From positions 624,763 through 688,762 of the forward strand of contig OZ253471.1 of NCBI GenBank assembly GCA_965261715.1: a stretch of 64,000 nt of DNA, in the 5' to 3' direction. Below the pieces are notes generated by a model. That model was not told the DNA's origin, searched no databases, and worked only from the letters and a program-made list of their open reading frames with translations. The translations under genes and the position numbers were made by a program. Origin of the DNA: Dehalococcoidia bacterium (GTDB lineage: Bacteria; Chloroflexota; Dehalococcoidia; Bin125). The number at the start of each line of letters is the position of its first letter. The first letter of the stretch is position 1. This document shows, in pieces, positions 1 through 64,000 of this stretch.

Positions 1-798
1 GTCGCGCCATTCCTCGTAGCCGCCGTGCCGGTAGGACGCGTTGTCGTCAAGACCGACCTTACCGTCGATGGCCATGACCGTGCCCTCGGAGGTCAGGACG
101 AACGGATTGACCTCGACCAGCGTTGCGTCCATTTCGGTGAAGACGCGATAAAGATTGGCGAACATCTCGCCGGCCGGGCGGATGGCCGAGGATGGCAGGC
201 CAAGCTGGCTCGCGAGCGAGCGTCCACGGAACGCGGGATATCCCTCGACCGGATCGACCGGCACTCGCAGGACTGCTCGTGGGTTTTTCCTGTTGACCTC
301 TTCGATCGACTGTCCGCCTTCGGCGGACGCGACGATCAGCGGTTGCCCGTTGGCCCCATCTACCTGGATCGAGAAGTAGTACTCCTTGGCGATCGAGGTC
401 TGCTGTTCAATCAACACCGCCGAGATCGGCGCGCCGTCGGGGCCGGTCTGGACGCTGACCAGACGGCTGTCCTTGTCCATCATCGGACGGAATTCTTTGA
501 GCGCTTCCTCGACGCCGCTGGCCAGTCGGACCCCGCCACGGCGGCGGCCCGCGATCTGGCCTTCGCTGCGCTCGGGTTCGCGGGCCAAGTCGTTGTACAT
601 CCGGCTCGCGCGGTCGCGCTTGACAATCCGGCCCTTGCCTCGCCCGCCGGCGTGGACCTGCGCCTTAACGACGACATTAGGGCCGTGCTCTTGCAACAGC
701 GCGCGTGCTTCGCGCTCGGTCGTGGCGGCTCCGCCGCCGGGAACAGGGACGCCGTGCGCCTTGAACAATTGCTTGGCCTGATACTCGTGGATGTTCAT
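1..798 (-). CDS. sucC: Succinate--CoA ligase (ADP-forming) beta subunit, 5' portion; C-terminus runs off the window start
   Basis: Reverse-strand translation from ATG (complement of 796-798) reads MNIHEYQAKQLF...VVVKAQVHAGGRGK..., the canonical SucC N-terminus (ATP-grasp). It is absent from the ORF track only because no stop falls in the window. The long + strand ORF 25..891 is antisense to it. Confidence 0.85.
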   Translation of the reverse strand, partial: MNIHEYQAKQLFKAHGVPVPGGGAATTEREARALLQEHGPNVVVKAQVHAGGRGKGRIVKRDRASRMYNDLAREPERSEGQIAGRRRGGVRLASGVEEALKEFRPMMDKDSRLVSVQTGPDGAPISAVLIEQQTSIAKEYYFSIQVDGANGQPLIVASAEGGQSIEEVNRKNPRAVLRVPVDPVEGYPAFRGRSLASQLGLPSSAIRPAGEMFANLYRVFTEMDATLVEVNPFVLTSEGTVMAIDGKVGLDDNASYRHGGYEEWRD

Positions 799-881
799 TG
801 TCGCCAGCCAGTTGTGCCCAGTCGGGAGAAATGTTCGATACCGTCGATACCGAACATAGCGGCGCATAGGTACTTGGGCAA

Positions 882-2501
882 TTGCATATGACACTTAGCC
901 GACGGGACTTCGTTCGGCGGTTGGGCCTGGCGAGCGGTAGCGCTTTTTTTCTGGCGCTCGTGGGCTGCGGCGAGGACGACGACAGCGGCCAACCGACGCC
1001 GACGCAACGTGCGCCCTCGGAGTCCCGTCAACAGGCTCAGCCAGCTGTTGCGGCTACGGAGGTCCAGTCACAACCTCAGCAACAGATTCAGCAGACCTCG
1101 GCAGCGGCAGCCAGGCAACAATCCGATCAACACTCGCTGCCTCCCGCTCAGCAGGCCCAACAGCAGGCGCAGCAAGTCCAACCTGTTCAACAACAGGAGC
1201 AGCAAGCGGAACAGGTCGCACAGCCGGAGCCTCCCGCCGAACGCCGGATGCTGGTCCCGGATGTGGTTGCCGAGGGGTATGAGCTAGAAGATCCGGACTT
1301 CGATCCGCTCGACGGTGCGCGCGGCGATTTCGGCGTGATCGAAGGCGCGGGATATCGCATCGAGCTGCCGGAACAATGGAATGGCGAGCTCGTGCTCTGG
1401 GCGCATGGATTCCGTGGTCTCAACGACGAAGGCACCGGCTTCAGCCGTCGCCTGACCTTCGACGAGATACCGGCCCGCGACGTGATCATCGGCCAGGGAT
1501 ACGGTTGGGCGACATCCACATACCGAGTCAATGGATACGTGCCCGGCGTCGGCGTCGATGATCTATTGCGTGTTAAGGATCGTGTCGCGGAGATCGCTCG
1601 TCCGGCCCGCCGGACCTATATCGCCGGCGGATCAATGGGCGGCGCGACGGCACAGTTGATGGCGCAGGAGTTTCCCGACGAAGTAACGGCCGCCCTGGCG
1701 ATGTGTCCGGCGATGGGCAATGTCTGGGTCGTTGACTACACCGTCGCCTGGCACGCCCTGGCCCACTGGCTGATCGGATACGCGCCTGATCAAATGGATC
1801 CGGCTGGAATGATTGCCTGGGCTCGGGCATTGGGAGAGGCCGACGACACCGGTTTGAGGCTGACGCCGAAAGGCGAGCAGTTTGCGGCGCTGATCAAGGA
1901 CTTCACCGGCGGCGATCGCTGGGGCTTCGAAGACGGACTCCGACAGCAGTGGAATATCGCCTTTGGCCTCGGAGTGACGTTCTGGCCAAACATCATCGGC
2001 GCCAGCCCGTTCGATCCCGGCAGCGTAATCGCGGTGTCTGACGACATGCCACCGGCCGATACACGTGAGCACATCTATGCCGCTGATCCATCGGCAGGGA
2101 TCGACCTTGAGCGGTTGAACGCCGAGGTGATCAGGGTGACATCAAGTCCGGAGCGCCGGATGGATCCCGGTGTCGGCGTGCCAACAGGCGAGTTGCAAGT
2201 CCCGATGCTGGCGATGAAGACCACCGGCGACCTGTTCACGCCGATTCACCTGGATCGCGACTATCAGCGGCTGGTGACCGAGTCGGGCTGGGAACAGAAC
2301 CTGGTCATCCAGACGGTGCGTCGTGGCGGCCACTGCACGTTCTCGCAGTCGGAGTCGTTGGCCGCCTTTACGAGGATCATCACCTGGCTTTCGCTCGGCT
2401 TTACACCCGCCGGCGAGGATCTTCAGGGCGACCTGTCATTAGTTGGGATGAAATTCACCGATCCCTTCGACGAGGACGACCCTCTGCGTCCGCATGGGTA
2501 G
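882..2501 (+). CDS. Secreted/lipoprotein alpha/beta-fold hydrolase with Tat-type signal and Gln-rich linker
   Basis: N-terminus SRRDFVRRLGLASGSAFFLALVGCG (twin-arginine motif plus lipobox-like Cys). A long Q/A-rich low-complexity linker follows, then GGSMGG (GxSxG nucleophile elbow). Confidence 0.65.
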   Translation: MHMTLSRRDFVRRLGLASGSAFFLALVGCGEDDDSGQPTPTQRAPSESRQQAQPAVAATEVQSQPQQQIQQTSAAAARQQSDQHSLPPAQQAQQQAQQVQPVQQQEQQAEQVAQPEPPAERRMLVPDVVAEGYELEDPDFDPLDGARGDFGVIEGAGYRIELPEQWNGELVLWAHGFRGLNDEGTGFSRRLTFDEIPARDVIIGQGYGWATSTYRVNGYVPGVGVDDLLRVKDRVAEIARPARRTYIAGGSMGGATAQLMAQEFPDEVTAALAMCPAMGNVWVVDYTVAWHALAHWLIGYAPDQMDPAGMIAWARALGEADDTGLRLTPKGEQFAALIKDFTGGDRWGFEDGLRQQWNIAFGLGVTFWPNIIGASPFDPGSVIAVSDDMPPADTREHIYAADPSAGIDLERLNAEVIRVTSSPERRMDPGVGVPTGELQVPMLAMKTTGDLFTPIHLDRDYQRLVTESGWEQNLVIQTVRRGGHCTFSQSESLAAFTRIITWLSLGFTPAGEDLQGDLSLVGMKFTDPFDEDDPLRPHG

Positions 2502-2514
2502 GGCTTGTCAAATG

Positions 2515-2930
2515 GAGCTCTGCCCCTCGGGGAGAGCTTTGCGTAAGTCCTCTTCTCCCCCCTCGCGGGGGAGATGCCGCAGGCAGAGGGGGGGCTTCCC
2601 CTCTCTCAAGGCTTATCTGGTTGCTGGCGGCGGACCCCCCTCTGTCACTCCGTGACATCTCCCCCCGCAAGGAGACCTTTGAATGAGTCCCCTTCGCCCC
2701 CCTTGCGGGGGAGATGCCGAAGGCAGAGGGCGGGCTCCCCATCTCAAGGCCTATCTGGTTGCTGGCGGCGGACCCCCCCTCTGTCACTCCGTGACATCTC
2801 CCCCCGCAAGGGGGGGAGAGGGGAATCATGAGTTTTTCAAAGGTCTCTGCAAGGGGGGAGAGGGGATTTGTGAGCTTTGCGAAGGTCTCCAGAGGGGGAG
2901 CGCTGGGATCGCTAGCACTCCGCAAAGCTT
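2515..2930. repeat. Tandem copies of a GC-rich palindromic REP/MITE-like element (family A)
   Basis: Two near-identical units plus a partial unit: ...cccttgcgggggagatgccgaaggcagaggg...ctcaaggcctatctggttgctggcggcggacccccctctgtcactccgtgacatctccccccgcaaggggggga.... The same unit recurs at 31545-31700, 32855-32950, 35878-35940, 42020-42300 and 44330-44535. Confidence 0.8.
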
Positions 2931-4193
2931 TTATCGCGCTCGGGCAAACCCTGCCGGAATCATGCCGATTACCAGGCCCGACACCCGGCGATCCTCGCTC
3001 TGCCGCATTCTGCCGACGATTTGGCGGAGCACCGTTCCCAGGAGGGTTCGGTTGAAGAGCCAGTCGTTGAGGTCGGCGTCGGTCGGGTAGTTGGCGCCCG
3101 GTTGGGCGGTGGCGGCTTCGTGGTAGAAGGCACGCAGGTCGTCGGAGGCGAACTTTAGCCTCAACGGCATTGGATGATTCCAGTCGACTTCACTGTCGGA
3201 TGGGCCGTCCGACGGCTCTGCGCCGGTGGCGAAGTCCGCGACTAGTGTCGCCAGGTCTTCGATCTGTTCGACGGCTGCCCCGCTGATCCCGATTGTGGTC
3301 CGACCGCGTCGCTTGATCTGCTCCGCGTGCCACGGCGCAAGCTGTCGAATCTCCTCGACCAACTGATCGCGCAGCGCCTCGGACTCGTTGGCGGGCTCCG
3401 GCGGCGCCAATGCGACGGCGCAGGCCCATGGGTCGTCGCCGGAGGTCGGGGCGTCGTGCGGGTAGTCGGCGATGGTCGTTTCGGTCGCGGTTTCCAGCAA
3501 ATCCAGAGCAGACTTCAGCACATCGCGCTGGAAGTCGGGCTGGTCGGGCGAGCCGAGCGGCCGTCCCAAGGGGAACGGCACCCAGAGCGAGCGCGGCGGC
3601 TTCATGCCCTCTGGGTGGGCCCGAATCAGCGAGACGCCGGTCGTCGCGACGCGGCCATCGCTGCCGCGTTCGATGTAATGGCTGAGCGCACACACGGAGC
3701 GCGTGCAGAACGGTCAAACGGGTGTCAGGAACGCGGCATCAACTCCGTCCTCGGCCAGTAGCCGGCCAATCTCCTCGCCCGTCTTCTCAAGCCGAGTCGG
3801 CTCCGGCTGCGCGCCCATGAACGAGTAGTGATAGCGGCTGACGCCGCCGATCACACCCTGTTCCGCGAGCTCGCGCAAACGCTCAAGCGGGAAGACCGTG
3901 TTGATGTCCTGCTGGAATCCCGAACGGTCGAAGTTCACGGACATGTGCGACATCCGCAGGTCGTTGAAGTCGATCTCGCCGGGAATCAGACGGTACTCCA
4001 CCGAACCCGGATTGAACGTCCGATCGTCGTGGGAGTGCAAACCGGCGGTCGTGACGATCGCGATGGTCAATTCCGCCAACGGCTTGGGCGTAATCCATGG
4101 CTGGGGCTCGATCTCTGGGAGCGGAAGACTGAGCAGATTCTTCGCCATGTCGGGGTGCATGTCTTCGGTTCGGACCATGGGGCGGCTCCGCAA
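2931..4193 (-). CDS. GrdB/PrdB-family reductase-like protein with one in-frame TGA (candidate selenocysteine; otherwise a pseudogene)
   Basis: Track ORFs 3714..4193(-) and 2931..3695(-) are in the same frame, separated only by TGA at complement(3714-3716): ...AAFLTPV-[TGA]-PFCTRSVCALSHYIERG.... This gives a U-x-x-C context. No other stop lies between them. Confidence 0.5.
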
Positions 4194-4251
4194 GTGATCT
4201 GGAATTAGTTGTCCTGCTGACCATATCGGATGCTTGGCCGCCGATGCGGTA

Positions 4252-4347
4252 CGTCCCCGTCCCCGCCACCGAGCGGGGACCTGTTCCCTCTCGCGGTGGA
4301 TGCAGGCGTGGGCCGAGCGGGTCCCCGCTCGGTGGCGGGGACGGGAG
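4252..4347. repeat. 96-bp element with perfect 25-bp terminal inverted repeats (cccgtccccgccaccgagcggggac ... gtccccgctcggtggcggggacggg)
   Basis: The arms are exact reverse complements. Each arm also contains its own 7-bp sub-palindrome (tccccgc/gcgggga). It lies in the divergent intergenic region between 4193 and 4408. Confidence 0.7.
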
Positions 4348-4407
4348 CACTACAGGTCGATGGCAAGTCGCTGATAGTCTGAGATCATTCAGCAAATCAG
4401 GAGTGGG

Positions 4408-4752
4408 TTGATGCCCGAAGACAACATTGAAATAAGCGTGCGCATGGCTGACCGCGGCGAGGTCGGCTACCGGATGGTGTCGGCGTCAATCAGCAGCCGC
4501 GAAGGATCGCTGGGCGGCGCGTCGGTCGCCTTCACGATCGTTGATGGTCCCGGAACCCTGGCCTCGGCCGGCGGTCGTGAGCGCACGGTCGACTCTGACG
4601 AGTGGGGAATCGCCGAGGTCAACTGGTACCCCGACCAGCACCCACGCTCATCGCCCGAGGCCGATATTGTGCAGACGGTTACGATCCGCGCCGTCTGCGA
4701 GACGGCGGCTGGTGTCTCAATCAACGTCGCCTCTCCGCTCTGGAAGCACTAA
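4408..4752 (+). CDS. Hypothetical protein
   Basis: 114-aa ORF preceded by aggagtgggttg RBS-like sequence. No recognisable motif. Confidence 0.35.
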   Translation: MMPEDNIEISVRMADRGEVGYRMVSASISSREGSLGGASVAFTIVDGPGTLASAGGRERTVDSDEWGIAEVNWYPDQHPRSSPEADIVQTVTIRAVCETAAGVSINVASPLWKH

Positions 4753-4862
4753 GCATCCGCTGAACAATTCCGATCCCCGCTTCCCCCCTCGCGGGGGAAG
4801 CTGCCGAAGGCTGAAGGGGGTCCCGTTTGGCCGGCGGAGCCGGTTGTTCAGAGGTTCACTCA
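4750..4862. repeat. MITE-like element family B (degenerate copy)
   Basis: Core ...ctgaacaattccgatccccgcttcccccctcgcgggggaagctgccgaaggctgaagggggtccc...gttgttcagagg.... It matches the copies at 19397-19512, 32997-33112 and 47162-47278. Confidence 0.7.
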
Positions 4863-4932
4863 GTTGGCGGATGGCGGGCGGCCCCCTCCGCGCCTACGGC
4901 GCACCTCCCCCAGAGGGGGAGGTCGGAGCACT

Positions 4933-5640
4933 ATGCAACGCGATCAGAAGCCGGCCGAGCCGGAGCTTCCCGAGTGGCTGCAGAAGATCGAGCGCTTCCC
5001 CCAGGTTGATCCGGTTGTCCTGCTGGGCTTTGCGCCGGTCGCGCTCTATCTGTTCTTCGACCGCGTCTGGGATGTCCGTCCGGCAATCGCAGCGGCGGTG
5101 ATCGCCGCGGTCGTCGTCTTCTTTGTTCAGCGCCGGCTGCGACCGCAACACAAGGTCGTGTTTCGTCTGGCCGTGTTGGGCCTCGCGGTCATCATCGCCT
5201 TTGGCATCGCCGGTCTGATCTGGGACGACGGCAAGATCTTCTGGGCTTCCGATCCGATCGAAGACTTCATCGTCGGGACGATCTTTGCGATCAGCCTGTT
5301 CATGCGTCGGCCGATCATCAGCCCGGTGATCCGTGAACTGATGCCGGAAGTCGCGGACAAGTTGCCCGGCGACCACAAGATCTGGATGAAGGTGACCGCC
5401 GTCTGGACCGTCAAGATCCTGCTGGCCGGTGTGCTACGGCTCTGGCTGCTGGACAGCGTCGACGCCAATACCTACGCCATCCTCAGATGGCCGCTCGGTT
5501 GGGCGATGAACGCAGCGCTGTTTGCCTGGAGCGCCTACGTGGTGGGCGGCGCCATTCGCGAATACGCCGTTTCGCAGCTTCGCGCCGAATCAGGCGAGGC
5601 CGGCGAAGTGGTCGCGGAGTCCGAGATCAGTGAACGCTGA
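4933..5640 (+). CDS. Integral membrane protein (several TM helices), function unknown
   Basis: From ATG at 4933 (MQRDQKPAEPELPEWL...). Hydrophobic segments VVLLGFAPVALYLFF, IAAAVIAAVVVFFV, LAVLGLAVIIAFGIAGLIW. The upstream part of the track ORF overlaps the repeat element. Confidence 0.55.
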   Translation: MQRDQKPAEPELPEWLQKIERFPQVDPVVLLGFAPVALYLFFDRVWDVRPAIAAAVIAAVVVFFVQRRLRPQHKVVFRLAVLGLAVIIAFGIAGLIWDDGKIFWASDPIEDFIVGTIFAISLFMRRPIISPVIRELMPEVADKLPGDHKIWMKVTAVWTVKILLAGVLRLWLLDSVDANTYAILRWPLGWAMNAALFAWSAYVVGGAIREYAVSQLRAESGEAGEVVAESEISER

Positions 5641-6675
5641 GCGGAACCACTCGATCACCTCGGGGTGATAGGGGATGCCGCGCTCGGAACGATCGATCTC
5701 CGCCTCATGCTCCTCGAGTCCCGCGTAAATCACGCGCTCCTCACCCGGCGCCGTCGGCGTCTCCCGTAGCGATTTCAGGTACTGGTCCATGTTGGACTTG
5801 AACTCGTCGACATCGGTGAAGGCGGCGATGTTGAAGACCGTGAAGTGGTGTCCGACGCCCTTGAATCGATGCAGCGCCGATCCGGCGCCGGCCATGATCC
5901 CGCTGAGGATGTCGATCGACATGGCCAGCGAGTAGCCCTTGTGCGAACCGATCTCCCGCGTGCCGCCGAGCGGCAGCATCAGGAACTCGTCGGGCGTTGG
6001 GCCCGATTCCATGATCGGTGTGCCGTCGGCGCTGGCGACCCAGCCGGGCAGCAGGTCCTCTCCGAGGCGCTGCGCCAGGCGAATCTTGTTGCCGGCAACC
6101 GATGACATCGAGGCGTCGAAGATGAACGGAGCCTCTTCATTGGCAGGCGCCGCGACGCTGAGCGGGTTGAGTCCAACCATCGCTTGCGCGCCATGCGTCG
6201 GCGCGACGAGCAGACCGCCGACCGTCATCGAGAGGCCGATCATGTCGTGCTCGATCGCCATCTGCGCGTGATAGGCAGCCGCGCCGAAATGCCGGCCATT
6301 GTTGCAGACGACAGTGGCGACGCCGCAGTTGCGCGCCTTCTCGATTGCGATCTCCATGGCTTGCGGTCCGAGCGTGAGTCCGAGGCCGCGGTCGCAGTCG
6401 ATCGTCGCCGCGGCCGGGGCGTCGCGCTCCAGCTTCCAGTCGGGCGTGGGATTGATATCGCCCGATTTGAAGCCGGCGACGTAGGCGCGCAGCATGTTGG
6501 AGACGCCGTGCGAGTCGATCCCGCGCAGGTCGGCGTAGAGCAGCGTGTCGGTGCTGCGCGTGGCGTCGTCCTCGGGCATGCCCATCCGGGTGAAGATCTC
6601 GTGTACGGCGCCGTGCATTGCGTCACCGGGGATGCGAACGGCGATCTCTTCGGGGACGGCGAACTGCTTCAGCAT
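5590..6675 (-). CDS. Ldh-family oxidoreductase (malate/L-lactate/sulfolactate dehydrogenase type 2 family)
   Basis: 361 aa with the Ldh_2-type layout: ...GIDSHGVSNMLRAYV...GRHFGAAAYHAQMA...HKGYSLAMSIDILSG.... Its 3' end overlaps the convergent membrane-protein gene by 51 nt. Confidence 0.75.
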   Translation of the reverse strand: MLKQFAVPEEIAVRIPGDAMHGAVHEIFTRMGMPEDDATRSTDTLLYADLRGIDSHGVSNMLRAYVAGFKSGDINPTPDWKLERDAPAAATIDCDRGLGLTLGPQAMEIAIEKARNCGVATVVCNNGRHFGAAAYHAQMAIEHDMIGLSMTVGGLLVAPTHGAQAMVGLNPLSVAAPANEEAPFIFDASMSSVAGNKIRLAQRLGEDLLPGWVASADGTPIMESGPTPDEFLMLPLGGTREIGSHKGYSLAMSIDILSGIMAGAGSALHRFKGVGHHFTVFNIAAFTDVDEFKSNMDQYLKSLRETPTAPGEERVIYAGLEEHEAEIDRSERGIPYHPEVIEWFRSAFTDLGLRDHFAGLA

Positions 6676-6928
6676 GAGGGGCTCCAGGGCTGCTTCCCGC
6701 GGGTCAAGCAGGGCGCTCGCGGGTCGAATCTGATGGTCTGTCGAGCAGGGTACCGCCAGTCTGATTCGTGGTTGTCAGCTGAACTGTGGCAAGTATGCGC
6801 TTTATCGTCCGTTGACATTTCCTTGATGTCGCGGACCGCTGATCTGCATAACGTCGGGAATGGAGACAACGGAAGGGCGGCGCAGGGCAGCTCGCCGGAC
6901 TCCAAGCAGATCAGAGGAGTGTGACGTC

Positions 6929-7183
6929 ATGAATGCGATGCCTGACTCGAATCCCTACGCGCTGGTTCAGCCGCAGCTCAAGGAGACGTACATGCGCGAA
7001 ATCGCCCGGCGTCGATGGATGAGCCAGCAGGAGCAGGAGCGCAAGCAGGCGCGCCGCCAGCGCGTCGCCAAGGTCGCCGACCGCGTCAAGCAGGTTCAGC
7101 GACTGCGACCCGGCCATGCAGTGGCCCACTCGCTGTCGCCGGTCTACAGCATGTTCAGCGAATCCTTCTTCCGCGGTCTCTAA
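6929..7183 (+). CDS. Small basic hypothetical protein
   Basis: ATG at 6929 is preceded by aggagtg. It is followed by a clear rho-independent terminator (gggcgaccctcgtggtcgccctttcgg at 7213-7240). Confidence 0.4.
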   Translation: MNAMPDSNPYALVQPQLKETYMREIARRRWMSQQEQERKQARRQRVAKVADRVKQVQRLRPGHAVAHSLSPVYSMFSESFFRGL

Positions 7184-7263
7184 GGCGGCTCACGGACCAG
7201 GAAGCAACTGTAAGGGCGACCCTCGTGGTCGCCCTTTCGGTTGCCTGCCGGACGCAACCTCCG

Positions 7264-7725
7264 CTACTCCCCTCGTGCACAGGCAAACAAGCCGTGCGGC
7301 TCATGGCCGCCGACCGCAAACAGATTGCCGTTGGGAGACCAATCAGCACGGTGCCTCGGTACAGATTCATATGAGTCGTGGTTTCGGCAGCTGGCCGCTG
7401 CAATGAGCTCACGGTCCACTTCGCCACCACGTCCGACTATCAACACCCGGAAATTGTACAGACCGTTGACCAGGAGTTCAGGGAGTACGCTCTCTCCCCT
7501 CAGTGTGATTTGAATTGAGTCACCCGTTGGATTCCAAGCTGCAGCTCGCTGCCAATGGGTCCACGGCTTGCTGCCAAAGTCAAGTTCCACTCCTCTCGCA
7601 GTCGACAGATCGAGCAGCATCGCACCGTGAATGAAGTCGATCGCGTAGACGTCCCAAACGGCCAATACGAGAGCTTGCTCTTCCTTGGACCAGTAGACAA
7701 CCAGCCTGGGTCTTTCACGGTCCAT
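7264..7725 (-). CDS. Hypothetical protein; possibly the C-terminal part of the upstream lipoprotein gene (same frame, separated by one TAG)
   Basis: Same reading frame as 7777..9483(-). A single TAG at complement(7777-7779) is the only stop between them. Confidence 0.35.
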   Translation of the reverse strand: MDRERPRLVVYWSKEEQALVLAVWDVYAIDFIHGAMLLDLSTARGVELDFGSKPWTHWQRAAAWNPTGDSIQITLRGESVLPELLVNGLYNFRVLIVGRGGEVDRELIAAASCRNHDSYESVPRHRADWSPNGNLFAVGGHEPHGLFACARGE

Positions 7726-7776
7726 GCTCGGATCGAACGGCGGCCATATCTGCGTTCCGGTTGATCGCTGACTGGA

Positions 7777-9483
7777 CTACACAACAACAGCGCGAAGGTC
7801 GTGTTGTCGGGCACTGTATAGCCAAGCTCGCCCTGTCGATTCCTCAACCACCATGGCGTGTCGCCGCAACGGTGACCACGCGATATAGATTGGCTCTTCA
7901 AGCGTGTCGCCTCCCTCTACTGACCGTATACGAGCAACGTCTTCATCCTTGCTCCCTCCAGATTCAAATGGCTCAAATCGAAGGAATTCGCCAGTGAATG
8001 TGAACACCAATGTGTGCAAATCTAGATCGCCCTTGATATCCACGCACAAGGCAGCAGTCGCAATCGTGTCGTCGCCGTGAAACTCCCACGTGCTGAAGTA
8101 GCCGTCAGCAAATGGTGGATCCACACGGCACGCTCGTCCTCGAAACTCACGACTCCAGAATGGGTCGAGTCGGATCATGTGACCTTCATCGTGGAACAGG
8201 AGCGTCGTAGGGGAACGTGGTTCCTGGCCTCTGTCGAACAAGGCGATTCGGAGCATGACTGCTTTGCTGTTTTTCGACCACTTTAGGTTCGCGTTCCACC
8301 CGCTGGATGTCATACCGAGGGATGACGCCACCTCCAATGTTCTGAAATCCTCAACAAAGGCGATGCGCTGCGTTCCGTCAAGCGGAATGATCAGCACACT
8401 ATTGTCTCGACCGCAATCAAGATCACGAGCGCACAGATCAGCGATCGCCAGATACCGACCATCCGGCGACAACTTCGCAAAGCCGGGCGGACGCGCGATG
8501 AATTCCAACTCATCCGTCTCCGGACGCCACTGCCAGATGTGGGTGTCGTTGTGAGCCAGCAGCCAACCCCAGGGCAGCCACATCCACTCGTTCGCTCTCG
8601 GTAGAATCTTCCCCTGCCCGACGCGAAAGTCATCTCCGGGGAAGATGACCGTCTCATCGCCAATCAGAATGGGCAGGTCTTGCAGCGTGACGTCGCCAGC
8701 CGGCAGGTTCACCTCGTCGATCGGCGCGCCGGTGATTGTTGACGTGTCGTCCTCAATTTTCAGCAGCCGGACTTCCGCGCCGTCTGCCGACTGCCCCATC
8801 ACCCCGTACTCCACGCCTCGCCACTCGGCGATCAGCGGAGGCGCTGGCTTTTCTAGCACCTGCCGTTGCTCGACCCTCCCGAGATCCAGCATCGTCGTGC
8901 GGATCCAGCCCTCTAAATCTCCGCCGAATCTGATCCGGTACCAACCGTCGGCGTGTTGTAGGACCGCCACTGACGCCCCGGACTCCAGCCGATCCATAAC
9001 CGGCCAGGCCAACCCCGGCCGCATCCGTACATCGGCGTCCTGCACAACAGCAGCGGGCACATCGGTCCGATCCAGGGGATGTTGCCTGGGTTCCGGCCTA
9101 GCCTCCTCAGCCTGATCGTCAGTCCGTGCGGGCGCTGCCTCGGGTGATGGCTGTTCTGAGACTTGCGCCGTCTCCTCCGCAGTCGACGCCTCCGCTGGCA
9201 GCGCATCCTCAGGCTCATCCGCGGCCGCTGGCTCTGCTTCTGACTCTGCTGCGCGGTCGACATCCCCAGGCCGCCTCGATGCCTGGGCGGCTGATTGCCC
9301 TGGAGCTTCCTGCTGCGCAACCGGTTTCGACGCCCGCTGCGTCTGCGTCTGAGGCTCGGACACCGAAACCGGCTCGTCGCCTCCACACGCGGCCACCACC
9401 ACGGCCAGAAACAACGCACAGTACAGACATAGGACTCGCATACAGATAGAAACGTACTGCGCTCCGGCAATGTTCCCAACCAC
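7777..9483 (-). CDS. Lipoprotein with acidic Pro/Ala/Glu-rich linker, bacterial SH3-like domain and beta-rich C-terminal region
   Basis: Signal peptide plus lipobox: LCLYCALFLAVVVAACGG. SH3_3-like segment: MRPGLAWPVMDRLESGASVAVLQHADGWYRIRFGGDLEGWIRT. Confidence 0.6.
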   Translation of the reverse strand: MVGNIAGAQYVSICMRVLCLYCALFLAVVVAACGGDEPVSVSEPQTQTQRASKPVAQQEAPGQSAAQASRRPGDVDRAAESEAEPAAADEPEDALPAEASTAEETAQVSEQPSPEAAPARTDDQAEEARPEPRQHPLDRTDVPAAVVQDADVRMRPGLAWPVMDRLESGASVAVLQHADGWYRIRFGGDLEGWIRTTMLDLGRVEQRQVLEKPAPPLIAEWRGVEYGVMGQSADGAEVRLLKIEDDTSTITGAPIDEVNLPAGDVTLQDLPILIGDETVIFPGDDFRVGQGKILPRANEWMWLPWGWLLAHNDTHIWQWRPETDELEFIARPPGFAKLSPDGRYLAIADLCARDLDCGRDNSVLIIPLDGTQRIAFVEDFRTLEVASSLGMTSSGWNANLKWSKNSKAVMLRIALFDRGQEPRSPTTLLFHDEGHMIRLDPFWSREFRGRACRVDPPFADGYFSTWEFHGDDTIATAALCVDIKGDLDLHTLVFTFTGEFLRFEPFESGGSKDEDVARIRSVEGGDTLEEPIYIAWSPLRRHAMVVEESTGRAWLYSARQHDLRAVVV

Positions 9484-9751
9484 GCAAACTCGCTAATATA
9501 AGAACACACGTGCCAAATAGCCAGGAAGACCCACCCATGCCCACCCCCATCTAATACAGAGCCTTCATCAACCGCCTCGCCCACCTCGCCGACGCCCGCA
9601 ACCTATCGCACATCTGTGTCGCCGCCACCGGCCTCATGCCCCGCCAACTCTCCCCGGCCAACTAATGGCGGCTTTCGCGACCAACCGGTCCGGGAGCCGC
9701 CGTCTTTGACTCCTGGGAACATCGCGACTCTGATGCCCGGATCCTGCGGTA

Positions 9752-9952
9752 TCACGCCCCGCTGAGCACGGCGCCTATCAAAGCGATCATCAATGCCCCC
9801 AGCAAGCCCATCCCCCACAACATCATTCTCTGCAGGTCTTCGATCCTGCCGTTGAGCTGTTCCCGGAGATCGTCAATTCGCCCGTTGAGCTGATCGCGGA
9901 CCATTTGCAGTTCAGAGAGTGTCGCCGGTCTCGAGTCTTCGCCAGTTGTCAT
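9752..9952 (-). CDS. Small coiled-coil protein with C-terminal transmembrane helix (XhlA-like architecture)
   Basis: MTTGEDSRPATLSELQMVRDQLNGRIDDLREQLNGRIEDLQRMMLWGMGLLGALMIALIGAVLSGA. The longer track ORF (to 10120) may be an N-terminal over-extension. Confidence 0.3.
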   Translation of the reverse strand: MTTGEDSRPATLSELQMVRDQLNGRIDDLREQLNGRIEDLQRMMLWGMGLLGALMIALIGAVLSGA

Positions 9953-10260
9953 TGCCAGCCACCTCCACCACCAAGAATCCTGGTGTCGCGCTGCATCTTC
10001 AGCATAACCGTGTTCTTCGACCGCCGGACACGCAACCACTGTCCTAACACCCGTCGCCAAGAGGTCCTCCAGTGTCTGAAGGAGATATCCGAGAATTCCG
10101 TATCTGTTCACCCGATTCATCCGGGCAAGGATTGCTTTCTCAGGAGGCTGAGAAGTCGCTGATACACTGCGGGCTGCGTGAACGAAATCACGTGGTTAAG
10201 TTATGCACGCGCGGCACGATGCCGTGCGGCCGAACAAGCAATTGTTGAGAGGGGAGCGCG

Positions 10261-10683
10261 GTGGCCGAGTACACCAAGCCCATTCCGAGTCCCGACCCGG
10301 TCTCACAGCCGTTCTGGGACGGGGCGAAAGCGGGGAAGCTGATGCTCCCCCGTTGTTCCGACTGCAACCGAGTCCACTGGTACCCGCGGGTGATCTGCCC
10401 GTTCTGCCACTCGATGAACATCGAGTGGGTCGAGGCGACCGGCAAGGGCACCATCCACACCTTCGCCGTTCAGCACAACCGAGGACTCGTTGCGCGCGGC
10501 TGGAGCGATGAGGTCCCATACGTCTCCGCCTACATCGACCTGGCCGAGGGCGACCGGATGCTGACCGTGCTCAAGGGCGTCGACCCCAACGACCCCGAAT
10601 CGATTGAGATCGGTGGCGCAGTCCAGATCGAGTTCGAAGCAGCCTCCGAGGACGTCCACATCCCCTTCTGGCGGCCTGTCTAA
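10261..10683 (+). CDS. Zn-ribbon/OB-fold protein (DUF35 family), partner of the thiolase-like protein
   Basis: Cys pairs CSDCNRV...CPFCHS (zinc ribbon) followed by an OB-fold region. GTG start with gaggggag RBS. This adjacency to an SCP-x-type thiolase gene is canonical. Confidence 0.75.
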   Translation: MAEYTKPIPSPDPVSQPFWDGAKAGKLMLPRCSDCNRVHWYPRVICPFCHSMNIEWVEATGKGTIHTFAVQHNRGLVARGWSDEVPYVSAYIDLAEGDRMLTVLKGVDPNDPESIEIGGAVQIEFEAASEDVHIPFWRPV

Positions 10684-10732
10684 GCGCCCACCAGACGCAT
10701 CACAAACGAGATAGGTAACACAGGAGCACAAT

Positions 10733-12001
10733 ATGCCTGGTGAAGCATCAAGGTCCGCCGCAATCGTCGGCGCCGCCGAAGCGAACGACATTGGCTACCC
10801 GCAGACGGCGAAGTCGTCGCTGACCCTGCACATCGAAGCGATCAAGAACGTGACCGATATGACGGGGATTCCGATCTCCGCTATCGACGGCATCTTCTCT
10901 GCCGGTTGGTCACCGCAAATTGCCGAGTATCTCGGTCTGCACCCCAAGTACATCGATACGACCGCCGTCGGCGGCTGTTCATTCGAGATGCACGTCCACC
11001 ACGCGCTGGCTGCGATTCACGCTGGAGTGATCGACGTGGCGCTTGTCACGCACGGCGAGATGGGATTCAGCCAGCGGTTTACCGGCGGCAAGGGCACGGG
11101 CCGAGCCGGCGGCGCCGGCGACCCCTGGGACCCGGGGACACAGCACACCTCGGCCTACGGCCTGGGCGGCGCGCCGACCTCGTACTCGCACGCGCTCAAC
11201 CGGCACATGGCCCGATACGGCACGACGCAGGAAGACTTCGCCGAAATCGCGGTTGTCACCCGCGAATGGGCGACGCTTAACCCGCGCGCGGTGATGTACC
11301 GCAAGGCGGGCGAGGGCGGCCTGGCGCCGCTGGAGAAGGGCGAATGGGGCGGCGGCAAGCGCGGCCACACCTTCGGTGGACCGATCACCGTCGACACGGT
11401 GATGAACTCCCGCCCGATCTCCTGGCCGATCAAGCTGCTCGATGTCTGCCTGGTCACCGACCATGGCGGCGCGGTGCTGATCACCGGCCCCGAGCTGGCC
11501 AAGACGTCCAAGACCCCTCCGGTCTGGATCGCCGGCGCGGGCGAGTCGATCTCGCACTGGAACATGCTCGAGATGGGCGACTTCACGCAGACGTCGGCCT
11601 CACGCTCGGCCGCCACGGCCTACAAGATGGCTGGCATGGGTCCCGAAGACATGGAAATGGCCATGATCTACGACTCATTCACGGTCACGGCTGGAATCAC
11701 CGCCGAGATGCTCGGTCTCGCCCCTGCGGGCGAGGGCTTCAAGCTCTGGAAGGACCGCGACGCGGCGCCGGGCGGACGCCTGCCGATCAACACCAACGGC
11801 GGCGGCTTGAGCTTCAACCACTCCGGCATGTACGGCATGCAGCTCCTGGTCGAGGCCTACCGCCAGCTCTCCGGCACCGCCGAGGATGGCGGATTCTCCG
11901 GCGACCCGGGCAAGCAGACCAGCGCGCGCAGTTGCATCGTCAACGGCACGGGCGGTTCGCTGTCCACGACCGGCACTCTGGTGCTCGTCTCCGACGACTA
12001 A
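10733..12001 (+). CDS. Thiolase-like protein (SCP-x / lipid-transfer-protein type thiolase)
   Basis: 422 aa with thiolase-fold hallmarks (…GGCSFEM…, C-terminal …NTNGGGLSFNHSGMYG…). aggag RBS 8 nt upstream of ATG. Confidence 0.75.
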   Translation: MPGEASRSAAIVGAAEANDIGYPQTAKSSLTLHIEAIKNVTDMTGIPISAIDGIFSAGWSPQIAEYLGLHPKYIDTTAVGGCSFEMHVHHALAAIHAGVIDVALVTHGEMGFSQRFTGGKGTGRAGGAGDPWDPGTQHTSAYGLGGAPTSYSHALNRHMARYGTTQEDFAEIAVVTREWATLNPRAVMYRKAGEGGLAPLEKGEWGGGKRGHTFGGPITVDTVMNSRPISWPIKLLDVCLVTDHGGAVLITGPELAKTSKTPPVWIAGAGESISHWNMLEMGDFTQTSASRSAATAYKMAGMGPEDMEMAMIYDSFTVTAGITAEMLGLAPAGEGFKLWKDRDAAPGGRLPINTNGGGLSFNHSGMYGMQLLVEAYRQLSGTAEDGGFSGDPGKQTSARSCIVNGTGGSLSTTGTLVLVSDD

Positions 12002-12107
12002 CCCAACTCACTAGTTCGCACCCAACGAGGCCGCCCCCTCAATTCAAGTGGAGGGCGGCCTCGTTCGTTTATCTTGCCGCGAATACGGCACGGTGAAAGA
12101 GTTCGCA

Positions 12108-12533
12108 ATGTCGGAAGCCAGGGACGCGGCGGTGAATGAGCACGACGATCAGTCGCGACAGGGAATCACGTTCCTCTGGGGCATGATCATGGCGGCAGGG
12201 TTTGTCGTTCTCTTCGGATTGACCCAATGGGGCGTACTCGACGATGTCCCCGTCTCAGAAGTTGGACTGTTTGCCGTCGGATCCGCCAACGCGATCGGCA
12301 TCATCGCGATCGGCGGCTGGAACGCAATCGGGATCGTTTCGATCGGCGGGGCGAACTCCATCGGGCTCGTGGCAGTCGGTGGATTCAATTCGATCGGCGT
12401 GATTTCATTTGGCGGAGTCGCAAGCTACGGCCTGATTTCGATCGGCGGCATCAATGGCTTCGGGACGCTGGTCGGAGTCCGCATTTTCCAGTGGTCACCA
12501 GTCATCGTTCGGCGCAAGCGCGAATCGGAATAG
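12108..12533 (+). CDS. Membrane protein with six tandem Gly-rich 9-10 aa repeats (IGxxAIGGxNxIG)
   Basis: AIGIIAIGGWNAIGIVSIGGANSIGLVAVGGFNSIGVISFGGVASYGLISIGGINGFG, preceded by a TM helix. The start is uncertain (ATG 12108 vs the track start 12048). Confidence 0.4.
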   Translation: MSEARDAAVNEHDDQSRQGITFLWGMIMAAGFVVLFGLTQWGVLDDVPVSEVGLFAVGSANAIGIIAIGGWNAIGIVSIGGANSIGLVAVGGFNSIGVISFGGVASYGLISIGGINGFGTLVGVRIFQWSPVIVRRKRESE

Positions 12534-12574
12534 CAAGCCCCCGTCTGCGCCATAGGCCGGCAGGCGGTGCACCG

Positions 12575-12705
12575 CCGATGTGTTAACCTGATGGAAGATT
12601 GAAGCCGGGGTGGTCCGACCGTTAACACACGGGGTTCGGGCCTGAGAACACACCCGCTGAACCTGATCCGGGTAATGCCGGCGCAGGGAGCAAGCGCAGC
12701 AGCCA
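12575..12705 (+). ncRNA. TPP (thiamine pyrophosphate) riboswitch
   Basis: Contains the conserved THI-element cores ...ggggtggtcc...cctgagaa...acccgctgaacctgatccgggtaatgccggcgcagggag..., immediately upstream of thiD. Confidence 0.85.
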
Positions 12706-12753
12706 TCAGGCCCACCCGCAAGACAGTCGACCGCCCACACGCGGGAGCATTCC

Positions 12754-13566
12754 GTGCGCGTCGTCCTTTCGATTGCGGGATCCGATTCCTCCGCCGGGGC
12801 CGGCATCCAGGCCGACCTCAAGGCTGCCTCGCAGTTCTACGGCTGTTACGCCGCGACCGTCATCACCGCTGTCACCGCGCAGAACACACTCGGGGTTCAA
12901 GACGCGTTTCAACTGCCCACCTGGATCGTTCGGGCGCAGATCGAGTCGGTGTGTTCCGATCTCAACGTCGCCGCGGTCAAGACAGGCATGTTGGGAGATT
13001 CTGAGATGATCAATGTGGTGGCCGACGAGCTGGGCGAGCGGAAGCCGCCCAAGATCGTTGTTGATCCGGTCATGATCTCCAAGACCGGCTTCCCGCTGCT
13101 GGCCGAGGACGCCGTTGAGACATTCAAGAATCGGATTGTTCCCCTGGCGACCTTGATTACGCCCAACACCCATGAAGCCGAACGGCTGACCGGGATCGCC
13201 GTGCGCACCATCGATGAGGCGAAGCAGGCAGGAATGGCGCTGCTTGACATGGGCGCAAGTGCCGCGCTCGTCAAAGGTGGTCACCTCGCAGAAGCGCCGG
13301 GCACAGACGTATTGGTCGCCCCGGAGGGCGTAGAAGTCATCGCCGGCGAATGGATCGACACCAAGCACACCCACGGCACCGGTTGCACCTATGCGTCGGC
13401 CATCGCTGCCCGCCTCGCCTACGACTGGAACCTGAGTCTTCACGAGTGCATTGAGGACGCAAAACTCTGGCTTACGGAGGCTATTCGCTATGGGCTGAAC
13501 CTCGGACACGGCGTCGGGCCGACCCAACCGTTCTGGGGCCAGGAGTGGGGACCGTGGAACGACTAG
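12754..13566 (+). CDS. thiD: Hydroxymethylpyrimidine/phosphomethylpyrimidine kinase
   Basis: MRVVLSIAGSDSSAGAGIQADLKA...VKTGML...HGTGCTYASAIAA, a ribokinase-fold ThiD signature. Confidence 0.85.
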   Translation: MRVVLSIAGSDSSAGAGIQADLKAASQFYGCYAATVITAVTAQNTLGVQDAFQLPTWIVRAQIESVCSDLNVAAVKTGMLGDSEMINVVADELGERKPPKIVVDPVMISKTGFPLLAEDAVETFKNRIVPLATLITPNTHEAERLTGIAVRTIDEAKQAGMALLDMGASAALVKGGHLAEAPGTDVLVAPEGVEVIAGEWIDTKHTHGTGCTYASAIAARLAYDWNLSLHECIEDAKLWLTEAIRYGLNLGHGVGPTQPFWGQEWGPWND

Positions 13567-14210
13567 CGAGCGCGAAGGAAATCGGCCGTCTCCACGTGAT
13601 CACCGACGAGGTGTTGCAGACGCGATTCACGCACGTCGAGTTGGCGGCAATGGCAGCCGCCGGCGGCGCGGACGTCATCCAATATCGCGAGAAGCGGCCG
13701 TTGTCGACGCGAGCCATGATCGACGTCGCCCGGCAGATGGACGAGCAAATTGTTTCACGTGAAACAATAGTTCTAGTTGATGACCGCGTCGATATCGCTG
13801 TCGCAGTCGGTGCGACCGCCGTGCATTTGGGCCGCGACGATTTGCCGCCCGACGTCGCGCGACAGATTCTTGGCGAGGCCGCGATCATCGGCGGTACTGC
13901 GAACTCGGTTGAAGACGCAGTCAGGGTGGCCGCACAACCAGTCGATTACATCGGTGTCGGCCCAGTGTTTGGCACGACTTCAAAGGGAGATCGCGCCGCC
14001 CCGATGCTTGGCCTTGAGCGATTCGCTGAAATCTGCGACGCAGTGGAGAAACCCGTGATCGGCATTGGCAGCATTACCGTCGATCGTGTCGCCGATGTCC
14101 TGTCTGCTGGCGCATACGGTGTGGCGGTGCTCTCGGCGGTGGTCTGCCAGGAGGACCCCGAGTCGTCATGCCGGGCATTCGCCACCGAGATCAGGCGGGT
14201 GCTGTCATGA
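13545..14210 (+). CDS. thiE: Thiamine-phosphate synthase
   Basis: …LHVITDEVLQ…VIQYREK…IGVGPVFGTTSK…GIGSIT… matches TMP-TenI family motifs. Confidence 0.8.
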   Translation: MGTVERLASAKEIGRLHVITDEVLQTRFTHVELAAMAAAGGADVIQYREKRPLSTRAMIDVARQMDEQIVSRETIVLVDDRVDIAVAVGATAVHLGRDDLPPDVARQILGEAAIIGGTANSVEDAVRVAAQPVDYIGVGPVFGTTSKGDRAAPMLGLERFAEICDAVEKPVIGIGSITVDRVADVLSAGAYGVAVLSAVVCQEDPESSCRAFATEIRRVLS

Positions 14211-15379
14211 CCAATGGTTCCGCCGTCAATCATCTACCAACAACCGAAGTCGCCGTCGTCGGTGGCGGCGTGATTGGTCTGTCCTGCGCGTTCGAACTGG
14301 CGCGTCGCGGCAAGTCGGTCGCCGTGATCGAGCGCGAAGAGACCGGATTCGGCGCGTCCACCGTGGCGGCTGGGATGCTGGCCCCGTCCTCAGAGATTGA
14401 GATGACGCCGGCGCCGGTGGTTGAGCTGCAGCTCGACAGCCTGAAACGCTATCCGCAGTTCATCGCCGATATTGAGGCCGCCAGCGGACTGTCCTGCGGC
14501 TACCGAGACAACGGCACGCTCTGGGTCTCGCGGCATCGCGACGACGAGCTTGAGCTCGATCACCTCTGCGCAATCCAGAACGACCGCGGCATGACCGCGA
14601 GGAGGCTCACGGGTCGGGAGCTCCGGCGCATCGAGCCGTATCTGTCGCCCCGCGCCGTGGGTGGGCTGCTCGTCGAGACCGACCACCAGGTTGACACTCG
14701 CAAACTGGTCCCCGCACTGCGCGCTGCCTGTGAAGCGGTCGGGGTCGACATCGTCGTCCAAACCGGTGTGACCACGGTTGAGGAAACACAGGGACAACTC
14801 AGTCTTGCCTTGCACACAGCGACATCGGACTCGATCCTGCAGGCCGATCAGGTACTGCTGGCCGCCGGCGTCTGGCTTGAAGACGGCCTCGTGACGCCGC
14901 TGCCGCGCATCGGGATGCGACCGATCAAGGGCGAGATCGTCCACCTCCAGGGCCAGCCACTCATCGACCATGTGCTGCGCAACAGCGACATCTACATCAT
15001 TCCCCGTGCCGGCGGCGAGTTGCTGCTCGGCGCGACCGAGGAGGAGCAGGGATTCGACATGAATCCGACCGCAGGCGGCGTGCTCGATCTGTTGCGCTAC
15101 GCCTTTGAGATTCTGCCCGGCATCTACGACCTCAACGTGACTGAACTCGATGTCGGTCTACGACCCACGTTCTCGGACCACATGCCGGTGATCGCTCCGA
15201 CCGAAACTGAAGGCATCTTCATCGCCGGTGGCCACTACCGGGGCGGCATTCTGCTCGCTGCAAGCACGGCGCATTGGATGGCCGAGATCATGGTCAACGG
15301 CCGGGTACCGCAGGAGGTCGAGGCCTTCGGACTTGAGCGATTGCTCCAACAACAACGAATGCTGGAGGTGGCCGGATGA
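14207..15379 (+). CDS. thiO: FAD-dependent glycine oxidase
   Basis: N-terminal Rossmann motif VAVVGGGVIGLSCAFELARRG. DAO-family length. ATGA start/stop overlap with thiE. Sits in a thiS/thiG context. Confidence 0.7.
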   Translation: MTNGSAVNHLPTTEVAVVGGGVIGLSCAFELARRGKSVAVIEREETGFGASTVAAGMLAPSSEIEMTPAPVVELQLDSLKRYPQFIADIEAASGLSCGYRDNGTLWVSRHRDDELELDHLCAIQNDRGMTARRLTGRELRRIEPYLSPRAVGGLLVETDHQVDTRKLVPALRAACEAVGVDIVVQTGVTTVEETQGQLSLALHTATSDSILQADQVLLAAGVWLEDGLVTPLPRIGMRPIKGEIVHLQGQPLIDHVLRNSDIYIIPRAGGELLLGATEEEQGFDMNPTAGGVLDLLRYAFEILPGIYDLNVTELDVGLRPTFSDHMPVIAPTETEGIFIAGGHYRGGILLAASTAHWMAEIMVNGRVPQEVEAFGLERLLQQQRMLEVAG

Positions 15380-16596
15380 GTCAGGAGTGGGATGTTGCCG
15401 TACTTGGTGGTGGGGTGATTGGTCTCACCTGCGCCTTCGAACTGGCGCGCAGGGGTCAAAAGGTGGTTGTCATCGAACGCGACCAGCCCGGCCAACAGGC
15501 CAGCCGCGTCGCCGCTGGACTGCTCGGCACGGCCGCGCTTCCGCTGGGCGAACAGGACGACATCTTTCCGCTCAAGCTGGACAGCCTGCGGCGATATCCG
15601 CAGTTCATCGCCAAAGTCGAGTCGATCGGCCGGATGAGCGCTGGGTTCCGGATAGACGGCACGCTCTGGGTGGCGAGAGACGCCGACGAAGATGAGCAGC
15701 TTGAACTGCTGTACAACGAGCGGACGCAACAGCACCTCAGATCGCAGCGCGTGACGGCGAGCGAGATCTTTCCGCTCGAGCCTGAGTTGGCGCCCGGGCT
15801 GGTCGGCGGTCTGCTGGTCGAGGAGGACATTCAGGTTGATCCGCGCCGACTGCTCGCGGCATTGGAGCGGGCGGTCACCAACGTTGGAGCGAAGCTCTAC
15901 ACAGATCACGAGGCGGTTGGCGGCGAGTACGACGAGTCGGCAGAAGCGTGGAGCATCCAACTACGCAGCCAACCACTCAGCCAACCACTCAGCCAACCAC
16001 TCAGCCAAGCAGGGGGCGAGGAACATGACTCGATCCGCGCCCGCAATGTGCTGATCACGGCCGGACCCTGGTGCGACCAGATCATCGACACCGCCAACGA
16101 GGCGGGCTCGCCCTTGTCGCCAACGGGCGTCGGACCGGTTAAAGGACAACTCCTGCGGTTGCGAGGGCCGCGAATCATTGACCGCGTCATCCGCACGACC
16201 AACATCGACCTCGCCCAGCGTCGCGACGGTGAGCTGATCGTCGCATCGACGAAGGAACCGGAGGCCGGCTGGGATCTGACGCCGACCGAGGAGGCCCGCG
16301 AAGAACTCCTGACCCGAGCCTCGGGCCTGATTCCGCGGCTGCGAGAACTCGACTTGGATGAGCACAGCGTGGGTCTGCGGCCGGCCGTCGAGGATCACCT
16401 GCCGATCATTGGTTCGGCCGGTCGCCCAGGATTGTGGGTCGCGACCGGACACTACCGACACGGCATCCTGCTCGCTCCGGCGACAGCCTTCTGGCTGGCT
16501 GAGGCGATGGAATCGGGACAGGTACCGGACGCAATCTCGGCGTACGGGCTTGAGCGGCTGGGAATGTCGCAGTTGAACTTGGAGGCGGCATCGTGA
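15376..16596 (+). CDS. Second FAD-dependent glycine oxidase paralog (ThiO-like) carrying a PLSQ x3 insertion
   Basis: VAVLGGGVIGLTCAFELARRG. Collinear with the upstream thiO. Contains an in-frame 12-nt x3 repeat (caaccactcagc) encoding QPLSQPLSQPLSQ at 15962-16003. ATGA overlap with thiO and GTGA overlap with thiS. Confidence 0.65.
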   Translation: MSQEWDVAVLGGGVIGLTCAFELARRGQKVVVIERDQPGQQASRVAAGLLGTAALPLGEQDDIFPLKLDSLRRYPQFIAKVESIGRMSAGFRIDGTLWVARDADEDEQLELLYNERTQQHLRSQRVTASEIFPLEPELAPGLVGGLLVEEDIQVDPRRLLAALERAVTNVGAKLYTDHEAVGGEYDESAEAWSIQLRSQPLSQPLSQPLSQAGGEEHDSIRARNVLITAGPWCDQIIDTANEAGSPLSPTGVGPVKGQLLRLRGPRIIDRVIRTTNIDLAQRRDGELIVASTKEPEAGWDLTPTEEAREELLTRASGLIPRLRELDLDEHSVGLRPAVEDHLPIIGSAGRPGLWVATGHYRHGILLAPATAFWLAEAMESGQVPDAISAYGLERLGMSQLNLEAAS

Positions 16597-16817
16597 CAGA
16601 GCCGCAATCTGCATTGGAAGTCAGCCTGAACGGCGAATCGGTCACGCTGTCCAACGAATCGCTGCCCGAGGCGCTCTGCGAGATCGGCTACGACCCCGAA
16701 CAACAGGGCATCGCCGTGGCAATCAACATGTCGGTCGTGCCGCGCAGCGAATGGTCGGAGACCAACATCTGCAACGGCGACCGGATCGACATCGTCGGGG
16801 CCAAACAGGGTGGATAG
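16593..16817 (+). CDS. thiS: Sulfur-carrier protein ThiS
   Basis: 74 aa, ends ...IVGAKQGG (C-terminal Gly-Gly). GTG start overlaps the upstream stop. Confidence 0.8.
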   Translation: MTEPQSALEVSLNGESVTLSNESLPEALCEIGYDPEQQGIAVAINMSVVPRSEWSETNICNGDRIDIVGAKQGG

Positions 16818-16832
16818 AGATAGCGAACAACC

Positions 16833-17642
16833 ATGGGCATAACCGAACACGACACCTGGATGCTGGCCGGACGTGAGATGTCCTCACGGATCATCCTCGG
16901 GACGGCGCGATACCCGTCGCAGGAGACGCTGCTGGAGGCACTCAAGGCGTCCGGAACCGAACTGGTGACGGTCGCGCTGCGCCGCGTCAATGTTGGCTCG
17001 GCCGATGGCACCGATCCGACCAATCTCTACACGTTGCTGACCGAGCGCGGCTACGCCCTGCTGCCCAACACTGCCGGCTGCTTCACCGCGGCCGACGCCA
17101 TCCTGACCGCCGAGCTGGCCCGCGAGGCGCTGGGCGTGTCGCTGATCAAGCTGGAAGTGATTGCCGACGAAGAAACGCTGCTGCCCGACACCGAAGGCCT
17201 GCTCGAGGGCGCGCAAGAACTGGTGCGTCGCGGGTTCCAGGTCCTGCCCTACACCAACGACGATCCGGTCACGGCGCGCAAGCTGGAGGATGTCGGTTGC
17301 TCGGCGGTGATGCCGCTCGGCGCGCCGATTGGCTCTGGGCTCGGGATTCGCAATCCGCACAATATTCAGTTGATTAAGGAGCGCGCCAACGTGCCGGTGA
17401 TCGTCGACGCCGGCGTCGGCACCGCGTCGGATGTGGCGATTGCGTTCGAGCTGGGCTGCGACGGTGTGCTGATGAACACGGCGGTCGCTCGCTCCCGCAA
17501 TCCGGTGCTGATGGCCCGGGCGATGAATGCCGCCGCGCGAGCCGGGCGCGACGCGTTCCTGGCCGGCCGGATGCCGCGCAAGTTCTATGCCGATGCATCC
17601 TCTCCCTCGGAGGGGATGATCTCACCGCTCGAAACATCCTGA
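16833..17642 (+). CDS. thiG: Thiazole synthase
   Basis: …LGTARYPS…[10 protein letters not shown]…LLPNTAGC…KLEV…[14 protein letters not shown]…[10 protein letters not shown]…, classic ThiG. Confidence 0.9.
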
Positions 17643-17685
17643 CAATGAAACTGATTGCAGATCGCGATTGAGAAGGAGATGGACC

Positions 17686-18321
17686 GTGTCTGATCCGACA
17701 ATGTCACAGCGTCTCTGGGAAGAAAACCGAGACCTCGCGGAGGCCTGCCTCGAACACCCATTCATCGTTGGTCTCGCCGACGGGACGCTCTCGAAATCGC
17801 GTTACGGCCTGTTCGCGCAACAGGATCACTTCTACCTCGACGCGTATGCCCGCTCTTACGCCTGGGGCGCGGTGCGCGCCTCGGATTGGGGGACGCGGCG
17901 ACAGTTTGGCCAGTTGCTCTCCGGCATCCTGACCGAGGGCACGCTGCATGAGAAGACCGCTCCTGAACTTGGCGTCTCACTGGAGGATGTACAGCCGCTG
18001 CCTGCGGCTCGCGAGTACACCGACTTCCTACTGGCGACGGCGTCGCTGGGCACCATTGGCGAGCATCTCGCGGCCATGGCGCCCTGCGCCAAGTTGTACG
18101 GATGGCTCGGATCGCGGCTCGCCGATCAACCGTACGACGACAAGTACGGCTTCTGGATCAACATGTATTCTAGTCCCGACTATCAGGAAAAAGTTGAGAT
18201 TATTCAGCGCATGCTGGATGAACATGGCGACGAATCCGGTTCGGAAGCGATCAAGTTCCGTACCGCAATGGAGCTTGAGTACAACTTCTTTGATTCCGCA
18301 TGGGTGAATGGGGACGAGTAA
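17686..18321 (+). CDS. tenA: Thiaminase II / aminopyrimidine aminohydrolase (TenA family)
   Basis: …HPFIVGLADGTLSKSRYGLFAQQDHFYL…EYNFFDSAW. GTG at 17686 sits 7 nt after a gaaggag RBS. Confidence 0.75.
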   Translation: MSDPTMSQRLWEENRDLAEACLEHPFIVGLADGTLSKSRYGLFAQQDHFYLDAYARSYAWGAVRASDWGTRRQFGQLLSGILTEGTLHEKTAPELGVSLEDVQPLPAAREYTDFLLATASLGTIGEHLAAMAPCAKLYGWLGSRLADQPYDDKYGFWINMYSSPDYQEKVEIIQRMLDEHGDESGSEAIKFRTAMELEYNFFDSAWVNGDE

Positions 18322-19400
18322 TGACGCTCTGGAAACTGTTCGGGTCACTGCTGTTGATCAGCGTCGCGGCCGTTGCCGTCGGCGCGTGCGCCGCATCGAC
18401 GGACGTGCCGCAGGCTGGTTCGATCAGAGTCGTGGAGACTCAATCCGAGCAGGAGCCCGATGTCATTCGGGTGCAGCTGGACTGGCTGCCCAACACTAAT
18501 CACACGGGCATCTACGTCGCCATGGCACAGGGCTGGTATGAAGAGGAAGGGATTGAAATTGAGATCCTTCCCTACAGCGGCGCTGCCGGCGAAATTCTGC
18601 TCGACCAGGAAGTCGCCGATGTCGCGTTCTCCTTCCCGACCTTCCTGCCGCTGTTCCGCGCGCAGGGTCTTGACATTGTCTCGATCGCCGCCGTGCTGCA
18701 GACCAATCCCACCGAGATTGCTGTGCTCGCAGATGGGCCGATTAAGCGTCCCCGCGATCTCGACGGCCAGATCTATGGCGGATTCGGGGGACCGGCCGAG
18801 CAGTCGCAGTGGGAGTGGGTTGTGCGCGCCGACGGCGGCACGGGCGACATCTCCGGCGTGATCCTTGACACGGCCGCCTACGAAGCCCTCTATGAAGGCC
18901 GCGTACAGGCAGTTGAGCCGTTTGTCACCTGGGAGGGCATTGAGGCCAAGCAACGCGGCATTGAGCTTCGTACCTGGAAGTACACCGACTTCGGTATCCC
19001 CGACTTCCCGGGCACCGTCCTGGTCGCCGCGCGAGCGCTCGTCGATAGCGATCCCGATCTGCTCACACGATTTCTCGCCGCCACGATTAAGGGCTACGAA
19101 TACGCCGTCTCGGAGCCGAACGAAGCTGCACAAATGATGATCGACATCGCCGGCGAGGATGTCTTCCCCAACCTGGAATTGGTCTTCGAGTCTGCCCGCC
19201 TACTGGCCGCGCAGTACTACGTCGACCCCGAGGGCCGCTGGGGCTCGCAGACGCTCGAGCAGTGGGAGGGCTACGCCGCATGGCTCTTCGAGCAAGGGTT
19301 GCTGCTCGACGTCGACGGCGACCCACTTGTCGATCCGCCCGATTACGCCGCGCAATTCACGAATGAGCTCTATGAAGCGGCGCGCGCGTCAATCAACTAG
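18321..19400 (+). CDS. thiY: ABC transporter substrate-binding lipoprotein, NMT1/THI5-like (HMP/FAMP-binding ThiY type)
   Basis: Signal/lipobox MTLWKLFGSLLLISVAAVAVGACAAS. NMT1-like body. Sits in a tenA-thiXYZ arrangement. Confidence 0.7.
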   Translation: MTLWKLFGSLLLISVAAVAVGACAASTDVPQAGSIRVVETQSEQEPDVIRVQLDWLPNTNHTGIYVAMAQGWYEEEGIEIEILPYSGAAGEILLDQEVADVAFSFPTFLPLFRAQGLDIVSIAAVLQTNPTEIAVLADGPIKRPRDLDGQIYGGFGGPAEQSQWEWVVRADGGTGDISGVILDTAAYEALYEGRVQAVEPFVTWEGIEAKQRGIELRTWKYTDFGIPDFPGTVLVAARALVDSDPDLLTRFLAATIKGYEYAVSEPNEAAQMMIDIAGEDVFPNLELVFESARLLAAQYYVDPEGRWGSQTLEQWEGYAAWLFEQGLLLDVDGDPLVDPPDYAAQFTNELYEAARASIN

Positions 19401-19512
19401 GAATCCTCTGAACAACTGGTGTCGCAGGCTGAGCGAGGACCCCCCTTCAGCCTGCGGCAGCTTTCCCCGCAGAGGGGGGAAGCGGAGATCGGAGTTGTTC
19501 AGAGGATTCCTA
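19397..19512. repeat. MITE-like element family B (116 bp, 19-bp terminal inverted repeats ctaggaatcctctgaacaa)
   Basis: ctaggaatcctctgaacaactggtgtcgcaggctgagcg...cccccttcagcc...cggcagc...ggggaagcggagatcggagttgttcagaggattcctag. Inserted between thiY and the ABC ATPase gene. Confidence 0.8.
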
Positions 19513-19540
19513 GCGAAAACTTTTAGCGATAGCGTGCGTC

Positions 19541-20308
19541 GTGCTCGAAGTTAAGTCGGTCGACAAGGCATACGGGCGAGGCGCCCACGCGATTGTTGCG
19601 CTCAGCGATGTCTCGTTGACTGTTGCCGACGGTGAGTTTGCCGCCCTGGTTGGACCTTCGGGCTGTGGCAAGACGACGTTGCTCAATCTCATTGCCGGAC
19701 TCGACGATGTCGATGCCGGCAGCATCCTCGTTGACGGGGAACCGTTGACGCCGGTGGAGCGATTGCATCACTTCGGGTACATGCCACAACAGGACATGCT
19801 CTTCCCCTGGCGCACGGTGCTCGAGAACGTGTCGCTTGGCCTGGAGGTGCAAGGCGTCGGACGCTCCGAGGCCAGAGCTCGCGCTGCCGAGATGTTTCCC
19901 CAGTTCGGACTGGGAGGCTTCGAGCATCGGCGACCGCATGAGCTGTCGGGCGGGATGAGGCAGCGGGCGAGCTTCCTGCGCACCTACCTGCTCGGACGGC
20001 CGTTTCTGCTGCTGGACGAACCATTCGGTGCGCTCGATGCGATCACCCGTGGACAGCTTCAGGCGTGGCTCGCGGAGACCTGGAATCGGATCGGCGGCTC
20101 GGCTCTGCTGGTGACGCATGATCCGCATGAGGCGGTCGCGTTGTCAGATCGCGTGTTCGTAATGTCGTCGCGGCCGGGCCGGATTACCAATGTGCTGGAG
20201 GTCGATCTGCCTCGACCGCGGACGACCCACGCTGCCGAGACTGAGGCTGCGCACCGGTTGATCGATGTGTTGCGTCACGAAACTGAGCCGGAAGAGGCGC
20301 TCGCGTGA
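19541..20308 (+). CDS. thiZ: ABC transporter ATP-binding protein (NitT/TauT family, ThiZ type)
   Basis: Walker A GPSGCGKTT. Signature LSGGMRQR. Walker B LLLDEPFGALD. Confidence 0.8.
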   Translation: MLEVKSVDKAYGRGAHAIVALSDVSLTVADGEFAALVGPSGCGKTTLLNLIAGLDDVDAGSILVDGEPLTPVERLHHFGYMPQQDMLFPWRTVLENVSLGLEVQGVGRSEARARAAEMFPQFGLGGFEHRRPHELSGGMRQRASFLRTYLLGRPFLLLDEPFGALDAITRGQLQAWLAETWNRIGGSALLVTHDPHEAVALSDRVFVMSSRPGRITNVLEVDLPRPRTTHAAETEAAHRLIDVLRHETEPEEALA

Positions 20309-21111
20309 ACGGTAGACCGCCAGGTCGTGTGAGCGGTAGACCGCTCGGTCGAGAGCTGGCAGTCAGCGTCGGCGCGCCGCTCGGCCTTATGCTGTTCGTC
20401 CTGGCGGGATGGCAGTCGTACGTCTGGCTCACCGATATCCGACCGCAGATCTTGCCCGGTCCGATTCGAATCGTACGTGAGAGTGTCGAGTCCGCTGCTT
20501 CGATTAGCGAACATGCGCTGGTCACGATGTCGGAGGTCGGCGCGGGGTTTGCGATCAGCATCGTGTGCGCCTTGACGTTGGGTCTGTTGCTGGACATATC
20601 GACGCCGCTTCGACGCGCGGTCTATCCGCTGATCGTCGCTTCACAGACGGTGCCGATTCCGGTCGTGGCGCCGCTGATGATCGTCTGGTTTGGCTTCGGT
20701 GTGCTGCCCAAGATCATCGTGATTGGCCTGTTTACGTTTGTGCCCATTGTGTTGGGCTTCGCTGCCGGACTTGCCTCGACCGAGCGTCCGACGATAGATC
20801 TGATGCGCACATTCGGTAGCTCGCGCTGGCAGATGTATCGCTACGTCAAGATCCCGGCCGCGTTGCCCGACCTCTTCACCGGCCTGCGGATCGCTGCTAT
20901 CTATGCGGTGCTCGGCGCAATCTTTGGCGAGCTCGCCGGCGCGACCGACGGTCTCGGCATCTTCCTTGAGCAATCGCGGCTCTCGTTTCGGACCGACCTC
21001 GTGTTTGGCGCGATCTTCGTTGTCGCAATACTCAGCTACCTGCTATTCCTCGCTGTGGTCCTGATTGAACGCCGGGCAATCCCCTGGCACTTCCAGAGGC
21101 GTGAATCATGA
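20305..21111 (+). CDS. thiX: ABC transporter permease (ThiX type)
   Basis: Multi-TM protein with the EAA-like loop region, overlapping the ATPase stop. Confidence 0.7.
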   Translation: MNGRPPGRVSGRPLGRELAVSVGAPLGLMLFVLAGWQSYVWLTDIRPQILPGPIRIVRESVESAASISEHALVTMSEVGAGFAISIVCALTLGLLLDISTPLRRAVYPLIVASQTVPIPVVAPLMIVWFGFGVLPKIIVIGLFTFVPIVLGFAAGLASTERPTIDLMRTFGSSRWQMYRYVKIPAALPDLFTGLRIAAIYAVLGAIFGELAGATDGLGIFLEQSRLSFRTDLVFGAIFVVAILSYLLFLAVVLIERRAIPWHFQRRES

Positions 21112-21710
21112 TTCTGCACCGGTTGATGCTGATCGCAGATCGACAGGGGACCAACGGTCGGCCATTGGCGGATGTGATCGTCCGTGCAGCCAATGGTGTC
21201 GGTGGCCGATTGATGGTGCAGATCCGGGACCGGGAGCTGCGGGACTTCGAAATGATCTCACTGATTCGCGCTGTCCAGCGCCGAGTACCGCCTCAAACCG
21301 TGCTGATGGTCAACAATCGTCCCGACATCGCGCGGGCGATCGAGATTGGCCTGCACCTTCCCGCCGCAGCCGAGACGCCGCGTGGTCAGTACCAACTGCT
21401 GGGACGTTCAGTGCATGATGAACACGAGGCGGACATCGCGTTGGGCGACGAGGTCGACTATGCCATCGTGGGCACCATCTTCGAGACGACGTCGCATCCT
21501 GGCCGAGCGGGCGCGGGGCTTGCCCAGCTCTCGGACATCCGGGAGCTGATGGGCAATATCGCCTGCTACGCGATTGGCGGGATCACAACCGAGAACGCCT
21601 CGTCCACGATCGAGGCGGGCGCCTGGGGTGTCGCGGTGCGCAGCGCCATCCTCTCGGCCGATGATCCGGCCGAGGCTGCATATCGGCTGCACAGTAGCCT
21701 GCCGAAATGA
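21108..21710 (+). CDS. Second thiamine-phosphate synthase paralog (TMP-TenI family)
   Basis: …LIADRQ…LMVQIRDREL…YAIVGTIFETTSHPG…YAIGGIT…. ATGA overlap with the permease gene. Confidence 0.65.
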   Translation: MILHRLMLIADRQGTNGRPLADVIVRAANGVGGRLMVQIRDRELRDFEMISLIRAVQRRVPPQTVLMVNNRPDIARAIEIGLHLPAAAETPRGQYQLLGRSVHDEHEADIALGDEVDYAIVGTIFETTSHPGRAGAGLAQLSDIRELMGNIACYAIGGITTENASSTIEAGAWGVAVRSAILSADDPAEAAYRLHSSLPK

Positions 21711-24670
21711 CCACGAACAGCCCGCTCAGGAATGTGATTGAAGGCCGCAGCCCGTCGAGTTTCTCGTCGGTGCGTCGCGCTCGGGCGATGCTCAACAACG
21801 GACCAAACGCGCTGACCGCGCTTGCCGACGATCTGTCGGGAGCGGTTTTGGATGCCTCTGACGTCCTGATCGACCGTCCCTCCCGTCTGCTTTACGCCAC
21901 GGATGCATCGCTCTACGAGATGGAGCCGGTCGCGGTCGTGTTCCCGCGCACGCCGGCCGATGCCGCGGCGGCGGTCGGTGTTGCACGCTCCCACGGGGTG
22001 CCCGTGTTGCCGCGTGGCGGTGGGACGAGCCTGGCGGGACAGGGCGTCAATCACGCCGTCGTGCTGGACTTCACGCGATACATGAACTCGGTTCTGGAAA
22101 TTGATGCTGACCGACGGGTAGCTCGGGTGCAGCCGGGTCTGGTCTTGTCGGAGCTGAACAAGGCCGCGCGACGCTACGGGCTGCACTACCCAATCGATCC
22201 GTCGACCGCGAATCGCGCCACGATTGGCGGCGGGATTGGCAACAACTCCTGCGGCACACACAGTGGGTTGTATGGCAAGACGATTGATGTGGTGGACTCG
22301 GTCGACGTCGTGCTCTCCGACGGCGCAGAGCTGCGATTCGACCAGGTCGATGAGCGGCGGCTGCGAGCCTTGATCGATTCCGGCGGACGCGAAGGGCGTC
22401 TCTACCGAGACCTGCGCGACCTGGCCGAGCGCGAGCGAGCGGAAATCGGCGAGCGCTTCCCCGACATCCCGCGACGAGTCTCGGGCTACAACCTCGACAC
22501 CCTGCTCAATCCTGGCGAGGTCAATCTGTCCAAGATGGTTGTGGGATCGGAGGGCACGCTCGCGGTGGTCACGGAGGCGACCGTCCAGCTTGCTCAGCTA
22601 CCGAAGCGGCGCGGGATTCTCGTGGCGCACTTCCGCACGTTGATCGAAGCGGCGGAAGCGACGGTGACGGCGAACGCTCACAAGCCGGCGGCGATCGAAC
22701 TCGTTGATGAGATCATCATCGAGCGCTGCCGATCCAGCGTCGGTTACGCGCCGCTGGCTGAGTTTGTAGTCGGCGAGCCGGGCGCGATCCTGCTGATCGA
22801 GTGCTTTGCGGATACCGACGACGACCTGCGCGATCAGCTGCGAAGCATTGAAGCCGACCTCGAATCGCGGGGGATGGGCTATGCCTCGGTGATTGAGACC
22901 GATCTCTCCGCGCAGGCGAAGATGTGGCAGATGCGACAGGCCGGGCTCGGACTGCTGATGTCGATGCACGGCGATCCCAAACCGGGCGCGTTTGTCGAAG
23001 ACACCGCAGTACCGCCCGAGCGACTGCCGCAATTCGTCGCACGATTCGACGCAGCCGTTCGAGCGCGCGGTCTGAGAGCCGGCTACTACGGACATGCGGC
23101 CGCCGGCTGCCTGCACATCCGGCCGGTGGTGAATGTCAAAGACCAGTACGGCCTGGAGCAGACCGAGGCGTTAGCCGCGGAGATTGCCGACCTCGTGGTC
23201 GAGTTCGGCGGTTCACTCTCGGGCGAGCACGGCGACGGGATCGTGCGCGGCGCGTTCATGGAGAAGATGTTCGGCCCGCAGCTGGTCGACGCCTTCCGCG
23301 AAGCGAAGCAGATCTTCGACCCCGACGGTCTGTTCAATCCGGGCAAGATTATCGACACCCCGCCGTTCCGCGACAATCTGCGCCTGAGTCCGGAGACGGT
23401 CAATGCTGAGCCATCCGGCTGGCTTGATTTCTCGTCCGAGGGCGGTCTCGCGCGGGCGGTGGAGATGTGCAACGGACAGGGCGCGTGTCGCAAGTTCGAC
23501 GGCGGGATGTGTCCCTCGTTCCAGGTGACCCAGGACGAAGAGCACTCGACGCGCGGTCGGGCCAACCTGCTACGTCAGATCCTGAACGGCGCGATGCCGC
23601 TGGAGGAGTTGTCGGGCGACCGGTTGCACGATGCACTCGATCTCTGCGTCGAGTGCAAGGCATGCAAGGCCGAGTGTCCGTCGGGAGTCGACCTGGCCAA
23701 GATCAAGTACGAAGTGCTGGCGCATCGCCATCAGACACACGGCGTGCCGCTGCGAGATCGAGCGTTTGCCAACATCGCCACGCTGCTTCGGCTGGGCTCG
23801 CTGGCGCCGGGGTTTGCCAACTTCATCGGTTCGACCCCGATTGCCGGGAAGCTCCTGGGACGGCTCGACGTGCATCCAGAGCGTCCGGTTCCGAGGCTGG
23901 CGACGCAGACGTTTGCTCGCTGGTTTGGGCGACGAAGGTCGCCGGCCGCCACGCGCGGCGACGTCGTCCTCTATGACGACACGTTCACTAACTTCGTCCA
24001 TCCGGAGGTCGGAATTGCGGCGACGCGGATCATCGAGGCGCTGGGCTATCGGGTGATCAGGGTCGAGAATCGCGCATGTTGCGGTCGACCGTCAATCTCC
24101 AAGGGACTGCTCGACGAGGCACGGAGCCTGGCTGAACGCAATGTCGCGGCCTTGTCGTCCTTCGCAGCCTCAGGGACGCCGATCGTCGGCACGGAGCCGT
24201 CATGTCTGCTGACGCTGCGGGACGAGTATCCGTTACTGCTTCGCAGCGAGTCAGCCTCGGCCGTGGCGTCGCAGGCGCTGCTCTTTGACGAGTGGCTGAC
24301 TCGAGAATTGAGAGCAGACGGGGCGCCGGAGATCTTCTCCGGGGACCACGGGCCGCTCATGCTGCATACGCATTGCCACCAGAAGGCCCTGGCCGGATTT
24401 ATGCAAACACTCGATGTCCTCGGTCGCGCCGGCTACGAACCGCAGGCGATTGATAGTGGGTGCTGCGGGATGGCCGGGTCGTTTGGATTTGAATCGGAGC
24501 ACTACGACATGTCGCGCAGCATGGGAGCGCTGCGGCTGTTCCCGGCGCTGGAGGCGGCAGCAGGAACGCCGGTGGCGATCACGGGCGTCTCGTGTCGGCA
24601 GCAGATCGGTCACTTTACCGACCGCGAACCGCGACACATGGTCGAGTATCTGGCGGATGCACTGAAGTAA
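21707..24670 (+). CDS. FAD-linked oxidase fused to a (Fe-S)-binding CCG-domain module (GlcD-GlcF / D-lactate or D-2-hydroxyacid dehydrogenase-like fusion)
   Basis: 987 aa. FAD_binding_4 region (…VLPRGGGTSLAGQ…). Ferredoxin-like Cys clusters CNGQGACRKFDGGMCPS and CVECKACKAECPSGVD. C-terminal CCG Cys-rich repeats (…CCGRPS… , …GCCGMAGSFGFE…). Confidence 0.75.
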   Translation: MTTNSPLRNVIEGRSPSSFSSVRRARAMLNNGPNALTALADDLSGAVLDASDVLIDRPSRLLYATDASLYEMEPVAVVFPRTPADAAAAVGVARSHGVPVLPRGGGTSLAGQGVNHAVVLDFTRYMNSVLEIDADRRVARVQPGLVLSELNKAARRYGLHYPIDPSTANRATIGGGIGNNSCGTHSGLYGKTIDVVDSVDVVLSDGAELRFDQVDERRLRALIDSGGREGRLYRDLRDLAERERAEIGERFPDIPRRVSGYNLDTLLNPGEVNLSKMVVGSEGTLAVVTEATVQLAQLPKRRGILVAHFRTLIEAAEATVTANAHKPAAIELVDEIIIERCRSSVGYAPLAEFVVGEPGAILLIECFADTDDDLRDQLRSIEADLESRGMGYASVIETDLSAQAKMWQMRQAGLGLLMSMHGDPKPGAFVEDTAVPPERLPQFVARFDAAVRARGLRAGYYGHAAAGCLHIRPVVNVKDQYGLEQTEALAAEIADLVVEFGGSLSGEHGDGIVRGAFMEKMFGPQLVDAFREAKQIFDPDGLFNPGKIIDTPPFRDNLRLSPETVNAEPSGWLDFSSEGGLARAVEMCNGQGACRKFDGGMCPSFQVTQDEEHSTRGRANLLRQILNGAMPLEELSGDRLHDALDLCVECKACKAECPSGVDLAKIKYEVLAHRHQTHGVPLRDRAFANIATLLRLGSLAPGFANFIGSTPIAGKLLGRLDVHPERPVPRLATQTFARWFGRRRSPAATRGDVVLYDDTFTNFVHPEVGIAATRIIEALGYRVIRVENRACCGRPSISKGLLDEARSLAERNVAALSSFAASGTPIVGTEPSCLLTLRDEYPLLLRSESASAVASQALLFDEWLTRELRADGAPEIFSGDHGPLMLHTHCHQKALAGFMQTLDVLGRAGYEPQAIDSGCCGMAGSFGFESEHYDMSRSMGALRLFPALEAAAGTPVAITGVSCRQQIGHFTDREPRHMVEYLADALK

Positions 24671-24691
24671 GAGAAGCGGGTGGGAGAGGCT

Positions 24692-24769
24692 TGGTGCCGA
24701 GGGGCAGAGTCGAACTGCCGACACCACGATTTTCAGTCGTGTGCTCTACCAACTGAGCTACCTCGGCGC
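24692..24769 (-). tRNA. tRNA-Phe (GAA)
   Basis: Reverse complement gcgccgaggtagctcagttggtagagcacacgactgaaaatcgtggtgtcggcagttcgactctgcccctcggcacca. Cloverleaf with anticodon GAA and encoded CCA. Confidence 0.85.
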
Positions 24770-24819
24770 GATAGCTGGATCAGCATACACTCCAACGGAC
24801 ATTCTCCGGTCGCCTGCTG

Positions 24820-25515
24820 CTAGTCATGCGACATTAATTCGACCGTCGGCATGACAGCTTCGCGGACCTGCTCGAACACCTGCTCAATCGTGCCGCGAGC
24901 GTCAACGATGACCCATCCGTAGCGATCGGCCATCACCGACATCTCCTGCAATTGCTTGCGCTGGTGTTGCATGAATCCGTCGTAGATGCTGCGGTCGTGG
25001 AGATAGTCGCCTCCGGATTCCCAGAAGTCGAAGCCGCGTTCGAGCACCCGCAGGACGAGGTCTTCGGCATCGATGTCGAGGTAGATGACCTGGTCCGGTA
25101 TCAGCGCGAAGCCGTAGATCTGCTCCAGCCATTCGCGCGATGTGCCGCGGACGATTGCCCTCGCCATCAGCGAGAAGATGTATCGGTCGGCCAGGACGAC
25201 CATGCCGGCCTGCAGCGCGGGCAACATGATCCGTTCGAAGCGGTCCCAGAAGTCGGTCGCGTAGAACAGGTTGAGGGTGATCGGGTCGAGCGTGTGTCCT
25301 TGTTTCGCCTCGTCGATCCCGGGTCCAACCAGCGGCGAACGGCGCAGGCCGCTATCGACCACTCCCCAGCCCTGAGCTTCGAGATAGTCCTTCAGGATCG
25401 AGATGATTGTCGTGCGTCCGACGCCGTCGGTACCCTCGATCACAATCAAACGTCCCGGCAACCAGTCCTGATCGATGCCGGGAGGATGCTCGCCGTAGAA
25501 CTTGACGGCGGTCAC
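24820..25515 (-). CDS. Thymidylate kinase-like P-loop kinase (paralog 2)
   Basis: P-loop IVIEGTDGVGRTT. dTMP-kinase fold length. Overlaps the upstream paralog by 4 nt. Confidence 0.65.
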   Translation of the reverse strand: MTAVKFYGEHPPGIDQDWLPGRLIVIEGTDGVGRTTIISILKDYLEAQGWGVVDSGLRRSPLVGPGIDEAKQGHTLDPITLNLFYATDFWDRFERIMLPALQAGMVVLADRYIFSLMARAIVRGTSREWLEQIYGFALIPDQVIYLDIDAEDLVLRVLERGFDFWESGGDYLHDRSIYDGFMQHQRKQLQEMSVMADRYGWVIVDARGTIEQVFEQVREAVMPTVELMSHD

Positions 25516-26252
25516 AGGCCACCTCCGGCGGCGAGGGCCGCGAAGCCGGTTTGGATGTGAGGCGGCACGTCGGAGATCTCGCGTCGCGGCATACCTTCGA
25601 GCAGCGGTTCAACGAGTTCACGGACCAGGACCTGCTGGCTGACGAGCGATTGTGAGGCATCGATACGGGTGATGTCGAACTCGTCGCAGAGGTCGTTGTA
25701 CTCTTCCAGGATTCGTCCCTGGAAGAGACGGAAGGACTCCTGCGGGTCATCCGACAGGCCCAGGTCCATACCGGCTTCGTAGAACTTGATCTCGGCTCTC
25801 GCGGCTGCGATTCGGCGGATGGACTCGTCCAACGAGACGTGGAAATAGAGTGCGAGATTCGGAGGCGGAGCGAATGAATACAAGTCGCGCACCCATGTGC
25901 GGTTGACACCTCGCGCAGCGTCACGTGCGAATGCGGTGTAGACGTAGCGGTCGGCCAGGACGATGACGCCGGCTTGCAACGCGGGCAGGATCTGTCCGTG
26001 CGTGCGGCTGGCGAAGTCGGCGGCGTGGACGAGGCTGAACGACATCGGTGTCAGGAGTTGCCGACGCTTGCCGCGCTTGGTCGTATCGCGCACGATTGGC
26101 GACGAGTTCCACTCGGTGAAGACGGTGACGTAGCCCTCGCTGCGCAGCCATTTGTGGAGTAGGTCAAGCTGTGTGCTCTTGCCGGAACCGTCGATGCCTT
26201 CAACGACGATCAGTCGGCCGGGCAACTCGGAGAAGTCTGCAGAGGTGGCCAC
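25512..26252 (-). CDS. Thymidylate kinase-like P-loop kinase (paralog 1)
   Basis: P-loop IVVEGIDGSGKSTQLDLL is a classic Tmk N-terminus. LID-like region DRY. Confidence 0.7.
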   Translation of the reverse strand: MATSADFSELPGRLIVVEGIDGSGKSTQLDLLHKWLRSEGYVTVFTEWNSSPIVRDTTKRGKRRQLLTPMSFSLVHAADFASRTHGQILPALQAGVIVLADRYVYTAFARDAARGVNRTWVRDLYSFAPPPNLALYFHVSLDESIRRIAAARAEIKFYEAGMDLGLSDDPQESFRLFQGRILEEYNDLCDEFDITRIDASQSLVSQQVLVRELVEPLLEGMPRREISDVPPHIQTGFAALAAGGGL

Positions 26253-26496
26253 CGTCGTTTCCCTTCGCGGCGCTTGGATATGCGATCAGTTCGCAGATTT
26301 GCAGGATAAGCGTAGACAATCCTGTTCAGGTTAATGAAACGAAACCATCACCGGCCAAGTATGACATGAGCGCCCGCCTCTGTTTCAGCCGGACGCAGCG
26401 GGCGGCGATAGGAGACAAGTGGCCGGCCTCGCTGTTCGTCAATCGATTGACGAACAACGAGGCCGGCGGTTGGAAGCCCTGTGAAGCCGCGGCAGG

Positions 26497-28836
26497 TTAC
26501 CGGATCACGGTCGCAGAGGCGTCTGCAAGGCATCCTACCTGCAGCGGAACGACCGGTCCGATCGATTCGACCAGTTGCACGCTCTTGCCACTACCGAACT
26601 TGTCGGCATAGGTGACGGTGATGCGCAGGAACTTGTTCGCATCGGCGGCGAGCGGTGAGTAGCTGGAGTCGTACGAGGCGATCTCGCCGATCGTGCTCCA
26701 GTTTTCCTCTCCGTTGTCCGAAATCTCCCAGAGCCAGGTGACATCTGTTTTGCCCCCATCTGGATCGCTCAACAGCGCATGGAGCACGGGAGTGCAGAGT
26801 GGCGTCGGTTTCCAGATGTTTACCCGTCCTGGTTCGTCGATGTCGGTGACGTGGATCGTGAGATCCAAGTGCGCATCGGATTCTCCGTCGTTGGCCGTCA
26901 GCCGCACGGAGTAGGTGTTCCGGTATTCAAAGCTGAGATGCCCAGTGGTTCGAAGCTGGCCGCTCGCTGAGTCAATGGCGAAGGTTGAGGCGTCCTCGCC
27001 GCTCAGGGAGTAGGTCAGCTCCTGGCCTTCAGGATCGGTGGCGACGACGGGGTCACCCACCAAGGCGCCTTCGGACGGACTCTCATCCACGGTGCGTGCC
27101 GCGCTATCGCCTTCGTTGAACGTCGGTGGCTTGTTGCGGGCGTCCACGCATTGAACGGCAACTGCCGCTACGGCGTCGTGGTCGAGGATGGCGGCATTTC
27201 CGGCGGCATCCTCGATCGTGCCGTCTGAGAGGCTGAGTTTGTTCTGTCCGATGGCGAAGCCGTCAGGGTCATGGTCTCCTTCGACCACCGTGTAGACGAA
27301 GGTCAAGGATTGCGAACCCAGGGATTCGTCTTCTGCGGAACCGCGCTGTTCCGCGCTGGCGCGCAGCGTGGCCACACGAGGCGAGCCGTCGAAGTCCAGT
27401 TCCAGCTGCGCCGAGCCGCTGACAATCACGTTCTCGTCGAACTCAACCTCAACGGTGATCTCGTCGCCGTCGACATAGTCGCGACCGGATGGTTCGGATG
27501 TCACGCTCAGGGAGCTGATCTTCGGCGCGACCAGGTCGGTCGAGCCAACCACCAGGTGTCCATCAAGGTCATGGATGGCGCGGTAGCCACGGCTGCTGTG
27601 CTGTCCGGTCGCCTGCGAGCGGATACTGCCATTGCCGAAGTACCCGGAACCTTTGCCACCGGCCGAAACGCTGAATCCGTCCTCGTCGAAGTCGGTGCGC
27701 TTGACTGTGTAGCTGAAGACCAACGTGTCGGCGCCCGAGCCACGGTTGTAACGAGCGCCGCGCCAGTTGTTGTCGCTGTCACCGACGTGAATGCTCACGC
27801 CTTTGTCGCCGTCAACCACCATGGCTTCTTCGTACGTGAGCTGCACTTCAAGAGATTCCCCGGCGTGGTAGGACTCGCCATCATCGGGAGCTGAGATGAC
27901 CGACACGTCGGTGATCTTCACGACGTGTTTCCAATCGACCTTGTGATCGGAAGCGTTCTTGATGCCCGAGTAGACTCCGTGGGCTTCGACGTTTGTACCA
28001 GCAGCCAGGATTGAGCCGCTGCCGCCGAAGCCGCGCTCATTACTGTCGCGTTGGGCTCGTCCAGGCGAGAGGGTGATGCCGTTGTCGTCGAAGTCTTCCC
28101 ACAGCACCTTGCGACTGAAGGTCAGGGTGTCCGTTCCCGAACCGCTTTGGTACCAGGCCCCGTACCAACGAGAACCGATCCACATGCCAAGGTGTGCACG
28201 GCCCTGGACCGTCACCGGTGTGTTGAAGACGGCCTCGATTTCGATCTCCTCATTCAGCCCGTAGGTGTCGCCCACTGCCGGAGAGGAGGCGATCCGAAGC
28301 GATGTGACGTGTGGGTCGTCGTCGTTGATCGTGACGACGCAGGTCTCGATCAGTTCTGCATTTGCGTCGTTGCCGAGCGCATATCCGACGGTGAACGTCT
28401 CATCGCCCTCCGCCAGGTCGTCCTGGGAGGTCGCGATCGAGCCCGCCATGCGATGCTCGCCCGTCTCAGGATCGGTTGACCACTCGAAGTTCGATTCGAA
28501 TGATGAGAAGTCTGATGCAGCCGCGGTTCCAGCGATGACGCGCCAGGACGCGCCCAGGGACTCCACATCAGTTGCGTCGTCCGCTCGCACCAGGAAGACC
28601 TCAAGCGATTCGCCCTCCAGGACATCGGTCATCGGACATTCGAGCAACACTCCTGTTGCGTTTGCGTTTGCGTTTGCCGAGGCCATGCTCATGGATTGCA
28701 GGGCGACAAACCCGGCGAGGGTGATGAGCAGGAGTGGCAGATAGGGAAATCTGAGTCGTCCACTCAGGTGTTGGGACGGTGCGACGCGACGCCATGCGGC
28801 GTCTGGTTTGCGAATGCGCTTGCGAATCGGCTTCAT
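26497..28836 (-). CDS. Secreted large protein with cadherin-like/Ig-like beta-sandwich repeats
   Basis: Signal peptide followed by ASANANANATG. Cadherin-like repeat (…PPTFNEGDSAARTVDESPSEGALVGDPVVATDPEGQELTYSLSGEDASTFAIDSASGQLRT…). Confidence 0.6.
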   Translation of the reverse strand: MKPIRKRIRKPDAAWRRVAPSQHLSGRLRFPYLPLLLITLAGFVALQSMSMASANANANATGVLLECPMTDVLEGESLEVFLVRADDATDVESLGASWRVIAGTAAASDFSSFESNFEWSTDPETGEHRMAGSIATSQDDLAEGDETFTVGYALGNDANAELIETCVVTINDDDPHVTSLRIASSPAVGDTYGLNEEIEIEAVFNTPVTVQGRAHLGMWIGSRWYGAWYQSGSGTDTLTFSRKVLWEDFDDNGITLSPGRAQRDSNERGFGGSGSILAAGTNVEAHGVYSGIKNASDHKVDWKHVVKITDVSVISAPDDGESYHAGESLEVQLTYEEAMVVDGDKGVSIHVGDSDNNWRGARYNRGSGADTLVFSYTVKRTDFDEDGFSVSAGGKGSGYFGNGSIRSQATGQHSSRGYRAIHDLDGHLVVGSTDLVAPKISSLSVTSEPSGRDYVDGDEITVEVEFDENVIVSGSAQLELDFDGSPRVATLRASAEQRGSAEDESLGSQSLTFVYTVVEGDHDPDGFAIGQNKLSLSDGTIEDAAGNAAILDHDAVAAVAVQCVDARNKPPTFNEGDSAARTVDESPSEGALVGDPVVATDPEGQELTYSLSGEDASTFAIDSASGQLRTTGHLSFEYRNTYSVRLTANDGESDAHLDLTIHVTDIDEPGRVNIWKPTPLCTPVLHALLSDPDGGKTDVTWLWEISDNGEENWSTIGEIASYDSSYSPLAADANKFLRITVTYADKFGSGKSVQLVESIGPVVPLQVGCLADASATVIR

Positions 28837-29246
28837 CGCCGTTCCTCTCGATCGCTAGGTACTAGTTCTGTTCGGAGTGATTGGTCGACCTGACTCCGAT
28901 TTCAACGTATGTCCGGCATTTGTTAGCAGGTGGAGCGAGTTAGCAGCTAGCACGCTCGCGAGCGGGCGAGCGATGAACGAATCGACACGAATTCTGTGGC
29001 TGGCGCACGTTGTCGCGCCGCGTGTATCGGACTCTTCAATCCAAACGCGCGATGAGCGGACGTTTCAACGTTGCTGCGGACAGTCATTGACCGGTTTGCG
29101 CTGCAAACGCCGATCCAACGAGGCCCGTCCGGGTTTGGCTACCTTGCGAGACACGCAGGATTTCCCCTGAGCCCAGATGGGTCTCCGCTCCGGGGTCTCC
29201 GCATTCGAATTTCGCCGCGCACTCAACGACCCTGAAGGAAACGATC

Positions 29247-30167
29247 ATGGCATTCGGATTTGGGACGGGCCGCAAACGTCTGGTTGCGGAACTCAACGCG
29301 GCCTCGGAAGTCGTCGAGACTGCGATGGGGCCGGTCGAGTTCGCGATCCACGGCAATGCTCCGTACGTTGTAATTTTTCACGGCACGCCGCAAGGCCACA
29401 ATGCAAGTTTCATCGGCGAGCCCTTGGAGGCTGCGGGTTTCGGCACGATTACTCCATCAAGGCCCGGCTATCTGAGAACTCCGATTGAATCGGGACGCAC
29501 CTTCGAGGAGCAGGCGGACGCAGTAGCGGCGCTATTGGATGTCCTTTCGATCAATCAGGTCGCCGCGTACGCCATCTCAGGCGGCGGACCGAGCGGTATC
29601 CAGTTCGCCGCGCGGCATCCTGATCGGGCGCGCGCGTTGATTCTCGAGGTCGCCATTTCACAAGCGTTCGTTCCTGAGGTTTCAGATCTGACCGTTGCGC
29701 TGTCCATGAACCCATTCGTTCAATGGATCTCGGGCCTCATCATGCAGCGGTTCCCTCGCGTCGGCCTGGGTCAGTTCCTCAAGTTGGAGAGCACGCTGGA
29801 GGCGGCGGATCGGAAGAGGGTGATCGACGACATCATGGCAGCCCCGGAGAAACTGGCGCTCCTGGACAAGCTGATCGTCGACTCGCCGCCGATGAACCTA
29901 TTGCGCGCCGGATTTCACAACGATATGAAACAGTTCGGTTCCATCGAACAGCTGCCACTCGATCAAGTTCGTTGCCCGACACTGGTCACCCACGGCACGC
30001 ATGACGGTGATGTGCCCTTCGCCCACGCCGAGAATTCGGCCCGAGGGATTCCGAACGCGGAACTGTTCAAGGTAGAGAAGGGCTGGCATCTGCTGGGCCT
30101 CAGCGACGGAGACAACGCATACCTCCAGGCGGAAATCGACTTCTTGCAGAAGCATCTGGCTGACTGA
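29247..30167 (+). CDS. Alpha/beta-fold hydrolase
   Basis: …VVIFHGTPQGH…AYAISGGGPSG… (nucleophile elbow) …HGTHDGDVP… (catalytic His region). Confidence 0.65.
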   Translation: MAFGFGTGRKRLVAELNAASEVVETAMGPVEFAIHGNAPYVVIFHGTPQGHNASFIGEPLEAAGFGTITPSRPGYLRTPIESGRTFEEQADAVAALLDVLSINQVAAYAISGGGPSGIQFAARHPDRARALILEVAISQAFVPEVSDLTVALSMNPFVQWISGLIMQRFPRVGLGQFLKLESTLEAADRKRVIDDIMAAPEKLALLDKLIVDSPPMNLLRAGFHNDMKQFGSIEQLPLDQVRCPTLVTHGTHDGDVPFAHAENSARGIPNAELFKVEKGWHLLGLSDGDNAYLQAEIDFLQKHLAD

Positions 30168-30577
30168 GGGCCGTGTCTTCATGTCTGACCGGACTTGCGG
30201 TCAGTTGCCTAGTCCCATGGCAGACGTTTGAGCCGTTTCTGGCTCGCTGAGGGTGTCTCGGGAGTACAACGATCGTCATTCCCGGGCACCGACGCGGGAA
30301 TGACGCCGAGTGCCTCACCGACGCTTGAAGCTGAGGAACCGCGCGCGTTGCAATCGGTCAGCCGGCTCCTGGCTGTCGTGCCAAGCGCAGCGAGATACCC
30401 GCGGCGGAGCGCGGGTATGACGGAGATGGAGGTCAAGCGCCTTGCGAGAAACCCTCTGAAGGGGCAACAGTGGCCTCTCCATGCTCATCACATCGCCGCC
30501 TGGACGTCCCTCTAGACTGTCGTCGTTTGCAGGCGGCCTGCCTCGGCCCGCTCGCACTCATCACGACAGGAATTGAG

Positions 30578-31474
30578 ATGGATATCGCCGCACTGGGCAA
30601 GTCTCCCAACGCCGACCCGTTGGTGCAGACGATTATGGAACACGATCTGGCTCGCCACATTGTTGAGCTCGACGCTTATGGATTTACGGTCATCCCACCA
30701 GAGAAGATGGACACTTCGCCCGGCTTCGCAGATCGTTTGCGCGACGCGATCCTGAACACCTACCAACGCCGTCACGATGTCGAGATCGACGACTGGCGCA
30801 CGGCCGAGCTGCCCGCTCCCAACGAGCGCGCATGGCAACTGATCGATGAAGACGACGCGATCACTGAAGCCGTGCTCAATCCGGTCGCGCTGACGATGGC
30901 CCGCTGGCACTGTGGACAGAGCGCCGTTCTCGGTGGGACTTCCTCGATCATCAAGCCACCGCACGAGAAGAGCTACCTCGGCATCCACAACGACACCCAC
31001 GGCGTGCCGCCGCCCCAGGCGGCTTACACACACCTGGTCAACACGAGCTGGATCCTCACCGACTACGACTCGCGCGAGGACGGACCGACCGTGTTTGTAC
31101 CGGGCTCGCATCGCTGGGGCCGCGCGCCCGCGCCGCACGAGACGAACTTCTGGGAAGAAGGCGCATTGCTCGACCCGGTCTCGATCCAGGCCAAGGCGGG
31201 CTCGCTTGCCGTCTGGGGCGGCAACACCTGGCACGGCGCGATGAATCGCATGAGCGTCGGCCTCCGGGTCACCCTGGTCCTGGTCTGGATGCGGCCGTAT
31301 ATGAAGATGATCAATCAGTGGGACGACGGCGCTGTCTCGCCGGAGCGGCTCGAGCGCTACCCCGAGCTGCACAAGATCCTCGGCTACGACCACCCGTATC
31401 CATCCCGCGAGTCGATCCGTAACGCCAAGTACGTCGGTGAGATGATGGCCGTCGGCCAGGATCAGTTTGCGTAG
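30578..31474 (+). CDS. Phytanoyl-CoA dioxygenase (PhyH)-family Fe(II)/2-oxoglutarate oxygenase
   Basis: HNDTHG (HxD) ... WHGAMNR (distal His/Arg), typical of PhyH-family proteins. ATG at 30578; the longer track ORF is likely over-extended. Confidence 0.65.
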   Translation: MDIAALGKSPNADPLVQTIMEHDLARHIVELDAYGFTVIPPEKMDTSPGFADRLRDAILNTYQRRHDVEIDDWRTAELPAPNERAWQLIDEDDAITEAVLNPVALTMARWHCGQSAVLGGTSSIIKPPHEKSYLGIHNDTHGVPPPQAAYTHLVNTSWILTDYDSREDGPTVFVPGSHRWGRAPAPHETNFWEEGALLDPVSIQAKAGSLAVWGGNTWHGAMNRMSVGLRVTLVLVWMRPYMKMINQWDDGAVSPERLERYPELHKILGYDHPYPSRESIRNAKYVGEMMAVGQDQFA

Positions 31475-31700
31475 CCGAGACCTGCGCTCATGCCGAGGTC
31501 AACGTTGCAGGTGTCCAAGCTACGGATGACGCAGTCCGCTTGCAGGCCGATGGGAGGCGGAACCCCTCTGCCTTCGGCAGCTTCCCCTGCAGAGGAGACC
31601 TTTGATTAAGTCCCCTTCGCCCCCCTTGCGGGGGAGATGCCGAAGGCAGAGGGGGGCTCCCCGTCTCAAGGCCTATCTGGTCGCTGGCGGCGGACCCCCC

Positions 31701-32854
<1,154 letters not shown>

Positions 32855-32862
<8 letters not shown>

Positions 32863-33112
32863 TGTCACTCCGTGACATCTCCCCCCGCAAGGGGGGGAGA
32901 TGGGAATCATGAGTTTTTCAAAGGTCTCGCAGAGGGGGGGAGCGAGAGAGTTGATACATGCTTCGAATGGGATCGTCGCGTCAATGTGAACAGGCCCCAG
33001 GAATCCTCTGAACGACTGGTGTCGCAGGCTGAGCGGCGACCCCCCATCAGCCTTCGGCAGCTTGCCCCGCAGAGGGGAAAGCGGGGATCGGAGTTGTTCA
33101 GAGCATTCCTAG
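32855..33112. repeat. Composite of MITE-like repeats: family A (partial) + family C half + family B (32997-33112)
   Basis: Matches the corresponding units at 2515-2930, 47418-47585 and 19397-19512. Confidence 0.75.
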
Positions 33113-33167
33113 TTCGCCTCAACCAGCTACGAATCAGATTCGTAGCTCAGGGCAGGTTGGGCGAAGT

Positions 33168-33243
<76 letters not shown>

Positions 33244-33290
33244 ACGCTGAAGCCGAACGGGTTTAGCGTACAACCGCGTTGGCTTGCGTT

Positions 33291-33851
33291 TCAATCAACG
33301 GGTTCATCATCGGGATTCAGGCCCTCGGGCAGGTCGACGGTCATGGTTCCAGCCGTGATATCGATCGCAGTCACCACATCACGCAGCGCGGGGATGAGGA
33401 TGTCACGACGCTCGCCGCGGTCCACGATGTAGACGTCGTTCGCGCCGGTCTGAAGTACCTCGCGAACGGTTCCCAACTGCTCACCGGTCAAAGTGATGAC
33501 GCTGAGACCTTCGATTTCGTCGATGTACCAGAATGGTTCGCTGGTCTGCGGTCGTTCGTCCTCGGGGATCTCGATCAGTTCGCCTCGCAGTGCTTCCGCC
33601 GACTCCCGATCACCGACGCCTTCGATGTAGAGATAGACCCGACTGCTCTGCCAGTTGCTGCTCATGATGCGACGCACTTGCTCGGCGATGAAGACGCGGG
33701 CGCCGGGATCGAAGCGTTCCGGGAAGTCAGTCAGCGGACGTGCCTTGACTTCGCCCTTGAGCCCGCGCGGACGCTCAACCACGCCGATGGCGCGGAACCC
33801 GTCGCGCGGCATGCGGTCCTGTGGAGCGTTGCGTCCGAGGCGAAGCGCCAT
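33291..33851 (-). CDS. rimM: Ribosome maturation factor RimM
   Basis: Two-domain RimM (…[25 protein letters not shown]… , PRC barrel …[18 protein letters not shown]…). Sits in an ffh-rpsP-KH-rimM arrangement. Confidence 0.85.
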
Positions 33852-33859
33852 TGGTCCGG

Positions 33860-34090
33860 TTAGCGAATGTCGAGCGACGTGTCCACGGCGCGGGCGTGTC
33901 CAGCGACGGAGAGCAAGGTGCGCATCGCCATGGCGAGACGTCCCTCGCGGCCGATGATGCGGCCCATGTCATCCTCGTGGACGTTTAGCTGAATGGCGAC
34001 GTGGTCGCCGTTGTCTACGCGCTCAACGCGTACGGCGTCCGGATCGTCAACCATCCACTTGGCGACGTACTCAATGAAGTGTTCCATCAA
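33860..34090 (-). CDS. KH-domain RNA-binding protein (YlqC family)
   Basis: 76 aa with a GRIIGREGR KH motif, between rpsP and rimM. Confidence 0.8.
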   Translation of the reverse strand: MMEHFIEYVAKWMVDDPDAVRVERVDNGDHVAIQLNVHEDDMGRIIGREGRLAMAMRTLLSVAGHARAVDTSLDIR

Positions 34091-34130
34091 TAATCCATCT
34101 ATGCGAGATCTATGCGAATCGGTTGCGAAA

Positions 34131-34445
34131 CTACTCTGCCGCCGCCGCTGCGGCGGCCGCTTTCTTGGCGTCGGCTCGCTTGCTCCGCGGCTTGGGTTTC
34201 CACGGTTCGATCAGGCCTTCCTTGGCCAGGAAATGGTGTACGGTCTGTGTCGGCTGGGCGCCGTGGGAAAGCCAATGCTTGGCGCGTTCTGCGTCGATTT
34301 CGAAGGTCGCCGGGTCGGTCAGCGGGTCGTAGAAGCCCAGATTCTCGACGAATCGTCCGTCGCGCGGCTTGCGCGAATCCTGGACGACCACTCGGTAGAA
34401 GGCCCGTCCCTTGCGCCCGTGCCGGGCCAGTCGAATTTTCAGCAT
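34131..34445 (-). CDS. rpsP: 30S ribosomal protein S16
   Basis: MLKIRLARHGRKGRAFYRVVVQDSRKPRDGRFVENLGFYDP... with an Ala-rich C-terminal tail. Confidence 0.9.
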   Translation of the reverse strand: MLKIRLARHGRKGRAFYRVVVQDSRKPRDGRFVENLGFYDPLTDPATFEIDAERAKHWLSHGAQPTQTVHHFLAKEGLIEPWKPKPRSKRADAKKAAAAAAAAE

Positions 34446-34520
34446 GTGTTCAGCTCTGTCTGATCTTCCTGGGTCCGTATCGATCCAGCGTAGCGGGGAC
34501 TGTCGATTCGTGCTGTCACA

Positions 34521-35870
34521 CTAGCGACGGCCGGCCGGGGCTCGGACGCCGCCCATTCCTGGCATCTTGCCCAACGCGAGGTCCTTCATGATGCCTTTGG
34601 CCGTCTTGAATTGATTCAGGAGTTGATTCACTTCCTGGGGAGATGTTCCGCTGCCCTTGGCGATTCGGCGTCGGCGGGAACCGTTGATGATGTCAGGTTT
34701 GTGCCGTTCCTCGGGCGTCATCGACAACACGATTGCCTCAAACTGATTGAAGAAATCGTCGTCGATCTCGTCGACCTGGATCTTGTCCTTGATCGAGCTG
34801 AGACCGGGGATCATGTTCACGATCTGCGAGATTGGCCCCATCTGACGGACTTTGCTGATCTGCTCGATGAAGTCGTTCAGATCGAATTCGCCGTCCTGCA
34901 GCCGCCGACGCCAGACCTTCGCGTCCTGGTCGCCGAACTCTTGCTCGGCGCGTTCGACCAGGGTGGACATGTCGCCGCGACCGAGGATGCGCCCGGCGAG
35001 GCGGTCGGGGTGGAACTGTTCGAGCGCATCGGGCCGCTCGCCGATGCCGAGGAACTTGATCGGTGCGCCGGTGACGGCGCGAATCGAGAGTGCTGCGCCA
35101 CCGCGGGCGTCGCCGTCCATTTTGGACAGGACGACGCCGGTGATGCCAACCGCTTCGTCGAAGGCGGCAGCCGCATTGACGGCGTCCTGACCCGACATCG
35201 CATCGGCGACGAGCAGCACTTCGGTTGGTTTGAATCGGTCTCGCAGCTCGGTGATCTCGGACATCATGTCTTTGTCGATGTGCAGCCGGCCGGCGGTATC
35301 GACGATGACCGTTCCCGCGCCAATCTGGGATGCGCGTTCAAGCCCCTGCTTGACAATCTTGACTGGTTTCTCATCTGCGCCGAGCTCGAACACTTCGATG
35401 TCCAACTGCCGGCCCAGCGCCTGGAGCTGATCGATCGCTGCTGGGCGATAGACATCTGCGGCGATCAAGAGTGGACGATCGCCGGCCTTCTTTGCTCGGA
35501 GGGCGAGTTTGGCCGATGTCGTCGTTTTGCCGGAGCCTTGCAGTCCGACCATGAGAATGATGGTCGGACCTTGTGAGGCTCTCTGGAGGCTGGGCGACTC
35601 CGTGCCGAGCAATGAGATCAGTTCGTCGCTGATGATCTCAACGACGCGATTGAGCGGAGTCGGCGAGCGCATCACCTCTTCGGTGTTGGCTCGGGCCCGC
35701 ACCGCTTTGATGTAGTCGCGGGCGACCTTGTAGTTGACGTCGGCCTCGAGTAAGGCGAGGCGGACTTCGCGGAGGGCCGACTCAAGGTCTTTCTCAGAGA
35801 TAGCGCCGCGCCTGCCGAGCGTCGCAAAGACGCCTTGCAGTTTGCCGCTCAGTGCATCGAACATCGCCAT
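34521..35870 (-). CDS. ffh: Signal recognition particle protein Ffh
   Basis: …GLQGSGKTTT…DTAGR… GTPase motifs. C-terminal Met-rich M domain ending …MPGMGG…. Confidence 0.9.
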   Translation of the reverse strand: MAMFDALSGKLQGVFATLGRRGAISEKDLESALREVRLALLEADVNYKVARDYIKAVRARANTEEVMRSPTPLNRVVEIISDELISLLGTESPSLQRASQGPTIILMVGLQGSGKTTTSAKLALRAKKAGDRPLLIAADVYRPAAIDQLQALGRQLDIEVFELGADEKPVKIVKQGLERASQIGAGTVIVDTAGRLHIDKDMMSEITELRDRFKPTEVLLVADAMSGQDAVNAAAAFDEAVGITGVVLSKMDGDARGGAALSIRAVTGAPIKFLGIGERPDALEQFHPDRLAGRILGRGDMSTLVERAEQEFGDQDAKVWRRRLQDGEFDLNDFIEQISKVRQMGPISQIVNMIPGLSSIKDKIQVDEIDDDFFNQFEAIVLSMTPEERHKPDIINGSRRRRIAKGSGTSPQEVNQLLNQFKTAKGIMKDLALGKMPGMGGVRAPAGRR

Positions 35871-35955
35871 CGGGTTCGGTTCCCCCCTCCGTCACTTCGT
35901 GACACCTCCCCCCGCGAAGCGGGGGGAGGGGGAAATCTATTGGCGTTAACCCTAG

Positions 35956-36981
35956 CTAGGACAGCCCGGCCTTTGCCATCCGCACACAGAGGTCGCCGAC
36001 GCGGACGCTGTAACCCCACTCGTTGTCGTACCAACTGACGACCTTGACCTGCGTGCCCTCAAGCACCATGGTCGAAAGCGCATCGATGATCGAGGACGAT
36101 GGGGAGCCCTTGAAGTCGCTGCTGACCAGCGGTTCGGTCTCGTATTCGAGGATGCCGTGCAGCGGCGACTCGAGGTCGTTGGCGGCCTTCTCGAAGGCGG
36201 CGTTGATCTCTTCGGCGTCGGTGGCGCGCTCGGCGTCAATCACGAGATCGACGACGGAAACGGTGCTAGTCGGGACGCGGTAGGCCATGCCGTTGAGCTT
36301 GCCGTTGAGGTGTGGCAGCACGAGGCCAACGGCCTTGGCGGCGCCGGTCGTGGTCGGAATGATGTTCATCCCAGCAGCGCGGGCACGGCGCAGGTCGCTG
36401 TGGACGGTGTCGAGGATGGCCTGGTCGTTGGTGTAGGCGTGGATCGTCGACATGATCCCGCTCTTGATCCCGACGGTGTCATCGAGCACCTTGGCCATCG
36501 GCGCCAGACAGTTGGTCGTGCAGGAGGCGTTGGAGACCACGTGGTGCAGGGCTGGGTCGTAGGCGTCGTCGTTCACGCCGAGGACCATCGTCAGGTCCTC
36601 GTTCTTGGCGGGCGCGGAGATGACGACCTTGGACGGACCATGGTTGAGGTGACCGCGCGCTCTGGTTGCGTCGGTAAAGATGCCGGTGCTCTCGACGACG
36701 ATCTCGACGCCGTGGTCGCCCCAGGGAATCTGGCCGGGGTCGCGCTCGGAGATGACGGCGATGCGGTGGCCGTCGATGACCAGGTCGCCGTCGACGACAT
36801 CGACGTCGCCCGGGTAGCGGCCGTAGTTGGTGTCGTACTTGAACAGGTGTGCGTTGGTTTCGGAATCTGTCAGGTCGTTGATCGCGACGACTTCGAGATC
36901 ATCGCCGTGAAAGTCGAGCATGCCCTTGAGCACCTGTCGACCGATCCGACCGAAGCCGTTGATGCCAATTTTCGTCGTCAC
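35956..36981 (-). CDS. gap: Type I glyceraldehyde-3-phosphate dehydrogenase
   Basis: [18 protein letters not shown]...[12 protein letters not shown]... Confidence 0.9.
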
Positions 36982-37166
36982 GAAAGTCTCCTGAGTGATT
37001 GTGCGGTTGTGACTCGTTCACTTGCAGGATCGCAGAGGGATGCGGTGCACTCAACCTCAATGGATGCAGAACGGTGGAGATTCTCTAATCAGAACGAACA
37101 TGCGAACGTGGCGCTATGTTTCTCCTGCGCGTCTGGTCGAAGCGGAACAACAGCGAGAAGTCCATG

Positions 37167-37886
37167 GCCTTGAACTCCGGCACACGAGTGCTCTTTCTCG
37201 ACGATTCGGGGAAGCCGTCAGTCAAAGACAATACAAAAGCCGTTGTGATCGGGGGCTTTGCGATCCGGTCTGAGAACGTCCCGGAATTCAGTCAGAGGAT
37301 TGCGGAAGCAAAGATTCGCCACTTTCCCCACCTTGGCGCTCCTGGCAAATGGGAAGTGAAAGCGTCGCAAATGGTTAGACCGAATCAAATGCGGCGCCGC
37401 AACAACCGAGAATTCGTCGGCGAGACCATTCGAATCCTTAATCATTTCGAATGCACTGCCTATTCGGTCAGCATCGACAAACGAGAAATGCATCACCCCA
37501 TGGCACTCGAAGTCACGATGCCTTTTCAAGTTCGAGTGCTTGCCGAACACTTCGCTGCGGAGTGCTCACATCACAGCGAAACCGGACTGATTATTTCGGA
37601 TTGGTCGTCAAATCGTCTCGACGCACTCACGAGTCGGACCATCGCCAGTTTCGTCTCTTCACGGCAGCTCCCCCTGCATCCCAGCATCTATTTCACCGAT
37701 TCTCTCAGTTCTCATGCGATTCAAGTTGCCGACTTGGTCGCCGGAACGAGACGCCGAGCCATCGAAGGCGACGCAGGTCTACGACAAATCGACGAGGTGC
37801 TTCGATCAATTTGCACGGTGGCTGGAAGCGATGGGGTCTTCACGTTCGCGGGCCGACCGTTTAGCAATCAGATCGCGTTGATCTGA
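37167..37886 (+). CDS. DUF3800-family protein on a lower-GC islet
   Basis: N-terminal VLFLDDSG and C-terminal IQVADLVAG correspond to the two conserved DUF3800 motifs. Local GC is visibly lower than the flanking genes. Followed by a bidirectional terminator hairpin (gaggccccggatcgcacggggcctc + T-tract, about 37991-38022). Confidence 0.6.
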   Translation, partial: ALNSGTRVLFLDDSGKPSVKDNTKAVVIGGFAIRSENVPEFSQRIAEAKIRHFPHLGAPGKWEVKASQMVRPNQMRRRNNREFVGETIRILNHFECTAYSVSIDKREMHHPMALEVTMPFQVRVLAEHFAAECSHHSETGLIISDWSSNRLDALTSRTIASFVSSRQLPLHPSIYFTDSLSSHAIQVADLVAGTRRRAIEGDAGLRQIDEVLRSICTVAGSDGVFTFAGRPFSNQIALI

Positions 37887-38065
37887 GCAGATGGGGCCGC
37901 ACTTTCCCGGAGCTACGATATAATGTCGCCAGCTGGACGGTTCAGTTAGTAGGCGAGAGCCGAATGTAGCTGTACACCGCCGGTGACGAGGCCCCGGATC
38001 GCACGGGGCCTCATTCTTTGTCCCGAGAATTCGATCCTCTAGCTCTCCGCTTTTCGAGCACTCGT

Positions 38066-38962
38066 TTACAGCAGCAGACGCTTGGGCGCTCCCGATGGTT
38101 GGCGACGGTAGTTGTCGATCAGGAGTCTCTGGCGTCCGGCGTCGATGATCCACGTCGCCTTGCAGCGCCTGGCGTCTTCCAGCAGCGTCTGAGTCTGGCG
38201 ATGCAGGCGCTGGTATTCCTGCCGGTCTTCGGACTCGACGCCGAAGAGGCCGCTGCCGACGGCGAATCGGCACTGGCGATCCTGGATCACCATCTGCCAG
38301 CCGATCAACAGCTGCGTCCAGCCGAGGTGGAACGCTTCGTCAGACCAGTTGACGAGGAACCGCTTGTCGTGCGAGCCATCGGCACTGAGCAGCGCCGACG
38401 CGCCGAAGTGCGGTCGCGACAACTCGGAGACGGCGCGATAGGCGTCGGCTGTTTCCGGCGCCATTGCGATCTGTTGGCCGGCCATGTACTGGCCCATGCC
38501 GATTTCAGTGGCGTGGTGCTCCTGGTTGTTCGACCAGGCGTCGCGTAACCAGTCTTCGAACTCGATTTGCTCATCGCCGACCACGGCCTGTTCTGCGCCG
38601 AGCCACTCCATCATGGCCCGCATCAGCGCCACGGCAGCCGAATAGGATGCGCGGGCCGTCAGCGCTCGAGCCTCGATCCCGCCGCTGTAGACGCGCGACC
38701 AGAACATGAGCGCCGAGGCATAACGTCGGTTGCGGAATGAGGAACCATAAGACTGTTCGACGATCTTGCGCTGCAGTTTGAAGGCGTCGCTGAGCCAGCG
38801 AAGATCGAGCGGGAGCGCGAAGGATGTCTCGCGAAATGCGTCGCGTCGCACCTGTGGTTCGTCGTCACGCGGCTTGGCCAGTGCGGCGGTCTCGGATGGG
38901 AACGTAATCGGCGATATCCGCTGTCTGGGCGGACTCGGAGGATCGGAGGCGTCGGCGGTCAT
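38066..38962 (-). CDS. Hypothetical protein (second gene of a two-gene operon)
   Basis: 298-aa ORF. Start overlaps the upstream gene's stop (ATGA). No motif recognised. Confidence 0.45.
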   Translation of the reverse strand: MTADASDPPSPPRQRISPITFPSETAALAKPRDDEPQVRRDAFRETSFALPLDLRWLSDAFKLQRKIVEQSYGSSFRNRRYASALMFWSRVYSGGIEARALTARASYSAAVALMRAMMEWLGAEQAVVGDEQIEFEDWLRDAWSNNQEHHATEIGMGQYMAGQQIAMAPETADAYRAVSELSRPHFGASALLSADGSHDKRFLVNWSDEAFHLGWTQLLIGWQMVIQDRQCRFAVGSGLFGVESEDRQEYQRLHRQTQTLLEDARRCKATWIIDAGRQRLLIDNYRRQPSGAPKRLLL

Positions 38963-39522
38963 GGCGTCGAGGTTCGTGTGTCTCTGGAAGCGAGCAGCGC
39001 TTCCAGCCAGAGCAGGAGACGTTCACTCTGGGCTTCGATGAACGGGCGGTCCGGATGCCAGTCCCACAGTTCTCGCACGACCTCGAGCGTTGACCAGGTG
39101 CTGCCGTCGCCGCCATTGACGATTTGCACGATCCGCGTGGCGACGTGGTTTGCATTCCAGATCAGTGGTCGTTCGTAGTCGAGCATTCTGGTGGTCTGGG
39201 TCAGTGCTCTGATCCATCGCTCAACGGTGTCGAAGGCGACGCGGCGGTCCATGAGCTGGGCGCGCAGGGCGAGCACCTCAGGTAGATCAACGATGCGTGC
39301 CGGCGGGCGGTCGGGAGGCGGCACTGGCTCGGGTCCGTCGTCTTCGGGGAATTGTTCGAGCGCTTCTGTCCAGTGGTTCGCCGGGATTCGGCGTAGCTCG
39401 TTGTAGACCATGGCGCCGCCGGAGCCGGCGTCCCACCAGGCACGAAGCCGCTCATGTCGCGGCTGTGTCTGAGGTTGGACGAGTTCGGTGCTTTCGGAAT
39501 CGGGAGGAGTAGAGGAGGGCAC
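38959..39522 (-). CDS. Hypothetical protein (first gene of a two-gene operon)
   Basis: 187-aa ORF, divergent from xerC/D. No motif recognised. Confidence 0.45.
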   Translation of the reverse strand: MPSSTPPDSESTELVQPQTQPRHERLRAWWDAGSGGAMVYNELRRIPANHWTEALEQFPEDDGPEPVPPPDRPPARIVDLPEVLALRAQLMDRRVAFDTVERWIRALTQTTRMLDYERPLIWNANHVATRIVQIVNGGDGSTWSTLEVVRELWDWHPDRPFIEAQSERLLLWLEALLASRDTRTSTP

Positions 39523-39741
39523 GGACCTAGGTTATCTCAGGGGTTATCGCAGGGAGTTCTGTCGGCTGATAACGGCGGATTCTGTTGCCTGAACGTTACG
39601 TGGAATAACTGATAACTGGTATTACCGATCACCCACGCGGAGTTTCCGAGTCGCTTGGTAAAGCGGATCAAGCGCCGATGCCTGTTATCGGCGCCGCTAC
39701 TACTACCACGATGGCGAGCATGAAGGAGGCGACGCGGCAAT

Positions 39742-40665
39742 ATGGAACACGAAATCCAACAGTTTCTGACCTACATGGCGGCGGAGCGGGGAGCATCGGC
39801 GAACACGATTTCCGCCTACCGCAACGACCTCGCGCAGCTGCGCGCCTACTTCATCGAGCAACAACCGAGGCAAGGCGAAGGCGCCGGGACCGCCACGCCG
39901 ATCGAGGAGATCGACGCGGAGCAGCTCCAGGAGTACATCGTGCACCTGCGCGAACAGCAGTATGCTCCTGCGACGGTGGCGCGGAAGGTTGCCGCAACCA
40001 AGAGCCTGTTCAGCTATCTCCACGGCGAGGGCCTAATTGTTGTCAATCCGGCCGAGCAGCTGTCCTCGCCCCGTGTGGGTCGCAGCTTGCCGCGGACACT
40101 GACGATCCAGGAGGTCGATGCGCTGCTCGAGCAGCCAGGCCGCTGGGACACGCCCGAAGCGGGCCGCGACCAGGCCATGCTGGAGATGCTCTACGCGACG
40201 GGCATGCGGGTGTCGGAGTTCGTCTCCCTTGACCTGTCGTCGATTGAGCTGCAAGGGCAGCGCGCATCGGTGCGCTGTGTGGGTAAGGGACGCCGCGAGC
40301 GATTGATCCCAATCCATTCCGCCGCTGTCGCAGCACTACACCACTACCTGCAGGAGGCTCGACCCAAACTGGCTCGTGGCCGTCGAGAGGTAGCGCTGTT
40401 CATCAATCGACGTGGCGAGCGGCTGACTCGGCAGGGGGTCTGGCTGATCATCAAGAACTACTCACATGAAGCCGGCATCTCAGGTGTCACGCCGCACACG
40501 TTGCGTCACAGCTTCGCGACACACCTGCTACGCGGCTCAGCGCCGTTGCGCAACGTGCAGGAGCTGATGGGTCACGCCAACATCTCGACGACCCAGCTGT
40601 ACACCCAGTTGACCGACGAACACTTGCGGGACGTTTACGATCGGGCTCATCCCCGCGCCAGTTAG
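39742..40665 (+). CDS. Tyrosine recombinase XerC/XerD
   Basis: N-terminal SAM-like core-binding domain (…FLTYMAAERGASANTISAYRNDL…). Catalytic motifs R…HTLRHSFATHLL…LGHANISTTQLYT. Confidence 0.85.
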   Translation: MEHEIQQFLTYMAAERGASANTISAYRNDLAQLRAYFIEQQPRQGEGAGTATPIEEIDAEQLQEYIVHLREQQYAPATVARKVAATKSLFSYLHGEGLIVVNPAEQLSSPRVGRSLPRTLTIQEVDALLEQPGRWDTPEAGRDQAMLEMLYATGMRVSEFVSLDLSSIELQGQRASVRCVGKGRRERLIPIHSAAVAALHHYLQEARPKLARGRREVALFINRRGERLTRQGVWLIIKNYSHEAGISGVTPHTLRHSFATHLLRGSAPLRNVQELMGHANISTTQLYTQLTDEHLRDVYDRAHPRAS

Positions 40666-40693
40666 CTGGCCTAGCCGGCGCGTCCGAGTCTGA

Positions 40694-42004
<1,311 letters not shown>

Positions 42005-42019
42005 TTCGCTGTCTGCTGA

Positions 42020-42300
42020 GCAAGGGGACCGCCCTTCAGCCTTCGGCAGCTTCCCCTGCGGAGGAGACCTTTGAATAAGTCCCCTTCGCCCCCCGTGCGG
42101 GGGAGATGCCGAAGGCAGAGGGGGGGCTCCCCAGCTCAAGGCCTATCTGGTCGCTGGCGGCGGACCCCCCTCTGTCACTCCGTGACATCTCCCCCCGCAA
42201 GGGGGGGGGAGATGGGATACGTGAGTATTTCAAAGGTCTCGCGGAGGGGGGGAGCGGGGGAACAGAGAGGCTTGATGAACCTCTATCGCTCCCGCCAATG
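42020..42300. repeat. Family-A REP/MITE-like repeat cluster
   Basis: ...cccttcgccccccgtgcgggggagatgccgaaggcagaggggg...ctggtcgctggcggcggacccccctctgtcactccgtgacatctccccccgcaagggggg... Confidence 0.8.
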
Positions 42301-42324
42301 GGGGAGAATTTGGATTATGGACTT

Positions 42325-44286
42325 CTATAGTTCCAACTTGAGCTGTTCCGCCAGGCGTTGAGTCATGCCAGGTGTTGATGCGATGTCGGTGACGTCCGCG
42401 TCGCGTAGTGCTTGCAACGATCCGAACTTGCGCAGCAGGGCTTTCTTTCGCCTGGGGCCGATTCCTTTGATTCGGTCGAGGGTGCTTTGCGATGTCTGGC
42501 GGGCTCTCAGGCGGCGGTGATATGAGATGGCGAAGCGGTGGGCTTCGTCGCGGATTCGCTGGACGAGGTAGAGGCCTTGCGACCGTCGATCAAGCCTGAC
42601 CGGGTCGGCTGAATCGACCTGGAATAGCAGCTCTTCGCGCTTGGCCAGGCCAGCGAGCGGGATGTCGTCGACGGCGAGATTGCGCATCACGTCGTGTGCC
42701 GCTGAGACCTGGCCGCGTCCGCCGTCGACGATCACGAGGTCAGGAATCGCGCCCCAGCCTTCGGACTCTGATTGCCCGTCGCGTTCCTCGTCTTCCGTCG
42801 GAGCGGAGGCGGGTTCATCGGGGACATCGAATCCTTTGGCCCGCTCGGCGCGCCGATATTCTCCTAGTCTTTTGAAGCGTCGTTGGATCACCTCGGCCAT
42901 GGATGCGAAGTCGTTGGGACCGTCGGTCGTGTCGACGGTTTTGATCCTGAAGCGCCGATATTCGCTCGTTGCCGGTCGACCGTCGAGGAAGACGACCATG
43001 GAGGCGACGACGTTGGAGCCCTGCGTGTTGGAGATGTCATAACACTCGATCCGGCGCGGTGGCGCCGGCAGGCTGAGCGCTTCTTCCAACTCCGTCAGCG
43101 CCGCGTCGGTGCGGCCGCGATCGGCCATCCAGCGGACGCGAGACATGGCCAGCGTTTCCGACGCGTTCTCGGTGGCCATCGCGACCAGGCGTCGCTTGTC
43201 GCCTCGCTGTGGGTGTCGCACCTCGACCCGCGTGCCGCGCTTCTCTGTCAACCACGATTGCAGCAGATCCAGATCTTCGATTTCGTCGGGAATCAGCACC
43301 AGTTTCGGAGGTTGCAACGCACCTTCATAGTGTTGGCGCAGGAATGATGAGATGACCGCGGCGGTCGATTCGTCCTTGACGCCGGCCACATTGAAGTGGT
43401 CGGAGCCGGCCATCTTCTGACCGCGAATGAAGAGCACCTGGACGACCGCCTCGTCGCCGTCGACCGCGAGGCCGAAGACGTCGATTTCGGCGGCCGACGT
43501 GTCGGCGGTGAGTTGCGTCTCAGTGACTCGCTCGACCGCGGTGATCTGGTCGCGAAGCTGCGCGGCGCGTTCGAAGTTCAACTCCTCGGCCGCGTCGGTC
43601 ATTGATGTTTTGAGCTGCGTGACGACCTTCTCGCTCTTGCCGTCGAGGAAGAGCATGGTCTGGTCGATCACTTCCTTGTACTCGTCGGGAGTGCAGAAGG
43701 ATGTGCACGGCGCGATGCAGCGGCGGATGTAGTACTCGAGGCAGGGCCGGGGATCGGAGCCGGTGATCTCCTTGTCGCAGGAGCGCCAGGGGAAGAGCTT
43801 CTTGACCAGATCGAGGGTTGTCCGCACCGACTTGGCGGAGGCGTAGGGACCGAAGTAGCGCCCGCCGTCCTTGGCGACGCGGCGCGTGATCGTCACTCGA
43901 GGCCAGGGCGCATCGACGTCGATTTTCAGGTAGGGATAGTGCTTGTCGTCCTTGAGCCGGACGTTGAAGAAGGGCTGATGTCGCTTGACGAGGGTCGCTT
44001 CGAGGTGCAGTGCGTCCTGCTCGGTGTGAGTGGTGACATATTCGAGCTGTGCGATCTTGGAGGCGAGCACCCGGGTCTTGCCCTCGAGCGAGCGCGGCGA
44101 GCCGAAGTAGTTGCGCACGCGGGACTTGAGATTGGCCGCTTTGCCGATGTAAATGACGCGGTCGTTGGCGTCGCGGAAGGTGTAGACGCCGGGTTTCGCC
44201 GGTAGCGCGGAGACCTGCGCCTGGAGTTGGGCGCGCGCTTGTTCGGGCGAGGTGGGCGAGGTCTGGTCGGGTGCGTCGGTGGTCAC
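42325..44286 (-). CDS. uvrC: Excinuclease ABC subunit C
   Basis: N-terminal GIY-YIG region (…GVYTFRDANDRVIYIGKAANLKSRVRNYF…). UvrBC and RNase H-like/HhH C-terminal regions. 653 aa. Confidence 0.9.
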   Translation of the reverse strand: MTTDAPDQTSPTSPEQARAQLQAQVSALPAKPGVYTFRDANDRVIYIGKAANLKSRVRNYFGSPRSLEGKTRVLASKIAQLEYVTTHTEQDALHLEATLVKRHQPFFNVRLKDDKHYPYLKIDVDAPWPRVTITRRVAKDGGRYFGPYASAKSVRTTLDLVKKLFPWRSCDKEITGSDPRPCLEYYIRRCIAPCTSFCTPDEYKEVIDQTMLFLDGKSEKVVTQLKTSMTDAAEELNFERAAQLRDQITAVERVTETQLTADTSAAEIDVFGLAVDGDEAVVQVLFIRGQKMAGSDHFNVAGVKDESTAAVISSFLRQHYEGALQPPKLVLIPDEIEDLDLLQSWLTEKRGTRVEVRHPQRGDKRRLVAMATENASETLAMSRVRWMADRGRTDAALTELEEALSLPAPPRRIECYDISNTQGSNVVASMVVFLDGRPATSEYRRFRIKTVDTTDGPNDFASMAEVIQRRFKRLGEYRRAERAKGFDVPDEPASAPTEDEERDGQSESEGWGAIPDLVIVDGGRGQVSAAHDVMRNLAVDDIPLAGLAKREELLFQVDSADPVRLDRRSQGLYLVQRIRDEAHRFAISYHRRLRARQTSQSTLDRIKGIGPRRKKALLRKFGSLQALRDADVTDIASTPGMTQRLAEQLKLEL

Positions 44287-44329
44287 GGAATCAAGGGTAT
44301 CGAAGCTGCTTCACAAGCAGGGTTGATTC

Positions 44330-44535
44330 AGGGTTCCCCCAAAGGAGACCTGCGCGTAAATCCCCTTCTCCCCCCCCTTGAGAGACCGATGCGTAACTCC
44401 CCTTCTTCCCCCTTGCGGGGGAGATGCCGAAGGCAGAGGGGGGCTCCCTATCGCAATGGGTATCTGGTCGCTGCGCCCCCCCCCTCTGTCACTCCGTGAC
44501 ATCTCCCCCCGCAAGGGGGGGAGAGGGGACCTGTG
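44330..44535. repeat. Family-A REP/MITE-like repeat cluster
   Basis: Same unit as at 2515-2930 and 42020-42300. Confidence 0.8.
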
Positions 44536-44567
44536 AGTTACGCAACTGTTTGCGAAGGAACGAGAAG

Positions 44568-44644
44568 TGGCGCGCCCGGCAGGACTCGAACCTGCGACCT
44601 CTGCCTCCGCAGGGCAGCGCTCTAATCCGCTGAGCTACGGGCGC
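44568..44644 (-). tRNA. tRNA-Arg (anticodon GCG as read)
   Basis: Reverse complement gcgcccgtagctcagcggattagagcgctgccctgcggaggcagaggtcgcaggttcgagtcctgccgggcgcgcca; anticodon loop cuGCGga. Confidence 0.7.
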
Positions 44645-44685
44645 AATGCAACGGCGGGTTGGAAGTGGCTGGAGACTTCGAGTGC

Positions 44686-44772
44686 TGGTGCCGACGAAGG
44701 GATTCGAACCCCCACGGGCTTAAGCCCACTACGCCCTGAACGTAGCGCGTCTACCAATTTCGCCACGTCGGC
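44686..44772 (-). tRNA. tRNA-Leu (CAG)
   Basis: Reverse complement gccgacgtggcgaaattggtagacgcgctacgttcagggcgtagtgggcttaagcccgtgggggttcgaatcccttcgtcggcacca. Long variable arm, anticodon CAG. Confidence 0.8.
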
Positions 44773-44862
44773 AGCGATCCGGAGTCTGCTTCGACTCCCT
44801 CCAGTCTCCTTGTTGTTGCCAACCCTTTCAAGCGTATCCCGAAATCTGATAACGGCGAATGC

Positions 44863-44939
44863 TGGTGGGCGATGCAGGACTTGAACCTGCGGCCTCTCGG
44901 ATGTGAACCGAACGCTCTAGCCAGCTGAGCTAATCGCCC
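44863..44939 (-). tRNA. tRNA-Val (CAC)
   Basis: Reverse complement gggcgattagctcagctggctagagcgttcggttcacatccgagaggccgcaggttcaagtcctgcatcgcccacca. Confidence 0.8.
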
Positions 44940-44991
44940 GTATCTGAAGGACGCACCCCAAGGTGCTGGTAGCAGACGCACCCCAAGGTGC

Positions 44992-45067
44992 TGGTAGCAG
45001 CGGCAGGACTCGAACCTGCGACACGGGGCTTATGAGTCCCCTGCTCTGCCTACTGAGCTACGCTGCC
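44992..45067 (-). tRNA. tRNA-Met (CAT), elongator type
   Basis: Reverse complement ggcagcgtagctcagtaggcagagcaggggactcataagccccgtgtcgcaggttcgagtcctgccgctgctacca. The 3' terminal 23-25 nt are tandemly duplicated immediately downstream (44950-45000). Confidence 0.75.
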
Positions 45068-45184
45068 ACTTCCAATCAGGCTAACGCACGCTATCGCGGT
45101 TGGGCGACGTCGTCAAAGCGCTCGGACCCGGCCTCCGTGCTCAATCGCATACTCTGACTCAGAGCGAGATGCACAGCTTCACAC

Positions 45185-45802
45185 TTGATGCGGACGGCGG
45201 CGGCAATGGCTCTTGAGTGGCGCCCCAACGACCCACATTCCTCGCTGGCGGGGCAGATCCTGGTCGCCTCACGACACCTCGCCGACCCCAATTTCTTCCG
45301 CACCGTCGTCCTGATTCTGGAACACCGCGAAGGCGTGTTGGGGGTCGTGCTGAATCGGCCCACGGTGATCACGATTGCCGATGTCGTGCCCGCCTGGCAG
45401 GACTTGATTGCCCAACCGCCGGTTGTGTTTCACGGCGGACCGGTCGAGCGCACCGCAGCGATCGGTCTCGCGCGTCCCGATGGGCCGGTCGATCCGGAGC
45501 AATCCGCCTTCGCTCTGACCATCGACTTTCCGGGGCGCGAGGTAGGAATCGTCAACCTCAGTGCAGAGCCGGGTGAGCTGGTCGGCGTGGTTCGTGATTT
45601 GCGGATTTACTCGGGATACGCTGGATGGAGTCCGGGGCAACTTGAAAGCGAGATTCAGGCTGGCGGCTGGTTAGTTCTCGATCATGAGGCGTTCGATCCG
45701 CTGACCAGTGATCCAGCCACGCTTTGGAACCAGGCTTCGAGTGCGGCCGCCAGCGGACAGGGAGTCAGGGCCATCGACGGGCCGTGGGTGCAAAACAACT
45801 AG
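45185..45802 (+). CDS. YqgE/AlgH-family protein (UPF0301/DUF179)
   Basis: …LAGQILVASRHLADPNFFRTVVLILEHREGVLGVVLNRP… is the characteristic DUF179 N-terminus. Confidence 0.7.
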   Translation: MMRTAAAMALEWRPNDPHSSLAGQILVASRHLADPNFFRTVVLILEHREGVLGVVLNRPTVITIADVVPAWQDLIAQPPVVFHGGPVERTAAIGLARPDGPVDPEQSAFALTIDFPGREVGIVNLSAEPGELVGVVRDLRIYSGYAGWSPGQLESEIQAGGWLVLDHEAFDPLTSDPATLWNQASSAAASGQGVRAIDGPWVQNN

Positions 45803-45856
45803 CTGGTTTCCGTTCCCGGTCGCACGGGGAGCGAGGGATGTGGGGAGGAACGCGCG

Positions 45857-47035
45857 ATGGCCGACGGCATCCTGAGCAAGCTGCGCGAGAAGCAGCAGTC
45901 TTACATCCTGTTCACCTTCTTTCGGAAGCCGTACTCGATCCGAGACGCCGTCAATCGCGTAATGGTCGCTGCGGCGATCATTGCCGCAATCGTGCTGCCC
46001 ATCTTCCTGGGCAGAGGCAGCGGGGACGCCACGGAAGGCGCCGGCTCGGGATTCACTGCTCAGTTGGCCGAGCTCGAAGAGGCGCGCGCGGAGCGTGACG
46101 AATCGGGCGGCTCAGACGAGCTCGACGCGAGGATCGAGCTACTGGAGGAACAGACCCGGCTTGGTTACCTGGAACGAGACGGCGACGCCTCGGACCGGGG
46201 CGCGCTTGCGCCGGACTTCCGATTGTTGGACCTTGAGGGTGAACCGCTTCGCTTGTCGGACATCGACGGGCCGATCGTGCTCAACTTCTGGGCCAGTTGG
46301 TGTGAACCCTGCGTCGAGGAGATGCCCGACTTTGAGATCATCAACCATGAGCTAGCGGGCCGGGTGACGTTCATCGGTGTCAACGACGGCGAAAGTCTCG
46401 AAACCGCACGGGAGTTCGCCTACAACGTGACCGGCGTCAACTACGTCGTCCTGCTCGACCCGACCAAGTCGATGACCGACGGACCGTATCCGCTGGTCGG
46501 CAGGCCGACGACGTTCTTCATTGGCGCCGACGGCCTGATCAAGGAGCTGCGGGTTGGCATCGTCGACATCGACACGCTGCGCGATTTGGTCGGCGATTTG
46601 GTCGGCGAGGAAGTCGGCGCCGGTTCCGAGCAGGCCATGCCCGAGGAATACGGCGAGGCGGCGCTCAACATCATCGACTCCGCCCGAGCGAACTTCGCGA
46701 CGGCCGGGGAACTGATCCAGCGCTGGCGCGACAATCCAGACGTGCTGAGCGACCCCGGCTGGCAACGCAACATGGAGGCGCAGACGCGAGTCTGGTCGGA
46801 TTTGACCGAACAGTTCTCAGGCCTCACACCTCCTGAACAGTGGTCGGATCTGCACCAGAAGGTGTCGGATTCGCTCGCTCAGATCGCGAATGCGGCCGGT
46901 CCGTTGGTGCGCGACGCGATTGAAGCAGCCAGTGCCGACGGCATGAATACGGCCGTCACCCTCTTCGACAGCTTCCGCGCGCAGTTCGATACCGCCGCCG
47001 ATAACCTGTCGGGCGTGATCGAAACGCAGCAATGA
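45857..47035 (+). CDS. Membrane-anchored TlpA/ResA-like thiol-disulfide oxidoreductase with extended C-terminal domain
   Basis: N-terminal TM helix. Thioredoxin-fold with WASWCEPC (CxxC) motif. Confidence 0.7.
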   Translation: MADGILSKLREKQQSYILFTFFRKPYSIRDAVNRVMVAAAIIAAIVLPIFLGRGSGDATEGAGSGFTAQLAELEEARAERDESGGSDELDARIELLEEQTRLGYLERDGDASDRGALAPDFRLLDLEGEPLRLSDIDGPIVLNFWASWCEPCVEEMPDFEIINHELAGRVTFIGVNDGESLETAREFAYNVTGVNYVVLLDPTKSMTDGPYPLVGRPTTFFIGADGLIKELRVGIVDIDTLRDLVGDLVGEEVGAGSEQAMPEEYGEAALNIIDSARANFATAGELIQRWRDNPDVLSDPGWQRNMEAQTRVWSDLTEQFSGLTPPEQWSDLHQKVSDSLAQIANAAGPLVRDAIEAASADGMNTAVTLFDSFRAQFDTAADNLSGVIETQQ

Positions 47036-47057
47036 TGATTGGGATGATTGGGATCAG

Positions 47058-47134
47058 GGGCGATTAGCTCAGGTGGCTAGAGCGTCCGGTTTACACCCGG
47101 GAGGTCGGAGGTTCGAGTCCTCCATCGCCCACCA
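47058..47134 (+). tRNA. tRNA-Val (TAC)
   Basis: gggcgattagctcaggtggctagagcgtccggtttacacccgggaggtcggaggttcgagtcctccatcgcccacca. Confidence 0.85.
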
Positions 47135-47161
47135 CTTCTCGATGAAGGTCTGCGCCTGCCA

Positions 47162-47278
47162 CTAGGAATGCTCTGAACAACTCCGATCCCCGCTTCCCCC
47201 CTCTGCGGGGGAAGCTGCCGAAGGCTGAAGGGGGGTCCCTGCTCTGCCTGCGACACCAGTTGTTCAGAGGATTCCTAG
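47162..47278. repeat. MITE-like element family B (inverted orientation copy)
   Basis: ctaggaatgctctgaacaactccgatccccgcttcccccctctgcgggggaagctgccgaaggctgaagggg...cagttgttcagaggattcctag. Confidence 0.8.
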
Positions 47279-47417
47279 CAGGGTGCTGATAAACGCCTTG
47301 TTTCGCTCGGACATTGCCTGTGTCGCTCGATCGGGCGATTGGTTCTTATCTGGTTGAGCGATGAGCGTGGGTTGTCGAATTCCCACTAATGCACCGCTAC
47401 GGACTTTTCAGCAGCAT

Positions 47418-47585
47418 GCTAGGGCCTGTTCACATTGGTGATGAAGACATAGAAGTGACACATCCCGGCTGGACCATGGGAGGCGGGACCCCCTCAGCCT
47501 TCGGCAGCTCCCCCTGCAAGGGGGAGCGGGAGAGTTGATAGGCGCTTCGATTGGGATCGCGCTGTCAATGTGAACAGGCCCTAGT
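47418..47585. repeat. MITE-like element family C (about 168 bp) with terminal inverted repeats gggcctgttcacattg, carrying a family-A-like core
   Basis: agggcctgttcacattggtg...cagccttcggcagctccccctgcaaggggg...agagttgataggcgcttcgattgggatcgcgctgtcaatgtgaacaggccctag. A half copy lies at 32945-33000. Confidence 0.75.
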
Positions 47586-47610
47586 CTGAGCGTCACGGAG
47601 GCCCACGATC

Positions 47611-48270
47611 ATGAAACAACTCGAACCTGACCTGTGGCAGACTTCTCGACGGGTGATTGACGACACCGTAGGAACCCACGCGTACCTGCTGATCCGTCCG
47701 ACCGGGAACCTGCTGCTCTATGGCATTGGCGAGGGGCAGGACGACGACCTCGACGCCATGGAGGCGCTGGGCGGCGTCGCGGTCCAAGTGCTCAGCCACC
47801 GAGATGAGTCCAGCCCCGCGTTGAACGACGTCCGTGAGCGGTTTGGCTCGCGGTTGGCTTGCAGTGAGCTCGAGATATCGGCGATCAGCGCTGACGCCGA
47901 ACCAGACCTGATTGTCGGACCGGATTGTGACGTTCCGGCGCTCGATGGTCTTGAAATTCTTGAGACGCCCGGGCACACCGACGGCAGCATCAGCTTCCGC
48001 TACCAGTCGCCGCACGGCAAGAGCTATCTCTTCACCGGCGACACCATCCTTCCCAGTCAGGGCAAGTGGGTGACGTTTGTCGTCGACCAATACGGCGGTA
48101 CGTTCGAGTCGATGGAACAGAGCCTGCTCAAGATGCGGGACCTTGATCCGGACGTTGTGGTCCCGAGCGCGTTCGTCGGCGATGTCGCGGAAGTCGAGAT
48201 GTCGGATGGTGAGTGGGCGTCGATCATCGATCATCGGGTTGAGCGCCTGCGTGAGATCGCTCCGGCCTGA
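47611..48270 (+). CDS. MBL-fold metallo-hydrolase
   Basis: 219 aa with beta-lactamase-fold motifs (…HRDES…ETPGHTDGSISF…). Confidence 0.6.
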   Translation: MKQLEPDLWQTSRRVIDDTVGTHAYLLIRPTGNLLLYGIGEGQDDDLDAMEALGGVAVQVLSHRDESSPALNDVRERFGSRLACSELEISAISADAEPDLIVGPDCDVPALDGLEILETPGHTDGSISFRYQSPHGKSYLFTGDTILPSQGKWVTFVVDQYGGTFESMEQSLLKMRDLDPDVVVPSAFVGDVAEVEMSDGEWASIIDHRVERLREIAPA

Positions 48271-48394
48271 TCTCGCGCCCTGCATCGCTGATTGACCTCT
48301 AGTAGCCTCTAGGCAAGTGCGTCTGTAGAGCTGCCCGCAGCGGCGATGCGCCGTGTTGTGGCGCCTCGTCCGAGGACATCTATTGGAGAAGGCG

Positions 48395-50065
48395 ATGACC
48401 TCACCATTGCAGGATTGGCTGGATGGGCCGTACGCCAAGGCGACGGGCCGTTTTCCCGAGCGTCGGGAAGCGTTCCATCGCTCATCGGGCGACCCGCTGG
48501 ACCCGATCTACGTCAACGGCGACTCCGACCCGCTGCCGGGCGAGTATCCATACACGCGAGGCATCCAGCCGACGATGTATCGCGGTCGGCTCTGGACGAT
48601 GCGGCAATATGCGGGCCAAGAGGACGCTGAGGCGTCAAACCATCGCTATCGATTCTTGCTTGATCAGGGCCAGACCGGACTATCGGTCGCATTTGACCTG
48701 CCAACGCAGATCGGCTACGACTCCGATGCGTCGATGGCGGAGGGCGAAGTGGGCAAGGTGGGCGTGGCGATCGATTCGATCGACGACATGCGCACGCTAT
48801 TCGACCAGATTCCGCTCGACCGCGTGACCACGTCGATGACGATCAACTCGACTGCCAACATCCTGCTTTCGCTCTACGCAGCAGTGGCCGAGGAACAGGG
48901 AGTGGGCCGCGACAAGATCGGCGGCACCGTCCAGAATGACATCCTCAAGGAGTACATCGCGCGCGGGACGTATATCTATCCGCCCAAGCCGTCAATGCGA
49001 TTGATCACCGACAGCTTTGAATACTGCACACGCGAGGTGCCGCGCTGGAACACGATCTCGATCTCCGGCTATCACATGCGCGAGGCCGGCTGCACCGCGG
49101 CTCAGGAGATCGGCTTCACGCTGGCCAATGCGATTGCCTACGTCGAAGCGGCGTTGGAACAGGGCATGGCGTTCGACAGCTTCGGCCCGCGACTCTCCTT
49201 CTTTTTTGCATGTCACAGCAACTTTCTTGAGGAGATTGGCAAGTTCCGCGCGGCGCGGCGTCTGTGGGCGAGTATCGCTCGCCAACGGTTCGGCTCTCAG
49301 AACGAGCGCGCGCAGATGCTGCGCTTCCACACGCAGACGGGCGGCGTGACGCTGACCGCGCAGCAGCCCGACAACAATGTCGTCCGCACCACGCTCCAGG
49401 CGCTGGCTGCGGTGCTTGGCGGGACGCAATCGCTGCACACGAACTCGCTTGATGAGGCGCTGGGCTTGCCGTCGGAGCACGCGGTCGAGATTGCGCTGCG
49501 CACGCAGCAGGTGATTGGCTACGAGGCGGGTGTCGCCGATGTGATCGATCCGCTCGGCGGCTCGTACTACATCGAACAGATCACCGACGAGCTCGAGGCC
49601 GAGGCGCGAAACTACATTGACCAGATCGACGCCCTCGGCGGCGCCGTCTCGGCGATTGAGCAGGGCTATCAGCAGGCTGAGATCCTCGAGGCTGCGTCCA
49701 GCTTCCAGCGCGAAGTCGAAACCGAGACCGATTCAGGCCGCGCGGGCGACAAGACGGCTGGCAAGCGTGGACGCGTGATCGTCGGTGTCAACCGGTTCGA
49801 GACGGATGAGGATTCGGACGTTGAGATCGTCCGTGTTGACCCGACGGTCCGCGAACGGCAGATTGAGAAGCTCGAGCGACTGCGTGACGGTCGTGATGCT
49901 TCTGCGGTGTCGGCCGCCCTCGATGCGATTCAGCAGGCTGCGGACACAGACGAGAACCTGGTGCCGCTGATGATGGACGCGGTCAAGCAGGCGGCGACGC
50001 TGGGCGAAATCTCCGATGCTCTACGCAAGGTCTGGGGCGAGTACCGCGAACGGATCGTCGTGTAG
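48395..50065 (+). CDS. Methylmalonyl-CoA mutase-family large (catalytic, TIM-barrel) subunit, no fused B12 domain
   Basis: …[22 protein letters not shown]…[11 protein letters not shown]… acyl-CoA mutase N-terminal domain. ATG 48395 follows a ggagaagg RBS. Confidence 0.85.
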
Positions 50066-50085
50066 ACCAGGAAAGTTCAGGCGAC

Positions 50086-50622
50086 GTGCCATTCGGAAGA
50101 AAAGCAGTTGGGTGCGGGGCAGATGGCGGCTCAGGGGGCCGCTCCGACCGGGCGTGGTCGGACGCGAAGCGTCTGCGCTACTGGTGGCAGGCCGAGCGCG
50201 ACTTGCTGCTGAAGGCCCTCGCAGCCATTCCCGATGACGCCGTCGACCTCGAGATCGAGGAAGACGGCTGGTCGCCCAAAGGCATCGCAGCCCATCGGTT
50301 GTTCTGGGAGGCGGAGGAGCGCGCCGCGATTGAGGAACACCTCGGTGACGTGTTCCCGTCGCTGCTCGATTTTCCCACGGGCCGGATCGACTCGACCAAT
50401 GCGGCAGCGGTGGCGTCGCTGGGCGACAGGCGTTTGAGCGCCCTGATTCGAGCGTTGCATGACCTTCGCGAGCGAACCGCGACGCTCGTTGAGCGTGTAC
50501 CCGACACGGATCTCAACACCCAGGGCAACCCGGCCCGGATTCTGCTTGGAGTCGCGCTGGAACATGACCGTGAACATCGCCGGCAGCTCGAATCCCGATT
50601 CGGCGCGCCGGCTGAGGATTGA
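50086..50622 (+). CDS. DinB/YfiT-like four-helix-bundle protein (DinB_2-like)
   Basis: The C-terminal …ALEHDREHRRQL… region and helical character suggest the DinB_2 family. Start uncertain. Confidence 0.4.
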   Translation: MPFGRKAVGCGADGGSGGRSDRAWSDAKRLRYWWQAERDLLLKALAAIPDDAVDLEIEEDGWSPKGIAAHRLFWEAEERAAIEEHLGDVFPSLLDFPTGRIDSTNAAAVASLGDRRLSALIRALHDLRERTATLVERVPDTDLNTQGNPARILLGVALEHDREHRRQLESRFGAPAED

Positions 50623-50637
50623 ACCCACAGGAGCGAC

Positions 50638-51453
50638 ATGGCACTGACACGGATTCACCACATCGGCATCGCCGTACACGACGCGGACAAGACGGCTGAG
50701 GTCTGGCGCGATACGTTCGGTCTTGAGACCGCACTCGACACCGAGCTCGAATCGCAAGGCGTCCGCGGGGTGATTTTCCCGCTCGACAACTGCGAAATCG
50801 AACTGCTCCAGCCAACGCGTGACGACACCGGCATCTCCAAATACCTGGAGGCCAACGGCGAGGGTTTTCACCACATCTGCTTCGAGTCGACGGATGTTGG
50901 CTCGGACCTGATCGCTGCCAAAGCGAGCGGGATGGAGATGATCGATGAGGAGCCACGGCAGGGATTGACCGGAATGATTGGGTTCATCCATCCGAAGTCA
51001 AATCACGGCGTGTTGATCGAGTACGCGCAGCCTCCCGATGACGCTGCGCAGCATTCGGGCCCGGCATCGGGACCGGGTCCACACGCGCTGCACCATATGA
51101 CGGTGGCAGTCAGCGACGTGGCGCCGGTGCAGGACAAGTGGACCGAACGCTATGGATTGGCTCCGGGACGACACCTGGAATCAGAGGCCCTGGGGCTGGA
51201 GGCGCAGTTCCTGGGCATTGGACCGACAGACATCGAGCTGGTGCGTCCATTGCCGGGCAGCGGCGGTCCGTTGCCGCGCAAGCTCGATCAATCGGGCGAG
51301 GGCATGTTCATGCTCGCGCTGACCGTGCGTGACGCTGCGGCATCGGTCGACTATCTGCGCGGCGAAGGCTGGACCGTGACCGACGCCAACGCCGGCGCGT
51401 TTATTTCTCCCAAACACACGTATGGAACTCGGCTGCGGCTGTCCGAGGCTTAA
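50638..51453 (+). CDS. Methylmalonyl-CoA epimerase-like VOC protein (tandem glyoxalase-fold domains)
   Basis: …IHHIGIAVHDADKT…GEGFHHICFESTD… and a second VOC module (…HHMTVAVSD…), in a mutase gene context. Confidence 0.7.
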   Translation: MALTRIHHIGIAVHDADKTAEVWRDTFGLETALDTELESQGVRGVIFPLDNCEIELLQPTRDDTGISKYLEANGEGFHHICFESTDVGSDLIAAKASGMEMIDEEPRQGLTGMIGFIHPKSNHGVLIEYAQPPDDAAQHSGPASGPGPHALHHMTVAVSDVAPVQDKWTERYGLAPGRHLESEALGLEAQFLGIGPTDIELVRPLPGSGGPLPRKLDQSGEGMFMLALTVRDAAASVDYLRGEGWTVTDANAGAFISPKHTYGTRLRLSEA

Positions 51454-51522
51454 GCTGGTGGTTGCTTACTCGCTCCGTCCAAGCAGACGAAGTAGAGATG
51501 GCGCAGATCGGAAGTTGAGACC

Positions 51523-51954
51523 ATGAGCGACACCACCACCATGACAGACCAGATTCGCGTGTTGGTCGCGAAGCCGGGCCTCGACGGCCACGACCGTGGA
51601 GCGAAAATCGTTGCCCGGGCCCTGCGCGACTCGGGCATGGAAGTGATCTACACCGGAATCCGGCAGACCCCCGACATGATCGCCGAAGCAGCGTTGCAGG
51701 AAGATGTGCATGTGGTGGCTCTGTCTGTGCTCTCCGGCGCCCACCTCGAGTTGTTCCCGCGCATCCTTGACGCCTGTCGGCAGCGGGGTATTACACCTGA
51801 GAACACGCTGTTCCTCGGCGGAGGCATTATTCCCGACGAGGACGCCGAAGTATTGCAGAACGCAGGCTTTTCCGCCGTCTTTGGACCGGGCGCGCACACC
51901 GGCGACATCGCCGAGTACGTCCGCGCCCACGTGCCTGGGCTTGACCGGTCGTGA
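51523..51954 (+). CDS. Cobalamin (B12)-binding subunit of methylmalonyl-CoA mutase family
   Basis: …VLVAKPGLDGHDRGAKIV… is the canonical DxHxxG B12-binding motif. Confidence 0.85.
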   Translation: MSDTTTMTDQIRVLVAKPGLDGHDRGAKIVARALRDSGMEVIYTGIRQTPDMIAEAALQEDVHVVALSVLSGAHLELFPRILDACRQRGITPENTLFLGGGIIPDEDAEVLQNAGFSAVFGPGAHTGDIAEYVRAHVPGLDRS

Positions 51955-52922
51955 CGACCAAGACGTCAGCCCCGTCACAGCTCAGCGGCAGGCTTGCCGA
52001 GCTTGAGCAGCGGTTGCTATCGGGAGACCGGCGCGCGCTTGCCCGGGTCCTCAGTTGGGTCGAAAGCGGCGACCAGCGCGGTCGCGACATGTTGCGGGCG
52101 CTGTATCCACGAAGCGGTCGCGCGCGCACCATCGGTCTGACCGGATCGCCGGGCGCAGGCAAGAGCACGGTGACGAACGAACTCGCGAAAGTCTTCCGCG
52201 CCCGAGGGCAAACGGTCGGCATCGTCGCGATTGATCCTTCCTCGCCGTACACGATGGGCGCCATCCTCGGCGACCGTGTGCGGATGTCGGAGCTGTATTC
52301 CGATCCCGATGTCTTCATCCGCTCGCTGGCCTCGCGTGGCGCGCTGGGCGGACTGTCGGTCGCGACGCAGGACATCGTTCACGTGCTCGATGCGTACGGC
52401 AAGGATGTGATCCTGATCGAGACCGTCGGCGCAGGACAGGACGAGGTCGATATCGCCGGCGCGGCGCAGACCACCATCCTGGTCAACACGCCGAACATGG
52501 GCGACGAGGTGCAGACGCTCAAGGCCGGCATCATGGAGATTGCTGATGTCCTGGCGGTCAACAAGTCCGACCTGCCCGGCGCGAACCGCATGGTATCGGC
52601 GCTGAAGGCCCTGCTCTCGCTCAATCCCGATCACGGCTGGGATCCACCGATAGTGCCGATCATTGCAACCCAGGGCGAGGGGATCGAGAAGCTCGCCGAA
52701 GCCTGCGACGCCCATTTTGGAGAGCTGGAATCGTCGGGCAAGATGCAGACGGCCGAACTTGATCGCGCGCGACAACAGATCACATCGCTCGCCCGCGCCC
52801 GCATCCTGCGTCGGCTGCACACCGAGGCCGGCGAGGAACGCCTCGTCAAGTTGGCCACTGATGTGGCCTCCCGTATCTCGGATCCGCATACGGCCGCAGC
52901 GGAATGGCTCGCAGAAGCATGA
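51951..52922 (+). CDS. meaB: Methylmalonyl-CoA mutase-associated GTPase MeaB (ArgK)
   Basis: P-loop GLTGSPGAGKST. G4 …NKSDL…. Overlaps the B12 subunit stop. Confidence 0.85.
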   Translation: MTTKTSAPSQLSGRLAELEQRLLSGDRRALARVLSWVESGDQRGRDMLRALYPRSGRARTIGLTGSPGAGKSTVTNELAKVFRARGQTVGIVAIDPSSPYTMGAILGDRVRMSELYSDPDVFIRSLASRGALGGLSVATQDIVHVLDAYGKDVILIETVGAGQDEVDIAGAAQTTILVNTPNMGDEVQTLKAGIMEIADVLAVNKSDLPGANRMVSALKALLSLNPDHGWDPPIVPIIATQGEGIEKLAEACDAHFGELESSGKMQTAELDRARQQITSLARARILRRLHTEAGEERLVKLATDVASRISDPHTAAAEWLAEA

Positions 52923-53608
52923 GCCAATCCGACGCGGTTCAGCGGCTGCAGATTCGGTTCGCCGCCGAGGGTCCACTCAAATACGTGTCGCACCTGGATC
53001 TCATGCGTGTCTGGGAGCGAGTCTGCAAGCGCGCGGGCCTGCCGTTGGCGACGTCGCACGGATTCTCGCCGCGACCCAAGATTGCGCTCGCCGCCCCGCT
53101 GGCCGTCGGAGCGACATCCGAGGCTGAGATCCTGGATGTCCTCCTGACCGAACGTGTGGACCTGGAATCGACCATGCACAGTCTCTCAGCCGAGCTGACG
53201 CCCGGACTGAGAGTCCTTGAGATTCGCGAAGGCCTGCTGAAGCAGTCGTCGCTGCAATCGATGCTGCGGGCCGCCTGTTATGAGGTGAAGATTTCGGACC
53301 CTCGCTCCGCGCAGGATTGGCAACATGCGGTTGACGAACTCCTCGCACGAGACGAGATTCCCTGGAGTCACCAGCGCGGCAAGGAGACCAAGTCTTACGA
53401 CCTGAGACCGCTCATTCTCGAGATTGAGGTTCGCGGCGTCTTGGACGGCGTGGCAGCGCTGTGGATGCGGCTGCGCAACGACGAGCGTGGCGCCGGACGA
53501 CCCGAGCAGGTCTCCATCGCACTCGGCGCGTCGGAGGAGCCAACGAAAATTCACCGCACCTCGATTGAATTGGACGCTGAGCAGAGTGCTGAAGTCGTGA
53601 CGGCATGA
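52919..53608 (+). CDS. DUF2344 / TIGR03936-family protein
   Basis: …RFAAEGPLKYVSHLDLMRVWERVCKRAGLP…SHGFSPRPKIALAAPL… matches the conserved DUF2344 N-terminus. ATGA overlap with meaB. Confidence 0.6.
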   Translation: MSQSDAVQRLQIRFAAEGPLKYVSHLDLMRVWERVCKRAGLPLATSHGFSPRPKIALAAPLAVGATSEAEILDVLLTERVDLESTMHSLSAELTPGLRVLEIREGLLKQSSLQSMLRAACYEVKISDPRSAQDWQHAVDELLARDEIPWSHQRGKETKSYDLRPLILEIEVRGVLDGVAALWMRLRNDERGAGRPEQVSIALGASEEPTKIHRTSIELDAEQSAEVVTA

Positions 53609-54219
53609 ATCGCATTATTGTTCTGCGACACGTCGAATCGGAAGCGAACAAATCGGGCGTCGGTCTCGGTCGGACTGATTCTCCCCCGACCGAACTTGGA
53701 CTCCGGCAGTTGCAAGCAACCGTCGATGCGTTGCGGACCGAGTCGATCGCGCGCGTCGTCACCAGCCCGCTCTCTCGAGCGCGGAGACTGGCCGAGGCGA
53801 TTGCCGCGTCGCACAACGTCGTAGCGACGCCGTTAGACGGACTGCTCGAACTGGATGTGGGTGAGCTTGAGGGCGTCGAGTGGCCGATCGTGCAAGAACG
53901 GTTCGGCGAGTTTCTCAACAACTGGCGCGGCAACGACTCTGTCAGTCAACCGATGCCAGGCGGCGAGTCGTTGTTGGACGTGTTGGAGCGCGCTCGTCCC
54001 GTCTTCGACGAGCTGGTCGTCGACCCGTCGGAGGGAACCGGACTGATTGTCACGCACAACTTTGTGGTCAAGATGCTGGTTGTGTATGCGCTGGCGATGC
54101 CGAATTATGCTTGGCGACGGATCGACACCGGTCTGGCCGGGATCACGACATTTCGAATCGCCGACGGCGTGCCGGCTGTCGACCGATTAAACGATCGACA
54201 TCACCTCAACGGTCTCTGA
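53605..54219 (+). CDS. Histidine phosphatase-family protein (phosphoglycerate-mutase-like)
   Basis: N-terminal …IIVLRHVESEANK… (RHG catalytic motif) and …SPLSRA…. Confidence 0.7.
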   Translation: MNRIIVLRHVESEANKSGVGLGRTDSPPTELGLRQLQATVDALRTESIARVVTSPLSRARRLAEAIAASHNVVATPLDGLLELDVGELEGVEWPIVQERFGEFLNNWRGNDSVSQPMPGGESLLDVLERARPVFDELVVDPSEGTGLIVTHNFVVKMLVVYALAMPNYAWRRIDTGLAGITTFRIADGVPAVDRLNDRHHLNGL

Positions 54220-54271
54220 CGCCTCTTCGGCGGGTGTAGAGTGCCATCGGCGGCGGCGTTGATCGCAAATC

Positions 54272-54709
54272 ATGGCTGAGACAATGGTCGACCGATCGGT
54301 CGAACTGGTGACGGAGCCCGCTGAGGCTTTGTCGCCGATGCCCAGGCGTTCTCCAACGCCGGCTCCGTTGCCGTGGTTGATTCGTCGCGTCGCCTTCATC
54401 TCTTCGTTGCTGTTGGTTGGATTCGTCGTCTTCAGCGGCGTCGAAGGGCTGTTGCAAGCCAATAGCCTTGATAGTCGAATCATCGAAACGCGAGCCGAGA
54501 TCGCGGAGCTCCAACGAGACTCCGAGCAACTCGCGGCATTGGTCGCCTGGCTGGACTCTGATGCCTACATCGAACGCATCGCGCGCGAGGACCTGGGCAT
54601 GGTTCGTCCCGGTGAAGAGGCGTTCGGCGTCCACGCGCCGAGACGAGGACAGCTCGAGATCACCCGCTCGCCGTGGTGGGCGAACCTACTACCGGAAGGC
54701 GCTGAATAG
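54272..54709 (+). CDS. ftsB: Septum formation initiator family protein (FtsB/DivIC-like)
   Basis: TM helix then coiled coil …RAEIAELQRDSEQLAALVAWLDSDAYIERIAREDLGMVRPGEE…. Confidence 0.75.
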   Translation: MAETMVDRSVELVTEPAEALSPMPRRSPTPAPLPWLIRRVAFISSLLLVGFVVFSGVEGLLQANSLDSRIIETRAEIAELQRDSEQLAALVAWLDSDAYIERIAREDLGMVRPGEEAFGVHAPRRGQLEITRSPWWANLLPEGAE

Positions 54710-54730
54710 CCCAACCATCCGGAGTATCCG

Positions 54731-55774
54731 GTGCGCCCGGAGCATGTTGTGACCTTGCCGACCGACCGCCGCATCCGCGAAATCGGCCGGAGGGTGGCTC
54801 GCCAACTGGTCGAGAGCGTCGGATCGGGCGCTGGTCGCCAGCTCGTCGTTGCCGTATCGGGTGGCGCCGACTCATCTGCCCTGCTCCTCCTGCTGACCGA
54901 CACGCAATCTCGACATGGATGGCGAGTTCGCGCTGCGCACGTTGACCATCTGATTCAGACCGGATCGGTCCGCGCCGAGTTCTGCACCTCCGCCGGCGAG
55001 CTGGCCAACACAGCCGGCGTGCCGTTCGACATCATCGAGGCCGACGCCTCGTCGGAAGCCGCCTCGTCCTCAGATAGCCTGGAAGCTGCCGCGCGGCGCG
55101 TCCGGTATCGAGCGTTGAACGACCTGGCGCTCGCGTTCGGGGCGCCAGCGGTCGCCACTGCTCACACGCAGAACGATCAGGCCGAGACAGTCTTGTTGCA
55201 CATCCTGCGTGGATCGGGACTCGATGGGCTGAGTGCGATGCCTCCGGTGCGTCCGTTGAGCGACGAAGTGGCGTTGGTGCGACCGATGCTCGATGTGACC
55301 CGGGCCGAGACCGAGTTCGTCTGTCTGGCGTACGGCTGGACACCCGCGCACGATCCATCCAACGACGACCTGATTCACACGCGAAACCGTGTGCGACGGT
55401 CGCTCTTGCCGTTGATGCAGGCAATCAATCCGAATGTCTCCGAGCGATTGGCGGACCTGGCCCGGTCCGTTGGGTCCGATCGAGAGCTGCTTGATCTGGT
55501 TGGGCGACAGGCGCTGGAGCAGATTCTTGACGAGGACGGCGGGCTGCCTCGACGCGTGTTTCTCTCGCTGCCCGGTCAGTTGCAGGTCAGAGTGATCCGG
55601 TCGTTCACCCAGGCCCAGGGGGTGACGCTGTCGTCCGAGCGGACGGCGTCGGCGCTGCAGGTGATTCACAACGGGCATGGCCTGGTCGAGCTGCCAGAGG
55701 GCGTCTGTCTGCGCGTGGCGGGCGGTGTGGTGACGATCGAGGGAAGTAGTCCACCGGACATTACGGGCGGTTGA
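54731..55774 (+). CDS. tilS: tRNA(Ile)-lysidine synthetase
   Basis: PP-loop VAVSGGADSSALLLL; 347 aa. Confidence 0.85.
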   Translation: MRPEHVVTLPTDRRIREIGRRVARQLVESVGSGAGRQLVVAVSGGADSSALLLLLTDTQSRHGWRVRAAHVDHLIQTGSVRAEFCTSAGELANTAGVPFDIIEADASSEAASSSDSLEAAARRVRYRALNDLALAFGAPAVATAHTQNDQAETVLLHILRGSGLDGLSAMPPVRPLSDEVALVRPMLDVTRAETEFVCLAYGWTPAHDPSNDDLIHTRNRVRRSLLPLMQAINPNVSERLADLARSVGSDRELLDLVGRQALEQILDEDGGLPRRVFLSLPGQLQVRVIRSFTQAQGVTLSSERTASALQVIHNGHGLVELPEGVCLRVAGGVVTIEGSSPPDITGG

Positions 55775-55808
55775 CTTCTTGGATCGTGGCGGGCTAAGAT
55801 TGTCTTCT
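55773..55808 (+). promoter_or_regulatory. Candidate sigma70-type promoter upstream of 16S rRNA (TTGACT-18-TAAGAT)
   Basis: ttgacttcttggatcgtggcgggctaagat, about 230 nt upstream of the mature 16S 5' end. Confidence 0.4.
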
Positions 55809-56031
55809 GCGCAAATGAAGAACGCACCGCTCGGCAAGAAGCCTGATGAGCGTTTCGCAGATGCCAGCCTTAACAATTGGAGAGCGGAAGTCCAGTGTGC
55901 TTGGGGAGCCCCCCCAAGTCCGGACACAAAAATCGTTGCGATTCCTTTGGGAGTGGCAGCGGTCGCGATGTCCGAACAATCTCTACTTTTGCAGCCGGCA
56001 TGACCGGCTGAACCAATGGAGAGTTTGATCC

Positions 56032-57512
<1,481 letters not shown>

Positions 57513-57762
57513 TAGGGAGAATGCCGATCGACCCCGCCTCGGTGGGAATCGGTCGAGCTCCCAGGTCGATCCGCCAGCCTCTATCACCAGTGCTTGCATT
57601 GCTGAGCGAGGCGCCCTGAGGCCGACGCCCCTAACACGGGCGGACGCCAACGAGTCAACGGCGTGATTATGGTTTCACAAGCGCACTGACTTTCGCTCTC
57701 CAACGGTTAAGGCCGACCCCCGGGCCGCGATTCCGACCGAATCGCGGACCCGAGGCCATCCC

Positions 57763-57839
57763 GGGCCATTAGCTCAGCAGGTTAGAGCGCAGTCCTGATA
57801 AGACTGAGGTCCCTGGTTCGAGTCCAGGATGGCCCACCA
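57763..57839 (+). tRNA. tRNA-Ile (GAT)
   Basis: gggccattagctcagcaggttagagcgcagtcctgataagactgaggtccctggttcgagtccaggatggcccacca. Confidence 0.9.
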
Positions 57840-57954
57840 ACCAGAAGACTCCCGTCCAATGAACAGGCGGGAGTTTTTCGCGTCCAGCGGCCTGCAGGGT
57901 CACATTTCGAGTCCGGCGATGCAAAGCCTCGCCAGGCGCTAAAGTAACGATCCC

Positions 57955-58030
57955 GGGGCCGTAGCTCAGCCGGGAGAGCGCCGCCCTTGCACGGCGGAGG
58001 TCAGGGGTTCGATTCCCCTCGGCTCCACCA
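57955..58030 (+). tRNA. tRNA-Ala (TGC), intact copy
   Basis: ggggccgtagctcagccgggagagcgccgcccttgcacggcggaggtcaggggttcgattcccctcggctccacca. G3:U70 and encoded CCA. Confidence 0.9.
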
Positions 58031-58069
58031 CTCCCAGATCCTTGGATTCCACGAGATGGAAGCGGCACG

Positions 58070-58474
58070 ATGAGTGACGACGCGCCCGCTGATCAGCCAG
58101 ACCAGCGCCCCGGCCGGATCGGCTGGCAGGACCTGACCGTCGACAATGCGGAGGTCGTGCGCGACTTCTACAGCGAGGTCGTTGGTTGGAAGACGATGCC
58201 GCTCGACATGGGCGGCTACGACGACTACGTGCTGCTCAGCCCCGACGGCCAGGCCGGCGACGGCCAGGCCGGAATCGCGGGAGGCTGCCACGCCCGAGGA
58301 GTCAACGCCAATCTCCCGCCACAATGGCTGATCTACGTCAACGTCGAAGACCTCGACGCCAGCTTGAAGTCCCTGGGAGGCAGCATCGTGGATGGGCCCA
58401 GGGAGATGGGTGAGGGTCGGTTTTGTGTCATCAGAGATCCGGCAGGCGCGGTCTGTGGATTGATTGAGCAGTAG
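58070..58474 (+). CDS. VOC-family (glyoxalase/bleomycin-resistance fold) protein
   Basis: …IGWQDLTVDNAEVVRDFYSEVVGWK…GRFCVIRDPAGAVCGLIEQ is a typical single-module VOC protein. Starts 40 nt after tRNA-Ala. Confidence 0.6.
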   Translation: MSDDAPADQPDQRPGRIGWQDLTVDNAEVVRDFYSEVVGWKTMPLDMGGYDDYVLLSPDGQAGDGQAGIAGGCHARGVNANLPPQWLIYVNVEDLDASLKSLGGSIVDGPREMGEGRFCVIRDPAGAVCGLIEQ

Positions 58475-58562
58475 CTCAGTCGGCTTAGGTTCTCCATGTT
58501 CACAGGCGCGGGACGATGGCGGCCTGCGGTCGGAGCGGGCTATATTGGTCTCGCGATACCGG

Positions 58563-58994
58563 TTCATGGAGATTGAAGTGGGTGAGATCATCGTCGAGAT
58601 TGAGCTGGAAAATGCCGAGGACCGATCGGACGCGCGCCGCGGACGGATCGACGAGGCGTCGGTGCGGCGGGAAAAGGTGCAGGCAGTCGCGGACACCGGC
58701 GCGGTGATGCTGGCGCTGCCCGAGGATGTAGTGGAGGGACTCGGACTGCCAACGGTCCGGACGCTGACGAGCACATTCGCCGACGGTCGACGCGGTCAAT
58801 TGCCGATCGCCGGGCCGCTAACGATCCAGATCGGAGACCGACAAATGCTGACGGAGTGCATCGTCGTGCCCGAGGGCGCCGAGGCGCTGGTCGGGCAGGT
58901 CGTGATGGAGACCCTGGACTTGATTCCCGACCCCATGAATCAGACGCTAGGCCCAAGGCCGAAGTCGCCAGATCGTTCGTTGCTGCGGGTGTAG
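58563..58994 (+). CDS. Retropepsin-like (clan AA) aspartic protease
   Basis: Catalytic motif ADTGAVMLALPEDVVEGLGL (D-T-G-A). The true start is likely ATG 58563 (MEIEVGEIIVE...) rather than the overlapping 58464. Confidence 0.55.
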   Translation, partial: FMEIEVGEIIVEIELENAEDRSDARRGRIDEASVRREKVQAVADTGAVMLALPEDVVEGLGLPTVRTLTSTFADGRRGQLPIAGPLTIQIGDRQMLTECIVVPEGAEALVGQVVMETLDLIPDPMNQTLGPRPKSPDRSLLRV

Positions 58995-59098
58995 GGATTA
59001 TCGGCTGCATCGTTTCGCGCAGGCTTTTGCAATAGGGTCCAGTGAGGTGGAGATTCGGACGCGCGTCGGATCGGATCGGGCGCTACGCTGGGGATGCA

Positions 59099-59174
59099 CG
59101 GGCCGTAGCTCAGCTGGGAGAGCGCCGCTCTTGCACGGCGGAGGTCAGGGGTTCGATTCCCCTCGACTCCACTA
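59099..59174 (+). pseudogene. Second, degenerate tRNA-Ala(TGC) copy (tRNA-like remnant / att-like duplicate)
   Basis: cgggccgtagctcagctgggagagcgccgctcttgcacggcggaggtcaggggttcgattcccctcgactccacta. Has C1 instead of G1, a C5-A68 mismatch, and ends CTA instead of CCA. Otherwise about 93% identical to the copy at 57955. Confidence 0.6.
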
Positions 59175-59207
59175 CTTGGACATAAGTATTGTGTGCGGGA
59201 TAGACGA

Positions 59208-60971
59208 ATGCAAATCAAGGAACTCCACGTTCAACGTTTCCGGGGGTTCTCGGAAATCAAGATCCGACCTCGCGGGAACGTCGTTTTGATGGGAGAACCC
59301 GGCGCTGGACGCACTGACCTTTTCGAAGCGTTGAGCAGACTTCTGAACTTCTATCAAGGTCGCAATCGCGAGATCAGTGAGTTGGACTTCCACTTGGGAG
59401 ACTGCAGCGAACCAATCAGAATATCGGTCACGCTAGGTGATCTTGACATCGACCTCGAACAGGATTTCTTCGACCACTTGGAACTATGGGACGAAACTGA
59501 TCGTTGCTTGATCGATGAAGCCCAGAATGGTCAATTGGACGACCGAGCCGATTGTTCATGGGCATTCAGAATAACGTACGAGGCTCGCTGGCTGCAGGAC
59601 GAAGCAATGCCAGAGGACCGGGTGTTCTTTCCGAAAGACTCCGATCCTGAGTCCGGAATATTTGCCCGTGTCCGGCGCAATGACCTTGAGGCTCTTGGCT
59701 TTGGTCTGCTCCGCCCGGGGAGCACAGGGATGCTCGAATTGGGCCCACGTAGTGACTTTCGCAAACTGGTTGATGTCGCAAATGGTGACGATTTCGGGGC
59801 AGCTATGAGAAAATATGTCAACGAGGTCGGCATAGCGGCGGAGAACTTCAGTCACTCTGACCAGGTGCAAGCGGCAGTCGCAAGAATTGTTGCGCTAACG
59901 GGTGAGCTTCAAGGAATCCCGAACATTGATCCGAGCACTTTCATCCAATTTGCCCCTGATGACGGTTCTGAAAGCGGCTTACTGCGCTCTCTCGGAGCTG
60001 CAGTGGACTTTGACGATGGAGTCGGACAGCTACCAGCCTGGCGGCACGGATCATCTACCAGATCGCTTCTGAAGGTCGCTGAAGTGGTCGCTGCGGCCAA
60101 AAGCCCCAAACCAGTCTTGGTCATTGATGACCTCGGAGACGGAATGGATGCACCGTCTGCAGCGCATCTAGCTGCTGCGCTGTGCGAAACAGCCAGCCAA
60201 GTGTGGGTAACCACGCGGATACCCGCGGTTGCAGAAGTATTCCAACCTCAGGAAGTGCTGCGCCTCGGAAAAGGGAAGGCCGGGAAGAGAACGCTGCACA
60301 GCGGAACACACGCAATTAAGCCCGAGGAAGCTGCGATGTACAAGCACTGGCATCGAAACCTGTTGCCAGCTTTGACCTATCGAAGCGTCATAATAGTTGA
60401 AGGGCCTCACGACTTCGTCGCCTTGCACACACTTGCTCTCCGGCTGCATGAAGAACGTGGTACCGCCCTTCCTGCGACACACAAAATAGCAATTGTCAGC
60501 GCAGGCGCAAGTGGTGACGGCGGATACGCAACAGTGATGAAGTTGGCTCGGCAAGCCAAATCAATGGGTCTATTTGCGGTTGGCGCAGTTGACGGCGACT
60601 CCGATCCGGCTTCCCTGAAATACATCGAGACAAACTTAGAAATGGCTGACTCTGTAGTGCGGCTTCCTCGTCGGTTCGCAATCGAAAAGGCTCTCGTTCA
60701 CGACATTCCGGATAGCGTCCTCATGAGCGTTGTTCAGGATCTTGAGAACGCAGTAAACATGGAGAACACCAACGTGCAGCCTTCGGATGGCGGAGATATA
60801 CACAAGAAGGCAATGGCCCTTCTGAAGAAGGAATCACTGCACGGGCCCTTCATCGACCTACTCCCAGCAGAACACCTGCCCCCTCTCGCCTGCCGATACT
60901 TAGGGACCTTAGTTGGCGCCGCTAGAGGCGACTCAGCAGGATTGATTCAACTTTGCAAATCAACGACCTAA
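59208..60971 (+). CDS. gajA: OLD-family ATP-dependent endonuclease (ABC-type ATPase + C-terminal TOPRIM), Gabija GajA-like
   Basis: N-terminal MQIKELHVQRFRGFSEIKIRPRGNVVLMGEPGAGRTDLFEAL (P-loop, with Arg in the usual Lys position). Walker B-like VLVIDDLGDG. C-terminal TOPRIM: IIVEGPHDF (Glu) and AVDGDSD (DxD). GC about 50% vs the window's roughly 65% background. ATG 59193 is an alternative start. Confidence 0.75.
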   Translation: MQIKELHVQRFRGFSEIKIRPRGNVVLMGEPGAGRTDLFEALSRLLNFYQGRNREISELDFHLGDCSEPIRISVTLGDLDIDLEQDFFDHLELWDETDRCLIDEAQNGQLDDRADCSWAFRITYEARWLQDEAMPEDRVFFPKDSDPESGIFARVRRNDLEALGFGLLRPGSTGMLELGPRSDFRKLVDVANGDDFGAAMRKYVNEVGIAAENFSHSDQVQAAVARIVALTGELQGIPNIDPSTFIQFAPDDGSESGLLRSLGAAVDFDDGVGQLPAWRHGSSTRSLLKVAEVVAAAKSPKPVLVIDDLGDGMDAPSAAHLAAALCETASQVWVTTRIPAVAEVFQPQEVLRLGKGKAGKRTLHSGTHAIKPEEAAMYKHWHRNLLPALTYRSVIIVEGPHDFVALHTLALRLHEERGTALPATHKIAIVSAGASGDGGYATVMKLARQAKSMGLFAVGAVDGDSDPASLKYIETNLEMADSVVRLPRRFAIEKALVHDIPDSVLMSVVQDLENAVNMENTNVQPSDGGDIHKKAMALLKKESLHGPFIDLLPAEHLPPLACRYLGTLVGAARGDSAGLIQLCKSTT

Positions 60972-62593
60972 AGCCATCGCAACAAGAAGTCATCAACGCA
61001 CTGCTGGGCGATGCCTCGAGGGTGCTCGTTGCTGGCGGTCCTGGAACTGGAAAAACCACGACGGCGCTGTGGGCAGCTCGCTCCTTTTTAGAGGCCGACC
61101 ACGACAACATCCCCAATCGCGTTCTGTTCTTAACATTCTCACGATCGGCGGTCGATCAGATCCAGAAGCGCTGTCCGGCAGCACTCGCGGGGTATGAAGA
61201 TAGGGTCGAAGTATCGACATTCCACGCCATCGCGTACCGCCTTATCCGTACATTTGGCCGATATGGTGGCCTTGGCAGGGAACTGCCAGCGATCCAATCA
61301 AGGGCATCGGAAAAGCTGTTTCAGCGAGACCGAAGTGCATACAGTTACGACGATTTGCTCCCGACTGCAACAGCACTCTTGGAAGGCAGCGAATTGGTCC
61401 GGCGTATTGTGTCAAATCGCTGGGGGCTGTTAATATGTGATGAGGTGCAAGACACGTCCTCGGAGCAGTGGCAATTCTTGCAGCTGCTATCGTCGAATGA
61501 GCTTCTATTGTTGGGTGACCTCGGGCAGATGATATACGGTTGGCTTCCAGGTGTATCGGTAGATACGTTCCACGATATGAAAGAACAGGTTGATGTTACT
61601 TTACATCTCGCGGCATCTTCTTTTCGAGATCCCTCCGGTGCGATTCCAGGATTGGCCGATGCAGTCAGAACGCGGCAATTCGATCACGGGGCAGTGCACA
61701 ATGCTCTGGAAGAGCAGCGTTTGATCGTCGTGCCAGATACGGGTAACGATATGGTGCCGGGAAATCTGATCAAGTTGGTAGAGAGTGCAAGGGCACCGAG
61801 ACATGAAGATGTCGGTATCTTTGCCGCGGACAACGAGACGGTCGCCCAGATAGGGGTTCACCTGCACGATGCTGACATCGATCATGTTCTGGTAGGAATT
61901 CCTGAGGCTCACGGTGAGGCTTTGGCGGCAATGGTTGCACAAATCTCCTTTGCGGTGGGGTTGATTGGTCAAGAAACTCTTCGGCACGCAATGGCGTTGT
62001 TTGTCACGGCCTGCGCAAGAGGATCTAGTGTTCCAGTGTTGGCACATAAGCTTGTCGGGAGAATGCCCTTGACGCAGACAGAGGAGTTAGCACTGTGGAG
62101 GCAGGAAAGATCGCTCGCGGCTGCCGGGATGGGTACGGTTGGAGGAGTGGCTCAGGCCGCGAGCGAATGTTGGAGCGGATTGCCTATCGGGTCCGCGGTG
62201 CGACCTTGGCAGCGCGCGGTCCGGCATTTCATGCGCTTGATGGGGCGGGATCGGGCTCTGTCCGCGTCCGGCGACATTGTATCGGTCTTGAAGCAGGTCG
62301 TCGAGGTTGGAAGAGCCGAGTCTCTAGTGGATTTGAATTATTTTGAGCGCGGTCGCGTGATGCTGATGACCTTGCATCAGACCAAGGGTCGGGAAGTCGA
62401 TACGGTGATTCTCGTGTTTCGCTCGGAAGATTACTTCGGCCGAGAAGGAGAACCATTCGAAGATTCTTCGCGGCTTCTCAACGTGGCGATTTCGCGAGCT
62501 CGCAAACGCGTCATAGTCGTGGTCCCATCTGATCCTCATCCGCTCATAGCACCGTTCCAGACTCTAGCTCAGGGAGGTAGCTTCAAGTTGTGA
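60953..62593 (+). CDS. gajB: UvrD/PcrA-like SF1 helicase, Gabija GajB-like
   Basis: Motif I VLVAGGPGTGKTTTAL. Motif II LLICDEVQD. Motif III LLLLGDLGQMIY. Motif VI VMLMTLHQTKGREVDTVILVF. Overlaps gajA by 19 nt (operon). Confidence 0.75.
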   Translation: MQINDLKPSQQEVINALLGDASRVLVAGGPGTGKTTTALWAARSFLEADHDNIPNRVLFLTFSRSAVDQIQKRCPAALAGYEDRVEVSTFHAIAYRLIRTFGRYGGLGRELPAIQSRASEKLFQRDRSAYSYDDLLPTATALLEGSELVRRIVSNRWGLLICDEVQDTSSEQWQFLQLLSSNELLLLGDLGQMIYGWLPGVSVDTFHDMKEQVDVTLHLAASSFRDPSGAIPGLADAVRTRQFDHGAVHNALEEQRLIVVPDTGNDMVPGNLIKLVESARAPRHEDVGIFAADNETVAQIGVHLHDADIDHVLVGIPEAHGEALAAMVAQISFAVGLIGQETLRHAMALFVTACARGSSVPVLAHKLVGRMPLTQTEELALWRQERSLAAAGMGTVGGVAQAASECWSGLPIGSAVRPWQRAVRHFMRLMGRDRALSASGDIVSVLKQVVEVGRAESLVDLNYFERGRVMLMTLHQTKGREVDTVILVFRSEDYFGREGEPFEDSSRLLNVAISRARKRVIVVVPSDPHPLIAPFQTLAQGGSFKL

Positions 62594-62730
62594 AGGGAGT
62601 GACGAGTGCAGGCCTCCTCTTTGGAGACCGTTTGCGGGTAGAGGCCGCATGTTGAGAAGTGTTCCCATCTGCTTTGTTGTTGCCTGGTTTATCGATTGCG
62701 GCTGTCAGCGCCGTGCTAAGATTTCTGGGA

Positions 62731-62847
62731 GCTGGTGATTGGAGCGCGGTGGCCCCACCCGTTCCCATCCCGAACACGGAAGTGAAACGCCGCAGCGCTG
62801 ACGATACTGGGGGGGCAACCCCCTGCGGAAAATAGGCCATCGCCAGC
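62731..62847 (+). rRNA. rrf: 5S ribosomal RNA
   Basis: gctggtgattggagcgcggtggccccacccgttcccatcccgaacacggaagtgaaacgccgcagcgctgacgatactggggggcaaccccctgcggaaaataggccatcgccagc. Helix I closes between the two ends. Confidence 0.9.
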
Positions 62848-62865
62848 TCGCTCTTTTCCTGCTCC

Positions 62866-62900
62866 CGCCCGACCTCGTGTCGGGCGGTTTTCGTTTCACC
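62866..62900 (+). terminator. Rho-independent terminator after 5S rRNA
   Basis: cccgcccgacctcgtgtcgggcgg followed by ttttcgtttc. Confidence 0.7.
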
Positions 62901-62977
62901 CAGCGACGCCGATTCGTCCACTGCCTCTGGAGGATGTCTCGCAAGTCCCCCTGCCGCTGCCGGGTTTCCAGGCTGAA

Positions 62978-63053
62978 CCCCGAGCGGGTCCCGGCTCGGA
63001 GGCCGGGACTGTGTGACGCGAACGGGTCCCGGCTCGGAGGCCGGGATTGGGAG
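62978..63053. repeat. Tandem pair of a 23-bp hairpin unit (gggtcccggctcggaggccggga) in the rpsA leader region
   Basis: The unit occurs twice, 15 bp apart. Each contains the inverted repeat tcccggc/gccggga. Confidence 0.6.
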
Positions 63054-63280
63054 TGATGAGACATTGCCCCTGTGGTACGATTTGGCAAACCCCAGAAAGG
63101 AGACGGGCAGGATTTCAGCGTCCGCGACGCTCACCATCCTGGGCGTGAGGCGCACCACTGAATCCTGCCCTACTCACCAAACCGTTGACGACACCTAGCA
63201 CTGACATCGCGTCCACCACCGCCACGGCCGAAGTTCCCCAGGAACCGCTAGCGCCCGTGGCGGCCAAAGAACCCACCACC

Positions 63281-64000
63281 ATGGACGAGCTCCTGGCCGA
63301 ACCCGGTCGGGAGCCGCTGAACCCCAGACGTGGCGACATCGTTGAAGGCATCGTCGTGCACTGGACCGGTACGGCCCTGATCGTTGATGTCGGCGCCAAG
63401 TCCGAGGGCATCGTCCACTTCGAGGAGATGCGCTCGCTGACCGACCAGGAGCGTGAGGCGCTCAAGACCGGCGATCCCGTCCACGTTTTTGTCACGGACT
63501 CCGAGTCGGAAGGCGGCTCGCTTGAGTTGTCCATTGACCGCGCCCGCGGCGAGCAGGGTTGGCATGAGCTGCAGCGCCGCTTCGACGAGAACGATGTCTT
63601 CGACGGCCGCGTGACCGGCTCGAACAAGGGTGGTCTGCTGGTCAACGTCGAGGGCGTCAACGCCTTTGTCCCGCTCTCGCAGATTGTCGAAATCACCGGT
63701 GACCGCGATCAGGCGATCGCACAGTTGGCTGAGTACGAAGGTCGCACGCTGCGGTTCAAGGTCATTGAGATCAACCGCCGCCGCAACCGCGTCATCCTTT
63801 CTGAGCGCGCCGCCGTCCAGGAATGGCGCGCCGAGCAGAAGGACCGCCTGCTGGAAGAGCTCCAGGAAGGCGAAATCCGCGCTGGCCGGGTCACGAGCAT
63901 CCGTTCATTCGGTGTGTTCGTCGACCTCGGAGGCGCTGATGGCCTGGCGCATCTCTCCGAGCTGAGCTGGGAACGCGATGTCGACCCCGAGGCGATGTTT
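63281..64000 (+). CDS. rpsA: 30S ribosomal protein S1, 5' portion (runs off window end)
   Basis: …RGDIVEGIVVHWTGTALIVDVGAKSEGIVHFEEM…VFDGRVTGSNKGGLLVNVEGVNAFVPLSQI…GRVTSIRSFGVFVDLGGADGLAHLSEL… are successive S1 domains. No stop before the window end, hence absent from the ORF track. GTG 63257 is an alternative start. Confidence 0.8.
   Translation, partial: MDELLAEPGREPLNPRRGDIVEGIVVHWTGTALIVDVGAKSEGIVHFEEMRSLTDQEREALKTGDPVHVFVTDSESEGGSLELSIDRARGEQGWHELQRRFDENDVFDGRVTGSNKGGLLVNVEGVNAFVPLSQIVEITGDRDQAIAQLAEYEGRTLRFKVIEINRRRNRVILSERAAVQEWRAEQKDRLLEELQEGEIRAGRVTSIRSFGVFVDLGGADGLAHLSELSWERDVDPEAMF

Follow-up and report, generated by a model that had tools for sequence, protein, structure and literature searches.

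A Dehalococcoidia rRNA locus without 23S, in which the gap between tRNA-Ala and 5S holds strain-variable anti-phage genes

The rRNA locus in the window, as we call the whole 64-kb stretch of Dehalococcoidia DNA analysed here, runs from 16S through tRNA-Ile and tRNA-Ala to 5S without a 23S gene, and the anti-phage genes gathered in the vacated 23S gap vary from strain to strain. We consider it very probable that the 23S gene was lost from the operon together with tRNA-Met at the base of this clade, and that the gap only later came to serve as a slot for cargo. The slot and the genes that frame it are:

54731-55774, forward strand: tilS, tRNA(Ile)-lysidine synthase, conserved left neighbour of 16S (Pfam PP-loop and TilS domains)
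56013-57511, forward strand: 16S rRNA gene, full length (Rfam RF00177 at gathering score, 1536.6 bits)
57763-57839, forward strand: tRNA-Ile(GAU) (ARAGORN and Rfam)
57955-58030, forward strand: tRNA-Ala(UGC), intact copy (ARAGORN and Rfam, 69.8 bits)
58035-62710, no strand: hypervariable slot from tRNA-Ala to the 5S promoter, the site of 23S-tRNA-Met in canonical relatives (comparison with L094 and relatives)
62731-62848, forward strand: 5S rRNA gene (Rfam RF00001, 88.1 bits, model positions 1-120)
63257-64000, forward strand: rpsA, ribosomal protein S1, conserved right neighbour, truncated by the window end (Pfam S1 domains; gene call in L001)

An earlier note on this DNA had claimed that 23S is absent between tRNA-Ala and 5S, and this was borne out by Rfam, blastn and nhmmer alike. 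At the gathering score, Rfam gave no LSU match over the whole 64 kb, a scan of 55500-64000 at a relaxed threshold (E<=10) found no LSU fragment, and the 23S of a near relative, compared with the whole window by blastn (word size 7) and nhmmer, yielded chance matches of 13-26 nt with E-values of at least 2, or none. The covariance-model search for 23S in 58031-62730, set beforehand as the refuting test, returned no 23S segment. That this interval is fully protein-coding holds for the greater part, as it is mostly coding and all on the forward strand, but a degenerate tRNA-Ala(UGC) at 59099-59172 had been overlooked.

Assembly errors are notoriously common at rRNA operons, and the genome was assembled from a metagenome; a collapse, which the earlier note had also suggested, or a mis-join that dropped 23S from the locus therefore has to be considered. 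However, a 21-kb metagenome contig (ENA ERZ25068833 ctg49760) independently gives an arrangement that is 100% identical over the whole locus, the circular chromosome of a sibling from a different sample has the same order with flanks 99-100% identical, and the order recurs in dozens of chromosome-level relatives and many circular long-read chromosomes, with 23S at a consistent alternative locus. An artefact is therefore extremely improbable.

Comparison with 80 rpsA-anchored loci of relatives, nearly all from Dehalococcoidia/Chloroflexota/Chloroflexi MAGs, shows how the operon was very probably split. L062-L081, with 16S 82-84% identical, have the canonical order tilS-16S-tRNA-Ile-tRNA-Ala-23S-tRNA-Met-5S-rpsA, which would be that of the ancestral operon. 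A further 41 related loci read tRNA-Ala, 5S, rpsA without 23S, and 16S-Ile is visible as well in 16 of these within the 10-kb flank. In 23 of the 41, tRNA-Ala and 5S are only 23-106 bp apart, and in the other 18 the distance is 184-5649 bp, giving a slot length of 23-5649 bp across relatives. The outer neighbours are stable, with tilS upstream of 16S in canonical and window-type relatives alike (tblastn), and rpsA after 5S in nearly all S1-anchored relatives with a detectable 5S. In a neighbour-joining tree of S1, the canonical clade stands apart from the split clade, both basal branches of which carry the compact 16S-Ile-Ala-5S, and on this tree the 23S-less Ala-5S adjacency maps to a single origin. 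At the clade base, the block 23S-tRNA-Met was very probably lost from the operon, and 16S, the two tRNAs and 5S remained between tilS and rpsA. The architecture is not uniform within the clade, as shown by L008 and L034, two short-read MAG contigs nested in it, where 23S-tRNA-Met-trkA-trkH-tRNA-Glu is joined to the 5S-rpsA side; a real inversion and a chimeric assembly cannot be fully separated here. The window organism, an uncultured Dehalococcoidia bacterium (Chloroflexota), belongs to a clade with many genomes from sponges.

The earlier note had also proposed that the 23S was replaced by an inserted cassette, with other operon copies compensating. Had the Gabija cassette entered an ordinary operon and removed or supplanted its 23S, with intact operons elsewhere sustaining the cell, this would account for the cassette lying exactly at the expected 23S site, and for its foreign composition and strain specificity. 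Yet in the 23 short-gap relatives there is neither 23S nor cargo between tRNA-Ala and 5S, and gaps this small imply that the operon had lost its 23S, at the clade base, long before any cassette came in. Moreover, no 23S remnant is present, the Gabija pair is strain-unique, and the 23S loci elsewhere, having no 16S and no 5S, are not spare operons. Replacement by the cassette thus has next to no probability left. Under the early loss of 23S, the cassette would have entered a space that had long been empty, without displacing anything.

Where, then, did the 23S go? The earlier note's remaining proposal, of unlinked rRNA genes with a stray 5S, was right about the unlinking, as seen in the 41 loci and in four complete clade chromosomes, where 23S lies elsewhere. 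In these it is always followed by tRNA-Met-trkA-trkH and tRNA-Glu, without 5S, and is found 1.0-1.6 Mb from the rrn locus, on the opposite strand in all four:

OZ241375.1: rrn locus at 1.02 Mb, 23S at 2.73 Mb
OY820591.1: rrn locus at 0.99 Mb, 23S at 2.07 Mb
OZ242948.1: rrn locus at 0.06 Mb, 23S at 1.45 Mb
circular 3,525,851-bp sibling: rrn locus at 2.94 Mb, 23S at 1.35 Mb

This would be the block that left the operon, now standing alone beside trkA-trkH and tRNA-Glu. Additional 23S loci with these same neighbours occur in L084 and L087-L092, and ten TrkH/ORF-anchored 23S loci have no 5S within about 5-9 kb of 23S. As the distant 23S loci carry neither 16S nor 5S, they do not represent another operon copy. 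As for the strain itself, the window's GajA, VOC and TilS are found on a 3,612,147-bp contig, and the exact TrkH (P0020) and TrkA (P0130) on a contig of equal size (3,612,147 bp), which also carries a 116-aa ORF (P0154) and members, at least 90% identical, of the aminotransferase (P0158) and serine-recombinase (P0172) clusters. In L089 and L093, 23S-tRNA-Met is bracketed by TrkA-TrkH and the 116-aa ORF, and in L089 the aminotransferase and recombinase come just past TrkH. From this co-occurrence of exact proteins on an equal-sized contig and the conserved synteny, we infer that the window chromosome's own 23S probably has the same position.

The 5S, on the other hand, is not 'stray', being of full length, 100% conserved between siblings, and without a counterpart beside 23S in the ten anchored loci. 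Classical split operons keep 5S with 23S, and by that precedent the window 5S could be a non-functional leftover, the working copy residing with 23S as in other split-operon bacteria. Against this stand the ten anchored loci devoid of a nearby 5S, the 88-bit, full-length match of the window gene, its 100% identity between genomes whose adjoining slot genes are only 86% identical, and the fact that both its terminator and its conserved upstream motif have been kept, so that we regard a leftover as very unlikely. The 5S is 100% identical in L003 as well as in the sibling locus L094, and the 16S is 100% identical to that of L094. The signals in question are:

57844-57878, forward strand: hairpin followed by UUUUU, likely the intrinsic terminator of the 16S-tRNA-Ile transcript
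62714-62722, forward strand: TGCTAAGAT, extended -10-like element and putative 5S promoter, 8 nt before the mature 5S 5' end
62865-62897, forward strand: intrinsic terminator after 5S, a 9-bp GC-rich stem followed by TTTTCGTTTC (RNAfold)

For the first of these, RNAfold gives -22.8 kcal/mol over 57840-57890, followed by a T run; a generic terminator scan did not detect the hairpin, which presumably falls outside the stem and loop limits of that scan. A -10-like TAAAGT can be read at 57940-57945, 9 nt upstream of the intact tRNA-Ala. The pattern TGnTAnnnT occurs in 42 of 53 clade loci with its end 6-10 nt (in most cases 8-9) ahead of 5S, against a background frequency of 0.26% per 30-nt window, and this conserved extended -10 motif points to a separate promoter for 5S. 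A generic sigma-70 scan of the region gave sites no more numerous than in shuffles. The 16S-tRNA-Ile transcript would thus end at the hairpin, and tRNA-Ala and 5S would each start from a -10-like box 8-9 nt before the mature 5' end, 5S having its own terminator as well. With these boxes and terminators, the parts of the former operon are apparently separate transcription units, and interruption of the gap would be free of cost, since nothing needs co-transcription across it.

In Thermus, Rickettsia, Wolbachia, Helicobacter and Buchnera, 16S stands alone and 23S and 5S stay together. As in these classical split operons, a single rRNA gene set is found here at two distant loci; the break point differs, however, since their 23S and 5S remain one unit. 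Leptospira, Thermoplasma and some CPR bacteria have fully dispersed rRNA genes, which likewise place 23S apart from 5S and need a promoter for each gene, whereas here the loss is confined to the middle of the operon, and the ancestral neighbours tilS and rpsA, like the spacer tRNAs, are still beside 16S and 5S. That 16S and 23S are not co-located is a phylogenetically conserved trait within a Dehalococcoidia clade, whether free-living or host-associated (bioRxiv 10.1101/705046; ISME J 14:597), so unlinked 16S and 23S are already known in this class. The usual unlinked case was defined there as 16S apart from 23S plus 5S, and 5S was not analysed (bioRxiv 10.1101/705046; ISME J 14:597). In contrast to that case (10.1101/705046), it is 23S and tRNA-Met that have moved away here, 5S remaining together with the spacer tRNAs and 16S. 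Separation of 23S from 5S is very unusual in bacteria (PMC8172020), and the retention of 5S with 16S appears to be new.

In this strain, the slot contains:

58070-58474, forward strand: VOC/glyoxalase-fold protein, 134 aa (Pfam PF00903, 22.4 bits)
58545-58994, forward strand: small clan AA (retropepsin-like) aspartic-protease-like protein (Pfam gag-asp_proteas, NCBIfam TIGR03698)
59099-59172, forward strand: second tRNA-Ala(UGC), a decaying duplicate (Rfam 56.2 bits, against 69.8 for the intact copy)
59177-62710, forward strand: low-GC strain-specific cassette with a Gabija-like pair (GC and comparison with relatives)
59208-60971, forward strand: GajA-like OLD-family ATPase-TOPRIM nuclease, 587 aa (PADLOC GajA, 1.9e-33)
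60953-62593, forward strand: GajB-like UvrD/PcrA-type SF1 helicase, 546 aa (PADLOC GajB, 6.6e-52; Pfam UvrD-helicase, 2.4e-28)

The first two genes are recurrent: in 16 relatives the tRNA is followed by a VOC homologue, and the aspartic-protease-like gene is often tandemly duplicated, with paralogues in L003, L043, L032, L029 and L044. The second tRNA-Ala is part of a 98-nt direct repeat (D1, copy at 59079-59176) that includes the -10-like upstream box. It has five substitutions, among them acceptor positions 1 and 67 and CCA>CTA, and its cloverleaf energy is -25.2 kcal/mol, compared to -34.5 kcal/mol for the intact copy; its minimum free energy structure is not a cloverleaf. The cassette has a GC content of 0.50-0.61 (mostly 0.51-0.57) versus 0.63-0.67 in the flanks, with no homologue in the loci of 80 relatives nor in sibling L094, and we infer that it was acquired recently.

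Between the window and L094, the flanks are 98.9-100% identical (tilS 99.7%, rpsA 99.6%), while within the slot identity falls to 86% for the VOC gene and 94.5% for the protease gene, the genes are ordered differently, and L094 has a KAP-NTPase fragment in place of Gabija. The gap is thereby shown to be a hypervariable slot, the content of which differs even between flanks that are about 99-100% identical. Cargo in other relatives includes:

L023: AbiU (7.7e-174)
L048: PDC-S20/KAP NTPase (8.8e-110)
L032: CBASS cyclase and 2TM effector
L044: PD-Lambda-5 and D12 methylase
L015: OLD-family ATPase-TOPRIM
L025: SIR2
L009, L010 and L022: N6_N4 methylase and partner gene

Non-defence cargo exists as well, namely a periplasmic binding protein in four loci and an acyl-CoA dehydrogenase in one. 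How the cargo turns over is a separate matter. An interior of 86-94% identity between flanks of 99-100% is consistent with alleles being replaced through homologous recombination; it is possible, if somewhat doubtful, that tRNA-targeting site-specific recombinases deliver islands at the tRNA-Ala 3' end instead. Breakpoints lie exactly at the tRNA 3' CCACCA in L008, L010 and L060, although in L010 and L060 ordinary metabolic genes rather than mobile elements are upstream of them. Directly upstream of 5S, L016 has a large serine recombinase with an HsdM methylase and L013 an IS110 transposase, and in L089 a large serine recombinase abuts tRNA-Glu; the window slot, however, lacks any integrase or transposase and shows neither a target-site duplication nor terminal inverted repeats. 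The full duplication of tRNA-Ala in the window would also suit a recombinase, but the duplicate flanks the VOC-protease block and not the Gabija cassette.

In E. coli and Pseudomonas, defence islands and hotspots lie between conserved core genes or beside tRNA genes. The slot resembles these in its conserved flanks and its strain-variable cargo, rich in diverse anti-phage systems and often lower in GC, and is unlike them in being the place that 23S vacated, bordered by two RNA genes, tRNA-Ala and 5S, that once belonged to an rRNA operon. In the literature searched, no description of a defence slot at such a position was found, and this too appears to be new.

The window's pair agrees with Gabija in being two co-oriented genes of fitting sizes (587 and 546 aa) that overlap, by 19 nt, with PADLOC matches to GajA and GajB and the TOPRIM E...DxD motifs, seen in the GajA-like translation as VEGPHD and VDGDSD. 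The GajB-like protein also has PDB matches to UvrD/PcrA. It departs from Gabija in the GajA-like protein, for which the nearest database homologues are at most 52% identical, Pfam OLD/TOPRIM matches are weak and under cut-off, comparison with solved structures including Gabija gave no sequence-level match, and Walker A reads GAGRT, with arginine replacing the lysine of GxGKS/T. This pair of genes is conserved in another genome as well (L095), beside genes for an IS481-type transposase and a PemK-like toxin.

The rRNA operon of the window lacks a 23S gene at its usual place. Five RNA genes were placed at the locus with Rfam models, and the 5S follows 16S and its spacer tRNAs with no 23S in between:

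RNA genes of the rRNA locus
56013-57511, plus strand: 16S rRNA (Rfam, at gathering threshold)
57763-57839, plus strand: tRNA-Ile (Rfam, at gathering threshold)
57955-58030, plus strand: tRNA-Ala(UGC), first copy (Rfam, ~70 bits)
59099-59172, plus strand: tRNA-Ala(UGC), second copy (Rfam, 56 bits)
62731-62848, plus strand: 5S rRNA, full length (Rfam, 88 bits)

No LSU rRNA was matched in the whole 64 kb at Rfam gathering thresholds, and a permissive Rfam scan (E<=10) found no LSU fragments in 55500-64000. When the 23S of a near relative was compared with the window, both blastn with 7-nt words and nhmmer returned chance-level matches of 13-26 nt or none. These searches bear out the earlier note, which had seen no 23S between tRNA-Ala and 5S and had proposed an rRNA covariance-model search of 58031-62730, where Rfam indeed found no 23S homology. 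Taking genes as unlinked when 23S is absent for ~1.5 kb downstream of 16S and before the next conserved neighbour, the window has unlinked 16S and 23S genes, as no 23S occurs downstream of 16S up to that neighbour. A match of the tmRNA model on tRNA-Ala was rejected, since its 45.3 bits lie below the gathering score and it represents merely the tRNA-Ala-like end of the model.

The locus is 100% identical in an independent 21-kb metagenome contig, which refutes the assembly collapse that the earlier note had considered, and proteins of the window are also found on a 3,612,147-bp contig. A search with the downstream S1 protein, encoded by rpsA, gave 80 loci (L-numbers below) from species-representative genomes. 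By title nearly all of these are MAGs of Dehalococcoidia, Chloroflexota or Chloroflexi, often chromosome-level and often from sponge projects. All loci were compared using 16S, tRNA-Ile, tRNA-Ala, 5S and 23S probes and ARAGORN, with Rfam run on selected loci. Distant relatives (16S 82-84% identical) carry the canonical order 16S-tRNA-Ile-tRNA-Ala-23S-tRNA-Met(CAU)-5S-rpsA with tilS upstream. All closer relatives are missing 23S at the site: tRNA-Ala is followed by 5S and rpsA in 41 loci, in 16 of which tilS-16S-tRNA-Ile is also visible within the 10-kb flank. In 23 of the loci the interval from tRNA-Ala to 5S, which we call the slot, spans 23-106 bp; the other 18 have 184-5649 bp there. In a neighbour-joining tree of S1 the canonical and the 23S-less groups fall apart, and both basal branches of the latter have a compact 16S-Ile-Ala-(32-44 bp)-5S. 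Nothing points to a recent disruption of a canonical operon, as none of the 41 loci has 23S at the site and the window holds no 23S remnants. The operon lost 23S-tRNA-Met in one old event and the occupied gaps are later additions, which excludes that a cassette replaced the 23S; this earlier proposal is refuted by the short gaps of the 23 compact relatives, the 41 loci without 23S and the lack of remnants. The alternative it offered, unlinked rRNA genes with a 5S at this place, was right in substance, given those same 41 loci.

No junction of the old operon has stayed closed throughout the clade. Kilobase insertions separate tRNA-Ile from tRNA-Ala in L029, L036, L039 and L042 (~6.2-6.3 kb) and in L020 and L038 (~3.7-3.8 kb), the one in L020 opening with a cobalamin riboswitch (5000-5179), while L018 reads 16S-tRNA-Ile-0.5 kb-5S and has no tRNA-Ala. 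In the chromosome-level loci L010 (7300-7460) and L060 (8700-8880), ordinary metabolic genes abut the VOC...5S-rpsA segment at a CCACCA boundary. Neither tRNA nor rRNA occurs in the 7.4-8.8 kb that the loci show ahead of this boundary, so that 5S seems to stand alone there.

Where, then, is the 23S? With TrkH as a handle, the genomic context was followed in complete chromosomes with known rpsA loci, and in all four the two loci lie far apart and on opposite strands:

Positions of the 16S...5S locus and the 23S locus in complete chromosomes
OZ241375.1: 16S...5S locus at 1.02 Mb, 23S locus at 2.73 Mb
OY820591.1: 16S...5S locus at 0.99 Mb, 23S locus at 2.07 Mb
OZ242948.1: 16S...5S locus at 0.06 Mb, 23S locus at 1.45 Mb
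Circular 3,525,851-bp sibling: 16S...5S locus at 2.94 Mb, 23S locus at 1.35 Mb

The 23S block has a conserved order, DUF169-...-23S-tRNA-Met-trkA-trkH-(arsC)-aminotransferase-tRNA-Glu, with neither 5S nor 16S near it, and seven more loci, some more distant, share this arrangement (L084, L087-L092). A 5S beside 23S was found in 0 of 10 23S loci anchored by TrkH or the neighbouring ORF. The circular sibling has 16S and 5S genes 100% identical to those of the window. Moreover, the exact TrkH and TrkA and a 116-aa ORF neighbouring 23S occur on a 3,612,147-bp contig, as do cluster members (>=90% identical) of the aminotransferase and a serine recombinase, and the GajA, VOC and TilS proteins of the window lie on a contig likewise of 3,612,147 bp. 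In L089 and L093, 23S-tRNA-Met is bracketed by TrkA-TrkH and the 116-aa ORF. These flanking proteins argue strongly, if indirectly, that the window's own genome keeps its 23S at the trkA-trkH locus.

Two further observations concern the surroundings of the 23S block. Beyond trkH and the aminotransferase, L089 carries a large serine recombinase (6324-8039) against tRNA-Glu (7901-7976), and a member of its cluster, P0172, is found on a 3,612,147-bp contig, the size of the window's chromosome. Near the 23S locus of OZ242948.1, L086 (760-6576) holds a cytochrome P450 gene, a sterol methyltransferase-like gene and a gene for a 1124-aa fused squalene epoxidase and squalene-hopene/oxidosqualene cyclase-like protein, which together look like a cluster for sterol-type biosynthesis, here in the genome of a sponge-associated member of the Chloroflexota.

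Unlinked 16S and 23S genes are typical of Dehalococcoidia, the usual case being a 16S apart from 23S plus 5S (Brewer et al. 2020, ISME J 14:597; bioRxiv 10.1101/705046), and separation of 23S from 5S is very unusual in bacteria (PMC8172020). Unlike in this classical split, the 5S of the window lies downstream of 16S-Ile-Ala and beside rpsA: 16S, the spacer tRNAs and the two ancestral neighbours are still with it, and it is 23S that has moved away, together with tRNA-Met. The literature searched described neither such a 16S-5S linkage nor a hotspot of defence genes within what was once an rRNA operon. The locus is a known phenomenon, unlinked rRNA genes, in an apparently new form, with a defence slot carrying a strain-specific Gabija-like module as a side result. 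It offers a clean natural example of an unusual dismantling of a bacterial rRNA operon, in which the middle gene is gone and both ends are kept; with the operon split, stoichiometric production of 16S, 23S and 5S must do without co-transcription. In practical terms, a 16S-tRNA-tRNA-5S order without 23S in a MAG of this clade is correct and not mis-assembled, and amplicon or long-read methods spanning 16S-ITS-23S will fail for the whole group.

The slot of the window is mostly coding; the earlier note, which had taken it as fully occupied by protein-coding genes, overlooked the second tRNA-Ala at 59099-59172. The protein genes are as follows:

Protein-coding genes between tRNA-Ala and 5S
58070-58474, plus strand: VOC/glyoxalase-fold gene
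58545-58994, plus strand: small clan AA aspartic-protease-like gene
59208-60971, plus strand: GajA-like gene, 587 aa
60953-62593, plus strand: GajB-like gene, 546 aa

The window is homologous to its nearest relatives up to 4 nt past the tRNA-Ala copy, and again from ~21 nt ahead of 5S, where the -10 box is about to begin. The cassette in between, 59177-62710, is absent from all relatives compared, and its GC content of 0.50-0.61 (mostly 0.51-0.57), against 0.63-0.67 in the flanks, marks it as foreign by composition. The GajA-like protein has the N-terminal ABC/AAA-type ATPase of Gabija (best PADLOC GajA profile 1.9e-33 over residues 6-180), RecF/SMC_N-like at its N-terminus, and is divergent, being at most 52% identical to anything among 5.8 billion proteins. 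Its Walker A motif reads GAGRT (GEPGAGRT, residues 29-36) with Arg in place of Lys, a change that may alter ATP binding or hydrolysis; the GajA-type nuclease is thought to be nucleotide-regulated. A candidate C-terminal OLD-type TOPRIM nuclease domain scores under the cut-off (Pfam PF20469, E=0.0036, 18.2 bits against 23.2), and the translation shows the conserved Glu (VEGPHD) and DxD (VDGDSD) motifs. Directly downstream on the same strand, overlapping gajA by 19 nt, gajB encodes the helicase of the pair, of the UvrD/PcrA-like SF1 type (PADLOC GajB 6.6e-52; Pfam UvrD-helicase 2.4e-28). A PDB sequence search gave 0 matches for GajA and generic UvrD, PcrA and Rep only for GajB, and NCBIfam only sub-threshold RecF or helicase similarities. 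In L095, a locus from another genome, the pair is kept as a unit beside IS481-type transposase and PemK-like toxin genes. The pair is mobile, and its gene content predicts an anti-phage role.

The second tRNA-Ala(UGC) is a duplicate in decay. It differs from the first at five places, including acceptor-stem positions 1 and 67 and CCA>CTA, it has acceptor-stem mismatches, and its cloverleaf folds at -25.2 against -34.5 kcal/mol and is no longer at the minimum free energy. The duplicated block comprises 98 nt (59079-59176), including 20 nt upstream of the tRNA, and the two copies bracket the VOC-protease block, not the Gabija cassette. Decayed second copies also occur in L003, L043 and L094, placed differently relative to the VOC and protease genes. 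The aspartic-protease-like gene is consistently associated with tRNA-Ala copies and forms two or three tandem paralogues in L032 (6434-7751), L003 (5943-6356, 7079-7492) and L043 (6169-6582, 7308-7720). Within the VOC gene of the window, a perfect 15-nt tandem duplication at 58243-58272 (CGACGGCCAGGCCGG x2) makes an in-frame five-residue repeat.

How are the separated RNA genes expressed? A hairpin of -22.8 kcal/mol followed by UUUUU lies downstream of tRNA-Ile, and a GC-rich hairpin with a T run downstream of 5S. Just upstream of 5S, TGnTAnnnT, which has the shape of an extended -10 element, occurs in 42 of 53 clade loci, against a background of 0.26% per 30-nt window, and its end lies 6-10 nt (8-9 nt in most) ahead of the mature 5' end; in the window it reads TGCTAAGAT (62714-62722). 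None of the five compact loci at the base has the exact motif. Both tRNA-Ala copies are likewise preceded, at a distance of 9 nt, by a similar -10-like box. At the same place as the 5S motif, the sequences of the canonical outgroup show a TTGCnn-N17/18-ATACT-like pair, so that an independent 5S promoter may pre-date the split. This promoter reading rests on cross-genome conservation and not on a generic sigma-70 and terminator scan, whose site counts were not above those of shuffles; that scan caught the 5S terminator and one candidate upstream of 16S, and missed the tRNA-Ile hairpin. Judged by these motifs, each RNA gene would be its own transcription unit and insertions between units would be harmless, which would explain both the dismantling of the operon and the colonised gap. 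Once co-transcription was given up, the spacer would have become free space for mobile defence systems.

Across relatives the slot has the same conserved flanks and differing cargo, as is characteristic of a hotspot, and ranges from 23 to 5649 bp; over the 23 loci that carry cargo, most cargo clusters have a single member. The relatives' slots contain AbiU, PDC-S20/KAP NTPase, a CBASS cyclase with 2TM effector, PD-Lambda-5 with a methylase, an OLD-family nuclease, a SIR2 protein and methylase pairs, besides non-defence cargo such as a periplasmic binding protein and an acyl-CoA dehydrogenase. By raw count the cargo is rich in known anti-phage systems, which, including the window's Gabija, are present in at least 10 of ~24 occupied slots. 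With tRNA-Ala and 5S as a pair of simple, conserved anchors, defence systems can be harvested from sponge-associated Chloroflexota that have not been cultured.

That the slot turns over fast is suggested by L094, the locus on the circular sibling chromosome. Its flanks are nearly identical to those of the window (tilS 99.7%, 16S 100%, 5S 100%, rpsA 99.6%), whereas in the slot identity falls to 86% for the VOC gene and to 94.5% for the protease gene, the decayed tRNA copy is ordered differently, and a KAP-NTPase fragment stands at the place of Gabija. Near-identical flanks around a divergent interior fit replacement of the slot by recombination with the conserved RNA genes as arms. As tRNA-Ala and 5S are among the most conserved sequences of the genome, they would serve ideally as homology arms when strains and species exchange cargo. 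It is also possible that the cargo was brought by site-specific delivery, since breakpoints in L008, L010 and L060 lie exactly at the tRNA 3' CCACCA and slots of relatives contain a large serine recombinase with HsdM (L016) or an IS110 transposase (L013). However, 58031-62730 encodes no recombinase, as a tRNA-targeting integrative island would, and around the Gabija cassette a search for target-site duplications and inverted repeats brought up nothing but the tRNA-Ala duplicate and short repeats at chance level. Att repeats of the tRNA 3' end were likewise not seen, the only repeat being the full-length tRNA-Ala duplicate around the VOC-protease block.

The L016 recombinase (7858-9504) lies directly upstream of 5S, together with the type I HsdM methylase. 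L010 and L060 were rejected as carriers of a mobile island upstream of VOC, as ordinary ABC transporter, tryptophan halogenase and cobalamin genes are found there. A wider recombination tract, considered from a right-flank identity to L094 of 92.8%, was also rejected: segment-wise identity is 99.6%, and the lower value is due to an indel in the 5S-rpsA spacer. A GC-rich hairpin element (GGGTCCCGGCTCGGAGGCCGGGA), present twice in that spacer (62986-63008 and 63024-63046) and again in L043 (~11374-11490), accounts for this indel and may be a REP- or MITE-like repeat.

Two loci nested inside the 23S-less clade of the S1 tree, L008 (1-9712) and L034 (1635-7312), have 23S-tRNA-Met-trkA-trkH-tRNA-Glu joined to the 5S-rpsA side, with the L008 junction exactly at the tRNA 3' CCACCA. 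Exactly this arrangement would result from one inversion with its endpoints at the ends of tRNA-Ala and tRNA-Glu, a reading in keeping with the opposite orientation of the rRNA loci in all four complete chromosomes. Both loci are contigs of short-read MAGs, and their junctions could conceivably be assembly chimeras; a de Bruijn assembler would, however, not be misled by a shared core as short as 6-7 nt. Through such megabase inversions, 5S would come to lie with one half of the split operon or the other, that of 16S or that of 23S. For the clade as a whole, we give an even chance to the combined reading that the 23S hole is a recombination-driven defence slot, that the RNA genes have promoters of their own 8-9 nt from the mature 5' ends, and that tRNA-end breakpoints mediate megabase inversions. 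Elsewhere in the window lie a TPP riboswitch (12596-12706), a minus-strand cluster of tRNA genes, Arg-Leu-Val-Met (44568-45067), and a nearby tRNA-Val(UAC) (47058-47134); L019 and L028 have this cluster in the opposite orientation ~6 kb ahead of tRNA-Ala-5S, a sign of a further local rearrangement.
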